Below, piece after piece: positions 1 to 64,000 of a DNA stretch of 64,000 bases. This DNA comes from an uncultured Candidatus Saccharibacteria bacterium (GTDB lineage Bacteria; Patescibacteriota; Minisyncoccia; Phycocordibacterales; UBA918). Numbering within the stretch: the stretch's first letter is position 1; each line of letters begins with the position of its first letter. The translations under genes were made by a program, and so were the position numbers. The notes beneath the pieces were generated by a model, which saw nothing but the letters and a program-made list of their open reading frames with translations, had not been told where the DNA came from and searched no databases. The stretch lies in NCBI GenBank assembly GCA_964608605.1, contig CAZSOS010000001.1:117888-181887 (forward strand). Reading direction: 5' to 3'.

Positions 1-1643
1 ACGAATGTCCTTCTTGCAAGGGGGCGAGATTGCGACCGGAGGCTTTGCGCGTGTACTTGGGGGGCGATCCTAAAAGCGGGAAGAACATCGTCGACTTCAC
101 CGACATGACGGTGAATGGGGCCGCTGAATTCATCGCCTCTTTGAAGCTGACCAAGAAGCAGCAGGATATCGCCTGGCCGGCCCTGCGCGAGATCATCGAG
201 CGGCTGGAATTCATGCAGAACGTGGGTATCGAATATCTGACATTGAATCGCCGCGCCAACACGCTCTCCGGCGGCGAGGCGCAGCGCATCCGCTTGGCTT
301 CCCAGCTCGGAAGCGGCTTGGTCGGGGCGCTTTACGTGCTCGACGAACCGACCATCGGCCTCCATCAACGCGATAACGATAAGTTGATCGCCACTTTGAC
401 GAGTCTTCGCGACCTCGGCAACACCATCATCGTGGTGGAGCATGACGAGGACACCATCTACGCGGCTGATTATCTGGTGGATATCGGTCCGGGCGCGGGC
501 GTTCATGGCGGCAACGTGGTGGTGGCAGATTACCTGGATAAACTCTTGTCGGCCAAGAAGAACGAATCTGGCTCGATCACTCTTGATTATCTTCGGGGCG
601 AGAGGAAGATCGAAGTGCCTAAGCGGAGACAAAGCGAAAAAGGTTCCATCAAGATCCGCGGCGGCAAGGCCTTCAACATCAGGAATCTGAACGTGGACAT
701 CCCGCTCGGGCGCTTGATCGCCGTCACCGGCGTGTCGGGAAGCGGCAAGTCGTCCTTCATGTACGAGATCCTCTACAAGAATCTCCAGGCGCGGCTGGAA
801 CGCCGCTATCGCACCGCCAAGACCTACAACGTGGCTTCGATCGATGGCACCGAGTATCTGGGCCGGTCGGTGTTGATCGACCAGTCGCCGATCGGCCGCA
901 CGCCGCGCTCCAACCCCGCCACGTATACCGGCGCTTTCACACATATCCGCGATATGTTCGCTCATACTAATGAAGCGCGGGCGCGCGGTTGGAAGCCGGG
1001 CCGTTTCTCCTTCAACGTCAAAGGCGGGCGCTGTGAGGCCTGCCAGGGTAACGGAGAGATCGCGGTGGAGATGCACTTCTTGCCGACGGTCTTCGTCACC
1101 TGCGACGTCTGCGACGGCAAACGCTTTACCAAGGAAACTCTGGAGGTAACTTACCGTAATAAGAATATCGATGAGGTCTTGCACATGACCATCGAGGAGG
1201 CGCACGTGTTCTTCAATGACGTGCCGGCCATCGCCGAGCGCCTAAAGAGCTTGCTCGACGTGGGCTTGGGTTATTTGGAGCTGGGTCAAAGCGCCACCAC
1301 GCTCTCCGGCGGCGAGGCGCAGCGCGTGAAGATCGCTTCCGAGTTGTATCGCCCGCACACGCAGAAAACCATCTATCTGCTGGATGAGCCGACCATCGGC
1401 CTCCACTACGAAGATGTGAAGAAGCTGATCGAAATTCTGCAGGAATTGGTCAATCGCGGCAACACGGTGATGGTGATCGAGCACAATCTCGACCTGGTGA
1501 AGTCGGCCGACCATATCCTCGATATCGGTCCGGAAGGCGGCGAGGGTGGCGGCAACCTGATCGCCAAGGGCACTCCCGAGGAAGTGGCTAAGAACGAAAA
1601 GTCACACACTGGCAGGTATCTGAAAAAAGCGTTGAAGCGATAG
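1..1643 (+). CDS. uvrA: Excinuclease ABC subunit A (UvrA), C-terminal portion; 5' end lies outside window
   Basis: ORF 30..1643 open to window start; two ABC signature motifs LSGGEAQR, Walker B LYVLDEPT/IYLLDEPT, zinc-finger CEACQGNG typical of UvrA. Confidence 0.9.
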   Translation, partial: ECPSCKGARLRPEALRVYLGGDPKSGKNIVDFTDMTVNGAAEFIASLKLTKKQQDIAWPALREIIERLEFMQNVGIEYLTLNRRANTLSGGEAQRIRLASQLGSGLVGALYVLDEPTIGLHQRDNDKLIATLTSLRDLGNTIIVVEHDEDTIYAADYLVDIGPGAGVHGGNVVVADYLDKLLSAKKNESGSITLDYLRGERKIEVPKRRQSEKGSIKIRGGKAFNIRNLNVDIPLGRLIAVTGVSGSGKSSFMYEILYKNLQARLERRYRTAKTYNVASIDGTEYLGRSVLIDQSPIGRTPRSNPATYTGAFTHIRDMFAHTNEARARGWKPGRFSFNVKGGRCEACQGNGEIAVEMHFLPTVFVTCDVCDGKRFTKETLEVTYRNKNIDEVLHMTIEEAHVFFNDVPAIAERLKSLLDVGLGYLELGQSATTLSGGEAQRVKIASELYRPHTQKTIYLLDEPTIGLHYEDVKKLIEILQELVNRGNTVMVIEHNLDLVKSADHILDIGPEGGEGGGNLIAKGTPEEVAKNEKSHTGRYLKKALKR

Positions 1644-1653
1644 GCAGAGTCCG

Positions 1654-1662
1654 TGTTATAAT
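1654..1662 (+). promoter_or_regulatory. extended -10 box TGtTATAAT upstream of small ORF 1703
   Basis: gtgTTATAATct; identical 12-mer also at 3721 (ddl). Confidence 0.4.
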
Positions 1663-1702
1663 CTGTTTTTAGGAAGTTCCAAAGCAGGAGAGGGGTGTCG
1701 TC

Positions 1703-1891
1703 ATGAATGTCGAGAACCAGCGTCAACAAAGCCTGATCCATATCATCGAGGAGTATCTAAGCCGGTTAGCCGTTTACGGTCTGACCGAGACAGATCGAGT
1801 CGATATTCTGCGGGAGCATGTCGCGGCTTCGCAGCTCGCGCCCGATGACTTTCTCGATGAGGTAGCCAAGGTGAGGGGTTTGGCCGCTTGA
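1703..1891 (+). CDS. hypothetical small protein (62 aa)
   Basis: ORF with AGGAGAGG Shine-Dalgarno ~10 nt upstream; no recognisable domain. Confidence 0.4.
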   Translation: MNVENQRQQSLIHIIEEYLSRLAVYGLTETDRVDILREHVAASQLAPDDFLDEVAKVRGLAA

Positions 1892-1937
1892 ACCAGTGAG
1901 AGTGGCCGCGCGAGCATACGCGCGGCCAAGCTATTTT

Positions 1938-3293
1938 ATGACCAAAGAAGCCTTACAAAAAAAGAAGCTGCCTGACGCACCCGGGGTGTACTTTTTTCTG
2001 GGTGCCCGGAAAGAGATACTCTATATCGGCAAGGCCACTTCACTACGCAATCGGGTGCGCAGCTACTTCGCGCCGGACATCAAGGACAAACGCTCGGCCC
2101 TGATCGAAAAGATGGTGTCGGAGGCTAAGAGTGTAGAGTCGACCGTGACCGACTCGGTCTTGGAGGCGCTCATCCTCGAAACCAACCTCATTCGCACCCA
2201 CAAGCCAAGGTACAACACCATCTCCAAGGACGATAAGAGCTACAACCACCTCATCATCACCGATGAGGAGTGGCCGCGGGTTTTGGTGGTGCGCGGCAAA
2301 GACCTTGATGGTTATACCAGTCTGACTAGTATAAGAAATAATGTAAATACTAGTCAGACTGGTATAAGCTATCACTTCGGTCCGTTTCCAAACGGCCAGC
2401 TATTTCGCGAGGCGCTGAAGATCGTGCGTCGCCTGTTCCAGTTTTATGATACCAAAGAGCCGGTGGGCACGGAAAAGTCGAAACTAGTACGCGGCAAGAT
2501 CGACTTCAATCGGCAGATCGGCCTTTACCCCCACACCAACTTTTCCGTAGCGCCGGAGGCGCGTCAGTCTTCAAAGAAGACTGACAACGGAAAAGTTGGT
2601 GTGGGGGTGTACCTGAGCGAAGTCACGCAGGCGAAGAAGGACTATCAACGTACCATCCGCTATATCCGACTTTTCTTTGAAGGCAAGAAAGGACAGATCA
2701 TCAAAGAGTTAGAGAAAGAGATGAACGCCTTGGCCAAGGAAGAAAGGTTCGAGGAGGCTAACGTCATCAAGAAGAAGGTGTTCGCGTTGCAGCACATTCA
2801 GGACATCGCCCTTATCAAGGATGAGAGCCGCGTCTATCGCGACGAGAATTCTGTACGCATCGAGGCCTACGACGTGGCGCATCTTTATGGCAGCGACATG
2901 GTCGGCGTGATGACCGTGGTCGAAGGCGGGGAAATGAAGCGCTCTGAATACCGCAAGTTCAAGATAGAGAGCGTTACCGGATCGAACGACCCGGCGGCTT
3001 TGCGCGAGGTGTTGGAGCGCCGCCTGCATCACGTGGAGTGGCCCTTTCCACAGATCATCGCGGTCGATGGTTCGACGGCGCAGAAGAACGTAGCCGAACG
3101 GGTGCTTAGAAAGCGCGGACTGATGATACCGGTGGTGGCGGTCGTCAAAGACGACCGCCACCGTCCCGTCCGCGTCCTCGGCCCGGCCTCGCTTCTCAAA
3201 AAACACCACGACGCTATTCTCTTGGCGAACGCCGAGGCCCACCGATTCTCTATCGGTTTCCACCGTGAGCGACGCGGGCGGAGGTTAGGGTAG
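1938..3293 (+). CDS. uvrC: Excinuclease ABC subunit C (UvrC), GIY-YIG plus endonuclease domain, lacking C-terminal HhH; carries two in-frame palindromic insertions
   Basis: PGVYFF...YIGKATSLRNRVRSYF GIY-YIG motif, FGPFPNG, C-terminal EAHRFSIGFHRERR; ATG 1938 preferred over GTG 1896 by alignment to UvrC N-termini. Confidence 0.85.
   Translation: MTKEALQKKKLPDAPGVYFFLGARKEILYIGKATSLRNRVRSYFAPDIKDKRSALIEKMVSEAKSVESTVTDSVLEALILETNLIRTHKPRYNTISKDDKSYNHLIITDEEWPRVLVVRGKDLDGYTSLTSIRNNVNTSQTGISYHFGPFPNGQLFREALKIVRRLFQFYDTKEPVGTEKSKLVRGKIDFNRQIGLYPHTNFSVAPEARQSSKKTDNGKVGVGVYLSEVTQAKKDYQRTIRYIRLFFEGKKGQIIKELEKEMNALAKEERFEEANVIKKKVFALQHIQDIALIKDESRVYRDENSVRIEAYDVAHLYGSDMVGVMTVVEGGEMKRSEYRKFKIESVTGSNDPAALREVLERRLHHVEWPFPQIIAVDGSTAQKNVAERVLRKRGLMIPVVAVVKDDRHRPVRVLGPASLLKKHHDAILLANAEAHRFSIGFHRERRGRRLG
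2312..2368. repeat. Palindromic element type 1, copy A, in-frame within uvrC
   Basis: TTATACCAGTCTGACTAGTAT ... ATACTAGTCAGACTGGTATAA; ~20-bp perfect inverted repeat around AT-rich 14-nt loop; near-identical copy at 13028-13078. Confidence 0.85.
2526..2609. repeat. Palindromic element type 2, nested inverted repeats, in-frame within uvrC
   Basis: ACCCCCACACCAACTTTTCCGT (2527-2548) perfectly complementary to ACGGAAAAGTTGGTGTGGGGGT (2587-2608); inner palindrome GTCAGTCTTCaaaGAAGACTGAC (2563-2585). Confidence 0.8.
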
Positions 3294-3302
3294 GTGTATA
3301 AT
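3294..3302 (+). promoter_or_regulatory. extended -10 box TGtATAAT upstream of 3330 ORF
   Basis: gtgTATAATgg immediately after uvrC stop. Confidence 0.35.
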
Positions 3303-3329
3303 GGTTTTATCATTTAACTTGCCCTCCGT

Positions 3330-3641
3330 ATGATTTTGTCCTCACAAAGTCCTGTGGTAGAAAAACACTATTTATTTGTATCTATTCTACTTGGTCTCAT
3401 AGGTTTTGCTGCGGGCGATACGTGGTTTCGTACATACATATTTGAACTCAATTGGATTTTTGTCATAGCAGGTTTAGCCGGTACGATTAGTTTTCTTCTT
3501 GGGCTACGAGGATTGCTTAAAACCAAATATACAATCTTAGGTTTAATAAGCATCCTTCTTTCGGTGTACGGTGCGTTAGTTCCGGTTGTGTACGTTATAT
3601 TTTGGTTTGCGATTATAGTTTCGTCAGTCCTTCAGTACTAA
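3330..3641 (+). CDS. small hydrophobic membrane protein (103 aa), AT-rich locus
   Basis: ORF with 3 predicted TM helices by hydrophobicity; local AT-rich composition. Confidence 0.45.
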   Translation: MILSSQSPVVEKHYLFVSILLGLIGFAAGDTWFRTYIFELNWIFVIAGLAGTISFLLGLRGLLKTKYTILGLISILLSVYGALVPVVYVIFWFAIIVSSVLQY

Positions 3642-3719
3642 GCCACTAAATCACTCGCTCGGTAGTATATACGTCATTGAAAACTTGAGTAATTCTCATA
3701 ACTTTTAATTTGAGCGGAG

Positions 3720-3728
3720 TGTTATAAT
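3720..3728 (+). promoter_or_regulatory. extended -10 box TGtTATAAT 6 nt upstream of ddl ATG (leaderless arrangement)
   Basis: gtgTTATAATctccgtATG. Confidence 0.5.
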
Positions 3729-3734
3729 CTCCGT

Positions 3735-4697
3735 ATGAAAAACCTGCGGGTAGCGGTGCTTCGCGGCGGGCCGAGCGACGAGTATGACGTCTCGATGATG
3801 ACCGGCAGCGAGGTCATAGCTTCGCTCCGACGCCAAGGCGTCGATGTCGTCGACGTGATCATCAATAAGAAGGGTGAGTGGATGGTTCATGGCTTCATGA
3901 CCGAGCCCAAAGCTTTGGCGGTAGTGGCCGACGTGGCTTTCGTGGCGCTGCACGGGCAGTACGGTGAGGACGGCACGGTCCAACGTATCTTAGACAATGC
4001 CGGCATGCCTTATACCGGCAGCCGTGCGTATCCTTCGGCTTTGACGATGAATAAGATCCTTACTAAGGACGTGTTGCGCGCGGCCGGCGTGAAGACTCCG
4101 CCGCACTTGCGCGTCACTCGCGCCTCGACCGACGTGCGCCGCGTGGCCACCACCATCGAGTCGCTCTTTGGTCCCACCTACATAGTGAAGCCGATTAACA
4201 GCGGTTCGTCCGTTTCCACCTATAAGGCTAGCGGCGTGCACGAGCTGGTGCGCGCGCTCGCGAGCGCGCTTCGAGATCGCGATGAGGTCTTGGTGGAAAA
4301 ATACATCAAGGGTCGGGAGGCCACCGTGGGCGTGGTCGAAGGGCTGCGAGGGGAGTCGTTGTATCGCTTGCCGACGGTGGAGATCATACCACCGGCCTCG
4401 CACGGGTTCTTCGACCGCGACGTGAAGTACAACGGTGCCACCGAAGAGATATGTCCGGGCCGGTTCTCTCGTCAGGAAAAGCAAGATCTGGAGGAGGCCG
4501 CTTTAAAGGCTCACGGACTGCTCGGACTTTCACACTATTCTCGCAGTGACTTCATGGTCGCTGATGATGGTATCTATTTCCTGGAGACCAACACTTTGCC
4601 CGGACTCACGCGCGAATCACTGATCCCGAAAGCTTTGGCCGCTGTCGGACATTCTTATGACGACTTCATCATGCATCTCATCGAACGCGCGCGATGA
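3735..4697 (+). CDS. ddl: D-alanine--D-alanine ligase
   Basis: ATP-grasp family; N-terminal VAVLRGGPSDEYDVS, C-terminal FLETNTLPGLT motif characteristic of Ddl. Confidence 0.9.
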   Translation: MKNLRVAVLRGGPSDEYDVSMMTGSEVIASLRRQGVDVVDVIINKKGEWMVHGFMTEPKALAVVADVAFVALHGQYGEDGTVQRILDNAGMPYTGSRAYPSALTMNKILTKDVLRAAGVKTPPHLRVTRASTDVRRVATTIESLFGPTYIVKPINSGSSVSTYKASGVHELVRALASALRDRDEVLVEKYIKGREATVGVVEGLRGESLYRLPTVEIIPPASHGFFDRDVKYNGATEEICPGRFSRQEKQDLEEAALKAHGLLGLSHYSRSDFMVADDGIYFLETNTLPGLTRESLIPKALAAVGHSYDDFIMHLIERAR

Positions 4698-4752
4698 TTT
4701 ATGCACATGTTTCATCTGGACCGACCGAACGCTTCGTCTCATAATGGAATGA

Positions 4753-5397
4753 ATGAAGGAGACAACTACTAAAGAGAAGAAGAGCGTGACCACGAAGAAG
4801 CCGCGAGTTAGATCGGCCAAAGTGACTAGAGCAGAAGCGGCACCGGCTCACCAGGGCTCAAAAGGTGAGAATGAGAAAGCTATTCTGATATCGCTAGCTT
4901 ATCTGATCGGATTCTTGACGGCCTACATCGCCTTTTCTCTTAACGGCGGTACCACGGTCGAACATCAAAGATTGGCCGAGCATCGCCCTTATGCCCTGGC
5001 CGGATCCGAACAAGTAGCGGCGGCTAGTGGACGGGTCGGCATCCATAATGACGACGAGGGATTGTTCGTGGTCAATCATGGCCGTGAGCGCATCATCAGC
5101 GCCAAAATGAACGCTAGCGAATATGAACCAGGTTTTCACCGCGGCATCGCTTCCACCGCGGTATCGGGTGACGATAACTTCGTCCATTATTGCGCCATGA
5201 TGACGGTCTCGGATGATCAGTGTTCGCACTTCGTCTACGTGGTCGACGAGGACAAGGTCTATCGCGTGTCTCACGCTGGCGCGCCTCTCATTACCTCGAC
5301 CAACGAAGCTATGAACGCCGCCTGGTCCGACATCAATCTTCTCAGTGTTGGCGACCGAGTATCCGTGAACGCGGCCACCCCTTGGATCCTGGAGTGA
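4753..5397 (+). CDS. hypothetical membrane-anchored protein (Lys-rich N-terminus, one TM helix)
   Basis: ORF; no recognised domain. Confidence 0.45.
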   Translation: MKETTTKEKKSVTTKKPRVRSAKVTRAEAAPAHQGSKGENEKAILISLAYLIGFLTAYIAFSLNGGTTVEHQRLAEHRPYALAGSEQVAAASGRVGIHNDDEGLFVVNHGRERIISAKMNASEYEPGFHRGIASTAVSGDDNFVHYCAMMTVSDDQCSHFVYVVDEDKVYRVSHAGAPLITSTNEAMNAAWSDINLLSVGDRVSVNAATPWILE

Positions 5398-5445
5398 ATC
5401 CTTTGACTTTAAGGACATAAATCAGTAATATAGCGAGGTTCAAAA

Positions 5446-5518
5446 GGGCCCTTAGCTCATTTGGTAGAGCGTCGGTTTTGCACTCCGAAGGCGAGCGGTT
5501 CGAATCCGCTAGGGTCCA
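5446..5518 (+). tRNA. tRNA-Ala (anticodon UGC)
   Basis: cloverleaf folded by hand: acceptor GGGCCCT/AGGGTCC with G3:U70 alanine identity pair, D-arm GCTC-ATTTGGTA-GAGC, anticodon loop TTTGCAC, T-arm AGCGG-TTCGAAT-CCGCT, discriminator A; no encoded CCA. Confidence 0.9.
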
Positions 5519-5526
5519 CAGCGACT

Positions 5527-5555
5527 AAAAAACGACGCCTGCGCGTCGTTTTTTT
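5527..5555. terminator. rho-independent terminator hairpin after tRNA-Ala
   Basis: AAAAAACGACGCctGCGTCGTTTTTTT. Confidence 0.7.
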
Positions 5556-5556
5556 G

Positions 5557-5640
5557 TACGCCGTGGAAGCCGGAGCGATGTTTTTGTTTGAGCGAAGCGA
5601 AAGGCAAAAACCGCGAGGCGGGGTCGCAAAATTTTTCCGT
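5557..5640. repeat. Dispersed modular intergenic repeat, copy 1
   Basis: motifs GGAAGCCGGAGCGAT, GAGCGAAGCGAAAGGCAAAAACCGCG, CCGCGAGGCGGG shared with 5694-5790 and 54500-54625. Confidence 0.6.
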
Positions 5641-5693
5641 CAGGAAAAATATTTGTGACCACAAGTAAAAACAGCCCTTGTGGGCTACTTTTC

Positions 5694-5790
5694 ATAAGCC
5701 ATGGAAGCCGGAGCGTTAGCGAACGATTCTGCATAGTGATTCGTGGCCACGAATACGAAAGGCAAAACCCGCGCCGGTAGGCGCGGGTTC
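5694..5790. repeat. Dispersed modular intergenic repeat, copy 2 (overlaps 3' end of minus-strand ORF 5716..6216)
   Basis: GGAAGCCGGAGCGTT ... CGAAAGGCAAAACCCGCG. Confidence 0.6.
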
Positions 5791-6216
5791 AAGACGCAAG
5801 GTGGCGTCCATGATCTCTTCCATGAACTCTCTCTTTCCCACGGGATTCGGTAGGAACACGCAGAAGAAACGAAATTCATTCACTGGCCGTCCGAAAGAAT
5901 TCACTTCCGGCTGACGGCAGACATGGGCGCGGCCGTCAGGCGTATCGACGTAATACTTCTTCGCTTTGTCGGTATAGTGCCATTTTGAATCATCAGGCAG
6001 CAGGACTCGCGCGCCTCCGATGCCCAGGTCTTTGAAGTCCGCGACCGGGCCGCAGTCGTTGTTCTCTTTGTCGCAGCAGCCCCAGATACCAAGTTTTTCT
6101 TGGATGGTCTGGTACCAGTGGTGGAAGTGATGATGGCCGGGAGCCACGTACTTTTCTTCGCTATTGGCGGCATAGATGCCGGCGAGCAGGAACAGAATGG
6201 CTGAAAGCGTTCGCAT
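5716..6216 (-). CDS. hypothetical secreted protein with signal peptide (166 aa)
   Basis: N-terminal MRTLSAILFLLAGIYAANS signal-like; His/Cys-containing; C-terminal 20 aa encoded by repeat copy 2 so true 3' end uncertain. Confidence 0.5.
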   Translation of the reverse strand: MRTLSAILFLLAGIYAANSEEKYVAPGHHHFHHWYQTIQEKLGIWGCCDKENNDCGPVADFKDLGIGGARVLLPDDSKWHYTDKAKKYYVDTPDGRAHVCRQPEVNSFGRPVNEFRFFCVFLPNPVGKREFMEEIMDATLRLEPAPTGAGFAFRIRGHESLCRIVR

Positions 6217-6287
6217 TTCACCCTCCTTTCTGAGGTTCTAGGCGCAGACTATCATCGGGCAACGCTGATTTCAAGCTAGCGGAACGC

Positions 6288-6875
6288 TCACCCCCGAGCG
6301 GTCTTCAAAGCCTTGGTCCACCATCGGAGCTGCTCGATCATCGACTTGGCTTTTTCATCATAGGAATCGAAGAGCTCCTTGGCGTCAGCCTGACCGAAGT
6401 AGACGGGGAAGTAGCGTTCGCCGTTCATGTGGATGGCTTCCCGGATCGGGGCCATCTGCAGTTCGATGGCCGAAAGCCGCAGCTGCTCGACCGCTCGCGC
6501 GCCGCCGACCGAGCCATAGCTCACGAAGGCAACTGGCTTCTGGTTCCATTCTTGATATACCCAATCAAGAGCGTTCTTGATGACCGCGGAAGGACCGTGG
6601 TTATATTCCGGAGTTACTAGTACGTAAGCGTCGCCTTCGGTTATCTTCCCGGTAAAGCGGGCGACCGCCTCGTCTGCGTAGGGCGCGGTCTTCATGGATG
6701 GAGAAACAGCTTCGTTAAAGAAGGGCATCTCGTAGTCCTTGAGGTCGAGGATCTCGGCGTCGATATCTTCGAACTTGGATAATTCGCCGGCGATCCATTC
6801 GGCCGCTTTGAGGCTGAAGCGACCTTCGCGGGTGCTGCCAGCGATGACTTTCACGTTCAATTTTTGGTTTTCCAT
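6288..6875 (-). CDS. NADPH-dependent FMN reductase family flavoprotein
   Basis: KVIAGSTREGRFS ... VTPEYNHGPSAVIKNALDW motifs of NADPH-dependent FMN reductase fold. Confidence 0.75.
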   Translation of the reverse strand: MENQKLNVKVIAGSTREGRFSLKAAEWIAGELSKFEDIDAEILDLKDYEMPFFNEAVSPSMKTAPYADEAVARFTGKITEGDAYVLVTPEYNHGPSAVIKNALDWVYQEWNQKPVAFVSYGSVGGARAVEQLRLSAIELQMAPIREAIHMNGERYFPVYFGQADAKELFDSYDEKAKSMIEQLRWWTKALKTARG

Positions 6876-6940
6876 AAATACATTCTATCCGATGAGCCGG
6901 GTTGTGCAAAAAGCCGCTGGCGCTGACTAAGAATGTTATA

Positions 6941-7786
6941 ATGAAGGCGTATCCATTAAATCATCAAAGTATGCGTGGCCCTCTACAACTTTTTAAGGAT
7001 TCCATCGCGCTGGTAAAAGAAAACTACTGGTTATTTATAGGGATTTTGGCAGGACCGATGTTTTTGTCCTACTTGGCCACTTTGTTCATGCCGCCGGAGA
7101 ATACTGGAGTAGCTAATCCTGGTGAATGGCTCATATACTCTGTGCTAATGCTAGTTTCCATTATGGCGAGTATTTTCGTGGGAGCAGCCTTGACCCTTGC
7201 GTTGAATGACAGGTCACTAACAGTGAAGCAAGCTTACTCAAGCGCCTTCCCATTGTTTTGGCGTTACTTCGGGGTCTCAATGATCGTTGGGTTCATTACT
7301 GGTGGTGTTATGCTGGCGACCTTCATGGTCAGTATGATCGTGGCGACTGTCTTCACAGGAAGCGGCCCTGCCGGTTTCGCCATGTTTTTTGTATATCTAT
7401 CTCTATTCGCGGTATTGTCGACTCTGATAGGTATTGCTGTTTCGACGTGGTTCGTCTTTGCTACTTTCGTAACGGTTCTTGAAAATGATTCTGTCTTAGA
7501 CTCAATAAAGCGTAGTAGACAATACGTAAGGGGTCGTTGGTTCGGAGTCTTTGGTAGGATCATGCTTCTGGGCCTGTTCGTGATTTTGGTAGGCGCAATT
7601 TTGGGTGGGCTTGTAGAGCTCTTCTTGGCCAAGAGTGCCGTCTCTGAGTTTTTGGTTCTTCTCATAAATCTAGCGATCATTCCCGTATTTGCTGGCTACG
7701 TTTACCTGATGTATCAGGATGTCAAAGGCAGCCCGACCATGGGCGCTGTCGATCTGGCTCCTGCTTCCGCCGCGGGAGGGCAGTAA
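6941..7786 (+). CDS. polytopic membrane protein, hypothetical (start ambiguous: 6902, 6941 or 6971)
   Basis: 6-7 hydrophobic helices; -10 box TGtTATAAT at 6927-6936. Confidence 0.5.
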   Translation: MKAYPLNHQSMRGPLQLFKDSIALVKENYWLFIGILAGPMFLSYLATLFMPPENTGVANPGEWLIYSVLMLVSIMASIFVGAALTLALNDRSLTVKQAYSSAFPLFWRYFGVSMIVGFITGGVMLATFMVSMIVATVFTGSGPAGFAMFFVYLSLFAVLSTLIGIAVSTWFVFATFVTVLENDSVLDSIKRSRQYVRGRWFGVFGRIMLLGLFVILVGAILGGLVELFLAKSAVSEFLVLLINLAIIPVFAGYVYLMYQDVKGSPTMGAVDLAPASAAGGQ

Positions 7787-7797
7787 GCGGGAAGTTC

Positions 7798-7840
7798 GTG
7801 GGTATAAAAAGGCGGCCCAAAGGGCCGCCTTTTTATACCC
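7798..7840. terminator. perfect palindromic terminator
   Basis: GGGTATAAAAAGGCGGCCCaaaGGGCCGCCTTTTTATACCC. Confidence 0.75.
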
Positions 7841-7892
7841 GCCCAGACTTTAAAAGATCGCGTTTCCGTGCTAGAATGCCGCCGAATTTCTC

Positions 7893-8678
7893 ATGTTCGC
7901 AAAGACTGCACACGCGGCCGAAGGCCTCTCCATACACCTGGCTCCCGACACGGTCACCACTCTATTTGGCGTACCCCTTACCAATACTTTGATGACAGTG
8001 TGGCTTACCATGGCGGTATTGATAGGATTGGCGCTACTGGTACGTAGCCGCCTGTCGCTAGTGCCGGGCAAGTTGCAGAATTTTTTCGAAATGGTCATCG
8101 GCGGGGTCTATGAATACATGGCCGACGTGCTGGAAAGCCGCCCTTTGGCGCGCAAATTCTTTCCGCTGGTGATGACCATCTTTTTGTTTATCCTTCTCAT
8201 GAACTGGATCGGTCTCCTGCCGGGCGTGGATTCCATCGGCATCCATAAAGAAGTGGAATCGCACGGGGAAGTGGTGCAGAAGCTGATACCATTTTTCCAT
8301 CCGGCCGCCACCGACCTCAACATCACCATCGCCTTCGCGCTGGTGGCCTTCGTGGCCATCGAGTTGGCCGGGGTGACGCTCTTAGGTTTCTTCAAGTACG
8401 CTGGCAAGTTCGTCAACTTCTCGTCGCCTCTAGCGTTCATCATCGGCCTCATCGAGCTGTTGTCCGAGATCGCGCGGCTGATCTCCTTTTCGTTCCGTCT
8501 ATTCGGAAACATCTTCGCCGGCAAGACGCTCTTGATGGTGGTGATGTTCCTGGCCACGCCTTACTTGCTGCCGGTACCGCTCATTGCCTATGAGCTGTTC
8601 GTGGGATTCATCCAGGCGTTCATCTTCGCCATCCTGACCTTGTATTTCATCAAGCTGGCGATCGAAGAACCGCACTAA
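7893..8678 (+). CDS. atpB: F0F1 ATP synthase subunit a
   Basis: RLFGNIFAG motif with essential Arg, 5 TM helices; first gene of atp operon. Confidence 0.9.
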   Translation: MFAKTAHAAEGLSIHLAPDTVTTLFGVPLTNTLMTVWLTMAVLIGLALLVRSRLSLVPGKLQNFFEMVIGGVYEYMADVLESRPLARKFFPLVMTIFLFILLMNWIGLLPGVDSIGIHKEVESHGEVVQKLIPFFHPAATDLNITIAFALVAFVAIELAGVTLLGFFKYAGKFVNFSSPLAFIIGLIELLSEIARLISFSFRLFGNIFAGKTLLMVVMFLATPYLLPVPLIAYELFVGFIQAFIFAILTLYFIKLAIEEPH

Positions 8679-8821
8679 TCGTGATCAGACGGGAGTCAGG
8701 CTTCAGGCTTGGTTCCCGTCTGCTCGTGAGCAGATTATTTAATAGCACTTAGCACTTAGGTTTTAGCGGTTAGGTGTGCCAGCCAAGCTGGCACACCGTG
8801 CTAAGAACCAAGTGCTAATAA

Positions 8822-9064
<243 letters not shown>

Positions 9065-9226
9065 AACTCCCGAAATTGGCGGCCTCACGCCCGCTTCCCT
9101 CAGCGTTTCGGTCGCTGGACAATTTGTCCCGCTTCTCTCAACGCTTCAGTCCAGCGAGCGTGGTCCCATCCAATTTCGTAAGTTTAAGATCTATACGCTA
9201 TCAGCTATTCGCTAAACGCTAACCTT

Positions 9227-9670
9227 ATGGACTCCCTTATCCAAGCCTTCGGCATCGATGCTCGTCTCATCACCATCCAGGTGCTGAACTTCATCGTGCT
9301 GGCCGGTCTCTTGAGCTACTTCCTCTACAAGCCGGTCTTGCGGCTTTTGGAAGAGCGGGAGGGAAAGATCAAGCAGGGTCTTGAAGACGCCGATAACGCC
9401 AAGAAGGCGCTCGCGGGCGCCGAGGAGGAGAAGCGGGAGATCCTGTCGGTCGCGCAGTCCAGCGCTGCTGACATGGAAAAGCGCGCCGTGGCTCACGCCC
9501 GCGAAAGCGGCGCCGCCATCGTCGACGCCGCCCACCAGTCGGCGGCGGACAAGATCAAGCAGGCCGAAGCGCGAGCTAAGGCCATCGAAGCCGAGGCGCT
9601 AAAGCAAAGCGAAGCCGAGGTCGCCAAGATGGCGGTCCTGGCCGCCGAAGCCATCCTTAAGAAGTCATAG
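9227..9670 (+). CDS. atpF: F0F1 ATP synthase subunit b
   Basis: N-terminal TM helix followed by long Ala/Glu/Lys-rich coiled coil; position in operon. Confidence 0.8.
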   Translation: MDSLIQAFGIDARLITIQVLNFIVLAGLLSYFLYKPVLRLLEEREGKIKQGLEDADNAKKALAGAEEEKREILSVAQSSAADMEKRAVAHARESGAAIVDAAHQSAADKIKQAEARAKAIEAEALKQSEAEVAKMAVLAAEAILKKS

Positions 9671-9676
9671 TCAGAC

Positions 9677-10051
9677 ATGAACGCGCAACTAAAACGATAC
9701 GTCGAAGCCGCGGCCGCCCTTCTCAAGGAGGGGATGGCCGTCGACGTGGTCCTCCGGAATCTGCGCCGGATCATGGACGACCGCGGCCACGGCAAGATGT
9801 ACCAAGCGGTAGCGCGGGCGCTGGCTCGGACCTATCCTTCGATCGAACGCTCCGTAACCCCGCTGTTGACCGTGGCCAAGGAGTCGGACGCCGCCAAGTA
9901 CCGACAGCTCGTCGGCGACAAGGATGTGGAGGTCAAGATAGACCCTTCGATCATCGGCGGCTACGTTCTGACCGAAAACTTCACCCGCCGGGACAATAGC
10001 TATCGATCCAAACTGCTCACGTGGTATCGGTCGGCTATTGCCTCAAAATAA
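9677..10051 (+). CDS. atpH: F0F1 ATP synthase subunit delta (short, 124 aa)
   Basis: C-terminal IDPSIIGGYVL OSCP/delta signature; operon position. Confidence 0.7.
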   Translation: MNAQLKRYVEAAAALLKEGMAVDVVLRNLRRIMDDRGHGKMYQAVARALARTYPSIERSVTPLLTVAKESDAAKYRQLVGDKDVEVKIDPSIIGGYVLTENFTRRDNSYRSKLLTWYRSAIASK

Positions 10052-10117
10052 AAAAGTAAATGTCAAAATAAAAATATAGTCTTTTGACATTTGAGTTTTA
10101 AATTTTAAATTAACAAC

Positions 10118-11686
10118 ATGAGTACCAACATCGTAGAGAAATTGAAGCAGGAGATCGCCGGGCTCGCCGCCGAAGCGCCGGCCGAGAAGGTGGGCGTCGT
10201 TACGGCCGTTTCCGACGGTATCGTCGAGATCGAAGGCTTGCGAGCGGCCAAGATGATGGAGATGGTCTCGTTCGACCAAAGCGAAGGACGTGAACTCAAG
10301 GAAGCCTTGGGCCATTCCGGCGCGCTCTTCGGTTTGGTACTCAACCTCGAGGAGGATGGCGTCAAGGCGGTGGTCTTGGGAGACGCCACCAAGGTGAAGG
10401 AGGGAATGACCGTGCGCCAGACCGGCCAGCTTTTGTCGATACCGGTCGGCGAGGGGATGATCGGTCGCGTGGTCAGCCCTCTCGGCGAGGCCATCGACGG
10501 GCTCGGTGCGATCAAGGGCAATAAGGACATGCCGATCGAGCGCGTGGCTTACGGCGTGATGGACCGTTCGGCGGTGAACGAGCCGCTTCATACCGGCATC
10601 AAGGCTATCGACTCGATGATCCCGATCGGCCGCGGCCAGCGCGAGCTCATCATCGGCGACCGCGGCACCGGCAAGACCACCATCGCCATCGACACCATCA
10701 TCAACCAGAAGTACGAGCCGAAGGAGAAGCGCCCGATCTGCATCTACGTGGCCATCGGCCAGAAGCGCAGTAAGACCGCTAGCCTCATGGCTAAGCTGGA
10801 GGCTGCCGGTGCCATGGAGTACACCATCATCGTCGCTACTTCGGCTTCCGAGGCCTCACCATTGCTCTTCTTGGCTCCCTTTGCCGGCGCCGCCATCGGT
10901 GAATACTTCATGGAGCAGGGACGTGATGTCCTAGTGGTCTTCGACGACCTTTCCAAGCACGCCAACGCCTATCGCCAGATGTCTCTCTTGCTCCGCCGTC
11001 CGCCGGGACGCGAGGCCTATCCGGGCGACATCTTCTACTTGCATTCTCGTCTTTTGGAGCGCTCCGCCAAGCTCTCCAAGGAGCTCGGCGGCGGATCGAT
11101 CACCGCGCTGCCGATCATCGAGACCCAGGAGGGAGACGTGTCGGCCTACATCCCGACCAACGTCATCTCCATTACCGATGGCCAGATATTCCTGGAAGGC
11201 GATCTCTTCAACAAGGGCATCCGCCCGGCTTTGAACGTCGGCATCTCAGTGTCGCGCGTGGGATCGAGTGCTCAGACAAAGGCCATGAAGAAAGTGGCTG
11301 GCAAGATTCGTCTGGAGCTGGCGCAGTTCCGCGAGCTCGAGGCTTTCATGCAGTTCGCCTCCGATCTCGATGAGGAGACCAAGGCCCGCATCGATTCCGG
11401 CCGCAAGTACGTGGAGCTTTTGAAACAGAGTCAGAACGCGCCGGTGCCGTTCTACGAACAGGTAGTGGCCATCTACGCCGCCAACTCCGGGATCTTCGAC
11501 GGCACCACCCCGGAGAAGGTGCGGGAGCTGGAAGCCGCTTGGATCGCGTTCTTGAAGCGTGACCGCGATGATATCATCAATGATATCAAGACCGGCCGCG
11601 AGCTCACTGACGAAATAGTCGGCAAGCTGGACACCGCCATCGGGGACTTCAAAGATTCGCACCCGCAATTCTATGGAATCGTGTAA
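10118..11686 (+). CDS. atpA: F0F1 ATP synthase subunit alpha
   Basis: Walker A GDRGTGKT, full-length alpha homology. Confidence 0.95.
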
Positions 11687-11790
11687 TTTTGAGTTTCAAA
11701 TTTCGAATTAATTTCTAATGAACTAATTTTGAAACATTCGGTTATTCAAAATTGTATCGAAATTCGAAAGTCATCATTCAAGATTCGCTT

Positions 11791-12699
11791 ATGGCATTAA
11801 AGCAAGTTAAAAACAAAATAATCGCCACCAAGAAGACCGGGCAGGTGACCAAGGCCATGGAGGCCGTTTCGGCGGTAAAGATGCGCAAAAGCCAAGAGAA
11901 GGCTTTCGTTGGCCGGCCGTACGTGCGCTCGGCGCTGCGCGTCTTAGCGCGCCTGAGCGCCTCCGAGGAGGGCCTTTCGCACGCGTTTGCCAAGAAGCGC
12001 GTGGGTGAAGGGAAGCACCTTCTGGTGGTCGTGACTAGCGACAAAGGCTTGGCCGGTTCGGTGAACAGCGCCGTGCTGAAGAAGGTGGACGAACTACAAG
12101 CTCGGGGAGAGGAACTCGAGGTCATCGCCGTTGGCCGCAAGGCGGTCGAGCACGCTCTCCGGATCAAAGCGCCGCTTCATGGGGAGTATCTAAACGTCTC
12201 CGATGACGTAACCATCGCCGACACGCGAGCCATTTCGGAGACTATCTTCGAACTTTATGGGGATGAGCGATTCAAGAAAGTGTCAGTGGTCTATCAGAAC
12301 TTCCTGTCCACCTTCGAGCAGGCACCGACGGTGCGACAGATCTTGCCGCTTGATCCTTCGGAGATCGGCTACGTGATGAGTGGCATCAAGCCGAAAAGCG
12401 GCAAATGGAGCGAAGAGGCGGGTTCGGCCGAAGGCCGCGCCGACTACTTGATCGAACCGTCGGCGGAAACCGTTCTCGAGACCCTGGTGCCGCAACTCAT
12501 CAACATCATGGTCTACCACGCGCTCATCGAGAACAAGGCTTCCGAGCACTCGGCCCGCATGGTGGCCATGAAGAACGCCACCGACAAATCGAAGGAGGTG
12601 GTGAAGAGCCTGACCATCAAGTTCAATAAGGCCCGTCAGGCCGCCATCACCGCCGAAGTTTCCGAAATCACGGCAGGGGTCGAGGCGATGAACACTTAA
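11791..12699 (+). CDS. atpG: F0F1 ATP synthase subunit gamma
   Basis: MALKQVKNKIIATKKTGQVTKAMEAVSAVKMRK N-terminus and C-terminal ITAEVSEI helix; start at ATG 11791 rather than 11752. Confidence 0.85.
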   Translation: MALKQVKNKIIATKKTGQVTKAMEAVSAVKMRKSQEKAFVGRPYVRSALRVLARLSASEEGLSHAFAKKRVGEGKHLLVVVTSDKGLAGSVNSAVLKKVDELQARGEELEVIAVGRKAVEHALRIKAPLHGEYLNVSDDVTIADTRAISETIFELYGDERFKKVSVVYQNFLSTFEQAPTVRQILPLDPSEIGYVMSGIKPKSGKWSEEAGSAEGRADYLIEPSAETVLETLVPQLINIMVYHALIENKASEHSARMVAMKNATDKSKEVVKSLTIKFNKARQAAITAEVSEITAGVEAMNT

Positions 12700-12716
12700 A
12701 AATTAACTTTTAATAA

Positions 12717-14132
<1,416 letters not shown>

Positions 14133-14253
14133 CCTCATCTGCTTTGTTGCGCTTCGGAAAATAGTGCTCGCTGGACTGTCTTTGTCTCACTCACATTATT
14201 TTCCTTGCGCGCCTCGCATCTGAGGCCATCTAACCCCTTCAATCAAATACACT

Positions 14254-14496
14254 ATGAAACTACTCAATCTAACCATTTCCCGCGTCGACATGCCGTTGTT
14301 CGACGGCCCCGTAGCCTTTGTGACCGTGCCCGGTCTGGCCGGGGAAATGACCATCATGGCCGATCATGCCGCCCTGATCTCGCCGCTTAAGGCCGGCACT
14401 ATCGTGATCAGGCGGGAAGACGGGGAAGATGAGAGTCTCCAGATCGAAACCGGAACCCTCGAGATCAGCCATAACCAGGCGACGATATTGGTCTAG
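14254..14496 (+). CDS. atpC: F0F1 ATP synthase subunit epsilon (short, beta-sandwich only)
   Basis: operon position, 80 aa beta-rich N-terminal domain; lacks C-terminal helical hairpin. Confidence 0.75.
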   Translation: MKLLNLTISRVDMPLFDGPVAFVTVPGLAGEMTIMADHAALISPLKAGTIVIRREDGEDESLQIETGTLEISHNQATILV

Positions 14497-14521
14497 GTCG
14501 GTTGGAAACAGGCTTCGTTAT

Positions 14522-14555
14522 CAACGCCGCCGCCCGTAGGGCGGCGGCGTTTTCG
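14522..14555. terminator. rho-independent terminator after atpC
   Basis: AACGCCGCCGCCCgtaGGGCGGCGGCGTTTTCGG. Confidence 0.75.
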
Positions 14556-14556
14556 G

Positions 14557-14562
14557 TATAAT
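14557..14562 (+). promoter_or_regulatory. -10 box TATAAT 8 nt upstream of giant-protein ATG
   Basis: ggTATAATaaaagggtATG. Confidence 0.45.
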
Positions 14563-14570
14563 AAAAGGGT

Positions 14571-17500
14571 ATGCACCAAAGACGCGCCGCGTTTATCGGC
14601 GGTCTCAGTCTTTTTCTGTTAGTGTTGGCGATCTGCTTCTGCGTTGGCTTTGTTTTTTCAGCGCGTCAGACACCTGAAGAGAACGCGGTGAGTTCCGGTG
14701 TAGAAAAGGCAGAGCCGGTCTCGTTCTCTCCTTGGCGGACTCTCTTCTGCGGTCTGCGCTCGCTTGTCCTTTGGCCTTGTGCTGAACCGACTTCTCTCCC
14801 AGAACCTTCTATGCCCGCTCCAACCACTTCCATTGAGACGCGGCCGGTTCCGGCAGTCGATCTAGATGTCGCTACCACCTCTGCTTCAACCACGTCTTCT
14901 TCACCCTCCACCCAATACATAACTAACGAAACCATAGTCCGCCCCCTCGAACGCGAAATCATCCGCGAAATCACCATCCGCGACCAGGCCGTCGACACTT
15001 CCCGTTTCGTCACCCGTACTGAATATGATAGGCAAGTAGACGCGCTTCTGCGGTCCATTGAGAGTAAAGGTGGTAGTACCACTATAGTGGATCAAGGTGG
15101 CGGTGGAGGAGGTCCTGAAACCGACCCTGTCTTCATCGCTTCCGCCGCTTTTACCATTACTGGTGGTGATCTTTCTGATTGGAATCAGGCTTTTGGATGG
15201 GGTGATCACACCCAGGCTGGTTATCTAACTTCGTTCACCGAAAATGACCCACTTTTCTCCTCGTCCACCGCCGCTTCCATCACCAATACGGATGTCTCAA
15301 ATTGGAACCAATCTTTTGCTTCTTCAAGCGTGCTATCTATATCAGTGTCTGGTCTCATGGCGTCGTCGAGCGCTTGGGACCAGGCTTTTGGGTGGGGCGA
15401 CCACTCCCAAGCCGGATACCTCACTTCGTTCACCGAACTCGACCCCATCTTCAGCACCTCACCGGCCTTCGGCATCAGCGGCACCAATATCAGCAATTGG
15501 AATAGTACGTACACCACCGTCACCGCCTCCTCTTCACAGTGGGGAAGCGCGTACACCTTGGCCACTCTCTTGAACTCCGCTTCCTCCACCTGGAACCAAG
15601 CCTACTCCTGGGGCGACCACTCCACGGAGAACTACATCCAACAGAACACCGACGCCACTCTCGACAACGCCACCACCACCAACCTCACCACCAACACACT
15701 CACGCTCTCTGGAGCGCTCAAGACTGGTCTCTCAGACGGTTGCGTTGAAGTAGCTGGCGGTGTCCTCACTTCTCTGGGAGTGGCATGTGGCACTGGCGGC
15801 GGGGGACTGACAAACCTCAATGGCCTCACCTCTTCCTCGCAATCTTTCGCCACTTCCACTTCCGGCGGTCTTTCTCTTAACATCACCTCATCGGGAGGGG
15901 TACATACGTTTTCTGTGGGACTGCAGGCTGGTCGGACCCTGCCGCTTACCGCTAGTACCACTGAGTGGGCCAACATCAGGAACCTGGTCAACGCCTCCTC
16001 TTCACAATGGGGAAGCGCGTACACCTTGGCCAATCTCCTCAACAGCGCCTCCTCCACCTGGAACGCCGCCCATGCCTCCACCACCGCCCTCACGCCCTCG
16101 TACCTCCGCGGACTCTTCAATGCCGGTACCGGCCTCTCGTACGGCACCACCACTGGCACCTTCACCAACACCGGCGTCCTGTCGATCGGAGGGCTGAGCG
16201 GGAGCGTGGCGACGAGTTCGTTGGGGCTTGGTAACAATAGCTTCATCGGATTGTCCGACACCCCAGGTTCATATAACGCCGATCGCGTCTTGTTCACCAA
16301 TGCTGCCGGCAACGCTTTGACCGACTCCGCCAACTTCACCTATAACGGCAGCTCCGAGTTGCTGACGATCAGTGGCAACCTCGCCACCGGCTACGGCATC
16401 TCTTTGGGGTCTTCCGGAGGCATATATGCCAGTGAAGATATCCTGACCGCGGGCAACGGCATCAATATCATCGGTACCGAACACGCGGTTTTAAGGACCG
16501 GTAACGCTTACGTCTCTCTCACTGATGATGGAATCGATACTTTTGCCAATATTGCTGGTGATGGTGTCCAGCTCTACTCCCATTTTGATGACATCACCCT
16601 TCATTCCACTAATAACATCATTCTCACCGGCATCGGCAACGTCGGTATCGGCACCACCACGCCATCGCACAAGCTGACGGTGGCAGGAAACACTCTTATT
16701 GCTGGGAATGCCACTACTACGGGCAACCTAGTGGTGCAAGGGGCGGACATCGTGCTGGGAAACACTGGCATGGGTTACATAAGTAGTGCTTCAGGTGGAG
16801 TCTTGATCCTGGGGGGCGCCTCTAACGGTACCGGTGAAAATCTACGTTTTGATTTTGATATCAGTACTGGTCTTGATTTAGATGTGGTAACAGTAAGTTC
16901 TGGCACCGGTGCTAATCATTTGTTATTCCTCATGGGCCTGGAGACGATGGGAAATCTTAAGGTCGGCGGCAATATCACCGATGCTACCTGGCAGGGAAAT
17001 GATATCGACATCTCCGACTACACCAACCTCGGCGTCACCGCCACTGGTCTTTCTCTTTCTGGAGATAACATCGCTCTGACTGCTGGCTATTCCATACCAC
17101 TCACCTCTTCCACCTCAGAATGGACCACAGCGTATTCCTGGGGCGACCACGCCACGCAAGGCTACTTGACCGGCCTCGGCACTTCCACCTTCAACGGCAA
17201 CATTTCGATGGCCGGACATATCATTCCGGCGGCCGACATCACCTACGATCTCGGTTCACCCACTAGCATGTGGCGGGACGTCTACATCGGTCCGGGTTCT
17301 CTCTATATCAATGGCAAGAAGGTGTTGGAGGACGTGTCGGATACCATTACGTTGCGTACCGATCACAACCAGAATCTCGCGGTGCAGACCAGCGGTATCG
17401 GCAGTATTCATGTCAATGCTTCATCCACCGGCGGCATCACCATGGAGTCCATCTCAGGTAATATCAACATCACCTCCGCCTCTGGCAACCTCAACATCGG

Positions 17501-20500
17501 CACCACCGGCAGCGGTCAGCTCAACCTCGGCACCATTAACCAAGGCGTCTGGCACGGCACCGACGTCGACATCTCCGACTACACCAACCTCACCGTCTCT
17601 GCCACCGGCCTCACTTTGAACAACGACGCCATAGAGCTTGCTTCCGGCTATGCTATTCCACTCACCGCCAGCACCACTGAATGGATGAGCGCTCGCACTG
17701 ACGTGCTCGCGCTCACGGCCTCCTCCACCCTTTGGGATTCTTTCTACAACACCCCTTCATCCCGCCTCACCGCCGGCACCGGTCTCTACTGGAGCGGCAA
17801 TACTCTAAACGCTTCGTCGTCGGCTGACATCAACTACTGGACGTTGTCGGGAGGCAATGTTTATAGGGCTTCCGGCAATGTGGGTATCGGGACTTCCACT
17901 CCCGCTGCTAAGCTGGATGTTCAAGGTAGCTGGTTGCGTCTCCTTAATCCAAGTGGGGGATCGAGCATAACCTCGCAAAGCGTAGGAGGGGAGGCTATTT
18001 TCGCGGCGCGCAATTCGGCCAACGCTTGGACCTCCGGTGTAAACACCAGCGGACAGTATTTTATCTACGACGAGACCAATGCCAGCATACCTTTCCGTAT
18101 CTATCCTAGTTCTGCGAACAGTGTCATGTCAATCAATGGTAGTAATGTTGGTATCGGCACTACGACTCCGAACTCTAAGCTTCACCTAGCCGATGGATAC
18201 ATGCTTGTAACGCGCTCAGAGACCGCTAGTCAACCTAACTTTTATCAAGCCTTGAACTCCAGCGGCAGCGGCTTCGGTCTTAGATATACCGAGGATGCTA
18301 TCGGAAACATCCCGGCAGATGCCTGGCAGTTCAGATTATCCGGAACCAACGTCAGCCCGCTCATCTTCTCAACTTTCGACTCGACTCCGATCCTGACCAT
18401 GGCGACTTCCGGCAATATTGGCATTGGTACTACGACGCCTAACGCGGCGTTGGACATCAGTTCCACAGCTACGGGGGCTGTCACGGCAGCCTTCTTTAGA
18501 TCGAACCCAGGTGGTGCTGGGGCGGCGAATCAAAATACGATTGTGCTCGATAACCTGCAGGGTTCCGCTAACTTCAAAAATTCCATCCGACTCGCCAGTA
18601 ACGGGGCTTTGAAGTGGTCATTCGGAAATGATTACTACGGCGCTGGAGAGCAGAATTTCTTCATACATGACGCGGTATCCAACGCGGCGCGTCTCTTGAT
18701 AGATCCGGACGGCAACGTCGGTATCGGGACCACCAGTCCAAACAGTATCTTGAATATCAACACCGGCCTCTCCGGTTTTATGGGCCTTCCCGCACACGGC
18801 AGTGTAGGCTTCGGTAATTTCAGTTCTGGTAATACGGCACCTAGCATGATGGCCCGCTCGGATAATTCGACGGCCCTCCGTCTAATTAGCTTAGCAAGCA
18901 ATAGCAACACTGACGCCGACATGAACTTCGATGTCCGTGAGAACGACAACACCGACTTCGCCACCTTGACCAGTCAAGCGTTCAGCTTCAGCCGTTTTGG
19001 CAATAGCCTACTCACTATCCTACGCAGCGGCAACGTTGGCATCGGTACCTCGACGCCCAGTGCGAAGCTTAGTGTACAAGGCACCATTCGGGCAGAGAGT
19101 GTCTCATCCATTAGTACAGGGTCTGGCGTTGAAATCAACTACAACACCGGCACCGGACTCGGTAAGATCCAAGCCTATGATCGAGACGCAAGTACTTTTA
19201 AGGACTTGTGGCTAGATGGCTCTACGCTCACTCTCGCTACTGGCGGTGCTTCTCGCGTGACCATCCTTCCTTCTTCAGGAAATGTCGGTATAGGAACCAC
19301 TACTCCTCAAGCTACACTTCATCTCGGCACTTACGGCGCCACCCTCCGCCTCAATAGCCCAATAACTGGTTCTGGCATATACGGATACAATGACGCTAGT
19401 GGCGGTTTAGCTTACTCCTTCACGCGTCAATCCAACGACCTTCATATCACCGGCGCGACCGGCATCGGGTTCCAGTCTAACGCAGGTTCAGGCATAAATA
19501 CTGCTAGCACCTCGATGTATATCTCTTCCGCCGGCAACGTGGGCATCGGCACTACAACCCCAGCGAGCAGATTAAGCGTGTTTTCAACTGACAGCGTTAT
19601 CGCGGAATTCACCGCTTCGTCATCGGCAGCTACTCGAATGAAGCTAAATACCACAGGTTCCAATAAAAACGTGGGACTTAGTCTGGCAATAGACGGCATT
19701 ACTCGATGGACCAACGCCGCCTATCTCCCGAACGGGACTAACTATGACTACACGATATGGAATGACGCACTTAATAGTCCAGCCCTCCTCATTGACGGTG
19801 ACACGAACAACATCGGTATCGGCACCCTTAGTCCTGCATACAAACTCCATCTGGCCTCCGGCACGACGACGTTGGCCATGGTACCGTGGCAATCGGATGA
19901 TCTGGTAATACAAGGAGGTCTGGCAGAACAGAACGGCATCTCCATAGTCAACGGCTCCAATAAATACCTCACCTTCGTTGATGACAACATCGGCATCGGC
20001 CAGATCGGCTATTACTGGAACGGCAACATGAACTTCCTCACCGACGGCACGGAGCGAATGGTTATTAATGCCACCGGCAACGTCGGCATCGGGACCACAT
20101 CACCACTTACGAAACTCGACGTGAAGGGCTCGATCTTGATCGATCAAGGATCGAACGGACGTCTCATATTCAATAATTATACTTCTTTGTCAGATCATGG
20201 ACCATATATCGGCTACTCTACAGGTAACAATTCCATGGACATCGTGTCCGGAATGAACCCCAATGCCAATGGCGTTGGCACGGGTGGTATCCGCTTCGGT
20301 CGAGCCAGCGGTTCGTCGTGGGCCACGACCATGGTCATCGACGGCTCCGGATTGGTCGGTATAGGTACCTCAACACCTACACACAGTCTCACCGTAGGCG
20401 CGGTCAATTCGACCGTTGATCGGATTATCCGGGTCGTATCGCAAAATAACGTTGGCCTTATCCTTGAAGCCGATACGGATAATCTTACCGAGACACATAA

Positions 20501-21470
20501 CCCGTACGTGAAGATGTCGCAAGACGGTGGGGCGGTGGCTAGTATCATGGGTATGACCGGTGGTGCCAACATCGATCCTGAGGGTAATACCTTCACCGGC
20601 GGACACGATAATGCCCTGGTCTTGATCAACCAGTATGCCGGTTCAATACAGTTGGGTACTAACGGAGCTCCCCGGCTCTCTATCGTTTCTTCGGGTAATG
20701 TCGGCATCGGCGCCTTGTCTCCCTCCGCCCAACTCCACACCACCGGCACCGTCCGTTTCGCCAATTTCGGCGCCGGCACCCTCCAGACCGACGCCTCCGG
20801 CAACCTCTCAGTCTCCTCAGACACCCGTCTTAAAGACCTCGAAGGTACCTTCGACCGCGGACTCGAAGCCATCTTAGGCATAGAACCCATCATGTACCGC
20901 TGGAACGCCGCTTCCGGCTACGACCGTTCTACTCTATACGCCGGCTTCTCCGCCCAGAACGTGGAAGACTTCATCCCCGAAGCCGTGGGTACCAACCCTG
21001 ACGGTTTCCTCTCGTTGTCTGATAGACCGCTCCTGGCGGCGGTGATCAACGCGGTGAAGGAGATATACGGCCAATTGACGACTTTGTCCGATAAGATCGC
21101 TGGCTTTGCCGACAGCTTTATGTCCGCCAGCATCACCGCCACCGACAGGATCTGCGTGGGAGACACATGCGTTACCGAAGGTGAGTTGAAGGCCGTGTTG
21201 GATATGGTCGGTAGCAATGGTGGAGGCTCTAACGATGGAAATGGCAGCTGGGGCGGATCTTCCGGCGGCGGCGACACCACGACCGGTACTTCGACCGCCT
21301 CCACCACGCCGCCGGTTACCTCGACCTCGACACCGCCCGCCACTCCCGTATTAGGCTGTATGGACCCTCTGGCTTCGAACTTTGCTCCCGCGGCCACGGA
21401 GGATGATGGTTCGTGCGTATTTCCGCCCGCGCCGCCGGACGAGTCGGCCACCACCACTCCGGCGGAGTGA
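14571..21470 (+). CDS. giant secreted/surface repeat protein (2299 aa): N-terminal TM/signal, Pro/Thr-rich linker, tandem repeat modules, ~12 GNVGIGTTTP-type repeats, C-terminal phage tailspike-like intramolecular chaperone (peptidase S74-like) domain and Cys motif tail
   Basis: uninterrupted ORF; internal repeats visible at protein level; SSDTRLKDLEG...IMYRWNAASGYDRSTLYAGFSAQNVEDFIPEAV motif near C-terminus. Confidence 0.85.
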   Translation: MHQRRAAFIGGLSLFLLVLAICFCVGFVFSARQTPEENAVSSGVEKAEPVSFSPWRTLFCGLRSLVLWPCAEPTSLPEPSMPAPTTSIETRPVPAVDLDVATTSASTTSSSPSTQYITNETIVRPLEREIIREITIRDQAVDTSRFVTRTEYDRQVDALLRSIESKGGSTTIVDQGGGGGGPETDPVFIASAAFTITGGDLSDWNQAFGWGDHTQAGYLTSFTENDPLFSSSTAASITNTDVSNWNQSFASSSVLSISVSGLMASSSAWDQAFGWGDHSQAGYLTSFTELDPIFSTSPAFGISGTNISNWNSTYTTVTASSSQWGSAYTLATLLNSASSTWNQAYSWGDHSTENYIQQNTDATLDNATTTNLTTNTLTLSGALKTGLSDGCVEVAGGVLTSLGVACGTGGGGLTNLNGLTSSSQSFATSTSGGLSLNITSSGGVHTFSVGLQAGRTLPLTASTTEWANIRNLVNASSSQWGSAYTLANLLNSASSTWNAAHASTTALTPSYLRGLFNAGTGLSYGTTTGTFTNTGVLSIGGLSGSVATSSLGLGNNSFIGLSDTPGSYNADRVLFTNAAGNALTDSANFTYNGSSELLTISGNLATGYGISLGSSGGIYASEDILTAGNGINIIGTEHAVLRTGNAYVSLTDDGIDTFANIAGDGVQLYSHFDDITLHSTNNIILTGIGNVGIGTTTPSHKLTVAGNTLIAGNATTTGNLVVQGADIVLGNTGMGYISSASGGVLILGGASNGTGENLRFDFDISTGLDLDVVTVSSGTGANHLLFLMGLETMGNLKVGGNITDATWQGNDIDISDYTNLGVTATGLSLSGDNIALTAGYSIPLTSSTSEWTTAYSWGDHATQGYLTGLGTSTFNGNISMAGHIIPAADITYDLGSPTSMWRDVYIGPGSLYINGKKVLEDVSDTITLRTDHNQNLAVQTSGIGSIHVNASSTGGITMESISGNINITSASGNLNIGTTGSGQLNLGTINQGVWHGTDVDISDYTNLTVSATGLTLNNDAIELASGYAIPLTASTTEWMSARTDVLALTASSTLWDSFYNTPSSRLTAGTGLYWSGNTLNASSSADINYWTLSGGNVYRASGNVGIGTSTPAAKLDVQGSWLRLLNPSGGSSITSQSVGGEAIFAARNSANAWTSGVNTSGQYFIYDETNASIPFRIYPSSANSVMSINGSNVGIGTTTPNSKLHLADGYMLVTRSETASQPNFYQALNSSGSGFGLRYTEDAIGNIPADAWQFRLSGTNVSPLIFSTFDSTPILTMATSGNIGIGTTTPNAALDISSTATGAVTAAFFRSNPGGAGAANQNTIVLDNLQGSANFKNSIRLASNGALKWSFGNDYYGAGEQNFFIHDAVSNAARLLIDPDGNVGIGTTSPNSILNINTGLSGFMGLPAHGSVGFGNFSSGNTAPSMMARSDNSTALRLISLASNSNTDADMNFDVRENDNTDFATLTSQAFSFSRFGNSLLTILRSGNVGIGTSTPSAKLSVQGTIRAESVSSISTGSGVEINYNTGTGLGKIQAYDRDASTFKDLWLDGSTLTLATGGASRVTILPSSGNVGIGTTTPQATLHLGTYGATLRLNSPITGSGIYGYNDASGGLAYSFTRQSNDLHITGATGIGFQSNAGSGINTASTSMYISSAGNVGIGTTTPASRLSVFSTDSVIAEFTASSSAATRMKLNTTGSNKNVGLSLAIDGITRWTNAAYLPNGTNYDYTIWNDALNSPALLIDGDTNNIGIGTLSPAYKLHLASGTTTLAMVPWQSDDLVIQGGLAEQNGISIVNGSNKYLTFVDDNIGIGQIGYYWNGNMNFLTDGTERMVINATGNVGIGTTSPLTKLDVKGSILIDQGSNGRLIFNNYTSLSDHGPYIGYSTGNNSMDIVSGMNPNANGVGTGGIRFGRASGSSWATTMVIDGSGLVGIGTSTPTHSLTVGAVNSTVDRIIRVVSQNNVGLILEADTDNLTETHNPYVKMSQDGGAVASIMGMTGGANIDPEGNTFTGGHDNALVLINQYAGSIQLGTNGAPRLSIVSSGNVGIGALSPSAQLHTTGTVRFANFGAGTLQTDASGNLSVSSDTRLKDLEGTFDRGLEAILGIEPIMYRWNAASGYDRSTLYAGFSAQNVEDFIPEAVGTNPDGFLSLSDRPLLAAVINAVKEIYGQLTTLSDKIAGFADSFMSASITATDRICVGDTCVTEGELKAVLDMVGSNGGGSNDGNGSWGGSSGGGDTTTGTSTASTTPPVTSTSTPPATPVLGCMDPLASNFAPAATEDDGSCVFPPAPPDESATTTPAE

Positions 21471-21532
21471 TGTGGACAACCGCCTCAGGACCGCCACTAT
21501 AGGCGTTATCATGATCGTATAACCAATAAAAT

Positions 21533-22039
21533 ATGGAAATCGCATATATCATCAGCATGATCGTCATGTCCTTCGCGGTATCGCTGGGCGTGGGATGTTC
21601 GACTGTCGCCGTCACTCAGTTCTTCGCGGCCATCAAGGACGGCGGCATCAATGAGGCCGAGCGGAAGATGTTGGGCGTGGTGTACTTCCTGCTTAGGGTG
21701 GCCATGGCTGGCATCTTGCTTACCATGATCGCCCAGGGAGCGATCGTCTATTACATCTCCGGCAACTTCCTCTTTATCTCGCCGTTCTTCATGGCTCTGT
21801 ACACCGTGGTGGGCGTGTTGTTCCTCAACGCCATCGGTATGACCTGGCGCTTGATACCGAGCTCGCTCGGACCGGCCATTCAGGCCTCGAGCTGGTATTC
21901 GCTCGGCTTCCTCATGGCCCTGGTGCCGCTTGGGCTCACGGCCTTCACCTACACGCAGTTCCTGCTCGTATACGCCGGCGTTATGCTGATCACCATCGCC
22001 GCTCTCAATATATTGATGGGGTATCTAAGAAAGGACTAG
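21533..22039 (+). CDS. hypothetical membrane protein (168 aa, 4-5 TM)
   Basis: hydrophobic ORF directly downstream of giant protein. Confidence 0.55.
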   Translation: MEIAYIISMIVMSFAVSLGVGCSTVAVTQFFAAIKDGGINEAERKMLGVVYFLLRVAMAGILLTMIAQGAIVYYISGNFLFISPFFMALYTVVGVLFLNAIGMTWRLIPSSLGPAIQASSWYSLGFLMALVPLGLTAFTYTQFLLVYAGVMLITIAALNILMGYLRKD

Positions 22040-22050
22040 GGAAAGGATAG

Positions 22051-22086
22051 AAAAAGCGGCGGGGCCAGAGGCCCCGCCGCTTTTTA
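22051..22086. terminator. bidirectional terminator between convergent genes
   Basis: AAAAAGCGGCGGGGCCagagGCCCCGCCGCTTTTT. Confidence 0.8.
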
Positions 22087-22093
22087 TTCCTTG

Positions 22094-25000
22094 TTATTTC
22101 TTAGTGGCCTCTTTCGCCAAATGCCGGTATGACAGCAGCGGGATAAGCACCAGCGTGAGGAGGGTGCCGTAGATAAGGCCAAAGGCGATGGTGTACGCCA
22201 GAGGCGCCCACATCTCGGACACAAAGACCAGCGGCACCATGCCGATCATGGTGGTGATGGTGGTGAGCAGGATCGGACGCAGGCGGCTTTCGGCGGCCGC
22301 TAGCACGACCTCCTTCGGTCCGCGAGCCGATCCATCCGCCTGAAGATTGTTAAGCACGTCCAGAAGCAGGATGCCGTGATTGATAATGACGCCGCCGAGC
22401 GCGATGATACCGAGGAAGGCAGTCAAAGACAGTGGCTGTCCCATGAGGAAAAGTCCGATCAGGACGCCGGTTAGCGAGAGCGGAATGGCCAAGAGCAAGC
22501 GGAGCGTGGTCCGGAAGGCATTGAACTCCAGCACCAGCACCGCGAACATGAGCACTAGTCCGGCCACCAAGGCGACCATCATTTCGGTGAAAGTGCGTTT
22601 TATCTCCTCGTCGTCGCCACCGTAGGTGAAACGGACCCCTTCGGGAACATCGAGCGCCTCGATCTTGGCTCGGATCGCGGCCGTTACCTCGATGGCGTTG
22701 GCGCCTTCTTCCACTTGAGCGCTCACCGTACCGATGCGCTTACCATCCTCATGGCTGATAGCGGCGCTGGCCCGGTCAGCCGTGACGTTTATGAGAGAGC
22801 CGAGCGGTATGATGCCGCGAGCGGTGTTGATGGGCGCTCTGGAAACGGCGTCGATGTCGGCGATGCTGGCGTCTTCCGGCTGGATGTAGCCTGGATTTAA
22901 TCCCGCGATCACCCGGACCGAAAGATCGTCGCCCGCCACGCGGATCTTGGTGGCTTCGGTACCGGAGATGGCCGCGCGCAGGGCGAAGGCCACGTCCATG
23001 GCCGACAGACCGTATGACGAAGCTTTGGCCCGGTCGATATCGATCTGGATCTCGGTGCCATCACTGGAAAGGGAAGAGGTGACGTCGCGGGCTCCAGACT
23101 CGGCCGCCATCAGCCGTTCCACCTGCTCAGTGGCGGTGGCCAGCGTGGTGGCGTCGTCGCTCCAGACCTGCACCACAATGGGAGCGCCCGAAGGCGGTCC
23201 GCCGGCGGTCTCGGAGACGGTGACGCGCGCGCCGTTCATGCCCTGAAGCGGCGCTAGACGTCCGCGCAACCTATCGGCTATGGCCATCGAGGTCTCTTCC
23301 GTCTCCCGGTCTTTAGAAAGATTGACCGTGATATTAGCGATCTTGGCGCCAGAGTTGCCGCTGCCGCTGAAGGCGCTGCCGGCGCCGACGGTGGTGAGAT
23401 AGGACTCTACTGACGGCTCAAGGGCCACTATCTTCTCGATCTCGCGAGCGACGTCGTCGGTCTTAGACAGGGTCGAAGCCTGCGGCAATTCGATCTCGAT
23501 ATAGAAGAAATCCATGTCCGAAGGCGGAAACATGATCGACTTCAGCAGTCCCGTGGTCGGCAAGAGCAGGGCGGCGATAAAAGAGACCGTCAAAAAGGCG
23601 TAGAAGATCTTTTGCATGGGGCGGCTATCCAAGAGCCGTTCCAGACGTTCCCGGTACCAGCCGCTGACCGAGCGCCAGAGTCTCTCTCTCAGGGCGGCGA
23701 AACGGCTGACCTCATGCTTCATGACCCACATGGCGATAAGCGGCACGAAGCCAAGCGCCACGGCGATGGATGCCAAGAGGACGACGATGATGGTGAAGGG
23801 GATGGCCTTCAAGAATTGACCCATGATGCCGGTAAGGAAGAAGAGCGGCACGAAGACGGCCACCGTGGTCATGGTGCCGGCAATCAAGGGCCAAGCGAAC
23901 TGCCTGATAGCCTTTCGAGCGGCCGCAAGTTTGTCCAGGCCCTTTTCGCGGTTGGTATGGATGGCCTCCACCACCACGATGCCGGAATCCACCAGAATAC
24001 CGATGGCGATGACCAGCGCGAAGAGCGAGATGAAGTTGATGGAATTACCGGTGGCCCACATCCCCAAGAAAGCGATCATGAAAGAGAAAGGGATCGAGAG
24101 GGCTGACACAATGGCCTCGCGCAGGCCGACCGTGAGGAAAAGCACCAAGACCACGAGGATGATGGTGTCGCGACCGGCGTGCAAGAGCTCGGAAATGCTC
24201 TTCTTCACCTCCTCGCCGGCGTCGTAGATGATGACGTGATCAGAGCCAAGCAGCAGGGTATCGGAAAGCTCCTGGAGGCGTTCATGGACGCGCTCGCTGA
24301 CGGAGAGGATGTTGCCGCCGGAAGATTTGTAGACGTTGAGGTTCAGCGCGTAGGCCGGCTCTTCTCCGGCGTCGGAAAGCCGGGAGATGGTCATGGTGGG
24401 CGAAAAGCCGTCGACGATCCTGGCCACTTGATCGAGGCGGACCTCGCCGCTAGGAGTACGGACCGGTACGGCGGCCACTTCTTCGACGGACTTCAGGTCG
24501 CCGTTGAACTGCACCGGGTATTCGATCTCATCGATCCGCAAAGCGCCGGCGGGCACCGAGGCGTTGGCGCTTTGTAGGGCGGCGACGATGTTGGAGGTGG
24601 TGATGTTATGGGCCGCCAGGGCTTGCAGGTCGACGACCACTGAAACTTCCCGGGCGCGGGTGCCGGTAACGTCTACCTTGGAGACGTCCGGCAAGGTAAG
24701 CAGATCGTTCTGTAGATCCTGACCCAATTTGGTGAGGGTCTCTGGAGCCAGATCGCTCGAGATGCCGATCATGAGGACCGGTTGGTCCTGGAAGTCGATC
24801 TTGGTCACGGTCGGCACTTCGGCGTCGGACGGGAGTTCGCGCCGCGCGCCTTCGACGGCGTTGCGCAGATCTTGGATGGCGGTCTCGATGTCGGCACTGG
24901 CGATGAACTGGGCGGTGATCATCGACACGCCCTGGCGGGAGCTCGAGGTCACCTTGTCGATGTCGGGCACGTTCATCACGGCCGGTTCGAGCTTATCGGT

Positions 25001-25192
25001 CACCAGGCGCTCGATATCGGCGGCGGTGGCTCCAGGCAGCACCGTCGTTACTATGCCGATGGGGATGACCACTTCAGGCGTGGATTCCTTCGGCATGGAC
25101 AATATGGCCGCCGTACCCGAGGCCAGCAAAGCCACCATCAATAGGATGGTGAAGGCGCGGCGGTCAAGAAAGAAGTTCCAGAGGAAATACAT
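22094..25192 (-). CDS. RND-family efflux transporter permease (AcrB/HAE1-like), 1032 aa
   Basis: 12-TM architecture with two large periplasmic loops; typical AcrB-family conserved stretches. Confidence 0.9.
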   Translation of the reverse strand: MYFLWNFFLDRRAFTILLMVALLASGTAAILSMPKESTPEVVIPIGIVTTVLPGATAADIERLVTDKLEPAVMNVPDIDKVTSSSRQGVSMITAQFIASADIETAIQDLRNAVEGARRELPSDAEVPTVTKIDFQDQPVLMIGISSDLAPETLTKLGQDLQNDLLTLPDVSKVDVTGTRAREVSVVVDLQALAAHNITTSNIVAALQSANASVPAGALRIDEIEYPVQFNGDLKSVEEVAAVPVRTPSGEVRLDQVARIVDGFSPTMTISRLSDAGEEPAYALNLNVYKSSGGNILSVSERVHERLQELSDTLLLGSDHVIIYDAGEEVKKSISELLHAGRDTIILVVLVLFLTVGLREAIVSALSIPFSFMIAFLGMWATGNSINFISLFALVIAIGILVDSGIVVVEAIHTNREKGLDKLAAARKAIRQFAWPLIAGTMTTVAVFVPLFFLTGIMGQFLKAIPFTIIVVLLASIAVALGFVPLIAMWVMKHEVSRFAALRERLWRSVSGWYRERLERLLDSRPMQKIFYAFLTVSFIAALLLPTTGLLKSIMFPPSDMDFFYIEIELPQASTLSKTDDVAREIEKIVALEPSVESYLTTVGAGSAFSGSGNSGAKIANITVNLSKDRETEETSMAIADRLRGRLAPLQGMNGARVTVSETAGGPPSGAPIVVQVWSDDATTLATATEQVERLMAAESGARDVTSSLSSDGTEIQIDIDRAKASSYGLSAMDVAFALRAAISGTEATKIRVAGDDLSVRVIAGLNPGYIQPEDASIADIDAVSRAPINTARGIIPLGSLINVTADRASAAISHEDGKRIGTVSAQVEEGANAIEVTAAIRAKIEALDVPEGVRFTYGGDDEEIKRTFTEMMVALVAGLVLMFAVLVLEFNAFRTTLRLLLAIPLSLTGVLIGLFLMGQPLSLTAFLGIIALGGVIINHGILLLDVLNNLQADGSARGPKEVVLAAAESRLRPILLTTITTMIGMVPLVFVSEMWAPLAYTIAFGLIYGTLLTLVLIPLLSYRHLAKEATKK

Positions 25193-25277
25193 AAGTTAGG
25201 GTGAAGGGTATAGGGTAAAGGGTAAGTGGGGTTGGTGAGATCGGGGCGCGGCGGCTTCGCCGCCGCGCCCCGATCTC

Positions 25278-26600
25278 TTATCGAACCGTTACCGTGTCGC
25301 CGGCCTTGAGACCGCGCACGTCCTTGACTATCGTTTCGGTGCCGGTTAGACCGCTGACGCGCAAAGATCCGGCGGTGACCAACCCTGTCTCGACGGCCAC
25401 GCTATTCACCTTGCCATCCTCTCCCAATGTGAACACGAAGGCGCCTTCCGGAGTGTATTTGACGGCGGACAGCGGCAGGTCGAAATAGCTCTCGGTCTCC
25501 GCTCCGTTGTCAGGAACGATGATGGCGACGTCGGAACCAGGGTTGATGAAATCTCCGACGATGACGTTGAGGGAAGAGATCTCACCGGCAAAGGGAGCGC
25601 GGACCACGGTCTTGTTGTAGGCGTTCTGCGCGGCCCGATAGGCGCCAAGCGCTTGTTTTACCTGGGCGTCAGCGGCGGAGACGGCTCCGCCAGTGCCACC
25701 GATCTCGGCGCCTCGAAGATTCTCCTCGGCGCGGGTCAGGGACACCTGAGCGGCTTCCAGACTGGCCCGCTGCGCGTTTAGGGTGGCGCGAGCGCCAGCG
25801 AAGCTTGATTGCAGGCGACCCAACTCGGCGGTCGAGAAGACGGCGTCCGGCTTATGAAGTGGCAGCAAGGCGATGAACCCATCCACCAAGCGGATGAGCT
25901 GATCGACCCGGCTGATGCTCTGACCGAGGGCGGAGATGAGCGCGCTGCTATTCTGGTCGGCGCTGAGGCGAGCGCTATCGCGCTGCCAGACTTCGAGAGC
26001 TTGGCCCAGGGCGACCCTCTGTGCTCCCAGTTCGGTGGCGGCACCAACGGCGTCGATGCGCACGCCGGGGTTGCCGAGACGGGGATTGGAGAACAGCTCG
26101 TCGACGGTGTTGAAAAGCACCGAGTTCCAAGCCGTGAAAGCGGCCTGGTCGGCGCTGACCGCTCCTTGCTTGGCGGAGGTTAGGGCGGCTCCAGCGTCAT
26201 CGACGCCGATATCGCTGCGACGGGCGGCGGCCAAAGCGGCCTCGTAGACGCCCTCGGCTTGAAGTAAGGCGGCCCGCTGTGCCGCGTTGTCGATCTCGGC
26301 GATCACGGTGCCTTGAGCCACTCTGCCGGAACGGCCGACGCGATCCACGCGACCGCCGCTTTCGGCTCGTACCACGAAGGAACGTCCGTCAGCGGTAGGG
26401 GCGGCGATACCCAGGGCCCCGCTCTGATAGTCGGAAACGTTCAAGACCTCGACAGTTCGGACGGCCTCCTTGGCCTCTTCCTCGGATCCCTCGCCGCCGG
26501 TGAACAGCCAAGAGACGATCAGTACCAAGGCCAATCCTAAGATAAAAGCGACGGCCCAGACCGTCCTTTTTCCGAACCTCCCGTAAAGCTTTTGAAGCAT
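25278..26600 (-). CDS. efflux pump periplasmic adaptor (HlyD/membrane fusion protein family)
   Basis: N-terminal TM anchor, long Ala-rich coiled coil, C-terminal beta-barrel motifs; immediately upstream of RND gene on same strand. Confidence 0.8.
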   Translation of the reverse strand: MLQKLYGRFGKRTVWAVAFILGLALVLIVSWLFTGGEGSEEEAKEAVRTVEVLNVSDYQSGALGIAAPTADGRSFVVRAESGGRVDRVGRSGRVAQGTVIAEIDNAAQRAALLQAEGVYEAALAAARRSDIGVDDAGAALTSAKQGAVSADQAAFTAWNSVLFNTVDELFSNPRLGNPGVRIDAVGAATELGAQRVALGQALEVWQRDSARLSADQNSSALISALGQSISRVDQLIRLVDGFIALLPLHKPDAVFSTAELGRLQSSFAGARATLNAQRASLEAAQVSLTRAEENLRGAEIGGTGGAVSAADAQVKQALGAYRAAQNAYNKTVVRAPFAGEISSLNVIVGDFINPGSDVAIIVPDNGAETESYFDLPLSAVKYTPEGAFVFTLGEDGKVNSVAVETGLVTAGSLRVSGLTGTETIVKDVRGLKAGDTVTVR

Positions 26601-26741
26601 AAAATTATTCGATGAGTTTAACCGGGCAATATTACCACAAATTTGTCAAAAAGCAAGAGGTTTTGAGGCGGCGACCCTGCAACCTGCGCCAGGCTCCTTC
26701 TGGTGGTACACTGGCCCTCAGTCAGCTCTTAGGAGGCAAGA

Positions 26742-27416
26742 ATGTCGATGAAAGAGTATTGGGCCCAGGCCTTGGCTATCGGTCTAGTCGTGGCCGGCCG
26801 GATGGCCGTCGCTTACGGGCGCGTAGTGGTCGTGGGCCAAAGCCGGGCCGAGGAGGCTTTGAGGGCCGGTGGCGTGCTGGTTTTGTCCAACCACCCATCC
26901 TTGGCGGAAACGGTGGTGCTCCCGAGTCTATTCTGGCATTGGAGCACCGGCCGGTATGCCTCCAAGGTTCCGTGGAGCGTGGCCGACGACCAGCTCTTCG
27001 GCGATCGTCCGTGGATACTCCCGGCTTTCCGCTGCATTCCGATCAGCCGGCGCGACCCTAGCGCCTATCCGACAGCCCGGATCATGTACCAACGGCTGCG
27101 TGATGGCGGGAACGTCATCGTCTATCCGGAGGAAGGGAGAACCATCAAGGGGGAAGCTTTTGTAAAAAAAGGTGATCGCCGGGTGCGGCTTTGCCGTGAT
27201 AGCCCGTTGCGGGTGGCGGCGCTCGCTAGGGCTCTTATCCTTCCGGTTTGGATCGACCATCCGGCGGCCGACAGGCCGCGTTCGCTCTTTCGGGACTACC
27301 GACTCTTGTGGAGCGGGGCGACAATGAGGATCACTTTCGGTGTCCCTGTGCGGATCGGTCAGAACCTCGATGAATACGATGTCGCGGAGCTCTTGCTCGA
27401 TTGCGGCCGAGGCTAA
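26742..27416 (+). CDS. lysophospholipid acyltransferase (PlsC-like)
   Basis: VLSNHPSLAETV (HX4D/E block) and IVYPEEGRT block; AGGAGG SD upstream. Confidence 0.7.
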   Translation: MSMKEYWAQALAIGLVVAGRMAVAYGRVVVVGQSRAEEALRAGGVLVLSNHPSLAETVVLPSLFWHWSTGRYASKVPWSVADDQLFGDRPWILPAFRCIPISRRDPSAYPTARIMYQRLRDGGNVIVYPEEGRTIKGEAFVKKGDRRVRLCRDSPLRVAALARALILPVWIDHPAADRPRSLFRDYRLLWSGATMRITFGVPVRIGQNLDEYDVAELLLDCGRG

Positions 27417-27422
27417 AGATCA

Positions 27423-27455
27423 AAAGACCGGCGCGAAGCGCCGGTCTTTCTTTTA
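27423..27455. terminator. rho-independent terminator
   Basis: AAAGACCGGCGCgaaGCGCCGGTCTTTCTTTT. Confidence 0.7.
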
Positions 27456-27483
27456 GGTCGGGTTGAGCTATAATGCGAGGCAT

Positions 27484-27798
27484 ATGTTTGGAAATTTGAA
27501 GAACTTCGCGATGAGGAAGCTTTTAGAACGGCAACTCAAGAACGCGCCGCCGGAGCAGAAGGAGATGATCACCGCGCTTTTGGAGAAAGATCCGAAGCTC
27601 TTCGAACAGATCGCCAAGGAGATGCAGGAAGAACTCAAGAAGAACGGCAATAACCAGATGGCGGCCGCCATGAAGGTTTTACCTAAATATCAGACCGAGA
27701 TCATGGGCGCTATGACCCCGGAAATGCGAGAGAAGCTTCTTAAGATGCAGGGAGGAGCGGCCGGCCGCTTCAATCCGAACGGCACCATTCGACGCTAA
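27484..27798 (+). CDS. hypothetical helical Lys/Glu-rich protein (~104 aa); leaderless start after TATAAT at 27469
   Basis: ORF; gcTATAATgcgaggcatATG. Confidence 0.45.
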   Translation: MFGNLKNFAMRKLLERQLKNAPPEQKEMITALLEKDPKLFEQIAKEMQEELKKNGNNQMAAAMKVLPKYQTEIMGAMTPEMREKLLKMQGGAAGRFNPNGTIRR

Positions 27799-27910
27799 TT
27801 TGAGTATCAACAGGACCGCGTCATTGATACGACGTCTTTTCTGTTAGACTGTATTCATCGTTAATTTTGATTTCGAAATTGATTCAAAATTGAGAATTCA
27901 AAATTAGAAA

Positions 27911-28498
27911 TTGTTTCATATGTCTAAAAAAATCCTGGTGCTGCTCGGCCATCCCGACAAGGACACCTATTCCGGCCAGATGGCCGACCGCTACGAGCAG
28001 GCGGTCCGGGCCGCGGGTCATGAAGTTCGTCGAGTCAATTTAGGGGAGATGCAGTTCGATCCGATACTCCATAAGGGATACAAGGAGATCCAGGCCCTGG
28101 AACCGGATCTGGTAACGCTGCAGGAACAGTTCCGGTGGGCCGAACATATCGTTATCGTATATCCGAACTGGTGGAATACCATGCCGGCCCTGCTCAAAGG
28201 CCTCTTCGACCGCATGTGGCTCCCCGGCTTCGCCTTCAATTTTGACAAGGAGACCAAAAAACTGATCCAGCGTCTTGACGGCAAGACTGCCAGAGTGATC
28301 ATTTTGGCCGGCACGCATAGCCCATTCCAGACGTGGTGGAAGTTCGGCGACTACACCAACGAGATCCAATACGGCATCCTGGAGTTCGCCGGTATCGAAA
28401 CCAAGGTCTCGGCCTTCGGCCCTTGCGAAAAGGTGGACGGTGTCTGTCGCGAAAAGTGGTTAGGGCAAATCGAGTCACTAGCGAAAAGGGGTGCGTAA
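27911..28498 (+). CDS. flavodoxin-like NAD(P)H dehydrogenase (quinone) family protein
   Basis: KILVLLGHPDKDTYSGQMA ... YPNWWNTMPALLKGLFDRMW pattern of Flavodoxin_2/NQO-like proteins. Confidence 0.75.
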   Translation: MFHMSKKILVLLGHPDKDTYSGQMADRYEQAVRAAGHEVRRVNLGEMQFDPILHKGYKEIQALEPDLVTLQEQFRWAEHIVIVYPNWWNTMPALLKGLFDRMWLPGFAFNFDKETKKLIQRLDGKTARVIILAGTHSPFQTWWKFGDYTNEIQYGILEFAGIETKVSAFGPCEKVDGVCREKWLGQIESLAKRGA

Positions 28499-28527
28499 AG
28501 CCGGTTTTTCTGATACTCTCTGCCGTT

Positions 28528-29628
28528 ATGCAATTATCCGTAGGCATCGTGGGCCTTCCGAACGTGGGAAAGAGTACGCTTTTTAATGCTTTGACCCGCA
28601 GCAACGTTCTGATCGCGAACTACCCCTTCGCCACCATCGATCCTTCGGTGGGGGTGGTGGCCGTGCCCGACCATCGTCTCGAGACGCTCTCCAAGATCTC
28701 CGGCAGCGAGAAGATCATTCCAGCCGTGGTGGAGTTCGTCGATATCGCCGGCTTGGTGAAGGGAGCTTCGGCTGGCGAGGGTCTCGGCAACAAGTTCCTC
28801 CAGAATATTCGCGAGGTTTCCATGATCGCGGAGGTGGTGCGCATTTTCGACGACGAAGAGATCCATCACGTGGCCGGTGCCGTCGACCCCCTTGGAGATA
28901 TCGAGGTCATCAATTTGGAACTCATGATGGCTGACGCGGAAACTGTTTCTAAACGATTGGCTAATGTCGAGCGGGACGCCAAGCGGGGTGACAAGGCCGC
29001 TGCGGCGGAGAAGGAAGTCCTGGAGCGGATGTTGTCGCACTTGCAGGACGGCAAGCTGGCCAATTCCATGGAGATGACTGACGAGCAGCAGAAGCTCGTC
29101 AAGAACCTCCACCTGCTCACAATGAAGCAGTTTCTCTACGTCTGCAATCGCAAACAGGGAGCTTTCAACTTCGACGAACAGAACGATGATCGGTGGCAGA
29201 ATCTTCTGCACTTCTTTGAAAGTACCGGTTCCGAATACGTGGTGGTGGACGCCGGGATGGAGCATGAGCTTAAGGATATGGAAGAAGATGAGAAGCTCGA
29301 GTTTCGCCGCGAATATGGCGCGCAGGACAGCGGTATCGAGTCTTTGATCCGCGCTTGCTATCATCGCCTGGGCTTGATGTCGTACTTCACCACCGGTGAA
29401 AAGGAGACTCGCGCTTGGACGGTAGAGCAGGGTTCGACCGGACCGGAGGCGGGCGCGGCTATTCATACCGACTTCCAGACCAAGTACATCCGCGCGCAGG
29501 TGGTTTCTTTTGCTGATCTGGTGGCCGCTGGCTCGCTTGCGAAAGCTCGCGAGGTTGGTAAACTGCGCACAGAAGGCAAGGAATACATCGTCAAAGACGG
29601 CGATGTGATTGAGTTCATGGTCGGTTAG
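28528..29628 (+). CDS. ychF: ribosome-binding ATPase YchF (Obg-family GTPase)
   Basis: GIVGLPNVGKSTLFNALT G1 motif, C-terminal TGS domain FIRAQVVSFADL; start ATG 28528 rather than upstream-extended ORF. Confidence 0.9.
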   Translation: MQLSVGIVGLPNVGKSTLFNALTRSNVLIANYPFATIDPSVGVVAVPDHRLETLSKISGSEKIIPAVVEFVDIAGLVKGASAGEGLGNKFLQNIREVSMIAEVVRIFDDEEIHHVAGAVDPLGDIEVINLELMMADAETVSKRLANVERDAKRGDKAAAAEKEVLERMLSHLQDGKLANSMEMTDEQQKLVKNLHLLTMKQFLYVCNRKQGAFNFDEQNDDRWQNLLHFFESTGSEYVVVDAGMEHELKDMEEDEKLEFRREYGAQDSGIESLIRACYHRLGLMSYFTTGEKETRAWTVEQGSTGPEAGAAIHTDFQTKYIRAQVVSFADLVAAGSLAKAREVGKLRTEGKEYIVKDGDVIEFMVG

Positions 29629-29640
29629 AAGGAGGAAGTC

Positions 29641-29763
29641 ATGCAGTCGCATAGTCTGCTATTGAAAAGATTCGGAAAAGGAATTTTGTACGCCACCTTT
29701 TTCACTGGTGGTTTAGTCGGAGCGCTTATCGTCGCGATGAGAGTGACGCGTTTCTTGGTTTAA
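29641..29763 (+). CDS. small hydrophobic peptide (40 aa), not in supplied ORF track
   Basis: ATG 12 nt after ychF stop preceded by AAGGAGGAAGTC; single TM-like segment FFTGGLVGALIVAM. Confidence 0.45.
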   Translation: MQSHSLLLKRFGKGILYATFFTGGLVGALIVAMRVTRFLV

Positions 29764-29772
29764 ACGTTTAGA

Positions 29773-29804
29773 CGCGCCCCGGCCATCGGTCGGGGCGCTT
29801 TTTA
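29773..29804. terminator. rho-independent terminator
   Basis: GCGCCCCGgccatcggtCGGGGCGCTTTTT. Confidence 0.75.
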
Positions 29805-29902
29805 AATGGTATAATTCTGGGAGATGAAACGGCACGGAGGCGAAGCCGCCGTGCCGCCAAGACTACGTTCTACGTACTAATTACCACTAGCTAAATCTAT
29901 TT

Positions 29903-30799
29903 ATGGCAAAAAGTTTCGTGTTGCAGTTGGCGGCCTTAGCGACACTTTTCGTGTCCTTGCCCGCTTTTATCACGCTCTTGTTCTCCATCATCAACCTGCA
30001 GTTCCCGGATGCCACGGACAATTATTGGCAGATCGAAAGCGCCGAGTCGGCAATCCGCTACTCCATCGCCGTACTGGTCATCTTCTTCCCGGCTTATCTG
30101 GTCCTGACCCGGAAGGTGAACGAGTCCCGCCGTCATGAAGGTGAGCTCTACCACACGCTGACCCGCTGGCTCATCTACCTGGCCCTCTTGGTGGCCGGCA
30201 TGATCATGCTCGGGGACCTGGCGGTCGTGGTCTACACCTTCCTTAACGGCGAGATCACGGTCCGCTTCATCTTGAAGGCCGTGGCCTTGTTGCTGGTCAT
30301 CGGCGGAGCTTCCTATTACTACATGCTCGACGCCAAGGACCATTGGAAGAAGCGGGAAAGGATCTCGATGCAGATCGGCGGCGGGACTTTGGCCATCGTG
30401 GCGGTATTCGTCATCTATGGCTTCACTCTCATCGACGCTCCAAGCGTGGCGCGCGAGGTACGGCTGGATCAGACCCAAGTGAGCGATCTCCAGGATATCC
30501 AGTGGCGCGTGGAGGCTTATTATCAGGAGACCGACTCCTTCCCGGCCAACATCGACATGATCTACCGCGACTTGCCGGCCCCTAAGGCACCCGAAGGCCG
30601 AGAGGCGTACCAATTGCGGACCACTGGCCGCGATACTTACCTGCTTTGCGCCACTTTCGCCCATCCCACCCCGGCGAGCGATCGCATCGTGGTGAAGCCG
30701 ATCGGGTCCGGCAATGACGCCTATTTGCAGAATCAGAATTGGGAGCATGGAGCCGGAGAAAAGTGCTTCGAACGCAAGATCATCCCGCTGAATAATTAG
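29903..30799 (+). CDS. hypothetical membrane protein (4 TM N-terminal region plus C-terminal soluble domain)
   Basis: hydrophobic helices; competing minus-strand ORF is low-complexity. Confidence 0.6.
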   Translation: MAKSFVLQLAALATLFVSLPAFITLLFSIINLQFPDATDNYWQIESAESAIRYSIAVLVIFFPAYLVLTRKVNESRRHEGELYHTLTRWLIYLALLVAGMIMLGDLAVVVYTFLNGEITVRFILKAVALLLVIGGASYYYMLDAKDHWKKRERISMQIGGGTLAIVAVFVIYGFTLIDAPSVAREVRLDQTQVSDLQDIQWRVEAYYQETDSFPANIDMIYRDLPAPKAPEGREAYQLRTTGRDTYLLCATFAHPTPASDRIVVKPIGSGNDAYLQNQNWEHGAGEKCFERKIIPLNN

Positions 30800-30820
30800 A
30801 AATTGTGAAGAGCATAAAAT

Positions 30821-31306
30821 ATGAAAAAGTATTTGGTGTTGGCTGTAGTGGTTTTGGCTGGTGTTGTCCTAGCGTCTTACTTCATTAAAAGTAATGGAAG
30901 CTCTGTGCCATTGGTGAAAAATCAGGAAACTAGTGCCGCCCAGTTTTCTTGGGATGTTGTAGTGGACAGATCAGCATGCGATAGTCATATGTGCGACTCA
31001 GATCTTTACCTGAATTACGGTGAGCACCGTTTTCAAATCAATGACTACATCCGGTCAAGGATGATTGGGCAATGTGGGTCGTACGATGGTGCGTATGCTG
31101 ATTTGCGAGAACAGAATCCACGTTCTAATTTGCCAACCGAAGATAGCTTAGTAACCTACAAGGATTGTCTGGTTATGGGAGGAGGCAGCTTGTATTATGT
31201 ATTGGACCAAGGTACAGGGTATCAGGTGATGGAGAAAGAATTTAGCGATGCGGATTACTCTAGTGAACCAAGTAACCCAAGGGTCATATTTGTAATAGAG
31301 AAATAA
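30821..31306 (+). CDS. hypothetical secreted Cys-containing protein, AT-rich gene
   Basis: signal-like MKKYLVLAVVVLAGVVLAS; lower GC than surroundings. Confidence 0.5.
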   Translation: MKKYLVLAVVVLAGVVLASYFIKSNGSSVPLVKNQETSAAQFSWDVVVDRSACDSHMCDSDLYLNYGEHRFQINDYIRSRMIGQCGSYDGAYADLREQNPRSNLPTEDSLVTYKDCLVMGGGSLYYVLDQGTGYQVMEKEFSDADYSSEPSNPRVIFVIEK

Positions 31307-31397
31307 AGCGTTGCTAACGACCAGGTTGAACAATCATGATAATCACTGCATAATGACTTCCATATCGGAGGTCATTTTGCTTATATAGTCCTTAATT

Positions 31398-34214
31398 ATG
31401 CATAAAAAGTTCGATCATCAGGCCATAGAGAAGAAATGGCAGGAAAAATGGCGGGAGAGCGACCTCTATCGGACCGATGGCGATTCCGCCAAGGAGAAGG
31501 TCTACGTGCTCGACATGTTCCCGTATCCATCCGGCGAAGGCCTCCATGTCGGACACCCGAAGGGCTACATCGCCACCGACGTCTACTCACGTTTTAAAAA
31601 GATGAGCGGCTTCGAAGTGCTGCACCCGATGGGTTGGGACGCTTTCGGCCTGCCGGCGGAGAACTTCGCCATCAAACACAAAGTGCATCCGCGAGTAGCG
31701 GTGGAGAAGAACATCGCCAATTTCAAGGAGCAGCTGGCGCATCTGGGCTTCAATTACGATTGGTCGAGGGAGATCAACACCACCGATCCCGAATACTACA
31801 AGTGGACGCAGTGGATCTTCCTGAAGCTCTTGGAGAAAGGTCTGGCCTACGAGTCGCGCGAGCCGATCAACTGGTGTCCTGGCTGTCAGACGGGCCTGGC
31901 CAATGAGGACCTTGAAAGCGACGGTACTTGCGAGCGCTGCGGCTCGGTCGTCGAGAAACGGCCGATGCGCCAGTGGGTCTTGAAGATCACCGCCTATGCC
32001 GATCGGATGCTCGAAGATCTGGAGACGCTGACCGCCTGGCCCGAACACATCAAAGAAGCGCAACGCAACTGGATCGGCCGTAGCGAAGGCGCCGAGATCG
32101 ACTTCAAACTTACCAGCGGCGAGACCGTTACTGTTTTCACAACCCGGCCGGATACGCTCTTTGGCGCTACCTACCTGGTGCTAGCGCCCGAGCATGAATT
32201 GGTTGCTAGATTAGCGATCGAAAACAAAGACGAAGTGGCGGGGTACGTGCGAGCGACCGCCGAAAAGACCGAGATCGATCGCACCAACGCCGAGAAGGAA
32301 AAGACCGGCGTGGAATTAAAAGGCGTCAAGGCGATAAATCCAGGGAATGGCGAAGAAATTCCGGTCTTTATCGCCGACTATGTCCTCTCTCACTACGGCA
32401 CCGGTGCCATCATGGCCGTCCCGGCGCACGATGAGCGTGACGGCGCATTCGCGCGGAAGTTCGGTTTGCCGATTAAAGTGGTGATCGCACACGAATACGT
32501 CAACATCAAAGAAGGAGTAGAGACATTGGAGCGTGGTGATGTCGTCGATCTCATCATTGAGCACCCCACGAACGGTACCTTTTTGTTGCAACGTGAGAAA
32601 GATGAACATGGGCCAGATCATGTTCACTTTGTAGGCGGCGGTACGGAAGGGGAGTCGCATGAGGACGCCATTGCCAAAGAGTTAGTCGAAGAAACTGGTT
32701 TCCAGAATTTTGAGATCATTGGCACGCCAGTAAACGTGACCAACGCCTTCGCGTATCGGCACAATAAGAACAAGAATCAAAAAACCAGAAGTCACTTCTA
32801 CTATATAAAGCTGAAAAATCTGGACCAGATCCCTTCTGAGATCGAGGAAGGTAAACACACGATCGAGTGGGTATCGAAAGAACAGCTGGACAAGCTGATC
32901 ACTTGGGACGCGCACAGGGCCGCCTGGAATAATTTTATTGGCAAGGAATATCTGACCAAGAGTGGGATGCTGGTCTTTTCAGACGAGTTTTCTGGTATGG
33001 ATTCTGAAGAGGCCAAGAAATCTATTGTGGAGAAGGTGGGCGGACGGATGACGAATACCTACCGTTTAAATGACTGGGTGTTCTCACGCCAGCGGTATTG
33101 GGGCGAGCCCATTCCGGTGATTCACTGCTCCAATTGCGGCGTGGTGCCGGTTCCCTATGACCAACTGCCGGTGAAGCTGCCTGAAGTGGAACATTACGAG
33201 CCGACCGGTACGGGAGAGTCGCCGCTGGCGGCTATCGACGACTGGGTCAATGTGGACTGCCCGAAGTGCGGCGGCCCGGCCAAGCGCGAGACCAATACTA
33301 TGCCGCAATGGGCCGGTTCTTCGTGGTATTACCTCCGCTTCATCGATCCGAAGAACGACCAGGATTTGATAGACCCGGAGAAGGAAAAGAAATGGGCGCC
33401 GGTGGACGTCTACGTGGGCGGCGACCACGCCGTCAGGCACCTGATCTACGCTCGCTTCTGGCATAAATTCCTCTACGATCTGGGCGTGGTTTCCACCATC
33501 GAGCCTTTCATGCGGTTGGAGTTCCTGGGCTTCATCCTGGCCGAGGATGGACGCAAGATGTCCAAGCGCTGGGGCAATATCATCAATCCGGACGATATCG
33601 TGAAGCAGAATGGCGCGGACGCTTTGCGCGTCTACGAGATGTTCATGGGTCCGTTCGAGAACACGGTGGCCTGGAGCACCAATGGCCTTGTGGGAGCGCA
33701 ACGTTTTGTCGAGAGAGTGAACGGTCTTTCCGAGGACATCACGGAAGCTGAACCAGCCGAGACCTCGCGGCTGCTGCATAAGACTATCAAGAAGGTGCGC
33801 GATGACATCGAATCGTTCAAATTCAACACGGCGGTGAGCGCCATGATGATCTTCGTGAACGCGGCGGAAAAGAGCGGACTATCTCAGGGATCATACGAGA
33901 CCTTCCTGAAGCTCTTGGCACCCTTCGCGCCGCATCTTTGCGAGGAGCTGTGGGAGGCGGCCGGACACGGGACGTCGATCCATCTGGAAGAATATCCGAG
34001 CTTCGATGCCGCTTTGGCTAAGGACGATCTGGTGACCATCGGCGTGCAGATAAACGGCAAAGCCCGCGGATCCATCACCATCGCGCCGGAGGCGGATGAA
34101 GCGGCCGCGATCGCCGCCGCCAAGGAGGAACCCGGCTTGGCGAAGTATCTGGAAGCGGGGGAGTTGAAGAAGGTGGTCTATGTTCCGGGTCGCATCCTGA
34201 ACCTGATCGTCTGA
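31398..34214 (+). CDS. leuS: leucine--tRNA ligase with an embedded Nudix hydrolase domain (aa ~364-518)
   Basis: class I HVGHP (HIGH) and KMSKR motifs, editing-domain TTRPDT..HDERD; insert contains Nudix box GGGTEGESHEDAIAKELVEETGF. Confidence 0.95.
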   Translation: MHKKFDHQAIEKKWQEKWRESDLYRTDGDSAKEKVYVLDMFPYPSGEGLHVGHPKGYIATDVYSRFKKMSGFEVLHPMGWDAFGLPAENFAIKHKVHPRVAVEKNIANFKEQLAHLGFNYDWSREINTTDPEYYKWTQWIFLKLLEKGLAYESREPINWCPGCQTGLANEDLESDGTCERCGSVVEKRPMRQWVLKITAYADRMLEDLETLTAWPEHIKEAQRNWIGRSEGAEIDFKLTSGETVTVFTTRPDTLFGATYLVLAPEHELVARLAIENKDEVAGYVRATAEKTEIDRTNAEKEKTGVELKGVKAINPGNGEEIPVFIADYVLSHYGTGAIMAVPAHDERDGAFARKFGLPIKVVIAHEYVNIKEGVETLERGDVVDLIIEHPTNGTFLLQREKDEHGPDHVHFVGGGTEGESHEDAIAKELVEETGFQNFEIIGTPVNVTNAFAYRHNKNKNQKTRSHFYYIKLKNLDQIPSEIEEGKHTIEWVSKEQLDKLITWDAHRAAWNNFIGKEYLTKSGMLVFSDEFSGMDSEEAKKSIVEKVGGRMTNTYRLNDWVFSRQRYWGEPIPVIHCSNCGVVPVPYDQLPVKLPEVEHYEPTGTGESPLAAIDDWVNVDCPKCGGPAKRETNTMPQWAGSSWYYLRFIDPKNDQDLIDPEKEKKWAPVDVYVGGDHAVRHLIYARFWHKFLYDLGVVSTIEPFMRLEFLGFILAEDGRKMSKRWGNIINPDDIVKQNGADALRVYEMFMGPFENTVAWSTNGLVGAQRFVERVNGLSEDITEAEPAETSRLLHKTIKKVRDDIESFKFNTAVSAMMIFVNAAEKSGLSQGSYETFLKLLAPFAPHLCEELWEAAGHGTSIHLEEYPSFDAALAKDDLVTIGVQINGKARGSITIAPEADEAAAIAAAKEEPGLAKYLEAGELKKVVYVPGRILNLIV

Positions 34215-34295
34215 ACGGACGACGGTCGCATTGGACAATGTAGTTGACGTATTTGAAAGGTAGTGGTAGTATGCTGATATTCATTAATTCAAATT

Positions 34296-35324
34296 ATGAT
34301 CACCTTTAAACCGAAGCAGATAACCAAGAAGCTCTTGTCATCCCTTCCGGACCGGGCCCGCGACGTGCTCGAGAAGCGTTACGGACTGGGCGCTGACGCC
34401 GAAGCTTATACTCTAGAATCCATCGGCCAGGCCTACGGCATCACCCGCGAACGCGTGCGCCAGATCGAGGGTTACGGCATCGGTTCCATCCAGAAATCTG
34501 ATGCTTACAAGGAGTTCGCTCCGGTCTTCGAGGAGCTCCACCGGCTGATCGGAGAGCTCGGCGGCGGCGTCATCGCCGAGGATCATCTCTTGGACATGCT
34601 GGCCAAGGATCAGTCGACCCGCAACCACATCTTCTTCCTCCTGGTAGTGGGTGATCCTTTCTACCGTTCCAAGGAGAACAACTCCTATCTGCACCGCTGG
34701 TTCACCGAGAAGAAGATCGCTGACGCGGTCGAGAAGGCTCTCAAGAACGTGCATCAGTCCTTAGAGCGCGACCAGCTCATCACCGAAGAGGAGATCTTGA
34801 CCCGCTTCCGCGACCAGCTCATCGAGATCGCCGATCGTCATGACGAGGATATCTTGAAGCGGTGGCTCCTCATCTCCAAGGACATCGCCCGGAACCCCCT
34901 CGGCGAATGGGGTCATGCCACCAGCCCGAACGTGAAGGTGAAGGGCATCCGCGACTACGCTTACCTGGTGGTGAAGCGCCACGGTTCTCCCATGCACTTC
35001 CGCGAGGTGGCTAAGGCCATCGAAGAGCTTTTTAATCGCAAGGCCCACATCGCCACTACCCACAACGAGCTCATCAAGGACAAACGCTTCGTTCTAGTCG
35101 GCCGCGGACTCTATGCTCTCTCCGAGTGGGGCTACTCCGCCGGCGTCGTTAAGGACGTGCTGCGCGACATTCTCGAGAAGCACGGTCCTCTGACCCGCGA
35201 GGAGATCATCGACAAGGTCCGCAAGGAACGCTACGTGAAGGACAACACTATCATCGTCAACTTGCAGGACACCAATCTTTTCAAGAGACTGGGGAACGGC
35301 GCTTACACGCTGGTGACCGAGTAA
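34296..35324 (+). CDS. putative DNA-binding protein: sigma-70 region-4-like HTH followed by HARE-HTH-like modules
   Basis: AYTLESIGQAYGITRERVRQIE resembles sigma70 r4; HFREVAKAIEELF and LTREEIIDKVRK...GNGAYTLV resemble RpoE/HARE-HTH. Confidence 0.5.
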   Translation: MITFKPKQITKKLLSSLPDRARDVLEKRYGLGADAEAYTLESIGQAYGITRERVRQIEGYGIGSIQKSDAYKEFAPVFEELHRLIGELGGGVIAEDHLLDMLAKDQSTRNHIFFLLVVGDPFYRSKENNSYLHRWFTEKKIADAVEKALKNVHQSLERDQLITEEEILTRFRDQLIEIADRHDEDILKRWLLISKDIARNPLGEWGHATSPNVKVKGIRDYAYLVVKRHGSPMHFREVAKAIEELFNRKAHIATTHNELIKDKRFVLVGRGLYALSEWGYSAGVVKDVLRDILEKHGPLTREEIIDKVRKERYVKDNTIIVNLQDTNLFKRLGNGAYTLVTE

Positions 35325-35421
35325 GGTAGAGGCGCGAAAAAGGCGGATCATATGATCCGCCTTTTTCGCGCCCGGCGCTCACTTTGCCGAAAACAGGTGT
35401 GCTATCATTTAAAGACAAATT

Positions 35422-36876
35422 ATGGCCGAAAAGAAAAAACCGCCATCCTCTCTAGGTCTGCTGCTTGACGGCAAGTTCGTCAGCGATGATAAGAAGAAAA
35501 AGGTGCCGATCATCGGCGGCCCGCTTAATTGGATGAGTGGCAACGACATGGATATCGGCCCGGTGGTGGCGCTCTTGGCGCTGTCCCTGCTTCTTATCGG
35601 TCTCTTAGTCTTCGGTGTCTCCACCGGCCAGGTACTGTCGGTCTTCTTCGCGCTGACACCGATCTGGCTGCCGATCGTGCTGTTTTTGGTCTTCTTCGAG
35701 AAATGGATGGACATGGTGGGGGCGGCTTTCGCCCTAAGTCAAGGACGGGCCACGATGAGGCTGCGCCTGCCGCCGGAAGTGTTCAAGTCTCCCGAAGCGA
35801 TGGAATTCGTCATTTCGCAGATCCACAACACCGCCAACCCGGACAACCTCTTCCAAACCTACATCGATGGCAAGCGCCCGCTTAACTTCTCCTTTGAGAT
35901 CGTCTCCATTGGCGGCGAGGTGCGTTTCTACGTGAACACGCAGCGCAAACCGACCAAGGATGCCATCGAGGCCAACTTGTACGCTCAGTACCCCGGTATC
36001 GAGGTCATCGAAGAACCGGTCGATTACGCCGCCGAGATACCGCTTGATTTCGAGGACGAGTACGAACTCATGAGTTTCCACATGGGCAAAAAGAAGGATG
36101 GCGAGATGCCGATCAAGACCTATATCGACTTCGGACTCGATAAGCTGCCCAAGGAAGAGGAGAAATTGGACCCGATGACGCCGATGCTCGAGGTGCTTTC
36201 CACGATCAAGCCCTACGAGCGCGTCTTCATCCAGATCGTGGCTAAGTCCTTCAGGAAGAGCAGTTTCAAGAACGGCCAGTTGCAACTCAGCGAGGGTGAC
36301 GATTGGACCAAGGCCGCCGCCGCCAAGATAAACAAGATCATGAATCGCGATGGCGAGAAGAAGACGCCGCTCGGCATGAAAAGCGGCGGAGACGAGGACG
36401 ACGAGCGCGGGCAGATGGCCATGCTCACCATGGGTGAGAAGGACGACATCGCCGCCATCGAGCGCAACATGACCAAGTACGCTTTCAGCACCTCTATTCG
36501 CTGGGTCTATGTCACCAAGAAGGGCAAATTCAACGGCGCCATCATCAATCCGATCATTCGCTCCTTCAGCCAGTACGATATGATCGGGCGTAATGAGATC
36601 GGCGTGCGCTGGCGCACGGACATGGGTTACAAGGACTATATCCCTGGCCAGAAGAAAGCCATCGCCGGATTGAAGAAGCAGGAATGGAAGGAATATCGCC
36701 GCCGGGTCATCTATCCGAAGAACAAGGCCGGTGAGCCGAAGATCTTTACGGCCGAAGAACTGGCCACCATGTTCCATATGCCGGGTAAGGTGGCCTTGAC
36801 GCCGACCCTCGACCGCGTACCTTCGACTCGAGGCGAGGCCCCGGCCAATCTGCCGATCGGCGAATTGCCGCAATAA
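35422..36876 (+). CDS. hypothetical membrane protein (484 aa), Lys-rich
   Basis: 2-3 N-terminal TM helices then large soluble region; no domain recognised. Confidence 0.55.
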   Translation: MAEKKKPPSSLGLLLDGKFVSDDKKKKVPIIGGPLNWMSGNDMDIGPVVALLALSLLLIGLLVFGVSTGQVLSVFFALTPIWLPIVLFLVFFEKWMDMVGAAFALSQGRATMRLRLPPEVFKSPEAMEFVISQIHNTANPDNLFQTYIDGKRPLNFSFEIVSIGGEVRFYVNTQRKPTKDAIEANLYAQYPGIEVIEEPVDYAAEIPLDFEDEYELMSFHMGKKKDGEMPIKTYIDFGLDKLPKEEEKLDPMTPMLEVLSTIKPYERVFIQIVAKSFRKSSFKNGQLQLSEGDDWTKAAAAKINKIMNRDGEKKTPLGMKSGGDEDDERGQMAMLTMGEKDDIAAIERNMTKYAFSTSIRWVYVTKKGKFNGAIINPIIRSFSQYDMIGRNEIGVRWRTDMGYKDYIPGQKKAIAGLKKQEWKEYRRRVIYPKNKAGEPKIFTAEELATMFHMPGKVALTPTLDRVPSTRGEAPANLPIGELPQ

Positions 36877-37013
36877 GCCTAAAATGGCGAATTTCGTCGT
36901 TGTGCTGCGGCATTTCAACACTCGCTCTATGGCTCGTAGCATTCGTGTTAAAATCCTTGCACGTCCAGAATCTCATCCATTTTTAGACTTATTGTATCGC
37001 TAGATAGAATGTA

Positions 37014-37997
37014 ATGATCGAAACGTTTGAAGTACGGCGACCGCGGAGGTACGCGTGGGTGAAGGCGGGCGGGTTTGCCTTGTTTCTTTTGGTGGCTATT
37101 TTTAGCGCGCTCGCATGGCAAACCCGCCCGCCCGCCGACTTCCCGGTCAATGACGCGGTTGTGATCACTCGCGGTCTGTCGGCCTCGGAAATAGCCGATC
37201 TGATGAGCGAACGCTCCGTCACGCGTTCCAGCCTGTTCTTGTATCTGACCCTGGTCTGGCGACATGACCCGAACAACATCCAGGCCGGCACGTTCCTTTT
37301 CGATCGGCCCTTGAGCGTTTTTGAGGTGGCCGAGCGCATCACCACCCTTGGCGCCACCGAGAATCTGGTGGTACTGACCCTCCCCGAGGGCTACACCGCC
37401 AAGGAATTCGCTTATCTGGCGGAGGGATCATTGCCGAATTTCAATGAAGCTGAATTCGCCGCGACCGCCAAAAGCAAGGAAGGTTATCTTTTCCCGGACA
37501 CCTACTATCTGCCCGCCGATTTTACCAATGTCGAACTGCTGGAGCTGCTTTTAGAAACATATCAGCAAAAAACCGCGGGACTGCGAGAGAGAATGATCGA
37601 TCATCCTCTTGGTGAACGCGGAGTGCTCATACTGGCTTCCCTGATCGAGCGCGAAGCCAACACGGAGGAGTCCATGCGTTTGGTCTCGGGAATACTGCAA
37701 AACCGTCTCAACGAAGGCATGCGCCTCCAGGTCGACGCTTCCATGGAGTACGTGCTGGAGCGGCCATTAAACACTCTAGGACCGGAAGATCTGGAAAGTG
37801 ACACGCCGTATAACACTTACCTGTACGGTGGTCTGCCGCCCACGCCGATCGGCAATCCTGGTCTGCGCGCCATCGAAGCGGTGCTGGAACCCCTGGACAG
37901 CGATTATCTCTATTATGTCACGGACGCGGAAGGAAAGTTCTATTACGCCGAGACGTTCGACGAACATCGGGCAAATATTGCACGCTACTTGCGTTGA
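37014..37997 (+). CDS. mltG: endolytic murein transglycosylase MltG (YceG-like)
   Basis: N-terminal TM anchor, LASLIEREA and YNTYLYGGLPPTPIGNPG YceG signature. Confidence 0.85.
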   Translation: MIETFEVRRPRRYAWVKAGGFALFLLVAIFSALAWQTRPPADFPVNDAVVITRGLSASEIADLMSERSVTRSSLFLYLTLVWRHDPNNIQAGTFLFDRPLSVFEVAERITTLGATENLVVLTLPEGYTAKEFAYLAEGSLPNFNEAEFAATAKSKEGYLFPDTYYLPADFTNVELLELLLETYQQKTAGLRERMIDHPLGERGVLILASLIEREANTEESMRLVSGILQNRLNEGMRLQVDASMEYVLERPLNTLGPEDLESDTPYNTYLYGGLPPTPIGNPGLRAIEAVLEPLDSDYLYYVTDAEGKFYYAETFDEHRANIARYLR

Positions 37998-38017
37998 TCG
38001 TGTTATTATTTTAGGTA

Positions 38018-38611
38018 ATGAATACACTTATTTTCGTCTTGATTTGTGGTTTGGCATGGCTCGGCGTCTGGATTTTTACCACTTTTGTCCTTTGGCGTTT
38101 GGCGAATCGGATACTTAGAGCCAAACAGCTTTTATGGAAATTGGCCCTGATCGTTCTCTGCACCCTGTTTGCGTTTGTCTTGTCGCTAGTTCCTGTTTTT
38201 CTAGTGAAGGTATATATTTTAGAACCTTTCATTGTCGCTGGTAATACTATGGAACCTAATTACCGGAACGGAGATTTTTTGATCATCAATAAATTTCATC
38301 GTAACTTTGATCGTGGTGACGTTATTGTATTTTGGCATCCGACAAATTCGAGATATCACATCAGCCGTATCACTGGCCTGCCGGGAGAAAGCGCCGATGT
38401 CAGGCGCGTTACAGGAAATGGAATCATAGGGCTTAACACCCAAGATTACTCAATTACACTTGAGCATGACGAGTATTCAGTTCGAGCCGACAATCGTAAT
38501 TTTCCTTATGACGGAATTGATTGGGAAGTTCTGACGTTGCCTGCGGAAAACATTGTCGGAAAGATACTTCTTCAGGATAAGCTTAAACCTTTAAACCTCA
38601 ATTCTTTCTAG
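38018..38611 (+). CDS. lepB: signal peptidase I (S26 family)
   Basis: N-terminal TM, GNTMEPNY (SMxP box), GDVIVF box. Confidence 0.7.
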   Translation: MNTLIFVLICGLAWLGVWIFTTFVLWRLANRILRAKQLLWKLALIVLCTLFAFVLSLVPVFLVKVYILEPFIVAGNTMEPNYRNGDFLIINKFHRNFDRGDVIVFWHPTNSRYHISRITGLPGESADVRRVTGNGIIGLNTQDYSITLEHDEYSVRADNRNFPYDGIDWEVLTLPAENIVGKILLQDKLKPLNLNSF

Positions 38612-38645
38612 ACCAAACAATCGATATTTGGTAGGCTCGCAACAC

Positions 38646-39698
38646 ATGAAGAGACAAAAAGTATTCGTGGGCCTCTCCGGCGGCGTGGATTCATCCGTGG
38701 CCGCTTTGCGCTTGCTGAGGCAGGGTTATGAGGTGGTCGGCGTCTTCATCAAGGTGTGGCAGCCGGATTTTTTGAAGTGTGACTGGGAACGGGAACGCCT
38801 TGACGCCATGAGGGTGGCCGCGCATCTTGGCATCCCGTTTTTGACCTGCGACGCCGAAGCCGAATACAAACGGCACGTGGGCGATCACTTCGTGAACGAA
38901 TATCTGGCCGGCCGCACGCCGAACCCCGACGTGCTATGCAACCGTTTCGTCAAATTCGGCGCGTTTTGGAAGTTCGCCCGCGAAAGGGGCGCGGATTTCA
39001 TCGCCACCGGTCACTACGCGCGGACACTTAAGACCGAAGACCGTTTAGAGCTACGGCGCGGAGTCGATCAGGCCAAGGATCAGTCCTACTTCCTCTGGAC
39101 GTTGACCGAGGAGGATCTACGCCACGTCCTGTTCCCCGTTGGCGACAGCCCTAAGGCGGAGATCAGACGCGAAGCCGAGAAGGCCGGCCTGCCCACGGCC
39201 GTCAAGAAGGACAGTCAAGGCATCTGCTTCTTGGGACATATCGACATTCCGGAGTTCATCGGTCATTTCACCGACCTTTCGCCAGGCCAGGTGTTCGATG
39301 TTCATGGACAGGTGGTGGGGGAGCATCGAGGATCATTGGTCTACACGTTGGGACAGCGACACGGGTTCACCATCTTCGGGGAGAACGCCAAGCAACCGTA
39401 TTTCGTCGTCAGCAAGGATCTGGCATCGAACACGCTCATCGTCGACGTCAAACCTCCCTCGGTCGGAACGAAAAGCGATATCGAGCTGACCGAGGTCAAC
39501 TGGATAAGTGGCCGACCCGAAGGGGAGAATTTCACCGCCGTCTTCCGCTATCGGGGAGAGGCCGTGCCGGTAACTGTGGCGACGGAAGGGGGAAAGGAAA
39601 AGCTATCGCTAGGCGGCCAGACCGATAAGCCCGCTTCCGGACAATCGGTGGTTTTCTACCGTGATGAGGTTTGTCTCGGCGGCGCCGTGATAAGATAG
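38646..39698 (+). CDS. mnmA: tRNA-specific 2-thiouridylase MnmA
   Basis: PP-loop SGGVDSS, catalytic Cys context, full-length MnmA homology. Confidence 0.9.
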   Translation: MKRQKVFVGLSGGVDSSVAALRLLRQGYEVVGVFIKVWQPDFLKCDWERERLDAMRVAAHLGIPFLTCDAEAEYKRHVGDHFVNEYLAGRTPNPDVLCNRFVKFGAFWKFARERGADFIATGHYARTLKTEDRLELRRGVDQAKDQSYFLWTLTEEDLRHVLFPVGDSPKAEIRREAEKAGLPTAVKKDSQGICFLGHIDIPEFIGHFTDLSPGQVFDVHGQVVGEHRGSLVYTLGQRHGFTIFGENAKQPYFVVSKDLASNTLIVDVKPPSVGTKSDIELTEVNWISGRPEGENFTAVFRYRGEAVPVTVATEGGKEKLSLGGQTDKPASGQSVVFYRDEVCLGGAVIR

Positions 39699-39703
39699 TG
39701 TCA

Positions 39704-40660
39704 ATGCTGTGGTTCTACGGCCTGGCGGCCATCGTGGTGTCTAGCGCGCTTCTTTACATGGCCGGAGGCTTCTTGGTCGCTGGTCTGCTCCGGCTCTCCA
39801 GACACTTCAAGGTGACGGAGTTCGTGGTGGCCTTCTTCGTCATGGCCTTCGCCACTTCCTTGCCGAATCTTTTCGTCGGCGTCACTTCGGCCCTGCAGGG
39901 GATACCTGAGCTGTCCTTCGGCGACATCATGGGCAACAACATCCTGGTGATGACCGTGGCGGTGGCCTTAAGCGTCTTCTTCGCGCCGCGCCGCGAGCTG
40001 CCGGTCGAGACCGAGACCACTCTCGACACGACCTTCCTGACGGCGGCCGCGGCCATCCTGCCGCTCATCCTCATCTCCGACGGACTGATCTCGCGCAGCG
40101 ATGGTCTAGTGCTGATCCTCTTGTTCATCGGCTACGCCTACTGGCTATTCCTGCGGCGCGGTCGTTTTTCGCGCACGGTCACTGATGAGACCGACACTTT
40201 ATCTAGAGAAGCTGTCCTCCTCGACATGGTCAAGGTGATCGCCGGAGTGGCCCTCCTGACCCTGTCGGCGCAAGGTGTCGTTTATGGCGCCTCGCTCCTG
40301 GGGACCGCCATCGACATGCCGCTCGTGCTTATCGGTATCCTGGTCACCAGCCTGGGCGGCGCTCTGCCTGAGATATACTTTTCGATCATCTCCGCCCGGC
40401 GCGGCGAGATCGGCCTCATCGTGGGCGGCTTGCTCGGGGCGGTCATCATTCCGGCGACGCTGGTACTGGGACTGGTCGCCATCATTCATCCCATCCAGAA
40501 CGACATCTTGGCCTTTCCGGTCATAAACCGGCTCTTTCTGGTGGCCATCGCGCTGTTCTTCCTCTACGTCTCTCAGGCCCGCAGCGCCATCGCCTGGCGC
40601 GAGGCCGGCATCCTGCTGGGTTTCTATATTCTCTTCCTGTTGTCGCTTTTCCTGCTGTGA
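39704..40660 (+). CDS. Ca2+/Na+ antiporter family (CaCA/YrbG-like) membrane protein
   Basis: two alpha-repeat regions incl. GGALPEIYFS; ~10 TM. Confidence 0.7.
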   Translation: MLWFYGLAAIVVSSALLYMAGGFLVAGLLRLSRHFKVTEFVVAFFVMAFATSLPNLFVGVTSALQGIPELSFGDIMGNNILVMTVAVALSVFFAPRRELPVETETTLDTTFLTAAAAILPLILISDGLISRSDGLVLILLFIGYAYWLFLRRGRFSRTVTDETDTLSREAVLLDMVKVIAGVALLTLSAQGVVYGASLLGTAIDMPLVLIGILVTSLGGALPEIYFSIISARRGEIGLIVGGLLGAVIIPATLVLGLVAIIHPIQNDILAFPVINRLFLVAIALFFLYVSQARSAIAWREAGILLGFYILFLLSLFLL

Positions 40661-40681
40661 GTCGTGATAACATGAGCGCAT

Positions 40682-41512
40682 ATGCTTATCACCAAGGCCG
40701 ACGGCACCGTTGAGGAATTCGCGCCCGCCAAACTGAGGCGCTCGCTGAGGAGCGCCGGCGCTTCCGGACGTGAGATCGACGGCATCGTGCGGGAGATCGA
40801 AGCCACCGTGCGCGAAGGCACGCGCACGCAGGATATCTACAAACAGGCCTTCGCGCTCCTTAAGGGCGCGGAAAGGTCCGTGTCCGCTCGTTACTCGCTT
40901 CGTCGCGCTCTCTTCAACCTCGGTCCCACCGGCTTTCCTTTCGAAGCTTATCTGGGAAGACTTTTTAGACATCAGGGCTACGAGACGAAGACCGGCATCG
41001 TCATGAACGGTCGCTGCGCCGTTCACGAGATCGACCTGGCTGCTTACAAACCGGATCACGCTTTCATCGCCGAAGCCAAATTCCACGCCCGGCCCGGACT
41101 CAAATCGGACCTGCAAGTGGCCATGTATTCCTACGCGCGGCTGCTCGATCTGTCGGATCAGAAGATTTGCGCCGAGGACATCTGCGGCGTGAAGAACCTC
41201 AAGCTCATCACTAACACCAAGTTCACGCTGGCCGCCACCAAGTATGCCGCCTGCGTCGGCGTCGATCTATTGAGCTGGGATCATCCCCAGGAAGGGAACC
41301 TCTATGAGATGATCGAGAAAAGCAAGCTTTATCCCATCACGGTGCTCCAAGGCCTTTCGGTCAGCCAAAAACAGGCGCTGCTGTCGCAAAACGTGGTGGT
41401 CTGCCAGGATATCGTCAAAGAGCCGTCCTTGCTTTCCGGTCTCAACCTGGCCCCACGGCGGCTAGAGGCAGTACTTTTCGAAGCCCGTCAACTTTCACCG
41501 GAGAGCGTCTAG
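40682..41512 (+). CDS. ATP-cone domain fused to Mrr-like restriction-endonuclease-fold domain protein
   Basis: N-terminal ATP-cone-like ITKADGTVEEF..KLRRSLRSAG; C-terminal HEIDLAA...IAEAKFH D-(x)n-ExK; leaderless TGaTAACAT upstream. Confidence 0.6.
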   Translation: MLITKADGTVEEFAPAKLRRSLRSAGASGREIDGIVREIEATVREGTRTQDIYKQAFALLKGAERSVSARYSLRRALFNLGPTGFPFEAYLGRLFRHQGYETKTGIVMNGRCAVHEIDLAAYKPDHAFIAEAKFHARPGLKSDLQVAMYSYARLLDLSDQKICAEDICGVKNLKLITNTKFTLAATKYAACVGVDLLSWDHPQEGNLYEMIEKSKLYPITVLQGLSVSQKQALLSQNVVVCQDIVKEPSLLSGLNLAPRRLEAVLFEARQLSPESV

Positions 41513-41544
41513 CCTTATAATTGGCGGTATTATCATTACCGTAA

Positions 41545-42123
41545 ATGTTTGTTATGGCAGAAGAAAGCAACATGTCTGAAGAGAACAAGAAAACTATCAT
41601 CGCCTTCGTCGCCGGTCTGGTGGTCGGCGGTCTATTGGTCTTCGTCTTTGGCGGCACCGCGGCCGTGGTGTCCGACGAAGAGCGCGACACTGACGCGGAA
41701 GTATCGACGGAGATATCGTCCGAGCTAGAAGCGACGAACGAGGAAGAAGCTACCACCTCGATCGTGGTCCGGGAACCGGAAGCAGAGACGACTCGTCCGA
41801 CCGTCGAGGTCGGGGAGGGCCGCCTGTCGGTCGGCGATCAGCCAGCTGGATCGGTCGTGGCGTTCACTGACGCGGAGTTTCCGACCAACGAAGGCTGGGT
41901 GGCCGTCAGGGACTATCGCGACGGGCAATTGGCTGGCATCCTCGGCGCCGCCCGCTGGAACAAGTCGACCTGGCTGCTTCCCACGGAGGTGAAGCTGCTT
42001 CGGGCCACTGTCCCGGGAAATACATACGCTATCGTCTTCTACACCGATAACGGCGACCGGACCTTCAATCTGGCCACCGACGTGCAGATGTCGAGCGTCA
42101 TGGAGACCTTCAGGGCGGAGTAA
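41545..42123 (+). CDS. hypothetical membrane-anchored protein with acidic linker
   Basis: single N-terminal TM, Glu/Thr-rich segment, C-terminal beta-rich domain; terminator at 42126-42152. Confidence 0.5.
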   Translation: MFVMAEESNMSEENKKTIIAFVAGLVVGGLLVFVFGGTAAVVSDEERDTDAEVSTEISSELEATNEEEATTSIVVREPEAETTRPTVEVGEGRLSVGDQPAGSVVAFTDAEFPTNEGWVAVRDYRDGQLAGILGAARWNKSTWLLPTEVKLLRATVPGNTYAIVFYTDNGDRTFNLATDVQMSSVMETFRAE

Positions 42124-42172
42124 AGGAAAGCGCGGGCCGGCCCGCGCTTTTTCGAATGCTATAATCAGACAC

Positions 42173-42970
42173 ATGGAATTCGCCAAGAGATACAATCCCG
42201 ACCGTTCGCCCGATTGGAACTACGGCGGCCAGAAGTGGCGGCTGTCGCGTTCCAAGATCGATCTGTTCATCGAGTGTCCGCGCTGCTTCTATATCGACAA
42301 CAAGCTGGGGACCAAGCGTCCGGGCATGCCGTCTTTCAACCTCAACATCGCCGTCGACGAACTCTTCAAGAAGGAGTTCGACGTGCATCGGAAGAACGGC
42401 ACGCCGCATCCGATCATGACCAGGTACGGCGTCCAGGCCGTGCCGTTCTCACACCCTAAGATGGACGAGTGGCGCGATCCTTTCGCGGGCGTGTCGCATC
42501 TCCATGAAGCCACCGGGCTCGTGGTCTGCGGCGGCGTCGACGACCTCTGGCAGGCGGCCAACGGGAAGATCATCGTGGTCGACTACAAAGCCACTTCCAA
42601 GGCCGAGCGCATCGAGAAGCTCGGCGACTCGCCCTGGGAAAAGCAGTACCAGCGCCAACTCGGAGTCTATCGTTGGCTGCTGGAACACAACGGCTTCGAG
42701 GTCGAGGACCTGGGTTATCTGGTCTATGCCAACGCCTCAAAAGAAGAGGACGCCTTCGACGACAAGCTGACGTTCGAGACCACTTTGGTGGAATGTCCCA
42801 CCATGACCGACTGGATAGAGCCCACCCTGGCCAAGATCAAGTCCTGCCTCGAGGGTGACGCGATCCCGCCTTCGGGAGACGGCTGCGAATATTGTCCTTA
42901 TCGAGAGGCCTCGGGAAAGAAGCTCATGTCTTTGCATCTCCAGGCTAAGAAGTTAAAATCAAAAGGTTGA
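42173..42970 (+). CDS. Cas4-like/RecB-family PD-(D/E)XK nuclease with 4 Cys
   Basis: SRSKIDLFIECPRCFY N-terminal motif, GGVDDLW, IVVDYK, QYQRQLGVYRWLL (QxxxY), C-terminal CEYCPY. Confidence 0.7.
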   Translation: MEFAKRYNPDRSPDWNYGGQKWRLSRSKIDLFIECPRCFYIDNKLGTKRPGMPSFNLNIAVDELFKKEFDVHRKNGTPHPIMTRYGVQAVPFSHPKMDEWRDPFAGVSHLHEATGLVVCGGVDDLWQAANGKIIVVDYKATSKAERIEKLGDSPWEKQYQRQLGVYRWLLEHNGFEVEDLGYLVYANASKEEDAFDDKLTFETTLVECPTMTDWIEPTLAKIKSCLEGDAIPPSGDGCEYCPYREASGKKLMSLHLQAKKLKSKG

Positions 42971-42993
42971 TCAATATCACTTAAGTTCGCCAC

Positions 42994-43230
42994 ATGTCTA
43001 TTTCATCAATACAAGCCAAGATCGAAGCGGTGGAAAAGGATCTAAATAAGGCCGAAACCGCCGTTACCAGCAAACAGCAGGAAGTATCCGGCCTGAACAG
43101 TGAGATCACCGCTTTGGAGCGCTCCGTACATGACGCTCAGGGAAAGCTATTGGACCTGAAAGAGGAGTTGCGGAAGGCCGAGGCCGCGGCGGCGGACGAA
43201 AAAGCCCGACGAGAAGCCCGGACCAGTTAA
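42994..43230 (+). CDS. hypothetical coiled-coil protein (78 aa)
   Basis: heptad-rich ORF. Confidence 0.4.
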   Translation: MSISSIQAKIEAVEKDLNKAETAVTSKQQEVSGLNSEITALERSVHDAQGKLLDLKEELRKAEAAAADEKARREARTS

Positions 43231-43241
43231 CCTAGACTTTC

Positions 43242-43838
43242 GTGTACTCCTACCGCCTCGAGCAAGCCATCCGCGCCGCGGCCGTCCTGCACCAGGACCA
43301 GCGTCGGCGCGGCCGGGTACCGCTACCTTACGTGACCCACTTGGCGGCCGTGGCCTGGCTGGTCGGGGATTACACCAAGAACGAGAACGCCATCATCGGC
43401 GCTTGGCTTCACGATACGCTGGAGGACACCGAGTATTCGGCCGAGGAGCTCGAGGAAGATTTCGGCGAGGAAGTCAGGAAGATCGTCGAAGCGGTGACCG
43501 AGCCGAAGGAGAAGAACGGCAAGAAATTGAAGTGGGAGGACCGCAAAGCGGCCTATCTGGAGCGATTGAAGGTCGGACCTGAAGCCGCGCTCATCATCGC
43601 CGCCGCGGACAAGATCCACAACATGCGCAGCATCGTCGAGGAATATTACGACAACCATCAGGGCTTCATCAAGGATTTTTCAGGTTCGTTGGATGAAAGG
43701 GCCATGCGGTATCAGGAGCTTTCCAATCTGCTGAACCGCAAACTGTCTAATGATATAATCGCCGAATTCAATCACGTTTATTCCGAATATAAGAATTTTC
43801 TAGCCCATGTCAAAAGATCAGTCGAAGCCAAAAAATAA
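43242..43838 (+). CDS. small HD-domain hydrolase, RelA/SpoT-type (putative (p)ppGpp hydrolase)
   Basis: H..H ... AWLHDTLEDT HD motif. Confidence 0.65.
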   Translation: MYSYRLEQAIRAAAVLHQDQRRRGRVPLPYVTHLAAVAWLVGDYTKNENAIIGAWLHDTLEDTEYSAEELEEDFGEEVRKIVEAVTEPKEKNGKKLKWEDRKAAYLERLKVGPEAALIIAAADKIHNMRSIVEEYYDNHQGFIKDFSGSLDERAMRYQELSNLLNRKLSNDIIAEFNHVYSEYKNFLAHVKRSVEAKK

Positions 43839-45639
43839 GTCTTTTGACTATCGAGCCGTGAATACCATTCCCAAACTAGGAAAGTACAAGCTAGAATGGG
43901 ATCTCAAAGGAATCTACTACAAAAGCGCTAAAGATCCGCGCATCGAGTCCGACTTAAAGAGCGCGGAAGCGGCTTATGCTGATTTTGCGAAAAAATGGTC
44001 AGATAAGGATCTGGCAGACGGAACGATCCTCTTAAAGGCTTTGACCGAATACGAAAGCTTGGCCGGAATGCCAGCTGTCACTCGTCCTGGTCGGTACTTC
44101 TCGTTTCGTAAGTGCTTAAACGTCAATGACGCGGAAGCTGATCGGGCACTGGCTTTAATGTCTAAGCGTTTGCGTCAGGCTAGTGATCAAATACTATTCT
44201 TCACTTTGAAACTGGGCAAACTGCCTACGCCTGAGCAAAAGCGTTTGCTTAAAGAAGATGCTTTAAAGCACTTCAGGTATTTCTTAGAAAGGATCTTCGA
44301 AGGCGCTAAGCATGATCTTTCCGAACCAGAGGAGCGGATCATCCGCTTGAAAGCCCGCCAATCTTCGGGCATGTGGCACGAGGCCGTGGAGAAGATCCTG
44401 AGTAATCGCAAGATAATTTTTAAAGGAAAGGAACTGCACTTGCCTGAAGCTATCGAAACGATCGACTTACTATCGGTAAAAGATAGGGTTAAGCTTTGGG
44501 ATTTGATCATTAAAGAGTTGAAACAGATCAGTGAAGTGGCTGAGCATGAGATGAACGCCATCATCAGCGACGCGCGGGGCGAAGATGAACTTCGCGGTTT
44601 CAAGAAGCCTTATAGCGCCACCGCTCTATCTTATGAACACGACGAGAAAAGTATCGAGAACTTGGTCGCGACGGTCTCCAAAGAAGGCTTTGAGCTCAGT
44701 CAGAAATTCTACAAGCTTAAAGCCAAGTACCACGGAGTTAAAAGCCTGCATTACACCGAGAAGTATCGCTCCATCGGCCAGGAACTCGATATCAGTTTCG
44801 AGGAAGCCATGGAGATTTGTCGTGATGTCTTTTACGGACTTAAGGTCGAGTACGGTGAGATCTTTGACAAGATGTTGAGCAATGGCCAGATCGACGTCTT
44901 TCCAAAGAAAGGAAAGCAAGGAGGGGCTTTTATGTCTGATCAGACCGGACATCCGGTCCACGTATTCTTGAATCACGTGCCTAATTTCAAATCGCTAGAG
45001 ACGTTGGCGCACGAGATGGGCCATGCCATCCATGCCAGTCGCAGCGCCCAGAACTCGCCTTTGTACGATGGACATTCTATCGTTACCGCCGAAACGGCCA
45101 GCACGCTGTTCGAAAATCTAGTGTTCGAGGCTATTTACGCGCAAGTGAACGAAAAGGACAAACTTACTCTGCTTCATGATCGGATCACCCGCGATATCGC
45201 CACTATCCAAAGACAGATCGCCTGCTTCAACTGTGAACTGGAATATCACAGAACTATTACTGAAAGAGGTGCCATGGCCAATGACGAGTTTCGGGAAATA
45301 ATGGTGAAGCATTTAAAGTCGTATCTAGGTCCTGGTGTTGATGTTTCCAGCGACGATGGTTACACCTATGTGTATTGGTCACATTTGCGTTATGGATTTT
45401 ACGTTTACTCCTATACTTTCGGTCTTTTGATGAGCACGCTGATGAGTCAAAGCTATAAAACAGATAAGAGCTATATCAAGCAGTTGGATAAGTTCCTATC
45501 TGCTGGCTCTTCCGACACCGTGGTGAATATCTTTAAGTCGATAGGCATAGACACCACCAAGGAGAACACCTTCAAGGAAGCGTTGAAGAATCAAGCCGCG
45601 GACATCGCCACCTTCGAGAAATTGATCAGTCGCCGCTAG
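43807..45639 (+). CDS. pepF: oligoendopeptidase F (M3B metallopeptidase)
   Basis: HEMGHAIH zinc motif, full-length M3B architecture. Confidence 0.85.
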   Translation: MSKDQSKPKNKSFDYRAVNTIPKLGKYKLEWDLKGIYYKSAKDPRIESDLKSAEAAYADFAKKWSDKDLADGTILLKALTEYESLAGMPAVTRPGRYFSFRKCLNVNDAEADRALALMSKRLRQASDQILFFTLKLGKLPTPEQKRLLKEDALKHFRYFLERIFEGAKHDLSEPEERIIRLKARQSSGMWHEAVEKILSNRKIIFKGKELHLPEAIETIDLLSVKDRVKLWDLIIKELKQISEVAEHEMNAIISDARGEDELRGFKKPYSATALSYEHDEKSIENLVATVSKEGFELSQKFYKLKAKYHGVKSLHYTEKYRSIGQELDISFEEAMEICRDVFYGLKVEYGEIFDKMLSNGQIDVFPKKGKQGGAFMSDQTGHPVHVFLNHVPNFKSLETLAHEMGHAIHASRSAQNSPLYDGHSIVTAETASTLFENLVFEAIYAQVNEKDKLTLLHDRITRDIATIQRQIACFNCELEYHRTITERGAMANDEFREIMVKHLKSYLGPGVDVSSDDGYTYVYWSHLRYGFYVYSYTFGLLMSTLMSQSYKTDKSYIKQLDKFLSAGSSDTVVNIFKSIGIDTTKENTFKEALKNQAADIATFEKLISRR

Positions 45640-45646
45640 TTGGCAA

Positions 45647-45925
45647 ATGATCGCCGTTCTGGTTAGATATGGTTTGGGAACAAAAAAGGAGGCGTCAGTG
45701 ACCTACGCGGTGGACTTCGAGAGGTACTACGACAAAGGGGACTTTCGTTACTGGCTGCGCCGCACGCGGGACGGCACGGTGGCGGTCAGGCAGCCGTTTT
45801 ACAGCCCCAAACTGTTGGACCACTCCTCCGGCGAGACATCGGTCGATCCCCGGGACCTTCCGGATGACCTGAAGGCTCCCTTCAACATCCTCTGCGCCGG
45901 GGGCATTCCCGCTGTCGACGCTTAG
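45647..45925 (+). CDS. hypothetical small protein (92 aa)
   Basis: ORF only; followed by two terminator-like hairpins 45935-45995. Confidence 0.35.
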   Translation: MIAVLVRYGLGTKKEASVTYAVDFERYYDKGDFRYWLRRTRDGTVAVRQPFYSPKLLDHSSGETSVDPRDLPDDLKAPFNILCAGGIPAVDA

Positions 45926-46018
45926 GACATTATAAGAGCGCTCGCGCTCTTTAAGGCCAAGTACCCTTTGGGGACTTGGCCTTTTATAAAATCTCAAGAG
46001 TCTGCTATATTAGCCGAT

Positions 46019-47902
46019 ATGTCAGGAAATGAGATCCGCGAGAAATACCTGAAGTTTATGGAAGCGCGCGGGCACGCCATCGTGCCTTCCTCGGCTCTGG
46101 TGCCGGAGAATGATCCGACCACGCTCTTTACCGGCTCGGGCATGCAGCCGATGCTGCCGTACTTGCTTGGCGAAACACATCCGAAAGGCACGCGCATTGT
46201 CGATAGCCAGAAATGCTTCCGCGCCGAAGATATCGATGAGGTCGGTGACAACCGCCACACCACGTTCTTCGAGATGTTGGGCAATTGGTCGTTTGGCGAC
46301 TACTTTAAAGAAGAGCAGATCGAGTGGATGTTCGAGTTTTTGACGAAAGAAGTCGGTATCGACCCGAGTCGTTTGTATATCACTGTCTTCGGCGGCGATG
46401 ACAAAAACAACTTGCCGAAGGACGAGGAAGCACCACGGATCTGGCAACGGTTGTTCTCTTCCGTGGGCATCGAAGCCGGAGTAGCTGATATCGGTAGCGA
46501 AGCGGCCGGCTATGAGCGCGGCATCAAGGAAGGCGAGCGCATTTTCTATTACGAAGCCAAGAAGAACTGGTGGTCGAGGGCCGGCGTGCCGGATAAGATG
46601 CCGATCGGCGAGCCGGGCGGCCCGGACTCCGAGATGTTTTATGATTTCGGCACGCCGCACGACCCCAAGTGGGGTGGACATTGCCATCCGAACTGCGATT
46701 GCGGCCGCTTCATGGAGATCGGCAACAACGTCTTCATGCAGTATGTGAAGACCGGTGAAGGGCAGTTTGAAGAACTCAAAAATAAGAACATCGACTTCGG
46801 CGGTGGAATGGAGCGTATGCTGGCGGCCGCGCTCCATAGTTCGCAAAACATCGATGATGTTTTCAAAACCGATGTGTTTACACCGATAATCCGTCAAATC
46901 GAGGAGTTGTCGGGTAAAAAATACGAAGAGGCGTTGACCGCTTTCCGTATCATCGCCGACCATATCCGCGGCGCGGTCTTTATGATCGGCGATGGCATTC
47001 TGCCGTCTAATTCCGAACAGGGTTATTTCGCTCGTCGGCTGTTGCGCCGAGCCGTGCGTTATGCCGATCAGTTGGGTGTGCCGGATGGTGAGTTGAAAAA
47101 CTTGGCAGAGGGGGTTATCCACATCTATAAGACGCCTTATCCCGATCTGTTGGACAAAAAGGACAACATCATGGATGCCATCGCCCGCGAAGAGGAGCAG
47201 TTCCGTAAAACTCTCGAGAAGGGCCTCAAAGAGTTTGAAAAACTGGCCGCTCAAGGACAACTCTCCGGTGATGACGCCTTCGTGCTTTTCACAACCTATG
47301 GCTTTCCGTATGAACTGACCGAGGAGTTGGCCCGCGATCGAGGTTTGACCGTGGATAAGGAGAGTTTCGAAAACAAGATGAAGGAACACCAGGAGTTGTC
47401 TCGTTCCGGGGCTGAACAGAAGTTTAAGGGCGGCCTGGCCGATCATTCTGAGAAGGTGGTGCAGTACCATACGGTCACGCACCTGATGTTGGCGGGCTTG
47501 CGTAAATACCTGGGCCACGGCGTGCACCAGGCCGGATCCAATATCACCGGCGAACGTTTGCGCTTCGATTTCACGCATCCGGATAAAGTCGAGCGTGAAG
47601 TGCTGGATATGGTTGAGGAGTTCGTGAATAGCGCTATTCAAACCGGTGGTGACGTAACGATCGAGATGGTGCCGAAAGCTCAAGCTGAGAACGATCCTTC
47701 CATCGAAGGTAGCTTCTGGGACCGATATCCGGACGAAGTTAAGGTCTATACTGTCACTGGCCGTAATGGAGAGGTCTTTTCCCGCGAGCTCTGCGGCGGT
47801 CCGCATGTGGAGCAGCTTGAGGACATCAAAGGCCGGTTCAAGATCGTAAAGGAAGAATCCTCTTCGGCCGGAGTGCGACGGGTGAAAGCGGTACTGGAGT
47901 GA
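46019..47902 (+). CDS. alaS: alanine--tRNA ligase, short form (catalytic + tRNA recognition + editing, no C-Ala domain)
   Basis: N-terminal class II AlaRS motifs, editing-site HxxxH...CGGPHV; leaderless after gcTATATT at 46005. Confidence 0.9.
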   Translation: MSGNEIREKYLKFMEARGHAIVPSSALVPENDPTTLFTGSGMQPMLPYLLGETHPKGTRIVDSQKCFRAEDIDEVGDNRHTTFFEMLGNWSFGDYFKEEQIEWMFEFLTKEVGIDPSRLYITVFGGDDKNNLPKDEEAPRIWQRLFSSVGIEAGVADIGSEAAGYERGIKEGERIFYYEAKKNWWSRAGVPDKMPIGEPGGPDSEMFYDFGTPHDPKWGGHCHPNCDCGRFMEIGNNVFMQYVKTGEGQFEELKNKNIDFGGGMERMLAAALHSSQNIDDVFKTDVFTPIIRQIEELSGKKYEEALTAFRIIADHIRGAVFMIGDGILPSNSEQGYFARRLLRRAVRYADQLGVPDGELKNLAEGVIHIYKTPYPDLLDKKDNIMDAIAREEEQFRKTLEKGLKEFEKLAAQGQLSGDDAFVLFTTYGFPYELTEELARDRGLTVDKESFENKMKEHQELSRSGAEQKFKGGLADHSEKVVQYHTVTHLMLAGLRKYLGHGVHQAGSNITGERLRFDFTHPDKVEREVLDMVEEFVNSAIQTGGDVTIEMVPKAQAENDPSIEGSFWDRYPDEVKVYTVTGRNGEVFSRELCGGPHVEQLEDIKGRFKIVKEESSSAGVRRVKAVLE

Positions 47903-47945
47903 ACAAAGAGCGCGGGGCCGAAGGCCCCGCGCTCTTTGTTCAAAA
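47902..47945. terminator. rho-independent terminator after alaS
   Basis: AAAGAGCGCGGGGCCgaaGGCCCCGCGCTCTTT. Confidence 0.8.
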
Positions 47946-47986
47946 CTCGCTTCGTGTTTTCGCCATCACCCCGCTATAATAGGGGC

Positions 47987-49093
47987 ATGTTTTTCGCGGG
48001 TGCCAAAAGGAAGGCGGCCGATGACCTCGGCGTGCTGCTTGATATCGAGAGTAACGGCGTCACCATAGCCATAGCGCTCTCAGGCGAGCAAAGCGGCCAG
48101 CTCCGCGTCCTTTGGTCCTACAAGGAGGAAGTGCCCGTCACCGATCCGGGCCTGCTCGAGCGTCGGCTGTTCGTGGCCATATTGAACGCCTTTACCGAAC
48201 TAGGCAGCCAAGGCCTGCCGAGCTTGCGCAAAGAGGGCCGTTTCGACCTGCCGTCATTGGTGCAAGTATCGATGGCGGCGCCCTTTGCCTATACGGTCGG
48301 TCGCAACGTCTCCCTGAAGGACGAAAAGCCCTTCCGGATCACCCGCAAACTGGTCAAAGAACTGGAAAAAAAGGCTATCGACGAAGTGCGGGCTCAGGCG
48401 GAGAGCGAGCTGTTCTCCAAGAATCTCAAGCTGGCCGTACTATCGGACTCGACTGCCGCCCTTAGCGTCAACGGCTATCCAACCTACTTTCCTTTTCGGA
48501 GCACGGCCAGGGAGATCACGCTTTGCCAAGTGGTGGCCATCGGCCAGAGCGACATAGTGGAGCACGTCAAACGGTGTCAGGAGAAGATCCTGCCCGAAGC
48601 CAAGATCGACATCGACTCTTTCATGTCTTTGTATCTGCGAACGGTGACGGAGCTGGCACCGAAGGCCGATGACATGTGTCTGGTGGCGGTGGGTGACCAC
48701 GTGACCGAACTGCTGACCCAGCGTGACGGGTTGCCGCAAAGCTCCGTCTTCATGCCTTTTGGCGACGCCGATCAGGCACCGCGAGGAGGGAGTGCCAAGA
48801 CGGATTACCAAAGCGAGCTGGCTAAGCTCTTCGCGCGGAACAACGACGGATTGTCGCTCCCTAAGAATGTCTATCTGTTGTCCGACAAAGAGGTCGGGCA
48901 CTCCATCGCTCGGATCGCCCAAGCCGCCTCCAGGGAGGCCACGGGGACGCATCACCAGATATTCTCGGTGGCGGCCGCGTTCTTCAGCCGGCTCAACATA
49001 CAAGATGCGCGGCTCTGTTGTTTGGTTTTCGCGTACGGCCGCAAGCTGTATGAGGATCGGCATCTGACCGAATTAGAGGATATGATAAAATAG
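47987..49093 (+). CDS. hypothetical protein, possibly actin-fold (PilM/FtsA-like) ATPase
   Basis: LGVLLDIESNGVTIAIAL N-terminal motif reminiscent of PilM/FtsA phosphate-1; leaderless after TATAAT 47975-47980. Confidence 0.4.
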   Translation: MFFAGAKRKAADDLGVLLDIESNGVTIAIALSGEQSGQLRVLWSYKEEVPVTDPGLLERRLFVAILNAFTELGSQGLPSLRKEGRFDLPSLVQVSMAAPFAYTVGRNVSLKDEKPFRITRKLVKELEKKAIDEVRAQAESELFSKNLKLAVLSDSTAALSVNGYPTYFPFRSTAREITLCQVVAIGQSDIVEHVKRCQEKILPEAKIDIDSFMSLYLRTVTELAPKADDMCLVAVGDHVTELLTQRDGLPQSSVFMPFGDADQAPRGGSAKTDYQSELAKLFARNNDGLSLPKNVYLLSDKEVGHSIARIAQAASREATGTHHQIFSVAAAFFSRLNIQDARLCCLVFAYGRKLYEDRHLTELEDMIK

Positions 49094-49100
49094 TTCGCAT

Positions 49101-50390
49101 ATGGATAAGAAGTGGAATCTGCAGGACATTAAACCGTCTGAAAAAAGACGGACGACCTTAAGACCCTCGCCGCGGCAGGCGGAGCGGAGGAGCGAAGAGT
49201 CGCCCACTGTTTCCGAAGCTGGCGAAGCCAAAAGACGCCCGGCCGCGAGGAAAGAGCGTCGAGGATCGAAGAAAGGGATCGCGTTGGCCGCACTAGCGGT
49301 GGTCTTACTGGCTTTCGGCGGCGTTCTTTTCTCGGCTCTGACCAGCAAGACCGTCGTGACTGTCTTCCCGCGCTGGCGCGAACCGACTGTGAACGCCGTC
49401 TTCGAGGCGAAAAGGGACGCGTCCGGTACCGAGTTGGCCTATGAGATCATGTCTCTAGAGGCCCAGGGAGACCGTGAGGTGACGGCCACCGGACAGGAAG
49501 AGGTGGAGGAACAGGCCACCGGACGAGTTACCATCTATAACACCTCCAACGCCTCCCAACGGCTTATCACCAACACCCGTTTCGAGAGCGCTGGCGGACT
49601 CATATTCAGGATCAAGGATTCGGCCGTCGTACCGCCGGCGGCCGGCGGTACTCCTGGTTCCATCTCCGTGGAGGTATTCGCCGATCAGGCTGGACCGGAG
49701 TATAACCTCCCGGCCAACACCCGTTTCACCGCTCCCGGACTTAAAGGGTCGGACCTTTATGAATCGATCTATGCCGAGAATCCCGCGGCCATATCCGGAG
49801 GTCATCGCGGCCCTAAGTTCATCATCGATAACGCCGAACTGGAATCGGCCACGGCCTCCTTGCGTTCGGAGCTGCAGCAGGCCTTGGCCGGACGAGTAGC
49901 TTCGGAGAAGCCGGCCGGCTTCGCTACCTTCGACGCGGCCATCCGATACGCCTTCGAGGCTCTACCAGCCGAGGACCTCGGAAACGGCAAGGTCAAGATC
50001 CGGGAGAAGGTGACCTTACAGCTGCCGATGTTCAAGAACGAGGATTTCGCCTCCTTCATCGCTGCCGCCACCGTGCCCGGCTACGAAGGGGAGCCGGTGC
50101 GGATCGAGAATCTCTCGGTCTTCACCTTCGAATATGCTGGCGAACCCGATCTTTCGGCCGGAGAGCCCATCACCTTCAAATTGCTAGGTCGACCCAAGGT
50201 CATCTGGGCCTATGACGCCGAGCAGCTGAAGCGTGATTTGGCCGGAGGCGCCCAAACCGCCCTCAACACCGTGCTGGGTGGCTATCCGGCCATCGAAAAG
50301 GCCAATGCCACCATAAAACCCTTCTGGCGGAGGTCCTTCCCGGAGGATCCGGCCGGTATTACCGTGGTCGAAAGCCTTACGACCGAATAA
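49101..50390 (+). CDS. hypothetical membrane-anchored protein, Arg/Lys-rich N-terminus
   Basis: ORF with one TM helix and large extracytoplasmic region. Confidence 0.5.
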   Translation: MDKKWNLQDIKPSEKRRTTLRPSPRQAERRSEESPTVSEAGEAKRRPAARKERRGSKKGIALAALAVVLLAFGGVLFSALTSKTVVTVFPRWREPTVNAVFEAKRDASGTELAYEIMSLEAQGDREVTATGQEEVEEQATGRVTIYNTSNASQRLITNTRFESAGGLIFRIKDSAVVPPAAGGTPGSISVEVFADQAGPEYNLPANTRFTAPGLKGSDLYESIYAENPAAISGGHRGPKFIIDNAELESATASLRSELQQALAGRVASEKPAGFATFDAAIRYAFEALPAEDLGNGKVKIREKVTLQLPMFKNEDFASFIAAATVPGYEGEPVRIENLSVFTFEYAGEPDLSAGEPITFKLLGRPKVIWAYDAEQLKRDLAGGAQTALNTVLGGYPAIEKANATIKPFWRRSFPEDPAGITVVESLTTE

Positions 50391-50432
50391 TAACTTGACG
50401 TTTGTGGATACTTTTGCTAAACTCTTCCCCGT

Positions 50433-50654
50433 TTGATGCCGGGACAACAAAACGAAAACCTCGTCTACGGAGTTGTGGAGGAGGCGCTGCCTAACGCGCT
50501 CTTTCGGGTTGTGCTCGACGATACCAAGGAGACGATGCTCACGTATCTTTCCGGTAAGATGCGGAAGTTCCGTATCCGCGTACTCGTCGGCGACAAAGTG
50601 GCCATAGTGCCAGACCCGTATGGAGGCAAGGGCCGGATAACCAAACGAATGTAG
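50433..50654 (+). CDS. infA: translation initiation factor IF-1
   Basis: S1-like OB fold; FRVVLDD...[10 protein letters not shown]...GDKV signature. Confidence 0.9.
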
Positions 50655-50665
50655 AGCTATAGAAT

Positions 50666-50782
50666 ATGAAAGTAAAATCTTCCATCAAAAAACGCAGCCC
50701 CGACGATATCATCGTTCGTCGCCGCGGCAAGATCTACGTCATCAACAAGCGAAAGCCGCGCCATAAGCAGCGTCAAGGATAA
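50666..50782 (+). CDS. rpmJ: 50S ribosomal protein L36 (38 aa), not in supplied ORF track
   Basis: [38 protein letters not shown] matches L36 family; sits between infA and rpsM as in canonical cluster. Confidence 0.85.
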
Positions 50783-50788
50783 ATTTCT

Positions 50789-51166
50789 ATGAGAATTTCA
50801 GGTATCAACATCCCAGATAACAAGCATCTCTCGTTCGGACTGACCGCCGTTTACGGCATCGGTCGTACCCGCGCCAAGGAGATCCTGGCCGAGCTTAAGA
50901 TAGACCAGTTCGCCAAGCCGGCCGACCTGTCCCCGGAATTGGAGAACTCCGTTCGCGAGAAGGTGGAGTCCTTCACCATCGAAGGCGAATTGAAGCGCAA
51001 GGTGTCCTCTGACATCAAGCGTCTCAAGGACATTCAGTCTTACCGCGGATCGCGCCATCAGAAGCGCTTGCCGGCCCGCGGCCAGCGCACCAAGACCAAC
51101 GCCCGCACCTTGAAGGGCGTCAAGAAGACGATGGGTAGCGGACGCCGTAAGCTCGAGAAAACCTAA
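50789..51166 (+). CDS. rpsM: 30S ribosomal protein S13
   Basis: MRISGINIPDNKHLSFGLTAVYGIGRTRA. Confidence 0.9.
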   Translation: MRISGINIPDNKHLSFGLTAVYGIGRTRAKEILAELKIDQFAKPADLSPELENSVREKVESFTIEGELKRKVSSDIKRLKDIQSYRGSRHQKRLPARGQRTKTNARTLKGVKKTMGSGRRKLEKT

Positions 51167-51239
51167 AAGTTGAAACTTGAAATCTCAAAATGGAAAATTT
51201 TCAACTTTGAGATTTCCACTTTAAATTTACAAATTTCCT

Positions 51240-51671
51240 ATGGGTAAGAAAAGAATCATAAAAAAAGGTGGAGGATCGGACGTGGCGGGTACTTCTCGCG
51301 CGCTTAACCGCGTGCCTAAGAAGAAGGTCGTCTCCGGCCGCCTCAACATCCTGGCCACCTTCAACAACACCATCGTCACTCTGGCCGACCAGAAGGGCAA
51401 CACCCTGATCGCGGCTTCCTCTGGAGCCATCGGTTTCAAGGGTTCGCGCAAGTCGACTCCGTTCGCCGCCGCCAAGGCTGGTGAGGTCATCGGCGAGAAG
51501 GCCAATCAGATGGGTATGCGCGACGCCGAGGTGATCATTCGCGGCATCGGCGCCGGTCGCGAGTCGGCTCTCCGGGCTTTCGCCGGCAAAGGCATCTCCG
51601 TCACCAAGATCATCGACATGACCCCGGTGCCGCACAACGGCCCGAGGGCTAAGAAGCCGCGCCGCGTCTAG
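51240..51671 (+). CDS. rpsK: 30S ribosomal protein S11
   Basis: ATFNNTIVTLADQKGNTLIAASSGAIGFKGSRKSTPFAA. Confidence 0.9.
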   Translation: MGKKRIIKKGGGSDVAGTSRALNRVPKKKVVSGRLNILATFNNTIVTLADQKGNTLIAASSGAIGFKGSRKSTPFAAAKAGEVIGEKANQMGMRDAEVIIRGIGAGRESALRAFAGKGISVTKIIDMTPVPHNGPRAKKPRRV

Positions 51672-51697
51672 TCAGCTAAATCGTTTACTGTTTACTT

Positions 51698-52309
51698 ATG
51701 AAAATCGGTCCAAAATTCAAGATAGCCAAACGCCTCGGAGCTCCCATCTTCGAGAAGACGCAAACCCAAAAGTTTGCGGCTTCGGCGGCGCGTACCGGCG
51801 ACAGAAAGAAGAAGAACGTCCGTCCCGGACAGATGAGCGACTACAAACGTCAGCTGATCGAGAAGCAGAAGATGCGTCTTACTTACGGCATCACCGAGAA
51901 GCAGCTGCGCAAATACGTGGACGAAGCGCTTCAGAAGAGCGAGCAGCCGGTTCAGTTCTTGATGTCCCGCTTGGAATCTCGTTTGGACAACGTGGCCTAT
52001 CGCCTCGGACTCGCTAAGACCCGCCGCCTAGCCCGCCAGATGGCTTCCCACGGCCACCTGACCGTCAATGGCCGCAAGTTCACCATCCCGTCGCACCAGC
52101 TCCGCGCCGGAGACGTGGTTTCCGTCCGCGAAGGCAGCCGCAACTCCGTGCTCTTCACCGATCTTTCCGAAAGACACTCCGGAGTCGTCCCAACCTGGCT
52201 GAAGTTCGATATGAAGAAGCTGGAAGGAAAGATGGATGGCCAGCCGGCCTATGAGCCGGCGGAGACTTTGTTCGATCCCGAGCAGGTGTTCGAGTTCTAT
52301 AGCCGCTAG
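51698..52309 (+). CDS. rpsD: 30S ribosomal protein S4
   Basis: S4 domain; RLDNVAYRLGLAKTRRLARQMASHGHLTVNGRKFTIPSHQL. Confidence 0.9.
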   Translation: MKIGPKFKIAKRLGAPIFEKTQTQKFAASAARTGDRKKKNVRPGQMSDYKRQLIEKQKMRLTYGITEKQLRKYVDEALQKSEQPVQFLMSRLESRLDNVAYRLGLAKTRRLARQMASHGHLTVNGRKFTIPSHQLRAGDVVSVREGSRNSVLFTDLSERHSGVVPTWLKFDMKKLEGKMDGQPAYEPAETLFDPEQVFEFYSR

Positions 52310-52357
52310 AACGGACGCCTTTCTGAAATTTATTAAAGGACCTTTAACATCACCACT

Positions 52358-53311
52358 ATGTTAGAAACCAACGTCACGCTACCGAGCAAGCCTCGCGTCG
52401 TCAAAGAAGAAGAATTTCAGGGGATCTACGAGATCGACGGCCTTTACCCGGGATACGGCCACACTCTCGGCAATAGCCTCCGCCGCATCATCCTATCCTC
52501 ATTGCCCGGAGCGGCCGTGACCCACGTCAAGATCGACGGCGTCAAGCACGAGTTCGACGCCATCGACGGCGTTCGCGAGGACGTCATCACCATCCTCCTC
52601 AACATCAAGCGTGTTCGTCTGGCCCTTCATGGCGAAGAGCCGGTTACCATGACCTTGAAGGCTGACAAGATGGGCGTGGTCACCGCCGGTGACATCAAGG
52701 CTCCTTCCCAGATCGAGATCCTTTCGCCGGAACAGCCGATCGCTGAGATCACCGCCAAGGGCGTTTCTTTGGATATCGAGATGACCGTGGCCCGCGGACT
52801 CGGCTACGTCCCTCGCGAAGTGCACCAGAAGGAGAAGATGGACATCGGCGCCATCGCCATGGACGCGGTCTTCACTCCGATCCGCCGCGCCAACTACGAG
52901 GTAGAGAACATGCGCGTCGGCGACCGCACCGACTACAACCGTCTGCGTCTCTTTATCGAGACCGATGGCACCATGAGCCCCAAGGAAGCTCTGGAAAAGT
53001 CCGTCGAGATCATGATCCATCAGCTGAAGGCCGTGACTGGCTTCAAGGAGATCAGCGAGGAATCGGCTCCGGCCGAGACCGCCGCCGACACTTCCTCTGA
53101 GGTCGATCCGGACGTCCTCAAGACCCGCATCGAGAACCTCGAACTGTCGGCTCGCACCATGACCGCCCTCGGCGACGCTTCGATCCGGACCATCGGCGGA
53201 CTTGTGAAAAAGTCAAAGGATGATATCCTCTCGCTTGACGGAATCGGCCCTAAAGGTCTTGATGAGATCGTCTCGCTCTTGAAGGAGATGGGTCTGTCCC
53301 TGGCCGAGTAA
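52358..53311 (+). CDS. rpoA: DNA-directed RNA polymerase subunit alpha
   Basis: NTD dimerisation motifs and C-terminal HhH domain LELSARTMTAL. Confidence 0.9.
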   Translation: MLETNVTLPSKPRVVKEEEFQGIYEIDGLYPGYGHTLGNSLRRIILSSLPGAAVTHVKIDGVKHEFDAIDGVREDVITILLNIKRVRLALHGEEPVTMTLKADKMGVVTAGDIKAPSQIEILSPEQPIAEITAKGVSLDIEMTVARGLGYVPREVHQKEKMDIGAIAMDAVFTPIRRANYEVENMRVGDRTDYNRLRLFIETDGTMSPKEALEKSVEIMIHQLKAVTGFKEISEESAPAETAADTSSEVDPDVLKTRIENLELSARTMTALGDASIRTIGGLVKKSKDDILSLDGIGPKGLDEIVSLLKEMGLSLAE

Positions 53312-53334
53312 GTTAAAAAGTTCAAGCAGTTACC

Positions 53335-53688
53335 ATGAATCACGCGAAATCAACCAGAAAACTCAGCCGAACCCGCCGCGGGCGCACCGCTCTTTTGCGT
53401 GGTCTGGCCGCTGACCTGATCTTGAAGGGCAAGATCAAGACCACCGAGGCTAAGGCCAAGGAACTTCGGCCTTTCGCCGAGCGTTTGGTCACCTACGGCA
53501 AGCGTTCCACCGTGGCTTCCCGCCGCCTGGCCGCCAGCGCGCTTGGCGAGCCGCGCGAGGCCGTCATCAAGAAGCTGTTTGACGACGTGGCCGCCAAGTA
53601 CCAGGACCGCCAGGGCGGTTACACCCGCATCGTCAAGATGGGACGCACCGAGGCCGGCCGTGACGAAGCGGTAATCGAATTTGTATAA
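53335..53688 (+). CDS. rplQ: 50S ribosomal protein L17
   Basis: LLRGLAADLILKGKIKTTEAKAKELRPFAERLVT. Confidence 0.9.
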   Translation: MNHAKSTRKLSRTRRGRTALLRGLAADLILKGKIKTTEAKAKELRPFAERLVTYGKRSTVASRRLAASALGEPREAVIKKLFDDVAAKYQDRQGGYTRIVKMGRTEAGRDEAVIEFV

Positions 53689-53689
53689 T

Positions 53690-54052
53690 ATGGAAAAGGA
53701 AACCACTAACAACGAGTACGTGATCGACGCCGCCGGCAAGCGCCTCGGTCGCGTGGCCACCGAGGCCGCCAGCGTGCTGCTCGGCAAGAACTCTCCGGAC
53801 TTCTCCAAGAACGAGATCGCGGACGTGACCGTGAAGATCGAAAACGCTTCCAAGATGGACATCCCGGAACATCGCGAGAAGGAGATCTACCAGAGCTATT
53901 CCGGCTACCCGGGAGGCCGCCGCACCGAGACCTTGGCCCACTTGGGGAAGCGTCTTGGATTCGCGGAGGTCCTGAAGCGCACTATCTCCGGCATGCTGCC
54001 GAAGAACAAGCTGCGCAAGCCGACCTTGCATAACCTAAAGATAACCGAGTAA
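53690..54052 (+). CDS. rplM: 50S ribosomal protein L13
   Basis: L13 family; ATG 53690 directly after rplQ stop (TTG 53681 alternative). Confidence 0.85.
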   Translation: MEKETTNNEYVIDAAGKRLGRVATEAASVLLGKNSPDFSKNEIADVTVKIENASKMDIPEHREKEIYQSYSGYPGGRRTETLAHLGKRLGFAEVLKRTISGMLPKNKLRKPTLHNLKITE

Positions 54053-54055
54053 TTT

Positions 54056-54466
54056 ATGTCAGCCACTACTAAAGAGCGATACAACGAAGGCATTGGCCGC
54101 CGCAAGACCGCGAGCGCTCGCGTTCGTCTGACTCCGGCGAAGTCGACCACCGTCACGGTGAACGATAAGAAGCTCGAGGACTACTTCAAGCATCAGGCGC
54201 AGATCAATCGCGTCATGGCGGTGCTTTCCACCAAGGAACTCGGCCTTGGAGATTACACCATCACCGTCCAGGTATCGGGTTCTGGTCTTTCCGCCCAGGC
54301 TGACGCGGTGAAGCTTGGTATCGCCCGCGCACTTTTGAAGGAGAGTGGTGAACGCCGCGGCACCCTGAAGAAGGAAGGTTTCCTTAAGCGCGACTCCCGC
54401 GCCGTGGAGCGCAAGAAGTTCGGCTTGCGGAAAGCCCGCCGCGCGCCACAGTGGTCAAAGCGTTAA
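54056..54466 (+). CDS. rpsI: 30S ribosomal protein S9
   Basis: GRRKTASARVRL ... KFGLRKARRAPQWSKR. Confidence 0.9.
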   Translation: MSATTKERYNEGIGRRKTASARVRLTPAKSTTVTVNDKKLEDYFKHQAQINRVMAVLSTKELGLGDYTITVQVSGSGLSAQADAVKLGIARALLKESGERRGTLKKEGFLKRDSRAVERKKFGLRKARRAPQWSKR

Positions 54467-54467
54467 G

Positions 54468-54494
54468 AAAAGAGCTCCGTTTGGAGCTCTTTTT
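54468..54494. terminator. rho-independent terminator after rpsI
   Basis: AAAAGAGCTCCgtttGGAGCTCTTTTT. Confidence 0.8.
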
Positions 54495-54499
54495 AGCTT

Positions 54500-54625
54500 T
54501 GACGGCCGGAGCGTTGTGATTTTGCGGCTAATTCCTGCCGCAAAATCACCGCGAGGCGGGCCTGCGAGCGCTTAGTAGAATTGGAACGAAGCGAACAATT
54601 ATACTTAGCGACTCGATGGGGAAAC
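54500..54625. repeat. Dispersed modular intergenic repeat, copy 3, with 13-bp stem hairpin
   Basis: GCCGGAGCGTT, GTGATTTTGCGGCtaattcctGCCGCAAAATCAC, CCGCGAGGCGGG, GAACGAAGCGAA shared with 5557-5790. Confidence 0.55.
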
Positions 54626-54633
54626 GCTAGAAG

Positions 54634-54658
54634 ATAAAAGCCCCAAAGGGGCTTTTAT
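54634..54658. terminator. bidirectional terminator
   Basis: AAAAGCCCCaaaGGGGCTTTT. Confidence 0.75.
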
Positions 54659-54677
54659 AAATTCGTTAAACTTTACT

Positions 54678-55076
54678 CTACACCAAATTAAAGAAAGTCG
54701 GTATAACCCTGATTATTCGAGTTCCTATGTCGACCTCTATCACGTTCTTTCTTTTATCTATACTTGAGATCTTGCCGGTAATCTTACCATCAGTGACCCT
54801 GTCACCAACCTTTAGCATCTTGGCTTCCAACAGCTGCGCCCGCTCCAACGTCTCCTTCTTTATTCTTTTGCGGACTTCAACAGCTGACAGCTGCCGCTTC
54901 TCGTCCTTTTCTTTATAAAGTCTCCCGTAGTTCGTCCCTATGTTCAGGACAGTGCCGGCGACCTTCAAATGACGTTTGATGCGCTTAAGATCCCTAGAGA
55001 CCATCAGATCCTCCTCAAGGTTCAATTCAAAGGATAAAATACCACGTTTGTTATTTTTGACAACAACGTTCTTCAC
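54678..55076 (-). CDS. hypothetical basic protein (132 aa), GTG start
   Basis: ORF; KOW-like GDRVTDGKITGKI segment; start very close to palindromic TTATAA -10 so true start uncertain. Confidence 0.4.
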   Translation of the reverse strand: MKNVVVKNNKRGILSFELNLEEDLMVSRDLKRIKRHLKVAGTVLNIGTNYGRLYKEKDEKRQLSAVEVRKRIKKETLERAQLLEAKMLKVGDRVTDGKITGKISSIDKRKNVIEVDIGTRIIRVIPTFFNLV

Positions 55077-55079
55077 CGT

Positions 55080-55085
55080 TATAAT
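55080..55085 (+). promoter_or_regulatory. -10 box TATAAT 9 nt upstream of grpE ATG; palindromic TTATAA core also reads as -10 for divergent minus-strand gene
   Basis: cgTTATAATgcgggagttATG. Confidence 0.4.
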
Positions 55086-55094
55086 GCGGGAGTT

Positions 55095-55643
55095 ATGGAG
55101 GAAAGAGATGATATAGACATGGAGATGACGGAAGCGGAAGAAGCCCCCATCGAAGACACTGAATTGGAAGAGGAAGAGGCCATGTCGAAGGACAAGCTGA
55201 AGCGACTGAGAGACAAACTGAAACGAGCCGAGGAGGAGAAGATGACCGCGCTTGAAGACCTCGCTCGGGCCAGGGCCGACTTCCTCAACGCTCGTCGCCG
55301 GATGGACGAAGAAAGGATATCCGACCGGGAGCGTACCAAATTAGGATTCGTGGAGGATCTGCTGCCGCTTTGCGACAGTTTCACCATGGCCCTCAAGGAC
55401 GCGGCTTTCGAGGCTTTGCCGGACCATCTCAAGAAAGGCATCCTCGGCATCAACATGCAGCTTTCTTCCATACTTAAAGGCTATGGAGTTGAGGAGTTCG
55501 GAAGCGTCGGCGACGAGTTCGATCCGAACCTCCACGAAGCCTTGGCGAACGACGGTGACGGACTGGTCTTGAAGGAGATCGTACAGAAAGGGTACAAAGC
55601 TGGAGAGAAGGTGATCCGTCCGGCCAAAGTCATCGTCAGCTGA
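55095..55643 (+). CDS. grpE: nucleotide exchange factor GrpE
   Basis: acidic N-terminus, long helix, C-terminal GYKAGEKVIRPAKVIVS beta domain. Confidence 0.85.
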   Translation: MEERDDIDMEMTEAEEAPIEDTELEEEEAMSKDKLKRLRDKLKRAEEEKMTALEDLARARADFLNARRRMDEERISDRERTKLGFVEDLLPLCDSFTMALKDAAFEALPDHLKKGILGINMQLSSILKGYGVEEFGSVGDEFDPNLHEALANDGDGLVLKEIVQKGYKAGEKVIRPAKVIVS

Positions 55644-55685
55644 CAAACTTACTAAGAGCTAATTGCTAATAACTAAGAGCTATCT

Positions 55686-57536
55686 ATGGCAAAAATAATC
55701 GGTATCGACCTGGGAACGACCAACTCGGCAGTGGCTTTCATAGAGGCTGGCGAGCCGAAGATCATCGAGAACGCCGAAGGCGGACGCACCACCCCTTCGG
55801 TGGTGGCCATCTCCAAGACCGGAGAACGCCTGGTGGGCCAGATCGCCAAGCGGCAGGCCGTCACCAACCCCCAGAACACCATCTACGGCATCAAGCGCTT
55901 CATGGGCCATTCCTTCAAGGAAGAGGCGGTGCAGAAAGATAAGGCTATCGTGCCTTACGAAGTGAAGGACGGAGCCGACGGAGGAGTTCTGGTCAAGATG
56001 AGCGACAAGGACTACCGTCCGGAGGAGGTATCGGCCATGATACTCACGAAGCTCAAGGCCGACGCCGAAGCTAAGCTCGGAGAGAAGGTGACCGAGGCGG
56101 TCATCACCGTCCCGGCCTACTTCAACGACGCTCAGCGCAAGGCTACCCAGGACGCCGGCAAGATCGCCGGACTGGAGGTCAGGCGCATCATCAACGAGCC
56201 GACCGCGGCAGCGCTCGCCTACGGTTTCAATAAGAAGAAGGACGAGCAGCTGGTGGTCTTCGACTTTGGCGGCGGCACCTTCGACGTCACGGTGCTCGAA
56301 GTGGGCGACGACGTGGTGGAGGTGAAATCCACCGATGGCGACGCGCACATGGGCGGCCGCGACATCGACCAGGAGATCGTCCGCTGGTTGATCGCCGAGT
56401 TCAAGAAGTCCGAAGGCATCGACCTCGGCAACGACAAGTTGGCCCTTCAGCGCCTGGATGAGGCCGCCGAAAAGGCCAAGCTTGAGCTCTCATCTTCCAT
56501 GGAGACTGAGATCAACATTCCGTTCGTCACCTCCGGTGCGGACGGGCCGAAGCATCTTTTGATCAAGCTGACCCGCGCCAAGCTCGAAGAGCTGGCCCAC
56601 GAGTACGTCGATCGTGCCATGGAGATCACTAAGCGCGCCTTGGAGGCCTCTCCGTTCAAGAAGGAAGACATCGACGAGATCATCATGGTCGGCGGCCAGA
56701 CCCGCATGCCGATGATCGTGCAGATGGTGAAGGAATTCTTCGGCAAGGAACCGAACAAGTCGATCAACCCCGACGAAGTGGTGGCGCTCGGCGCCGCCAT
56801 CCAGGCCGGTATCTTCCAGGGCGACGTGCAGGACATCACGCTGGTGGACGTCATTCCGCTGTCTTTGGGCATCGAAACCATGGGAGGGGTCAACACCAAG
56901 CTGATAGAGAAGAACACCCACATCCCCACCGCGAAGTCCCAGGTGTTCTCCACGGCGGCCGACAACCAGACCTCGACGGAGATCCATATCGTCCAGGGAG
57001 AACGAGCTTTGGCCGCCGACAACAAGTCGCTCGGCCGCTTCATCCTCGACGGTATCCCGCCGGCTCCGCGCGGCGTGCCGCAGGTGGAGGTTACCTTCGA
57101 CGTCGACTCCAATGGCGTTCTCAAAGTGACCGCCAAGGACAAGGCCACCGGCAAAGAGCAGTCTATCCGCATCGAAGCTAGCTCCGGACTCTCGACCGAC
57201 GATATCGAGCGCATGAAGCAGGATGCTGACGCTCACGCGGCCGAGGACGCCAAGAAAAAGGAGACCGTGGAAGCCCGCAACTTGGCCGACCAACTCATCT
57301 ATACCGCCGAAAAGGCGCTTAAAGACCATGCCGAGAAAGTGTCTGATGAGATAAAGACCGGCATCGAAAGTAAGATAACCGACCTTAAGAACGTCAAGGA
57401 CAAGGATGACGCGGCCGCCATCAAATCAGCTACCGAAGCCCTTTCGACGGAGCTCGGCAAGATCGGCGAGGCCATACAGCAATCGGGACAACCAGAAAAT
57501 CCCGCGTCAGAAGACACAAGCGATAAAAAGGAGTAA
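55686..57536 (+). CDS. dnaK: molecular chaperone DnaK (Hsp70)
   Basis: [18 protein letters not shown], full-length Hsp70. Confidence 0.95.
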
Positions 57537-57603
57537 GATGCAAGCAATGCGTGGCGGCGAAGCCGCCACGCCACTCAACCCTGAACCCTAATCCCTTTAC
57601 CCT

Positions 57604-58677
57604 ATGCCCAAAGACTACTATCAGATCCTAGGAGTTGAAAAAGGCGCTTCCAAGGAAGACATCAAGAAGGCTTTTCGCAAATTGGCGGCCCAGTATCATC
57701 CGGACAAGAAGACCGGGGACGAATCCAAGTTCAAGGAAGTGAGCGAGGCCTACGCGGTCCTGGGAGACGAGAAGAAGCGAGCCGAGTACGACACCTATGG
57801 ACGAGCCTTCAATAACGGCGGCGGAGGTTTCGGCGGCTTTGGCGGTTTCGATTGGTCGCAGTCCGGTCAGATGGGCGGCATGAACTTCGACATCAACGAC
57901 ATCTTCGAGAATTTCGGTGAGATGTTCGGTGGCGGCTTCGGCGGCCGCCGATCGCGGCGGGGCAACGATATCTCGATCGATATCGAGCTGCCCTTCCGGG
58001 AATCGATCTTCGGCACCACCCGCACCGTGGTATTGACCAAGCAGAACGTCTGCGACACCTGCAAGGGCAGCGGCGCCAAGCCCGGGGTCGGCACGGTCAA
58101 ATGCCAGACCTGCAACGGTCAAGGCAAGATCCGCGAAGCCCGCCAGAGCATACTCGGGAGCTTCACCACGGTTCGCGAGTGTTCCGATTGTTTCGGCCGC
58201 GGCGAAGTACCGAAGGAGAAATGCCAAGACTGCGCCGGACATGGCGTGAAGCGCTCGCAAAGCGAGATCGTCATCAAGGTGCCGGCGGGCATAAACGACG
58301 GAGAGGTGATCCGCATGGCCGGCCAAGGCGAGGCCATGCCGGGAGCCCAGTCGGGCGACCTCTACGTCAAGCTTCACGTCCGGCCCGACGCTCACATCAG
58401 ACGAGAAGGCTCCACCTTATACCGGGAACTGTCCATCAAGCTTTCAGACGCGCTCCTCGGGGCCACCTACGGCGTCGAGACCTTGGACGGCACCGTGGAT
58501 ATAAACGTGCCGGCTGGGGTAGAGCATGGCGAAGTGCTCCGCATCAAGGAGAAGGGAGTACCGGTCTCTGGAAACCGGCGCGGAGATTTCAACGTTAAGA
58601 TCGTGCTGCAGATGCCGCGCAAACTCTCGCGTCGAGCCAAGAAGCTCATAGAGGAATTGAAAGAGGAAGGGATCTAG
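57604..58677 (+). CDS. dnaJ: molecular chaperone DnaJ
   Basis: J domain HPD (YHPDKK), Gly/Phe-rich region, four CxxCxGxG zinc-finger repeats. Confidence 0.95.
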
Positions 58678-58717
58678 CAAAATAGGGAAGAGGGTTCAGG
58701 GTGAAGGGAGTAGGGAA

Positions 58718-58744
58718 CAAGGCCGGCGCGAAGCGCCGGCCTTG
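58718..58744. terminator. terminator hairpin after dnaJ
   Basis: CAAGGCCGGCGCgaaGCGCCGGCCTTG. Confidence 0.6.
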
Positions 58745-58800
58745 TGGTTATCAACCCTACTTTACCTTCTCGTCACTTCGCGGATGCTAAAATTCCTAGC

Positions 58801-59286
58801 ATGGAAATAGACGCGGTGCTCTTGCTGCTTCGGGGCTGGGCCTTCATATTGATCACCTTCGGAGTGGCCCTGGGGTTCGCCATGTTCAAGGGCCGCCAGA
58901 ACCTCATCAACGTCATGATGGGCGCCTATGTCGGCTTGCTCCTGTATCAACTTTTTCCTTTCAAAGACCGGCTTACCGAGTCCTTGGGCAACACTGAAGC
59001 CGAGGCCGGTGCCCTGATCGCCGTCTATGTCATCTTCGCCGGTCTCGGCACTTGGCTATTCGCCAGGCTCATGCCACGAGAATATTTCGAGTCCACCTTC
59101 GAGACCATGGGAAAGAAGCTGCTGCTAGCCTTTGGCGCCACCGTGTTGGTCATGACTCTATGCCAGCACTATCTGCCCGTCAGCGAGATCCTCAACACCG
59201 GCACGCCTCTTCCAGCATTCCTCCAAAACACCGACCTCGCCTACCTCTGGCTCCTTCTCCCGCTAATTGGTCTTTTTATTCTCTAA
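58801..59286 (+). CDS. hypothetical membrane protein (~160 aa, 5 TM)
   Basis: hydrophobic ORF; ATG 58801 preferred because GTG 58744 overlaps terminator hairpin. Confidence 0.5.
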   Translation: MEIDAVLLLLRGWAFILITFGVALGFAMFKGRQNLINVMMGAYVGLLLYQLFPFKDRLTESLGNTEAEAGALIAVYVIFAGLGTWLFARLMPREYFESTFETMGKKLLLAFGATVLVMTLCQHYLPVSEILNTGTPLPAFLQNTDLAYLWLLLPLIGLFIL

Positions 59287-59381
59287 AGGCCAATTACCAC
59301 ATCAAATGACAGGTTGCATTACTGGAGCTAAATAAGGTACATTAGCTATAGATTGACATATGTGGGAGAAGGAGTGCTCAG

Positions 59382-59564
59382 ATGAACTTTTTCACATGGA
59401 TCAAAAAGGTTTTTCATGGCTTTGTCAGATACTTAGCCCAAAATAAGGTTGAGTCGGTGGATGCCTATTTGGAGCACGGTGAGTGTTTTGAGGAAGATGA
59501 TGTGATGCAGAAGGTTGATACCTACTACGATGAAGATATCCGCCCGAAACACTTCAAAATCTAA
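59382..59564 (+). CDS. hypothetical small protein (60 aa)
   Basis: GAAGGAG SD 7 nt upstream; AT-richer accessory region. Confidence 0.4.
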   Translation: MNFFTWIKKVFHGFVRYLAQNKVESVDAYLEHGECFEEDDVMQKVDTYYDEDIRPKHFKI

Positions 59565-59673
59565 CCAGGAAATAACCCCTCTTGAGAGACTATTGTACAA
59601 ATTATTATCTTGTGTTATGGTCCTATCCGGAGGGGTTTTGCATCCTCAACATCCATGAGTGGGAGAAAACAAC

Positions 59674-60222
59674 ATGAACGCGCAGTTTCTAACTGATGGC
59701 AACACGAAAGTGGTCGCCGTTCTCGATCCGACGCTCATGGACAAGGTCCTGGGCTATCAGAATCCCGAGTTCATCGAGCGGCTCAAGCACAAGCTCGGCC
59801 TCTCGCACGAAGACGCGGAGGTGCTGTTCCACGACATGAAGCAGTTCCTCTACCTCTGCGGGACCCGACCGGGCGTATGGAGTCCGACCGAGCAGATCGA
59901 CGCCGCCTGGCACGAGTTCATTCTGTACACGAAGGACTATGCCGAATTCTGCAAGGAAATATTCGGCAAGTTCGTCCATCATGTGCCCAACTCGTACCTC
60001 ACGAAGGAGGCGCAACTCGTCGGCAATACCTGGCGCACCTACAAGGTTGCCTTGCATCACTTCGGCGAGCTCAGCTCGAACTGGCACGTGCCGGAAGCAC
60101 AACGGCCGAGGGACAAGCAGAAGTTCGATAATGTCGCTGTTCTGGAGTCCGACGCCTGCGATTCATGTGGTTGCAATTCCTGCAATTCCTGCGGGGGAGG
60201 CAACGGTTGCAGTTCGGACTGA
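59674..60222 (+). CDS. hypothetical protein with C-terminal Cys/Gly-rich tail
   Basis: GGGAG SD 9 nt upstream; tail CDSCGCNSCNSCGGGNGCSSD. Confidence 0.5.
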   Translation: MNAQFLTDGNTKVVAVLDPTLMDKVLGYQNPEFIERLKHKLGLSHEDAEVLFHDMKQFLYLCGTRPGVWSPTEQIDAAWHEFILYTKDYAEFCKEIFGKFVHHVPNSYLTKEAQLVGNTWRTYKVALHHFGELSSNWHVPEAQRPRDKQKFDNVAVLESDACDSCGCNSCNSCGGGNGCSSD

Positions 60223-60244
60223 TCTGCACCCAATTCGAGTTCTT

Positions 60245-60271
60245 GGCGGGGAGTGAATCTCCCCGCTTTTT
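60245..60271. terminator. rho-independent terminator
   Basis: GGCGGGGAGtgaatcTCCCCGCTTTTT. Confidence 0.75.
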
Positions 60272-60296
60272 CTATGATAAAATCCTGTTTAAGAAT

Positions 60297-61070
60297 ATGC
60301 TGAGTATTAAAAATGTTTCTTTAGACCGATTAACTCTAAAGCTCGAAGATGACCAGGTACAAAAAGGTCTTCTGGTGATGGATCAAATCAGCGGCAAAAA
60401 AAAACCGCTTGTTGTGTACATCCACGGACACGACTTTAGAGGCTCTTGGTCAGGATTGTCATCACCGCTTCGCTTTAAAGTATTTTCTGGTGAGTATCAC
60501 TTCCTATTTCCAACCCAAATGGGTTATGAAAATTCTGGTGACCCCGATTTCTGTGGGCCACAAACTGTGGGGAGGATACAAAAATTGGTAAAAGACTTAG
60601 TAACGAAGTACGAGTCTAGTATAGACCTAGAGAATATTTACTTAGTGGGAGTGTCGCGGGGGGCCATAGTAGCAGCCATGCTTGTCTGTCGCTTCCCGGA
60701 CACTTACGTAAAAGCGGCATTGATAGCTGGAGCTTATGATCTGGAAGTCGATTATAGGTGGGAGCAAAAAGATCCTGCGATAAAAAAGAATATGGAAACG
60801 GAAATGCGGACACTGAATTCGACTGCTTTTGCAGAGCGAAGCGCATTGTATAATGCTGAGTCAATACAAACACCGTTGCTTATAATGCATGGTACAGAGG
60901 ATACGACGATTGATTCTCAGCAAGCGGTTAAATTTGGTGAGCAACTGACGCTCCTCGGGAAAGATCACAGTCTTGTGTTAGTAAATGGCGCCGATCACGG
61001 AGTAGGGAACCCAGCAACTTTTAATGCTCATATCTGGCCGTTTTTCGAGAAACAGAAAAAGGGTGGGTAA
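60297..61070 (+). CDS. alpha/beta hydrolase (esterase/peptidase S9-like), markedly AT-rich gene
   Basis: GVSRG nucleophile elbow, C-terminal GTEDTTID and NGADHG catalytic Asp/His context. Confidence 0.7.
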   Translation: MLSIKNVSLDRLTLKLEDDQVQKGLLVMDQISGKKKPLVVYIHGHDFRGSWSGLSSPLRFKVFSGEYHFLFPTQMGYENSGDPDFCGPQTVGRIQKLVKDLVTKYESSIDLENIYLVGVSRGAIVAAMLVCRFPDTYVKAALIAGAYDLEVDYRWEQKDPAIKKNMETEMRTLNSTAFAERSALYNAESIQTPLLIMHGTEDTTIDSQQAVKFGEQLTLLGKDHSLVLVNGADHGVGNPATFNAHIWPFFEKQKKGG

Positions 61071-61094
61071 ATCAAACCCACCCTCCTAATTTCG

Positions 61095-62282
61095 TCATAG
61101 CCGATCTTGAACTCTGGCCAAAAATGCTTCCAGATTGTTCATCCCATAAGCATAATGGGATGTGGCATCCACGACCGGCTCTTGAGAGAGGCGATGCATT
61201 TCTTCCATACGACCTGGGAGACCTGATAAGACCTCACACAACTCATCGGGAACTACCGGATTCAGTTCCAATATCGCCGCTGACTTGCTATTAATTATAT
61301 GAGGGTATTTGGCCGCTATCTCTCTCGTAGTTATGAGTAGTCGGCCACACGCCATCACTTCATAAGGAATTACCGGCGTATGGATACCGATTCCAAAACT
61401 GTTCTCTAAATAGAGAACAGCATGTGAATCTCGGATGGTGTCTGCGATCTGCCAATGCGGTACGTAGGATGTTGCGTTGACGGTTTTCTCCAATCCGAGG
61501 GATTCAATTCTTTCCCGGTACTTTTGGAAGTATCTCCCGCCCCAATGTGCCGTCAAAGATATCGAAATATCTTTGACCCGAAACCGATTAATTGCTTCGA
61601 TCACTTGCGGCGTTCCTTTGTGGCGACCAGTTTTTCCATAAATTGCCAGACGGACAGTTCTGTCAGGCTTGGGTAAAGGGGTAGCAAAGAAAACGTCTGG
61701 CGGATAAGGGCGAAACCCCACCATTGCAAGCCGGTCTGCTTTCACTCCGACAGATGTGAAGTAGTCGTGATGACTGGGACGAGTGGCCACCAGGACAGCT
61801 TCAGAGTACACCCGCTGATGTAGAGTACGCATCTGCGGCATCAAGCCGAGTTTGCCAAGATCACTGCCTGCATGCCTGATAACAAAGGGTACGCCAGTGA
61901 GCTTTGACAGCATAAGTGCGGTCACGCCATAAGGCTCCATATAGTGGGCGTAAATGAAATTCGGCTGAAACTCCTCTACCAGCTCGAGCCCTAGGCTAAC
62001 AAGTTTGGTTGTATATGGCTTCGATTGAGGAATGAATATTTCTTCGACATCGGCCTTGGTAGAGATCACCCGGACAGTTCTCGGCTTATGATAGCCAGAG
62101 AGGCGAGGTTCATTACCTTCGGCCAAATGAATTCGAAACTCATCCTCCACCTCGTCCGCGTTTGTTAACACCACAACACTATGCCCTAGAGCACTCATCG
62201 CTTGCGCCAGCCAATAATTCTGAACGCTCACTCCCCCCTGGATAGGGAGATACTTCGTTATCATCAGGATGCGCATCACCAT
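61095..62282 (-). CDS. glycosyltransferase family 1 (GT4-like)
   Basis: N-terminal RILMITKYLPIQGGVSVQNYWLAQAMSALGHSVVVLT GT-B fold start; length and overall pattern. Confidence 0.7.
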   Translation of the reverse strand: MVMRILMITKYLPIQGGVSVQNYWLAQAMSALGHSVVVLTNADEVEDEFRIHLAEGNEPRLSGYHKPRTVRVISTKADVEEIFIPQSKPYTTKLVSLGLELVEEFQPNFIYAHYMEPYGVTALMLSKLTGVPFVIRHAGSDLGKLGLMPQMRTLHQRVYSEAVLVATRPSHHDYFTSVGVKADRLAMVGFRPYPPDVFFATPLPKPDRTVRLAIYGKTGRHKGTPQVIEAINRFRVKDISISLTAHWGGRYFQKYRERIESLGLEKTVNATSYVPHWQIADTIRDSHAVLYLENSFGIGIHTPVIPYEVMACGRLLITTREIAAKYPHIINSKSAAILELNPVVPDELCEVLSGLPGRMEEMHRLSQEPVVDATSHYAYGMNNLEAFLARVQDRL

Positions 62283-62486
62283 GTTCCTTCTAGTGTGTAG
62301 AACTAAACCTTTCTAAATAAACATCAATGTAAGTAATAAGTCAATAGCTAGTGGGGAAGCGGTCTGGAAATAAAGAAAATTATACCTCCGTTATGGGGAT
62401 AACATCCTCGGAATAACCCCTTTGACTTTTATAGGATCGATATGTAGAGTGTGTATCGGTATCAACCTTTCTCACGGAGAAAAGAG

Positions 62487-63224
62487 ATGCGTACTTTGAT
62501 AGCTTATTTCAAGCTCGCTGGCGTCGCTTTGGCGCTGGCGGTTGGTCTGGCCTTCGTCCATACCTCTGTCGCGGCTCCGCTCAAACAACGCGACGCGGAC
62601 CGGGAAAGGCACACTTCCTTCGTCGAGGATATTCAGGAGTCCCTCTACATTCTCAATTACCTGAAGATCGACGACGTCGACGGCACGGCCGGCCCCAAGA
62701 CCGCGATCGCCATCCGCCGCTTCGAGTCCGACCATGGTCTCGTCGCCTCAGGCCGACTGACCGACGAGTTGCGTCAGCTTCTCATCGACATGGCGTTCCC
62801 GGATCTGCCGACAAACCTCGAACTCGTCGGCGCGATCAGTGTCGCGGGTGACGGCAAGTGGGGAGCGGCCTTCGGCCGTTATTCCACGGAAGTGGCTAAG
62901 GCCTCAGCCATCCGGCGTTGCCAGCAAAGGTCCCGCTTTTCCAAAAACTGCGCGACCCATGTCGTGGTCACTGCCGGTTTTGACTGGTTGGCAAGCGTCA
63001 GTTGTGGCCGACTCTACGCATCGGCGACTGGCAAAACCCGAGAAGAAGCTGAAAGGGAAGCCGTGACCACGGCCAGGGAAGGTGGCAGTCGTAGCAACTG
63101 CAGTCTGATCGTGCTAGTCAACGCCACCTTCGGCGAGATCATCGATACCGAGGAGGAGTACCTGCTCTCTCGGCCCGTGGTGAATGTTCCGGCACCGACC
63201 CCGCGTTCTCGCACCGGCATCTGA
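62487..63224 (+). CDS. secreted protein with peptidoglycan-binding (PG_binding_1-like) domain and C-terminal Cys-containing domain
   Basis: signal peptide LAGVALALAVGLAFVHTSVAAP; LNYLKIDDVDGTAGPKTAIAIRRFESDHGLVASGRLTDEL PGBD-like. Confidence 0.6.
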   Translation: MRTLIAYFKLAGVALALAVGLAFVHTSVAAPLKQRDADRERHTSFVEDIQESLYILNYLKIDDVDGTAGPKTAIAIRRFESDHGLVASGRLTDELRQLLIDMAFPDLPTNLELVGAISVAGDGKWGAAFGRYSTEVAKASAIRRCQQRSRFSKNCATHVVVTAGFDWLASVSCGRLYASATGKTREEAEREAVTTAREGGSRSNCSLIVLVNATFGEIIDTEEEYLLSRPVVNVPAPTPRSRTGI

Positions 63225-63384
63225 GCAAATGCCGGCGCGTCCCAAATAACGGCCTGGAAATCCTTTTTCCAGGCCGTTTTTCGTTCCAGCGGGGATAATT
63301 CCTTGCGTTTTTATCCATTTTGTGCTATAATGGAAGAAGTACGGCTCGCAATGGTGCGAGCCTAGTTAGAACAGGAGACCCAGA

Positions 63385-64000
63385 ATGGTCGCCGATTTCT
63401 TCACTCACCTTCAGGATGAGTTGTCGATCGCGCTGGCCTTTGGGTCAATCGCGTTCGTTTTACATATCATTGGGTACACGTGGTATTCCGTGGAGATCCT
63501 GCGCGGACATACCCGTCCCAACGCGGCAACATGGATGATGTGGCTTCTGGGTGCCTGGGTTGAATGGTATACCTATGACGCCATTGAATCCCACTGGTCC
63601 ACGTCGGCACTACCACTAGCCTGTCTGATAGGAGTCTGTTCGGTCGCTCTTGTGACCAGCATGCTTCAGTTCAGGGTCTTGCTACGGAATGAAGAGAATG
63701 TCATCTTTGAACCATCTGATCCACGCGACTATTGGCTGGTCGGGGCAGATATCGGAGCTCTCATCTTCTACTTCCTGACCGAAGAGGCCTTCTGGGCGAA
63801 CTTCATAGCGGTCTCAACCACGATCGTGACCTTCTGGCCGATCTGGAAAACCACTCTGAAGAACGGTTATGAACGTCCAGGTCCCTGGGTGGTGTGGTGT
63901 TTGGCCTACTACTTCATGTGGCTGGCGGTTCTGGCCGAGGAGAACAAGACAGCGGATCTGGAGCTTCAGTTCTACCCGCTGTATTATCTTCTTCTGCACG
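63385..64000 (+). CDS. hypothetical membrane protein, 3' end beyond window (not in ORF track)
   Basis: ATG with AGGAGACC SD, open frame to window end, 5+ hydrophobic helices; TATAAT at 63335. Confidence 0.55.
   Translation, partial: MVADFFTHLQDELSIALAFGSIAFVLHIIGYTWYSVEILRGHTRPNAATWMMWLLGAWVEWYTYDAIESHWSTSALPLACLIGVCSVALVTSMLQFRVLLRNEENVIFEPSDPRDYWLVGADIGALIFYFLTEEAFWANFIAVSTTIVTFWPIWKTTLKNGYERPGPWVVWCLAYYFMWLAVLAEENKTADLELQFYPLYYLLLH

Follow-up and report, generated by a model that had tools for sequence, protein, structure and literature searches.

The 64-kb window analysed here (the whole stretch of DNA) carries, behind its atp operon, one copy of a gene for a protein of 2299 aa, which an earlier note had taken for a giant secreted protein with the build of a phage tail fibre or tailspike. 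The locus raises the question of what such a protein does in a bacterium that has a tiny genome and probably depends on a host, and whether it belongs to a virus or to the cell. The reading we favour, and consider reasonably likely, is that it is a cell-encoded, N-terminally membrane-anchored, homotrimeric surface fibre for attachment, of the type represented by phage tail fibres and by the mosaic adhesive trimers (MAT) of Bdellovibrio bacteriovorus (Caulton et al. 2024, PMC10769870). Phage-like or MAT-like fibres that end in a Peptidase_S74 (S74) domain are already known; here one occurs with a rare membrane-proximal base module.

The gene and its transcription signals

The frame at 14571..21470 (+ strand, stop codon included) is open throughout, as the earlier note had stated, and encodes an intact product of 236.6 kDa and pI 4.5. 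The only product on public record, from a 331,920-bp NCBI contig, is 100% identical, with an annotated start at M263 and a length of 2037 aa. A start at 14571 rather than M263 is supported by comparison with homologs, since the stretch N-terminal to the public start is conserved across them. It is extremely unlikely, in our judgement, that the long frame goes unexpressed, be it that M263 is the true start, as the public product would have it, or that the gene is a decaying pseudogene or an assembly artefact. The 14571 frame begins immediately 3´ of a terminator and a TATAAT element; residues 1-262 comprise the base module described below along with the transmembrane segment and Cys pair ahead of it, all conserved in 17 independent proteins, as well as one copy of the WGDH repeat (aa 186-232), whose homologous counterpart spans M263. 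As for a broken frame or repeats collapsed in assembly, which the earlier note had named as grounds for doubt, the frame is whole and the repeat copies have diverged; there is no hint of collapse, since their mutual identity at the DNA level is only 62-89%.

The genes 5´ of the fibre gene are atpB, A, G, D and C, with atpC ending at 14496. The earlier placement of the gene after the terminator of this operon was borne out: between atpC and the ATG lies an intrinsic terminator (14528..14556, +) comprising a GC hairpin (14528-14549, 7 GC pairs) and a T-run (TTTT). Next to it, 8 nt 5´ of the ATG, a TATAAT -10 element (14557..14562, +) is a candidate for the promoter of an mRNA with no leader or almost none. 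The earlier note had given the gene its own leaderless promoter; the TATAAT is indeed present, but no -35 element accompanies it and a consensus promoter scan made no call there. Leaderless expression is nonetheless plausible because, of the 47 genes across the window, at least 10 show the same TATAAT-to-start geometry, and few Shine-Dalgarno motifs occur.

Downstream, the ORF list and family search give a 168-aa polytopic membrane protein (21533..22039, +) with no family match. No terminator was found between the two genes, and the ORF is possibly co-transcribed with the fibre gene; a strong bidirectional terminator (22051..22085, 16-bp stem with 11 GC pairs) closes the unit. The 168-aa ORF is unlike the 176-aa gene 3´ of the homolog P0008 (locus L046), the sole one compared, and the genes 3´ of the other homolog loci differ.

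Anchor, shaft and C-terminal domain

The N-terminus carries the single hydrophobic segment of the whole protein (aa ~4-34, Kyte-Doolittle values up to 2.76), flanked by basic residues before and acidic residues after it, within which a transmembrane signal-anchor is predicted at aa 7-31 (14589..14663, +) in an N-in/C-out orientation. The segment is preceded by MHQRRA and lacks an AxA cleavage motif; in homologs, a cytoplasmic HTH domain stands ahead of the equivalent segment, and nearly all complete relatives begin with a signal peptide or transmembrane segment. The earlier choice between anchor and signal can thus be narrowed: the segment has the features of a signal-anchor that is not cleaved, more than those of a secretion signal, and "secreted" should read "membrane-anchored, extracellular". 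The segment could be a cleaved signal peptide, in which case retention of the fibre on the cell would require a different mechanism.

A juxtamembrane Cys pair (C60, C70) and a linker at aa 71-115 follow (14664..14915, +), the latter, in agreement with the earlier note, 58% Pro/Ser/Thr in composition and presumed to be a spacer through the cell wall. Next come a membrane-proximal base module (aa 116-175), defined by alignments of relatives, and a Gly hinge (14916..15125, +). The module has the pattern YITNE..REIIREI.IRD..D.S.FVTR.EYD.QVDALLRSIE; C60 is invariant among the aligned base-module relatives. No more than 17 relatives were found among 1.84 billion representative proteins, N-terminal-proximal in every case; the module is rare and lineage-specific. 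AF2 modelled it with low confidence (pLDDT <50), the sole predicted element being a helix at ~aa 149-167.

The proximal shaft (aa 186-1099; 15126..17867, +), delimited by repeat families, a PHROG match and Patescibacteria homologs, is made up in part of WNxAxxWGDHxxxGYLT repeats; it also has a block with a conserved Cys pair (C391, C406), DIDISDYTNL...IPLTASTTEW blocks that are duplicated, and an YDLGSPTSMWRDVYIG block, and the blocks are shared with the Patescibacteria homologs. The tail-fibre family phrog_9729 matches aa 183-243, and the first capping-loop motif is found at aa 688-706. A search for G-I-G-[TA]-x-x-P with a degenerate DNA pattern found 12 copies of the GNVGIGTTTPxxKL motif, all in-frame, on the + strand and within the gene (16644-20722), against 0.18 expected by chance; none of 100 shuffles attained 12. 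At the protein level the copies give the consensus I-x-S-S-G-N-V-G-I-G-T-T-T-P-x-A-K-L-x-V-x-G, in which G, I, G, P and L do not vary. The number of repeats noticed earlier was thus correct, but they are not irregularly dispersed: 11 of the 12 are evenly spaced (83-115 aa, mean 94 ± 9.5) and bound ten tandem modules of ~94 aa, each opening with the motif (aa 1100-2039; 17868..20687, +). The last motif and a distal tip strand (aa 2040-2082; 20688..20816, +), recognised by motif scan and homolog conservation, include the segment TTGTVRFANFGAGTLQTD, which is strongly conserved across homologs.

A profile of the ten modules matched, among known structures, only the MAT proteins Bd2133, Bd3182, Bd1334 and Bd2439, with E-values from 2.4e-22 to 1.5e-4 (8ond, 2.4e-22; 8ojn, 3.5e-17; 8oml, 8e-13), and a single-sequence search (E 2e-5) covered exactly one module. 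By these profile matches, the ten modules are homologous to MAT-type trimeric beta-helix modules, in line with the earlier guess of beta-helical fibre repeats. Single-chain AF2 modelling gave pLDDT <50 for the beta-helical part, and a confident three-dimensional model of the shaft was not obtained.

The sole Pfam match in the protein is Peptidase_S74 (aa 2083-2139, E 4.3e-7; 30.6 bits, with a cut-off at 22), the earlier note having proposed a Pfam search as a check and the lack of a significant S74 or fibre-domain match as a refutation. Together, Pfam, AF2 and Foldseek outline a chaperone/autoprotease domain (aa 2083-~2185) and a Cys-pair module (aa 2186-2217), encoded at 20817..21221 (+). The S, D and K of an S2083-D-x-x-x-K2088 motif are invariant in 15 homologs, with S2083 the predicted nucleophile and K2088 the predicted base of a Ser-Lys dyad. 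AF2 modelled the region with pLDDT 83-94, and Foldseek placed the model closest to the ICA domain of myelin regulatory factor (MyRF; 7dc3, probability 1.0), followed by 4uw8 and 3gw6, with 3gud also matched. The intramolecular chaperone module is therefore present, but not at the extreme C-terminus as described earlier: the Cys-pair module is followed by an 82-aa low-complexity Gly/Ser/Thr/Pro tail (aa 2218-2299; 21222..21467, +), recognised by composition, which holds a Cys-pair motif of its own, GCMDPLASNFAPAATEDDGSC, that also occurs in the relatives P0185 and P0193.

As S74 was first described in endosialidases and tailspikes, and the Pfam family is named "Chaperone of endosialidase", the domain might play here the role it has in endosialidases, with the protein working as an enzyme in the manner of a tailspike, anchored at the surface and attacking host capsule, EPS or cell wall as a polysaccharide depolymerase or glycosidase. 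We regard this as improbable. Neither Pfam (E <= 1) nor PDB sequence searches yielded a catalytic domain, the modules resemble the non-enzymatic MAT shaft, and ten units of ~94 aa are shaft-like, in contrast to a single large catalytic beta-helix.

Cellular or viral origin

The earlier suggestion of a phage origin holds as far as homology goes. Tail-fibre PHROGs match the protein at E ~1e-26, and tail fibres of cyanophages, pelagiphages and roseophages align to aa 1100-2176 with 24-28% identity, among them a "chaperone of endosialidase" of cyanophage S-CRES2 (aa 1100-2152, E 6e-25). These matches to genuine phage tail fibres, S74 end included, together with a weak baseplate-J-like ORF 28 kb away (49101-50390), would fit a virion tail fibre, that is, a receptor-binding protein of a prophage or its remnant, or of a tailocin or contractile injection system, assembled on the particle. 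We nevertheless consider such a fibre very unlikely. No virion-attachment domain is present; the N-terminus of the protein is instead a transmembrane anchor, and the baseplate-J-like match is isolated and falls below the Pfam cut-off. Across the 64-kb window we found neither a phage module nor any gene for capsid, tail, terminase or integrase; the window encodes the atp operon, AcrB/HlyD, LeuRS, AlaRS, rpoA and dnaK, and codon usage of the fibre gene correlates with that of housekeeping genes at 0.80, within their own range of 0.55-0.95. Given this housekeeping context and host-like codon usage, the fibre gene is cellular and not a prophage remnant.

As to lineage, the best named matches to the LeuRS of the window come from Kaiserbacteria, Parcubacteria and Paceibacterota, which supports a bearer of the Kaiserbacteria/Parcubacteria type within the Patescibacteria (CPR). 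The relatives, mostly from Patescibacteria in a genome scan, bear signal peptides or transmembrane segments and also lie in conserved housekeeping synteny, with the order Obg-GatB-X-giant in three genomes and one relative between fusA and tuf. One Patescibacteria MAG has five loci with four complete paralogs, which have in common a ~170-aa N-terminus and the S74 end and vary in the middle, a pattern that suggests diversifying ligand recognition.

Proposed role and comparison with known fibres

For the cell-encoded fibre, we propose that the protein is expressed, probably from a leaderless mRNA, and inserted through its single signal-anchor, with the Cys pair, linker and base module holding it at the envelope. 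The S74 domain would nucleate and check trimerisation of the beta-helical shaft and then cleave itself off before S2083, releasing a 22-kDa fragment that is predicted to include the low-complexity tail and leaving a trimer whose chains are 214.5 kDa each. As the new C-terminal tip, the last beta-helix module (aa ~1925-2082) would point outwards from the cell and bind a ligand on the surface of another cell, most likely a glycan. We infer trimerisation, cleavage, topology, length and attachment role, the part as an adhesin by architecture and analogy; scaling from Bd3182, whose fibre is ~550 Å long (PMC10769870), suggests a length of roughly 100-150 nm.

The tip shows no recognisable receptor-binding domain, be it lectin, TNF-like or another, and an anchor with a very long shaft but no identifiable binding tip leaves the ligand unspecified. 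This, the strongly acidic character (pI 4.5) and the single copy in the window would also suit a non-adhesive appendage, such as a spacer or "fur" layer protecting or shaping the envelope, a decoy for phages with similar fibres or a fibre for self-recognition or aggregation between sibling cells. We hold that to be rather unlikely, as all characterised relatives that combine such modules with S74 are devices for binding (phage receptor-binding proteins, MAT fibres) and the fixed ends and variable middle in the related MAG point to recognition. Unique beta-rich repeat proteins of >1500 aa, described as "indicative of adhesins", have been reported in Parcubacteria (PMC4508563), and in a saccharibacterium, surface proteins that are predicted adhesins are essential (PMC11665869). 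The giant fibre is a plausible candidate for how these bacteria grip other cells.

Among other long, repetitive surface fibres, the protein resembles the trimeric autotransporter adhesins (YadA, AtaA) and giant adhesins (SiiE, MpIBP), which serve attachment, but differs in its repeat fold, in lacking a C-terminal beta-barrel translocator, RTX or T1SS signal or LPxTG, and in its predicted anchoring via the N-terminus in the cytoplasmic membrane. MyRF, whose ICA domain (7DC3) matches the S74 model at E 2e-4 and TM 0.59-0.64 (target-normalised), is likewise a membrane protein that uses this domain for trimerisation-dependent self-cleavage, and it too has the capping-loop motif (PMC10769870). MyRF is, however, a eukaryotic transcription factor with a cytoplasmic ICA ahead of its transmembrane segment, and its self-cleavage frees the DNA-binding part, whereas the S74 domain here is C-terminal and predicted to be extracellular, in a protein without a DNA-binding domain.

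With phage proteins, namely the T5 L-shaped tail fibre pb1 (4UW8), the K1F endosialidase (3GW6), the GA-1 neck appendage (3GUD) and cyanophage and pelagiphage fibres such as that of Synechococcus phage S-CRES2, the giant fibre shares the homologous module array with S74 (aa 1100-2176), an S74 model that matches 4uw8, 3gw6 and 3gud structurally, and an attached N-terminus with a C-terminal tip that is predicted to be bared by autocleavage. Unlike them, it is encoded outside any phage genome or prophage, is far longer and is attached by a membrane anchor where they have a virion-attachment domain; its N-terminal half is common to Patescibacteria proteins and absent from the phage matches.

The Bdellovibrio MAT fibres, displayed on the cell surface, include Bd3182 (8ONC/8OJN/8ONB) of the S74 subgroup, Bd2133 (8OND), Bd1334 (8OML) and Bd2439 (8OL4), and the motif forms the capping loops of their trimeric beta-helix (PMC10769870). 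Self-cleavage by S74 has been demonstrated experimentally for Bd3182 (PMC10769870); localisation and cleavage of the giant fibre are predicted from sequence. As in the MAT system, the fibre is encoded by the cell rather than a phage and is predicted to be exported, its shaft consists of beta-helix modules bounded by the V-G-x-G/N-T-x-x-P-x-x-x-L capping-loop motif, an S74 domain with SDxxxK lies at the C-terminus as in the S74 subgroup, a mosaic family of several paralogs is seen among the relatives in one Patescibacteria MAG, and the bearer probably lives attached to, or at the expense of, other bacteria. The differences are size (2299 aa against ~600-1100 aa), the ten tandem modules, the extra Cys module and low-complexity tail C-terminal of S74, and anchoring by a transmembrane segment and a rare, lineage-specific base module, where MAT proteins carry a signal peptide that is cleaved off as well as their conserved beta-rich N-terminal domain of ~130 aa. 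The MAT fibres, moreover, belong to a diderm predator, and the giant fibre to a monoderm-like CPR bacterium.

Gene, start codon and surroundings

The 2299-aa ORF that the earlier note described as encoding a protein like a phage tail fibre or tailspike proved real and runs without interruption from 14571 to 21470 on the (+) strand. A product 100% identical to this giant protein is encoded on a 331,920-bp NCBI contig, where it is called from M263 and has 2037 aa (P0001). No other public product of the gene is on record, and P0001 lacks the TM anchor, linker and base module encoded at 14571-15356 of the window. Because the region upstream of M263 is conserved and a copy of a WGDH repeat spans M263, the long start appears to be the real one, and the public gene call is probably too short by 262 codons, hiding the membrane anchor. 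Given the same conservation of the N-terminal region, a mis-called or decaying gene is scarcely credible.

Upstream lie atpB, atpA, atpG, atpD and atpC, followed by a GC hairpin with a T-run (14528-14549), in agreement with the claimed position after the atp operon terminator. The atpC product (ATP synthase epsilon, 14254-14496 (+), 80 aa) consists of the N-terminal beta-sandwich domain alone, without the C-terminal helical domain. The gene had also been credited with its own leaderless promoter. A perfect TATAAT (14557-14562) does precede the ATG, at a distance of 8 nt, but there is no -35 element and a consensus scan did not call the site. At least 10 of the 47 window genes have a -10-like hexamer that begins 12-15 nt ahead of the start codon, and few Shine-Dalgarno motifs are seen, suggesting that leaderless mRNAs may be widespread in this genome; leaderless expression of the giant gene is consistent with these habits, as a candidate only. 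One of the genes with such a hexamer is grpE (at 55095), which has TTGACA-17-TATAAT.

Directly downstream of the fibre gene, before a strong bidirectional terminator (22051-22085), is a 168-aa ORF (21533-22039 (+)) for a predicted polytopic membrane protein, which had no match in Pfam or among PHROGs. The ORF was rejected as a conserved partner, as it is not similar to the 176-aa gene downstream of the relative P0008 (locus L046), the only one compared. The genes downstream of the giant gene at other homolog loci differ. AcrB/HlyD lie beyond the terminator on the other strand, and the rest of the window is occupied by housekeeping genes (UvrC, Ddl, LeuRS, AlaRS, YceG, signal peptidase, MnmA, RpsD, RpoA, GrpE-DnaK-DnaJ). 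In the LeuRS (938 aa, 31398-34214 (+)), the editing domain is followed by an inserted NUDIX domain (aa 383-504); this insertion is common to many LeuRS homologs of 935-965 aa and absent from the ~785-aa LeuRS of Kaiserbacteria/Parcubacteria. The LeuRS homologs that carry names are from Candidatus Kaiserbacteria, Parcubacteria and Paceibacterota and, together with the affiliations of the giant protein's relatives given below, place the window in a CPR bacterium of Kaiserbacteria/Parcubacteria type.

Modular architecture of the giant protein

The N-terminal half begins much as the earlier note had it, with a hydrophobic anchor or signal and a Pro/Ser/Thr-rich linker. Residues ~4-34 form the sole hydrophobic stretch of the protein, flanked by 'MHQRRA' on the N-side and an acidic run on the C-side. 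Within aa 1-185, the TM anchor (25 residues) is followed by a Cys pair ('FC...W.C'), a linker that is 58% Pro/Ser/Thr (aa 71-115), and a base module ('YITNE..REIIREI.IRD..FVTR.EYD.QVDALLRSIE'). Among 1.84 billion representative proteins, these first 185 residues have 17 relatives only (7 at E <= 1e-10), with the match always near the N-terminus. The relatives range from 168 to 3133 aa, the smallest apparently complete one having 462 aa, and the complete ones are composed of a TM segment, the base module, a fibre whose length varies, an end of S74 or S74-like type, a Cys module and an acidic tail; this CPR-type layout is common to the ten whose sequences were inspected. An AF2 single-chain model of the base region (aa 40-221) had a mean pLDDT of 49.8, and no fold claim is drawn from it. 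The base module is followed by 'WNxAxxWGDHxxxGYLT' repeats (aa 186-360), which match the tail-fibre PHROG 9729, and by blocks common to other Patescibacteria giants (aa 361-1099). Over aa 355-700, homolog segments form a mosaic of short repeats.

The count of about 12 repeats also held: searching the DNA with a degenerate pattern for G-I-G-[T/A]-x-x-P gave 12 sites (16644-20722), all in-frame in the giant gene, compared with a chance expectation of 0.18. The protein consensus is I-x-S-S-G-N-V-G-I-G-T-T-T-P-x-A-K-L-x-V-x-G, with invariant G, I, G, P and L. Eleven of the 12 motifs are evenly spaced, at 83-115 aa (mean 94, sd 9.5), and delimit ten tandem modules (aa 1100-2039), after which comes a short tip (aa 2040-2082). 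Since the repeat copies are only 62-89% identical at the DNA level, collapse in assembly is unlikely; this identity, together with the identical product in an independent public assembly, led us to reject it. We built a profile from the ten modules alone (A4) and searched it against all PDB sequences. The matches were to mosaic adhesive trimer (MAT) fibres of Bdellovibrio bacteriovorus, namely 8OND (Bd2133, E 2.4e-22), 8OJN (Bd3182, 3.5e-17) and 8OML (Bd1334, 8e-13) and, more weakly, 8ON4 (Bd1334, 1.5e-5) and 8OL4 (Bd2439, 1.5e-4), with nothing else matched in the PDB. As a single sequence, the giant protein matches Bd3182 over exactly one module. The MAT shaft is a trimeric beta-helix whose capping loops consist of the motif (R656-H669 and F752-H765 in Bd3182; PMC10769870). 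The guess of beta-helical fibre repeats was therefore right and now has a structural referent; as in MATs, the modules are bounded by V-G-G/N-pi-x-x-P-x-x-x-L capping loops and are predicted to be trimeric beta-helices.

A terminal intramolecular chaperone module had been proposed as well, and it is present, but it is not the end of the protein. Peptidase_S74 (PF13884), the sole Pfam family in the giant protein, matches aa 2083-2139 (E 4.3e-7, 30.6 bits vs a gathering score of 22; profile positions 1-57 of 58). The match opens with the predicted catalytic Ser-Lys dyad, S2083-D-T-R-L-K2088 (S-D-x-x-x-K motif), of which S, D and K, along with the downstream GFxAQ, are invariant across 15 aligned homologs. 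An AF2 model of aa 1928-2242 reached pLDDT 83-94 over the S74 part only (aa ~2087-2177); the preceding beta-helix was poor (pLDDT below 50), as expected for an obligate trimer modelled as one chain, and was not used for fold claims. The best Foldseek match of the S74 model was the MyRF ICA (7DC3; probability 1.0, E 2e-4, TM 0.59-0.64 to target), with weaker scores for the Bd2133 fibre, T5 pb1 with its chaperone (4UW8), the K1F endosialidase chaperone (3GW6) and 3GUD. In both sequence and fold, the giant protein thus belongs to the S74/ICA family. A cut before S2083, as predicted, would release a fragment of 22.1 kDa from a remaining chain of 214.5 kDa (computed masses). After the chaperone helix come a conserved Cys-pair hairpin ('ICVGDTCVTEGELKAVL'), common to many Patescibacteria homologs, and a low-complexity tail of 82 aa. 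The tail holds a second Cys-pair motif, 'GC(M/T)D..A.N(F/Y)......EDDGSC' (21354-21425, aa 2262-2285), which is also found near the C-termini of the related proteins P0185 and P0193 and has no Pfam match.

Phage homology and cellular relatives

The earlier note supposed a phage origin. The C-terminal half of the giant protein is truly homologous to phage tail fibres: PHROGs 9942, 9729 and 18345 match the protein at E 1e-24 to 1e-26, and tblastn found 48 phage records, the best (E 6e-25) being the 'chaperone of endosialidase' of Synechococcus phage S-CRES2, with 25.7% identity over aa 1100-2152. Further matches were to fibres of pelagiphages, roseophages and Thermus phage phiFa. The shaft and the chaperone are accordingly homologous to those of virion fibres, but the giant protein departs from that class in two defining features, gene context and the N-terminal attachment domain. 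The neighbours are the atp operon, the membrane ORF and AcrB/HlyD rather than a phage or prophage structural module, and the N-terminus is a transmembrane signal-anchor rather than a virion or baseplate attachment domain free of an export signal. Virion fibres need no signal peptide or TM segment.

The earlier note proposed a search for prophage remnants elsewhere in the genome; the 64-kb window itself holds no phage structural, terminase or integrase genes. Codon usage of the giant gene correlates with that of pooled housekeeping genes at 0.80 (the housekeeping genes' own range being 0.55-0.95), its GC3 is 0.62 vs 0.56-0.81 for housekeeping genes, and its overall GC content is not foreign. 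Despite the phage homology, the giant gene behaves as a resident cellular gene in the window. A prophage was ruled out by gene context, codon usage and the TM anchor; the same three features make a virion, prophage or tailocin fibre highly improbable despite the homologous shaft and chaperone. As for the supposed phage origin, the homology stands but the gene is not in a phage context. GC skew is negative (-0.07 to -0.12) at 14001-22000, across the giant gene, and positive in most of the window; the negative skew reflects an excess of C over G at third codon positions (0.44 vs 0.18) in a Thr/Ser/Gly/Ala-rich gene. The lone phage-like signal in the window is a 429-aa ORF (49101-50390 (+)), isolated between AlaRS and the rpsM/K/D-rpoA block, with a sub-threshold match to Baseplate_J (PF04865; E 6e-4, 19.6 bits vs a cut-off of 21.1) and a match to phrog_6, 'baseplate wedge subunit' (E 1.2e-6). 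No other phage-tail genes are found around it, and the 385-aa ORF before it (47936-49093) had no family match.

We scanned GTDB species-representative genomes, among which the window's own genome is not included, with an alignment of five C-terminal sequences. The scan returned 41 related loci, mostly in Patescibacteria, with a minority in Bacteroidota and other phyla. Named homologs come from Doudnabacteria, Parcubacteria, Minisyncoccia and 'Patescibacteria group', and a signal peptide or TM segment opens nearly all complete relatives. In other genomes too, the relatives have housekeeping neighbours. P0004, P0005 and P0019, encoded on contigs of 111-371 kb, share the arrangement Obg-GatB-small HTH protein-giant; the window encodes no equivalent of the small HTH protein, whose gene immediately precedes that of the giant. 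P0008 is surrounded by housekeeping genes, and P0017, a 1723-aa S74 fibre homolog in an NCBI MAG (L044:8001-13172), separates fusA (EF-G) from tuf (EF-Tu) where the S10 cluster of ribosomal-protein genes begins. The Patescibacteria MAG JAZKFG01 has at least five S74 fibre loci (L009, L017, L019, L020 and L022). Its four complete paralogs (740-837 aa) have in common a signal peptide, an N-terminal domain of ~170 aa and the S74 end, and are hypervariable in between, following the same mosaic logic as MATs, with a conserved base and a variable tip.

In many Patescibacteria giants (P0004, P0005, P0008, P0019 and P0037; E 1e-6 to 3e-4), a TM segment comes after an N-terminal, cytoplasmic HTH_17-like domain, and in three genomes a separate small HTH protein of the same type is encoded upstream of the giant (L042:9104-9862, L043:9106-9948, L045:2647-3567). 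It is unusual for an extracellular fibre to be joined across the membrane to a DNA-binding domain. The giant protein of the window does not have the HTH_17-like domain.

A proposed attachment fibre and its comparison with known systems

In our best reading, the giant protein is probably a membrane-anchored, self-processed trimeric fibre for attachment to other cells. The sequence supports a single signal-anchor (predicted N-in/C-out), the linker followed by the base module, homology of the shaft to trimeric beta-helix fibres and an intact S74 catalytic dyad. The signal-anchor would insert the protein, and the linker, with the base module, would span the wall. The S74 domains would then trimerise, template folding of the shaft and cut before S2083, leaving a mature trimer that three N-terminal helices keep attached and whose distal tip is the last beta-helix module. 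This tip may bind a glycan or protein on the surface of another cell. By rough scaling from Bd3182 (~0.7 Å per residue) to 2051 extracellular residues, the fibre could be ~100-150 nm long.

Two other functions were weighed. A tailspike-like depolymerase is quite unlikely, as we found no catalytic domain and the modules are shaft-like. A non-adhesive surface appendage, decoy or self-aggregation fibre, in keeping with the absence of a recognisable ligand-binding tip domain, seems fairly unlikely. The attachment role fits two previous observations: unique beta-rich repeat proteins of >1500 aa in Parcubacteria were considered 'indicative of adhesins' (PMC4508563), and in a Saccharibacterium the essential proteins include predicted adhesins (PMC11665869). 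Two of our related loci, L005 and L010, are from the C7867 genomes of the former study (PMC4508563).

Most Patescibacteria/CPR lineages, Kaiserbacteria included, are uncultured. To our knowledge, few means by which these bacteria find and attach to hosts have been described beyond the type IV pili of Saccharibacteria. The giant protein, a fibre of phage-like build that is encoded by the cell, probably trimeric and equipped with a putatively self-cleaving chaperone, may be a concrete, testable candidate for an attachment or host-range determinant in CPR, and its processed tip could serve as a probe for the host or its glycans. In a speculative and rather doubtful extension, Parcubacteria-type CPR would have giant S74-terminated fibres as their main organelles for recognising hosts. 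On the cell, these fibres would correspond to the receptor-binding proteins of phages; a lineage-specific base would anchor them directly in the cytoplasmic membrane, and they would determine host range and evolve by swapping modules and tips with phages. Homologs bearing HTH_17 would double as one-component transmembrane sensors coupling host contact to gene regulation. In open-access text on Patescibacteria/CPR and S74, intramolecular-chaperone or tail-fibre-like proteins, we found no paper describing S74-terminated fibres in Patescibacteria; one relative bears the automatic NCBI name 'tail fiber domain-containing protein'.

Among known adhesins, trimeric autotransporter adhesins (TAAs) end in a C-terminal YadA-type beta-barrel, whereas the giant protein ends in the S74 domain and a low-complexity tail, and no Pfam hit to a YadA-type barrel was obtained at E <= 1. 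Sortase or TAA anchoring was ruled out, as a C-terminal LPxTG and barrel are absent. The closest likeness is to the S74 subgroup of MATs and S74-bearing phage tail fibres, which the giant protein would resemble in its working and to which it is homologous in both shaft and chaperone. MATs are displayed on the predator surface, and full-length Bd3182 is ~550 Å long (PMC10769870, Caulton 2024); of the 21 MATs, 13 carry a terminal S74 domain with the SDxxxK motif, and Bd3182 self-cleaves at S782 (PMC10769870). The MAT repertoire has multiple paralogs with a conserved base and variable tips; one copy of the fibre gene lies within the 64 kb of the window, and the related MAG JAZKFG01 has five loci. 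MATs also begin with a signal peptide and a conserved beta-rich N-terminal domain of ~130 aa; the giant protein probably lacks this domain and instead has the TM anchor, Cys pair, Pro/Ser/Thr linker and a different, rare base module. The giant protein varies an already known kind of fibre and represents no new principle, and host attachment is a candidate function only. It does extend the phage-fibre architecture recently described in cellular predators to a second, unrelated host-dependent lineage, and the different anchoring there suggests that phages and bacteria living on other bacteria have exchanged fibre modules repeatedly.

Follow-up and report, generated by a model that had tools for sequence, protein, structure and literature searches.

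The closest described relatives of the protein analysed here are the mosaic adhesive trimeric (MAT) fibres of Bdellovibrio bacteriovorus, in particular their S74 subgroup, exemplified by Bd3182 (PDB 8OJN/8ONB/8ONC; Caulton et al. 2024, PMC10769870). Bd3182 is cleaved at S782, a reaction that is blocked by the S782A substitution, and A781 is the final residue in the mature fibre (PMC10769870). The supplementary list of MAT proteins names predators and Omnitrophota, with Patescibacteria not among them (PMC10769870). In phage T5, the pb1 fibre is cut between Thr1263 and Ser1264 by way of Ser1264 and Lys1269, only once the trimer is correctly folded (PMC4690869). A folding sensor consisting of a neighbouring-chain Arg and an Asp (Arg1250/Asp1239) couples this cleavage to correct trimerisation (PMC4690869). 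Among CPR bacteria, Vampirococcus lugosii encodes membrane-associated giant proteins of 1,392-4,163 aa, for which roles in a fibrous coat and in host attachment have been proposed (PMC8080830).

The locus described here lies in a 64,000-nucleotide stretch of DNA, referred to as the window. A C-terminal domain resembling the S74 intramolecular chaperone had been proposed for a giant protein in it, and both parts of that proposal hold: the reading frame at 14571-21470 encodes 2,299 aa, and the domain is recovered as a PF13884 match, by its aligned Ser and Lys and by its predicted fold. Such an assignment is by itself routine annotation, and it is the cellular setting that supplies the added value. 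By analogy with described fibres, the giant protein is likely to be the precursor of a cell-surface trimeric fibre that undergoes autocleavage before Ser2083 and most likely contacts another cell or surface.

Architecture of the giant protein and its relatives

Table 1. Features of the giant gene and its immediate surroundings (window coordinates; functional labels are predictions)
Feature	Nucleotides	Strand	Residues	Description
Terminator-like GC hairpin and T-run	14528..14549	+		Between atpC (end 14496) and the giant ORF
Giant ORF	14571..21470	+	1-2299	2,299 aa, coordinates include stop codon; putative phage-tail-fibre-like surface fibre precursor, from PHROG and tblastn matches
Signal peptide or N-terminal membrane anchor	14571..14663	+	1-31	HQRR positive start, then hydrophobic segment
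Low-complexity linker	14664..15116	+	32-182	Pro/Ser/Thr-rich at 32-115, then charged segment and Gly run
W-x-x-A-[FY]-x-W-G-D-H repeats	15117..16130	+	183-520	Unit of ~65-72 aa
Middle stalk	16131..17858	+	521-1096	Internal duplications; GNVGIGTTTP loop first occurs at aa 689
About ten tandem beta-helix modules	17859..20816	+	1097-2082	85-180 aa each; homologous to Bd3182/Bd2133 beta-helix and capping-loop modules
S74 intramolecular chaperone	20817..21128	+	2083-2186	Pfam core 2083-2139, then mixed alpha/beta elements and long helix 2151-2186
S-D-T-R-L-K motif	20817..20834	+	2083-2088	Predicted catalytic Ser2083 (20817-20819) and Lys2088 (20832-20834)
Beta-hairpin and helix ICVGDTCVTEGELKAVLDMVG	21147..21218	+	2193-2216	Cys2195, Cys2200; extra module of 'long-tail' relatives
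Disordered linker, Cys motif and Pro-rich end	21219..21467	+	2217-2299	Gly/Ser/Thr/Pro low complexity; predicted
Downstream ORF	21533..22039	+		168 aa; repeated hydrophobic stretches, multi-pass membrane protein by eye
Bidirectional terminator-like hairpin	22051..22085	.		Strong; 16 bp stem, 11 GC pairs

The giant protein begins with its sole strongly hydrophobic segment (Kyte-Doolittle >1.6 only in windows starting at aa 4-16), and a hydrophobic N-terminus is also found in 34 of 42 full-length relatives. The N-terminal signal peptide typical of MAT proteins has its counterpart, as judged by hydropathy, in aa 4-34 behind HQRR; by the same measure a cleavable signal and an uncleaved anchor would look alike. 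Residues 1-180 have no tblastn match in any of 77 related loci, which were collected by a genome scan with a trimmed 10-sequence S74 alignment. Beyond the linker, copies similar to the WGDH repeats recur at aa 810-869, and homologues of these N-terminal repeats end in C1q (PF00386), DUF1566 (PF07603), Mtd_N (PF18454), TIGR02145 or S74. Interchangeable C-terminal tips on a common stalk are another feature of the MAT type, and the giant protein itself carries the S74 tip.

Internal repeats were mapped by windowed self-blastp, the whole-protein self-blastp having given the identity match only. Within the stalk, aa 794-856 resemble 972-1043 and aa 448-484 resemble 1020-1059. A diversity-generating retroelement was considered and rejected: the DNA repeats of the gene are its own internal modules, with no template/variable pair elsewhere in the window. 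Each beta-helix module starts with the loop G-N-V-G-I-G-T-x-x-P-x-x-x-L, of which ten were counted in the protein, and the region closes with the conserved pre-cleavage strand ...TVRFANFGAGTLQTDASGNLSVS. The S74 domain follows directly, the ~1,000 aa before it being modules with sequence homology to the trimeric beta-helices of Bd3182 and Bd2133. In a phmmer search of the PDB, the fibre body matched two entries and no others by sequence: 8OJN over aa 1647-1768 (E 1.8e-5) and 8OND over aa 1441-1614 (E 4.3e-5). Phage tail-fibre families are matched as well: the PHROG tail fibre protein families phrog_9942, phrog_9729 (at aa 183-243) and phrog_18345 together cover aa 183-243, 1099-1446 and 1817-1861 (E 1e-26 to 3e-24).

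Relatives are numerous. The best match in the genome scan is 70% identical, 47 of the 77 loci belong to named Patescibacteria lineages, and tblastn finds relatives of the fibre body at 51 of the 77. At least 7-8 copies reside in one MAG, and both copy number and protein length differ widely among genomes.

What an S74-matured trimeric fibre would do at the surface can be read in more than one way. Instead of acting as an adhesin for host or prey, it may be a structural element of the envelope, such as a spacer, a glycocalyx-like coat or an S-layer-like scaffold. The distal tip preceding the cleavage site is strongly conserved even among distant relatives and is not hypervariable, which would be unexpected of a determinant of host specificity. 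Relatives also occur in the free-living lineages Methylocystis, Flavobacteriales and Saprospirales, and the thick fibrous coats of CPR cells such as Vampirococcus are ascribed to giant membrane proteins (PMC8080830). However, those homologues of the stalk modules whose structures are solved are fibres for handling prey, with ligand clefts along the beta-helix (PMC10769870), the stalk repeats are shared with proteins bearing adhesive tips (C1q, C-type-lectin-like DUF1566, Mtd_N), and such variable copy number and length are as expected of interaction proteins. A structural role is conceivable on this evidence, if rather unlikely.

Chaperone domain, predicted cut and C-terminal tail

The profile PF13884 scores 30.6 bits (E 4e-7) against the whole giant protein, which exceeds Pfam's own gathering score of 22, and 34.0 bits against the C-terminal fragment alone. 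The alignment covers aa 2083-2139, or profile positions 1-57 of 58, and as a profile match it is far beyond chance. Database homologues of the S74 region number 169 at E <= 1e-3 (best 9e-58), nearly all with a precomputed PF13884 annotation, and the window holds one S74 domain only. NCBIfam has no match for the giant protein, nor for three other ORFs of the window that have no assigned function. The peptide on which the original prediction was based, SSDTRLKDLEGTFDRGLEAILGIEPIMYRWNAASGYDRSTLYAGFSAQNVEDFIPEAVGTNPDGFLSLSDRPLLAAVINAVKEIYGQLTTL, is indeed present (aa 2082-2172, nt 20814-21086, + strand), but the start assigned to it, 20812, misses the frame by 2 nt and gives a translation with stop codons; the end, 21120, falls within the domain's long helix.

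The catalytic dyad can be aligned, as had been anticipated, and is conserved among homologues: in an alignment of 119 sequences Ser2083 is kept in 114/115, Asp2084 in 114/115 and Lys2088 in 116/117. A profile search of the PDB aligns S-D-x-x-x-K with phage tail fibre 8JOV (ASDERLK), the long tail fibre gp37 of phage S16 (6F45; SSDRRIK) and the corresponding site of MyRF (7DC3), so that the motif is shared with solved S74 proteins. In fold searches the predicted fold, mixed alpha/beta with a long helix, matches all four solved S74 chaperones, and the MyRF ICA domain comes nearest in structure. In the S74 fold this helix builds the coiled coil of the trimer. The AF2 monomer model of the domain is confident; the 20 residues preceding the predicted scissile Ser reach only pLDDT 61-66. 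By analogy with the Thr1263-Ser1264 bond of T5 pb1 and the A781-S782 bond of Bd3182, we infer that the scissile bond is Ser2082-Ser2083.

A cut at this bond would free 217 aa (2083-2299), more than the ~150 aa first estimated and more than the about 90-105 aa of canonical relatives. Part of the surplus is the Cys hairpin module, which is predicted with pLDDT values of 82, 92 and 76 in blocks across aa 2191-2220; tblastn matches to the tail are found at 30 loci. The remainder, aa 2217-2299, has pLDDT <56 and includes a motif with a Cys at either end, C-MDPLASNFAPAATEDDGS-C, at aa 2263-2282 (nt 21357-21416), which is absent from all 77 related loci. Some 'long-tail' relatives have whole extra domains (DUF5011, Big) C-terminal to S74.

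This long tail raises the question of which product matters. As in MyRF, cleavage might mainly serve to free a functional C-terminal product, a soluble trimer of S74, Cys hairpin, flexible linker and terminal Cys motif, or the tail might stay bound as the real tip. The length of the tail, the conservation of the Cys hairpin in the 'long-tail' subclass and the structural proximity of MyRF ICA, whose use is the release of a functional fragment, are all consistent with such a scheme. Against it, the extra tail is mostly predicted to be disordered and is not conserved, hydropathy finds no TM segment or anchor C-terminal of S74, and all characterised examples from bacteria and phages dispose of the chaperone fragment (PMC10769870, PMC4690869). 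We consider this scheme improbable and favour a fibre whose mature part lies upstream of the cut.

Candidate folding-sensor residues can be named, namely Arg2062 (kept in 94/112 homologues) and Asp2074 (109/113), at -21/-9 from the Ser; Arg1250/Asp1239 of T5 are at -14/-25, and order and spacing differ. It was not possible by sequence to map the Arg/Asp pair of T5 and K1F onto the giant protein, as might be expected if S74 only folded and trimerised a protein that stays full length, but Ser2083, Asp2084 and Lys2088 are intact and strongly conserved in the family, which a non-catalytic module would not need, making this reading very improbable.

Chromosomal setting

The giant gene sits between the ATP-synthase operon (atpB-to-atpC), directly upstream, and AcrB/HlyD, and the surrounding genes include UvrC, Ddl, LeuRS, YchF, DnaK/DnaJ and AlaRS. 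For the window's AtpD, identity to Paceibacterota proteins reaches 89-90%, and the window is chromosome of a Patescibacteria bacterium (CPR; Paceibacteria/Kaiserbacteria-like), an assignment based on the named AtpD homologues at 86-90% identity, on DUF5671 and on synteny. A Kaiserbacteria MAG has the order UvrA-UvrC-Ddl...S74 fibre...AtpD...AcrB-HlyD in common with the window, and the AtpD of this MAG is 76% identical. The upstream hairpin sets the giant gene apart from the ATP-synthase operon, and 8 nt upstream of the ATG, at 14557-14562, is a TATAAT hexamer. At the downstream hairpin the giant-gene unit ends, and so does the AcrB/HlyD unit converging on it. The 168-aa ORF is probably co-transcribed with the giant gene; it matches no known family and, when a conserved partner was sought, proved to lack homologues at all 77 related loci, and a functional link to the fibre is unproven.

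This setting bears on whether the gene could be a tail fibre or tailspike gene of a phage, prophage, tailocin or eCIS that chances to be chromosomal, with S74 maturing a part of the virion, as it does in K1F, T5 or S16. Several parts of the protein do match PHROG tail-fibre families, the first definition of S74 came from phage proteins (PMC4690869), and a weak baseplate-wedge-like ORF occurs at 49101-50390, 28 kb downstream. However, capsid, terminase, tail tube, integrase or other phage genes were not seen among the ORFs scanned ~15 kb to each side, where the atp operon, AcrB/HlyD, UvrC, Ddl, YchF and LeuRS are found in place of a phage structural cluster. The N-terminal hydrophobic export or anchor segment is absent from virion fibres, the Kaiserbacteria MAG has an S74 fibre in the same housekeeping neighbourhood, and the relatives are multi-copy and mostly start with a signal-like N-terminus. 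Phage origin of the fibre as a virion part is highly improbable, and the reading as a phage tailspike is rejected in favour of a Patescibacteria chromosomal gene with an N-terminal anchor and a likeness to the Bdellovibrio MAT fibres.

Proposed maturation and comparison with known systems

The path of such a fibre to the surface can be pictured as follows. The N-terminal hydrophobic segment would direct the chain into the Sec route and hold it in, or release it at, the membrane, and the Pro/Ser/Thr-rich linker would cross the wall. The S74 chaperone would align three chains in register and template the folding of the upstream interdigitated beta-helix modules. After correct trimer folding, Ser2083, activated by Lys2088, would cut the bond before it in every chain, freeing a trimer of the C-terminal fragment. 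The mature fibre would comprise ~2,050 residues per chain with the distal tip ...GNLSVS. Trimerisation and cleavage are proposed here from homology, and surface display and adhesion likewise belong to the model.

Cultivated Patescibacteria are epibiotic; together with the analogy to the Bdellovibrio MAT fibres, this makes contact with another cell or surface the most likely role, and a host-attachment fibre of known type is plausible. The literature searched yielded nothing specific on S74 or tail-fibre proteins in Patescibacteria, and the adhesion role is for this reason put forward purely by analogy. The Patescibacteria are believed to live in attachment to other microbes. A tentative generalisation, which we regard as possible but short of likely, is that they possess multi-gene families of S74-matured trimeric fibres derived from phage tail fibres (0.5 to >3.4 thousand residues) as host-recognition organelles, an epibiont counterpart of the Bdellovibrio MAT fibres, in which the released fragment of the 'long-tail' members has a second function of its own. 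If this is true, the 2,299-aa fibre might measure ~100-150 nm, on the scale of Bd3182 (922 aa, reported as ~55 nm), a length comparable to the cell diameter. Independently of this generalisation, a self-cleaving chaperone familiar from phage tailspikes serves here a cellular protein with an N-terminal anchor in an ultra-small bacterium, and the many such genes of very different lengths in related Patescibacteria amount to a concrete list of candidate host-recognition proteins.

Among known systems, the phage S74 chaperones compared were those of K1F endosialidase (3GW6), the T5 L-shaped tail fibre pb1 (4UW8), the GA-1 neck appendage (3GUD) and S16 gp37 (6F45). In contrast to these, the giant protein is a non-virion protein with an N-terminal membrane or export segment and other residues before the predicted cut, and its freed fragment would be 217 aa long, compared to 133 aa in T5. 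MyRF has its anchor at the C-terminus and frees an N-terminal transcription factor, whereas the anchor of the giant protein would be N-terminal and the freed piece the C-terminal chaperone fragment; the remaining parts of the two proteins are unrelated. With the giant surface proteins of CPR the likeness is that of very large membrane-associated proteins of ultra-small epibiotic bacteria. Those of Vampirococcus differ in being built from WD40, PKD, integrin, fibronectin and DUF11 domains, an S74/tail-fibre architecture not being described there (PMC8080830).

Compared to the MAT fibres, the giant protein is longer (2,299 aa vs about 1,000 aa), contains extra WGDH repeats and has a 217-aa tail with a terminal Cys motif besides the Cys hairpin. 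The conserved ~130-aa beta-rich N-domain that defines MAT proteins is probably absent, a Pro/Ser/Thr-rich linker following the signal instead. The host is a monoderm-like Patescibacteria cell rather than a Gram-negative predator, and the localisation and function given here for the giant protein are predictions. The two nevertheless have much in common. Both are encoded by cells and not by phages, and combine an N-terminal export signal with a C-terminal S74 domain bearing SDxxxK. Both carry the same capping loop, which reads GNVGIGTxxPxxxLH in the giant protein, GRVGVGTTAPTSALH in the chain of Bd3182 and GNLGLGTAAPTSALH in Bd2133. Both have a long beta-helix stalk, occur in multiple copies per genome and share their stalk modules with proteins that end in other adhesive tips.

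The S74 chaperone and its predicted cleavage motif

The 64-kb window encodes a single S74 domain, the self-cleaving intramolecular chaperone first defined in phage proteins, and it lies near the C-terminus of a giant protein of 2,299 aa, the product of a 6.9-kb ORF (14571-21470, +). In a comparison with the PF13884 profile (Peptidase_S74, "chaperone of endosialidase"), aa 2083-2139 align with positions 1-57 of its 58, and the score is 30.6 bits with the whole protein and 34.0 with the C-terminal fragment alone (gathering score 22). Searching 5.8 billion proteins with aa 2021-2299 returned 169 homologues (top E 9e-58), nearly all of which carry PF13884. The motif S2083-D2084-x-R-L-K2088 is near-invariant in an alignment of 119 homologues (Ser in 114/115, Asp in 114/115, Lys in 116/117), and its counterparts in solved proteins, aligned through a profile built from the closest ten, are ASDERLK in a phage tail fibre (8JOV, E 5e-6), the MyRF cleavage site (7DC3) and SSDRRIK in gp37 of phage S16 (6F45). 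By every available test, aa 2083-2186 is an S74 intramolecular chaperone.

The original prediction of an S74-like self-cleaving chaperone domain with an S-D-x-R-x-K start was essentially correct, and the peptide it quoted occurs verbatim at aa 2082-2172 (nt 20814-21086). Three points need correction: its start at 20812 is 2 nt off frame, such that 20812-21120 read literally runs into stop codons; the C-terminal piece that cleavage would release, put at ~150 aa, spans 217 aa from Ser2083; and in place of a phage-tailspike setting, the gene is flanked by housekeeping genes of a Patescibacteria chromosome.

Protein architecture and relatives

Features of the giant protein and its surroundings
Feature	Residues (aa)	Window position (nt)	Description
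Signal peptide or signal anchor	1-31		HQRR, then the sole strongly hydrophobic segment
Linker	32-115		Pro/Ser/Thr-rich
Charged segment	116-182		With Gly run
WGDH repeats	183-520; again 810-869		65-72-aa repeats, W-x-x-A-x-x-WGDH; PHROG tail-fibre family phrog_9729
Mixed stalk	521-1096		Contains duplicated segments
Beta-helix modules	1097-2082		About ten, each starting with GNVGIGTxxPxxxL
S74 chaperone	2083-2186
Cys hairpin	2193-2216	21147-21218	Small beta-hairpin and helix, two Cys, ICVGDTCVTEGELKAVL; block pLDDT 76-92
Linker	2217-2262		Gly/Ser/Thr/Pro, disordered
Cys-bounded motif	2263-2282	21357-21416	20 residues, CMDPLASNFAPAATEDDGSC, after disordered linker
C-terminal end	2283-2299		Pro-rich
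atpB, atpF, atpA, atpG, atpD, atpC		7893-14496	Upstream of giant gene
Terminator-like hairpin		14528-14549	Between atpC and giant gene
168-aa ORF		21533-22039 (+)	Repeated hydrophobic stretches; multi-pass membrane protein by eye
Strong bidirectional hairpin		22051-22085	Ends giant-gene unit, 3' of 168-aa ORF
AcrB/HlyD efflux pair			Downstream, convergent
UvrA fragment, UvrC, Ddl, YchF, LeuRS, AlaRS, MnmA, YceG, DnaK/DnaJ			Farther out

The tails of S74 homologues fall into two classes, short (about 90-105 aa) and long (190-390 aa), the latter often with a Cys hairpin and sometimes with DUF5011 or Big domains, which in some homologues come after the hairpin. A long-tail subset of homologues shares a conserved C-x(3-12)-C-[VIL]-T-x-x-x-L beta-hairpin and helix following the S74 helix. 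The Cys hairpin of the giant protein is outside the canonical chaperone. The Cys-bounded motif at the very C-terminus, modelled with low confidence, absent from all 77 related loci and without a Pfam family match, may be a small disulfide-closed module.

The search that recovered these loci took two conserved peptides as queries and covered 185,579 species-representative genomes. Named Patescibacteria lineages (Kaiser-, Paceibacteria, Parcu-, Taylor-, Nomura-, Morani- and Saccharibacteria) account for 47 of the 77, other named phyla, including Omnitrophota, Bdellovibrionales, Verrucomicrobia, Bacteroidota and Methylocystis, for 20, and 10 carry no phylum-level name; a single MAG can hold at least 7-8 copies. 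Complete relative ORFs of at least 500 aa (n = 42) range from 539 to 2,913 aa (median 1,156), 34 of them with a hydrophobic N-terminus, and truncated ones exceed 3,400 aa. At their C-termini, homologues of the WGDH repeats carry either C1q, which has a TNF-like fold, or one of DUF1566, Mtd_N, TIGR02145 and S74. NCBI annotation already names relatives "tail fiber domain-containing protein".

A long-standing chromosomal gene

Among the flanking ORFs that were scanned, no gene for phage structure or integration showed up. AtpD is 89-90% identical to Candidatus Paceibacterota proteins and 86-88% to those of Nomurabacteria and the "Patescibacteria group", and the window encodes a DUF5671 protein, which we take to be typical of Patescibacteria. 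The same neighbourhood (UvrA-UvrC-Ddl ... S74 fibre - AtpD ... AcrB - HlyD) recurs in a Candidatus Kaiserbacteria MAG (RYN_395, locus L020), with an 867-aa fibre and 76% identical AtpD. From these features and the housekeeping flanks, it follows that the giant gene has long resided in the chromosome of a Patescibacteria lineage. Fibre genes in the AtpD/AcrB-HlyD neighbourhood appear to have been gained, lost or resized within a constant housekeeping frame. In L020 the fibre gene (8054-10657 of that locus) precedes atpD, which is itself followed by the gene for an SLT-domain (lytic transglycosylase) protein of 701 aa; the giant gene, by comparison, follows atpC.

Directly past the atpC terminator hairpin, a perfect TATAAT (14557-14562) lies 8 nt 5' of the giant-gene ATG, and a Shine-Dalgarno sequence at the usual spacing would not fit; the transcript may have little or no leader. 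The 168-aa ORF is probably cotranscribed with the giant gene because the terminator at 22051-22085 is common to both. Pfam, NCBIfam and PHROG gave no match for it, and fibre genes in related loci have no counterpart of it beside them.

Elsewhere in the window, a 429-aa ORF directly 3' of the alanyl-tRNA synthetase gene (49101-50390, +) weakly matches Baseplate_J (PF04865, E 6e-4, sub-threshold) and also matches the 'baseplate wedge subunit' family phrog_6 of PHROG (E 1.2e-6); this phage-baseplate-like gene is isolated among housekeeping genes, 28 kb from the fibre gene, and no family was found for the preceding 385-aa ORF (47936-49093, +). Just past its editing-domain match (aa 223-367), leucyl-tRNA synthetase (31398-34214, +) has a NUDIX hydrolase domain at aa 383-504 (PF00293, E 1.9e-12), which is unusual as a fusion or insert. 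A 342-aa protein (34296-35324, +) combines an N-terminal Sigma70 region 4 (PF04545) with HARE-HTH (PF05066); among sigma-related proteins this combination is unusual.

Mode of action and comparison with known fibres

The mosaic adhesive trimeric (MAT) fibres of Bdellovibrio bacteriovorus (Caulton et al. 2024, PMC10769870) comprise 21 proteins of about 1,000 aa, each with a signal peptide, a conserved N-domain and a stalk in the form of a meandering trimeric beta-helix that bears capping loops. Their tips are interchangeable, and 13 are S74 domains with SDxxxK; Bd3182 cuts itself at S782, leaving A781 as the mature tip end, and S782A abolishes cleavage (PMC10769870). In T5 pb1, cleavage at Thr1263|Ser1264 requires Ser1264, Lys1269 and an Arg of the neighbouring chain, coupling the cut to correct trimer folding (PMC4690869).

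Because the giant protein shares a predicted export signal, stalk modules, an S74 tip and the SDxxxK motif with MATs, it most likely works as they and pb1 do. The N-terminal signal or anchor would export it, and the chaperone would trimerise the chains, then template stalk folding and finally cut Ser2082|Ser2083, a mechanism well supported by homology. Three lines suggest a role in host contact: the MAT analogy, the adhesive tips found on related proteins, and the view, put forward for CPR bacteria in general, that their giant surface proteins serve to contact hosts (PMC8080830). The high conservation of the ~30 residues preceding the predicted cut counts against a role of the very tip in specificity. 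If the fibre binds ligands, it would likelier do so along the sides of its variable beta-helix modules; a cleft was proposed as the ligand site in Bd3182 (PMC10769870).

Our literature search found no paper connecting S74 fibres with Patescibacteria. Conserved Arg2062 and Asp2074, candidate folding sensors, precede the predicted cut with a spacing unlike that of the T5 folding-sensor residues. PDB-wide, the protein body has sequence relatives only in two Bdellovibrio fibres, Bd3182 (8OJN, matching aa 1647-1768 at E 1.8e-5) and Bd2133 (8OND, E 4.3e-5), and the loop motifs align directly (GNVGIGALSPSAQLH in the giant protein, GNLGLGTAAPTSALH in Bd2133, GRVGVGTTAPTSALH in the 8OJN chain). As in MATs, exchangeable adhesive tips occur on a common stalk among the WGDH-repeat homologues. 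The giant protein differs from MATs in its length (2,299 versus about 1,000 aa), its Patescibacteria host, its extra WGDH repeats, its 217-aa tail and, apparently, its N-terminus, where a linker of low complexity replaces the N-domain, aa 1-180 having no relatives across the 77 loci. It is an S74-terminated, tail-fibre-like cellular fibre, nearest to the MAT family.

Follow-up and report, generated by a model that had tools for sequence, protein, structure and literature searches.

Three sites in a 64-kb stretch of an uncultured Patescibacteria (CPR) genome (the window, meaning the whole 64,000-nucleotide stretch of DNA that was analyzed) carry a real, non-random family of short repeats, which occurs far beyond chance expectation. 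These sites are very probably heptamer simple-sequence-repeat (SSR) arrays. The SD-poor, Paceibacteria-like Patescibacteria genome has a wider population of period-7 arrays, and the three sites are best explained as the C/G-rich part of that population. The arrays belong to a known class of bacterial intergenic heptamer repeats, of which they are best regarded as a Patescibacteria member.

Each of the three arrays within the window consists of four to five copies of (A/T)CCCTNN with a strict period of seven nucleotides, and the opposite strand carries AGGG every 7 nt. The base preceding CCCT is A or T throughout. The (A/T)CCCT part, or 4-5 of the seven positions, is fixed, and 2-3 positions differ between adjacent units. 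Locus 1 has four CCCT units (25198-25222) and one CCCC unit, and its + strand shows AGGG every 7 nt (25198-25224) followed by a GGGG tract that runs to 25231. Locus 3 is inverted relative to loci 1 and 2, its G-rich strand being located in the 3' UTR of dnaJ. A preliminary description of this DNA had reported the three sequences as one repeat family with the unit GGGT(A/T)(A/C)AGGG. All three are present in the window where it placed them, and the 7-nt spacing of AGGG/CCCT at every locus bears out the family. The true rule is stricter than the unit given, namely period 7 with (A/T)CCCT fixed.

The expectation by chance was obtained from 200 second-order Markov simulations of the window. The pattern (CCCTNNN)2CCCT is found three times in the 64 kb and not once across all 200 simulations. 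The motif frequency, which base composition might have accounted for, thus exceeds chance. Runs of at least four G3 tracts, of which three are observed, have a simulated mean of 0.145 and a maximum of 2. A scan for at least three G3 tracts with 1-5 nt spacers returns the three loci (5 tracts each) and two trivial 3-tract runs. The period-7 z-scores of the three CCCT loci are 2.9-4.5, and TRF gives period 7 at locus 1. Outside the three loci, the 64-kb window has no copy of CCCTNNNCCCT, not even one of two units. Common descent of the three arrays from the 11-13-mers that they have in common (CCCTTTACCCTAT, CCCTTCACCCT and ACCCTGAACCCT) is not claimed, because with CCCT fixed and the loops biased towards A/T about one common loop per pair is expected by chance, and the common words are approximately at that level.

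All three CCCT arrays are intergenic and are positioned at gene boundaries of the window, and the gene context given in the preliminary description (between the RND pump and its adaptor, between dnaK and dnaJ, and after dnaJ) is correct. Locus 1 separates the RND adaptor and RND permease genes, both on the - strand, and constitutes the leader of the permease gene, which has no SD. Locus 2 abuts the ATG of dnaJ (57604) with a gap of 0 nt, also without an SD. Locus 3 begins about 6-7 nt past the dnaJ stop codon (58675-58677) and lies 1 nt before a hairpin. The best named homologues of DnaJ and of the RND proteins come from Kaiserbacteria, Paceibacterota and Parcubacteria, with 60-70% identity. 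The coordinates of the arrays, genes and hairpins are collected in the table.

Table. Coordinates of the heptamer arrays and of the neighboring features in the window
Feature	Coordinates	Strand	Description
Locus 1 heptamer array	25198-25231	-	Sense: CCCCACTTA CCCTTTA CCCTATA CCCTTCA CCCT, then AACTT, then ATG
Locus 2 heptamer array	57579-57603	+	Reads CCCTGAACCCTAATCCCTTTACCCT: CCCTGAA CCCTAAT CCCTTTA CCCT; 4 units; period-7 z = 4.5
Locus 3 heptamer array	58684-58715	+	AGGG x 5 on dnaJ sense strand; period-7 z = 4.0
Sister array (nnnCTAA) x 5	55652-55682	+	No G tracts; fills the grpE-dnaK spacer to the dnaK ATG (55686); z = 3.7
Sister element before ATP synthase c-subunit gene (ATG 8838)	8743-8832	+	(TAGnnnn) x 5, hairpin 8773-8797, (nnGCTAA) x 3-4
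Sister array (CTAnnnn) x 5	9191-9221	+	Ends 5 nt before ATG 9227; z = 4.9
Sister array (ATTnnnn) x 5	27882-27912	+	Ends 8 nt before ATG 27921; z = 3.1
TTAA period-7 array			Before ATG at 12726
RND efflux permease gene	22094-25192	-	ATG 25190-25192, 5 nt past the locus 1 array
RND periplasmic adaptor gene	25278-26600	-	Upstream cistron; stop codon 25278-25280
dnaK	55686-57536	+	Locus 2 between dnaK and dnaJ
dnaJ	57604-58677	+	Locus 2 before, locus 3 after
Locus 1 hairpin	25237-25277	-	Perfect 19 bp, 3-nt loop, GCGAAGC core; directly after the adaptor stop; no U tract
Locus 2 hairpin	57549-57571	+	10-bp GC stem, GAA loop, GCGAAGC core; 12 nt past the dnaK stop; no U tract
Post-dnaJ (locus 3) hairpin	58717-58745	+	13-bp GC stem, GAA loop, GCGAAGC core
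CCCTACT	58755-58761	+	Complements the last locus 3 unit AGTAGGG; lengthens the predicted stem around the hairpin
Extended -10-like TGCTAAAAT	58785-58803	+	7 nt, then ATG of the next gene (58801); leaderless-type; kept in L002 and L200

Each CCCT array is 1-13 nt from a perfect GC-rich hairpin, a point absent from the preliminary description. Read along the C-rich strand, the order is the same at all three loci: hairpin, C array, gene boundary. At loci 1 and 2 the mRNA has the sequence of the C-rich strand, which spans the 32-44 nt from the hairpin to an SD-less start codon. RNA folding prediction leaves the C arrays of both loci unpaired between the hairpin and the AUG, and folds the 116-nt region of locus 1 at -47.6 kcal/mol (z = -8.8). 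The hairpins do not qualify as Rho-independent terminators. The U tract is missing at loci 1 and 2, which have C/A-rich sequence after the hairpin, and locus 3 has a weakly U-rich tail (UUGUGGUUAU). A terminator scan finds no intrinsic terminators at these sites. The four hairpins that adjoin arrays have no flanking A/T tracts, and the canonical A-stem-T terminators of the window have no arrays. The stem-loops of loci 1 and 2 are probably mRNA 3' stabilizers or processing sites and not terminators. An Rfam search of the window gives a tRNA as its single match at gathering score, and the loci give sub-threshold generic hairpin matches.

The CCCT arrays are part of a larger set. A k-mer recurrence test, in which a 4-mer must recur at least three times or a 3-mer at least four times at a fixed period, detects 10 period-7 arrays in the window, where shuffled sequence gives about 1.2; the counts for periods 5, 8, 10 and 11 do not rise above background. 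Strict scoring of whole units as tandem repeats (at least 80% identity) overlooks these arrays, and k-mer recurrence is needed to find them. TRF independently reports several intergenic period-7 arrays. About six of the period-7 arrays, in addition to the CCCT loci, have non-G units (CTAAnnn, CTAnnnn, ATTnnnn and TAGnnnn). Like the CCCT arrays, most of these abut start codons or else they flank hairpins. Every period-7 array of the window, with or without G, has 4-5 units, and seven of the ten stop 0-13 nt short of a start codon on the sense strand. Across 40 genes, the 35-nt upstream regions have an excess of lag-7 and lag-14 autocorrelation that persists when the CCCT loci are left out. The two arrays of the element that precedes the ATP synthase c-subunit gene are inverted copies of each other and are predicted to fold into one long stem (-43.5 kcal/mol, z = -5.3).

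The leaders in which these arrays are found have to be viewed against the general properties of the genome. An SD core is present in only 4 of 40 genes, and in 16 of the 40 a -10-like TAnnnT ends 5-9 nt before the ATG, which is the leaderless type. SD-less leaders are therefore the norm, and the CCCT leaders are unusual in their C-richness alone. The leaders contain 15% G compared with 28% overall. The two CCCT leaders are 48% C, whereas typical leaders of this genome are A/T-rich, and a plain 'unstructured leader' thus fails to account for the CCCT unit.

Two published systems resemble the arrays closely. The GGGAATC repeats of Xanthomonas and the GGGGA(C/T)T repeats of Nostoc prefer about four units and are located in intergenic regions between co-oriented genes. 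Their G-rich strand is antisense where they lie up to 50 bp upstream of an ORF, and sense where they follow a stop codon by up to 50 bp (Rehm et al. 2015, PMC4692102). In vitro they fold into G-quadruplexes (G4), transcription occurs from either strand, and no function was found for them. The same set includes the cyanobacterial STRR heptanucleotide repeats (PMC4692102), and mutated repeats also occur in published sets. The window arrays share with them a 7-nt unit, repeated head to tail about four times and with a single G3-4 tract in each copy (the window loci have 5 G3+ tracts), the intergenic position between co-oriented genes, and the ability of inverted copies to form stem-loops. The orientation rule is obeyed exactly: at loci 1 and 2 it is the antisense strand that carries the G tracts, 0-5 nt upstream of the ATG, and at locus 3 the sense strand carries them, about 6 nt after the stop codon. 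The window unit, however, is AGGGTNN / NNACCCT and not GGGAATC, and it is imperfect, with 4-5 of seven positions fixed. The host has a small SD-poor Patescibacteria genome and not a large one. The window arrays, furthermore, adjoin GC hairpins and coexist with non-G period-7 arrays in equivalent positions.

The second system is that of the TAACTGA direct repeats of marine Beggiatoaceae and of some Cyanobacteria and Bacteroidetes, which directly precede start codons (MacGregor 2015, PMC4679880). These arrays have 2-6 copies and abut SD-less starts, and S1, Csp or CsrA have been proposed to read them (PMC4679880). Loci 1 and 2 and four of the sister arrays, but not locus 3, have the same forward orientation a few nucleotides from an SD-less start. 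The published arrays are also found in ribosomal and housekeeping operons, and they are suspected of a translational role. The window units are CCCTNNN or CTAAnnn, and many units are used here, whereas one dominates in the published case. The CTAAnnn arrays, together with a recurrent CTAAC(C)TT-ATG ending, resemble TAACT. Both papers (PMC4679880 and PMC4692102) cite the survey of Mrazek (2007), in which heptamers were the most abundant long SSR class in prokaryotes, with a sporadic distribution and with polymerase slippage as the suggested origin. The SSRs of that survey, as described there, have units of 5-11 nt and are long and perfect, whereas the window arrays are short and degenerate; the survey predates Patescibacteria genomes. 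Nostoc heptamer repeats are reported in a preprint to affect recF and recO expression (10.1101/2022.06.06.494920). No link of such heptamer repeats to Patescibacteria was found in the literature searched.

Relatives of the window (L-numbered loci) were retrieved via their DnaJ and RND homologues, and it is possible to follow the spacers of the heat-shock genes among them in some detail. At the dnaK-dnaJ junction, L001 (84% DnaJ identity) retains the hairpin of the window and continues with (nnACCnn)3. In L198 (72%) the array after the hairpin is (CTTnCTA)5, with a period-7 z-score of 4.5, and L002 (79%) has a degenerate CCCT/TCCT/CTCT series. The locus 2 hairpin is thus conserved in L001 and L198. 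No array is present at this junction in L197, L199 and L200, and the spacer of L197 is 21 nt long. At the grpE-dnaK junction, period-7 CTAA or CCTAA arrays are found in L001 and L198, and L002 is borderline (period-7 p = 0.06, best period 8). The post-dnaJ hairpin is conserved in L001, L197 and L200, and a G array after dnaJ occurs in none of the relatives compared. At both the grpE-dnaK and the dnaK-dnaJ junctions, period 7 and the position persist while the unit changes. Such turnover of the unit at a constant period would be expected of continuing slippage and homogenization, with or without selection.

The adaptor-RND junction behaves differently. It is 85 nt long in the window and 2-29 nt long in five relatives, and the hairpin-plus-array module of locus 1 is, by this comparison, a lineage-specific insertion. 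The module is dispensable for expression of the pump. The adaptor-RND spacer of L202 resembles a decayed (CCTnnnn)3 array by eye, but its period-7 p is 0.24 and it is not counted as one. The infA-rpmJ spacer, which is 13 nt long in the window, carries in L198 a palindrome of about 95 nt with heptamer-array arms around a stem. The closest relatives sampled have no general lag-7 signal, and the load of arrays thus varies by genome.

Another Parcubacteria genome, L028, contains six period-7 arrays in 8 kb. Three of these are (CCCTNNN)4-5, with the C-rich strand sense and just upstream of a gene, so that the C strand is sense in 5 out of 5 gene-proximal CCCT arrays of the window and L028 taken together. 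Two of these three L028 arrays are upstream of the -10-like boxes of apparently leaderless genes and would thus lie outside the mRNA leader. In a genome collection, (CCCTNNN)3CCCT occurs in at least 120 stretches from Acidobacteriota, Cyanobacteria, Planctomycetota, Gemmatimonadota, Bacteroidota, Proteobacteria and others, a scan that measures breadth across phyla and not frequency per genome. Among the matches listed, 112 arrays have an orientation relative to genes that rests on noisy ORF calls: within 30 nt after a stop, 42 are G-sense and 14 C-sense, and upstream of a start, 27 are C-sense and 21 G-sense, a bias in the direction of the published orientation rule. A background set of 745 kb of distant dnaJ loci from metagenomes (at most 53% DnaJ identity, hence unsuited to orthology) contains 82 period-7 arrays against 18-36 for periods 5, 8, 10 and 11. 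A significant period-7 array directly precedes dnaJ in about 5 of the 54 distant loci.

By combining these observations, a possible history of the arrays can be outlined. The arrays are interpreted, with about even confidence, as imperfect heptamer arrays made by slippage, which are tolerated or used as G-poor unstructured leaders. The two parts of this interpretation differ in strength: an origin by replication slippage is likely, and a leader or standby role is tentative, its chances being somewhat short of even. Polymerase slippage during replication of short intergenic spacers would make the heptamer arrays and homogenize them. Where arrays flank a hairpin, their inverted arms would possibly, or even probably, result from hairpin-templated copying. 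The arrays would then persist at places where the transcribed strand contains little G, being tolerated there and possibly put to use. As a G-poor repeat is unable to fold, it would leave single-stranded RNA between the stem-loop and the SD-less AUG, and these 32-44 nt might serve as a standby or landing region for SD-independent initiation. The stable stem-loop that follows the upstream cistron would act as the stabilizer or processing site of its 3' end. The inverted copy at locus 3 would have no translational role, and would either lengthen the terminator stem or be neutral.

This interpretation is supported by the strict non-random period, the specificity for period 7, the proximity to start codons, the SD-poverty of the genome, the predicted unpaired state of the C arrays and the turnover in orthologous spacers. 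It is also supported by the excess of period-7 arrays in the distant dnaJ loci, by the similar arrays of L028, by the agreement with the published orientation rule and by the abundance of heptamers among long bacterial SSRs. Several observations speak against it. The module is dispensable, as seen from the short adaptor-RND spacers of relatives and the 21-nt dnaK-dnaJ spacer of L197. Locus 3 is inverted, the closest relatives have no general lag-7 signal, and two L028 arrays precede -10-like boxes. Slippage itself is called into question by the variation at 3 of the 7 unit positions, whereas slippage normally yields near-identical units.

The main rival, itself unlikely, is that the arrays are neutral by-products of slippage that persist where a compact genome tolerates extra bases, their position and orientation reflecting only purifying selection against harmful placement. 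The absence of the module from the adaptor-RND junction of relatives, the sporadic distribution among close relatives, the differences between units from site to site and the fact that no function was found for the Xanthomonas and Nostoc repeats (PMC4692102) would all be accounted for in this way. What keeps this rival alive is the insertion seen at locus 1, together with the inversion of locus 3 and with the L028 arrays that precede -10 boxes. Neutral debris is harder to reconcile with the recurrence of period-7 arrays at the grpE-dnaK and dnaK-dnaJ junctions of species that have only 72-84% DnaJ identity, or with the consistent sense orientation of the C strand in the window and L028. Moreover, in this streamlined genome the arrays take up, by a rough estimate, 40% of its longer intercistronic spacers.

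At the other extreme, the period-7 arrays might be a dedicated signal for SD-independent initiation in SD-poor Patescibacteria, which would offer ribosomes a standby platform or be recognized by a protein, S1 or a cold-shock protein for instance, that covers about 7 nt. The signal would be selected while its unit drifts, and the CCCT arrays would be one allele of it. Such a dedicated signal is improbable. A related possibility, also quite improbable, involves a protein that binds single-stranded nucleic acid and covers about 7 nt. Such a protein, for example a cold-shock protein or ribosomal protein S1, would have its binding sites in the arrays and would recruit ribosomes to SD-less cistrons or regulate these cistrons. 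The arrays do abut SD-less start codons in the sense orientation and retain period 7 while their units drift, and binding of this kind has been proposed for the similarly placed TAACTGA arrays of Beggiatoaceae (PMC4679880). However, the units CCCT, CTAA, ATT and ACC differ widely between loci, and therefore no single sequence-specific reader fits them. The inversion of locus 3 and the position of some L028 arrays, apparently upstream of the promoter -10, also disagree with protein sites in a leader.

The preliminary description had proposed that the 4-5 consecutive G3 tracts suffice for an intramolecular G4. As far as the motif is concerned, this is correct. The loci fit the pattern of G3+N1-7 repeated at least four times, in the form (G3N4)4-5 with 4-nt loops, and the G4Hunter scores of the G-rich strand, a check that it had suggested, are 1.59, 1.40 and 1.47 for loci 1, 2 and 3, above the value of about 1.2. 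By analogy with (GGGAATC)4, a comparable heptamer repeat for which G4 folding in vitro is documented (PMC4692102), the G strands of the CCCT arrays would probably fold in K+ in vitro as well. As the explanation for the arrays, the G4 is improbable. The G4 potential follows from the CCCT unit and is probably incidental to whatever purpose the arrays have.

There is little probability that the arrays are G4 regulatory elements, in which a template-strand DNA G4 would hinder RNA polymerase ahead of the RND gene and of dnaJ, and an RNA or non-template G4 would act in the dnaJ 3' UTR. The canonical motif, the G4Hunter scores and the preference of related G4-forming heptamer repeats for four units (PMC4692102) are all as such elements would require. 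At loci 1 and 2, however, the G-rich strand is the template and the mRNA consists of C-rich CCCU repeats, so no RNA G4 is possible there. At the third locus the G-rich RNA is predicted to pair with the CCCUACU beyond the hairpin, and this pairing competes with a G4. Co-transcriptional G4s, in addition, favor the non-template strand. Non-G period-7 arrays of equal length occupy equivalent positions, and hence neither the 4-5 units nor the placement needs a G4; as all period-7 arrays have this number of units, 'four-plus units' is not specific to the G4-capable ones. The orthologous dnaK-dnaJ arrays also use non-G units, ACC in L001 and CTA in L198. The remark that two of the three sites flank heat-shock genes is accurate as to placement, but the link looks incidental, since arrays also precede ATP-synthase genes and the efflux pump. 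These results advise caution in taking bacterial G4 motifs as functional, for the G4-capable arrays are one flavor of a mostly non-G4 repeat class.

It is highly improbable that the hairpin and the array together are a small mobile or REP/MITE-like palindromic element that inserts at gene junctions. The extra length of the locus 1 junction, the insertion with inverted heptamer arrays in the infA-rpmJ spacer of L198 and the long palindrome before the ATP synthase c-subunit gene have the appearance of such insertions. Nevertheless, the hairpins are alike only in the GCGAAGC loop core, which is also present in ordinary terminators, and no terminal inverted repeats or target duplications are seen. 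The dnaK-dnaJ and post-dnaJ hairpins are kept in relatives without CCCT/AGGG arrays, and hairpin and array are therefore separable.

The remaining candidates can be dismissed briefly. A heat-shock sigma-32-type promoter, which CCCTGAA-N14-CCCTAT in the window and CCCTTGAT-N14-CCCATTAT in L002 resemble, is rejected because its -10-like part abuts the dnaJ ATG and would place the transcription start within the gene. A -10 box within the arrays (TATACC, TAATCC) would be missing its invariant final T. A three-frame stop-codon cassette does not apply to the CCCT leaders, which have stops in 1 and 2 frames only; the leaders of dnaK, of the ATP synthase c-subunit gene and of the gene at 27921, which are of the CTAA and ATT types, do have stops in all 3 frames. 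A Rho loading (rut) site on C-rich unstructured RNA is not a general explanation, because cyanobacteria have the same repeat polarity but are not known to possess Rho.

Heptamer repeats have been known for years in cyanobacteria, Xanthomonas and Beggiatoaceae without an accepted function. The tiny SD-poor genome, the location of the arrays between hairpins and starts and the constant period of 7 make a function easier to test here, in a compact comparative system that sets translational leaders against slippage debris. The most useful lead is that varied period-7 arrays between intercistronic hairpins and SD-less starts recur at the same junctions across species. If the arrays were indeed a dedicated initiation signal, the heptamer repeats, unexplained in cyanobacteria since 1990, would become a testable translational device.

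Tandem arrays with a 7-nt unit can form the arms of palindromes. An imperfect long palindrome precedes the ATP synthase c-subunit gene. Its arms are heptamer arrays in inverted orientation to each other, (TTAGCAC)n and (GTGCTAA)n, with a GC hairpin between them, and RNA folding predicts a stem of roughly 30 bp (-43.5 kcal/mol, z = -5.3). The infA-rpmJ junction, which is only 13 nt long in the window, carries an insertion of about 95 nt in the related genome L198. There (GTAGnnn)3 is followed by a stem and then by (CTACnnn)4, and 17 of 18 positions agree when the arms are aligned as inverted repeats.

In distant metagenomic loci, dnaJ is directly preceded by period-7 arrays whose units (ATACAAA, CCAAnnn, AATTGCn and ATTCnTn) are quite different; in one of these loci, L158, the arrays form an inverted pair. 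Six such arrays are found within 8 kb in L028, a locus from another Parcubacteria MAG, their units including (AAGAGAT)5 and (ACTGATG)4. The latter array has a stop codon on one side and a terminator hairpin on the other, and one divergent intergenic region of this locus holds two outward-facing CCCT arrays.

The usual loop of the terminator-like stems here is GCGAAGC, which as DNA is an exceptionally stable mini-hairpin. This core (GCTTCGC on the opposite strand) is common to many hairpins in the window and in the L001 and L198 orthologues from its relatives. One terminator stem is 19 bp long (GGGTATAAAAAGGCGGCCC / GGGCCGCCTTTTTATACCC); its outer ends, GGGTATA and TATACCC, correspond to one CCCTATA repeat unit.

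An ORF of 2299 aa with a C-terminal Peptidase_S74 domain (endosialidase / tail-fibre chaperone; residues 2083-2139) is situated between atpC and the RND locus. At this position the relatives' loci L201-L205 are without a gene of comparable size.

Several unrelated leaders share the ending CTAAC(C)TT immediately 5' of ATG, an ending similar to TAACT, the core of the TAACTGA repeat in Beggiatoa. A -10-like TAnnnT box ends 5-9 nt 5' of the ATG in 16 of the 40 genes of the window, frequently in the extended form TGnTAnAAT, and an SD core is present in only 4 of the 40. The genome is SD-poor and apparently has many leaderless genes.

Coordinates of the features (window positions unless a locus is named)
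Feature	Position	Sequence or remark
Palindrome with heptamer-array arms	8743-8832	
infA-rpmJ junction	50655-50667	
infA-rpmJ insertion	L198:2968-3052	
Arrays upstream of dnaJ	L158:189-283, L130:191-312, L131:666-697, L140:9964-9988, L150:9974-9997	
Period-7 arrays, L028	813-844, 1328-1352, 4461-4485, 4861-4892, 5942-5966, 7499-7528	
Hairpin cores	25253-25261, 57556-57564, 58727-58735, 27432-27440	GCGAAGC or GCTTCGC
Terminator stem	7800-7840	
2299-aa ORF	14571-21470	+ strand
Leader ending	25193-25197	CCCTAACTT-ATG
Leader ending	9222-9226	CGCTAACCTT-ATG
Leader ending	L001:9991-10000	CACTAACTT-ATG
Example -10-like / start regions	3717-3737, 14555-14573, 42157-42175, 55077-55097, 58785-58803
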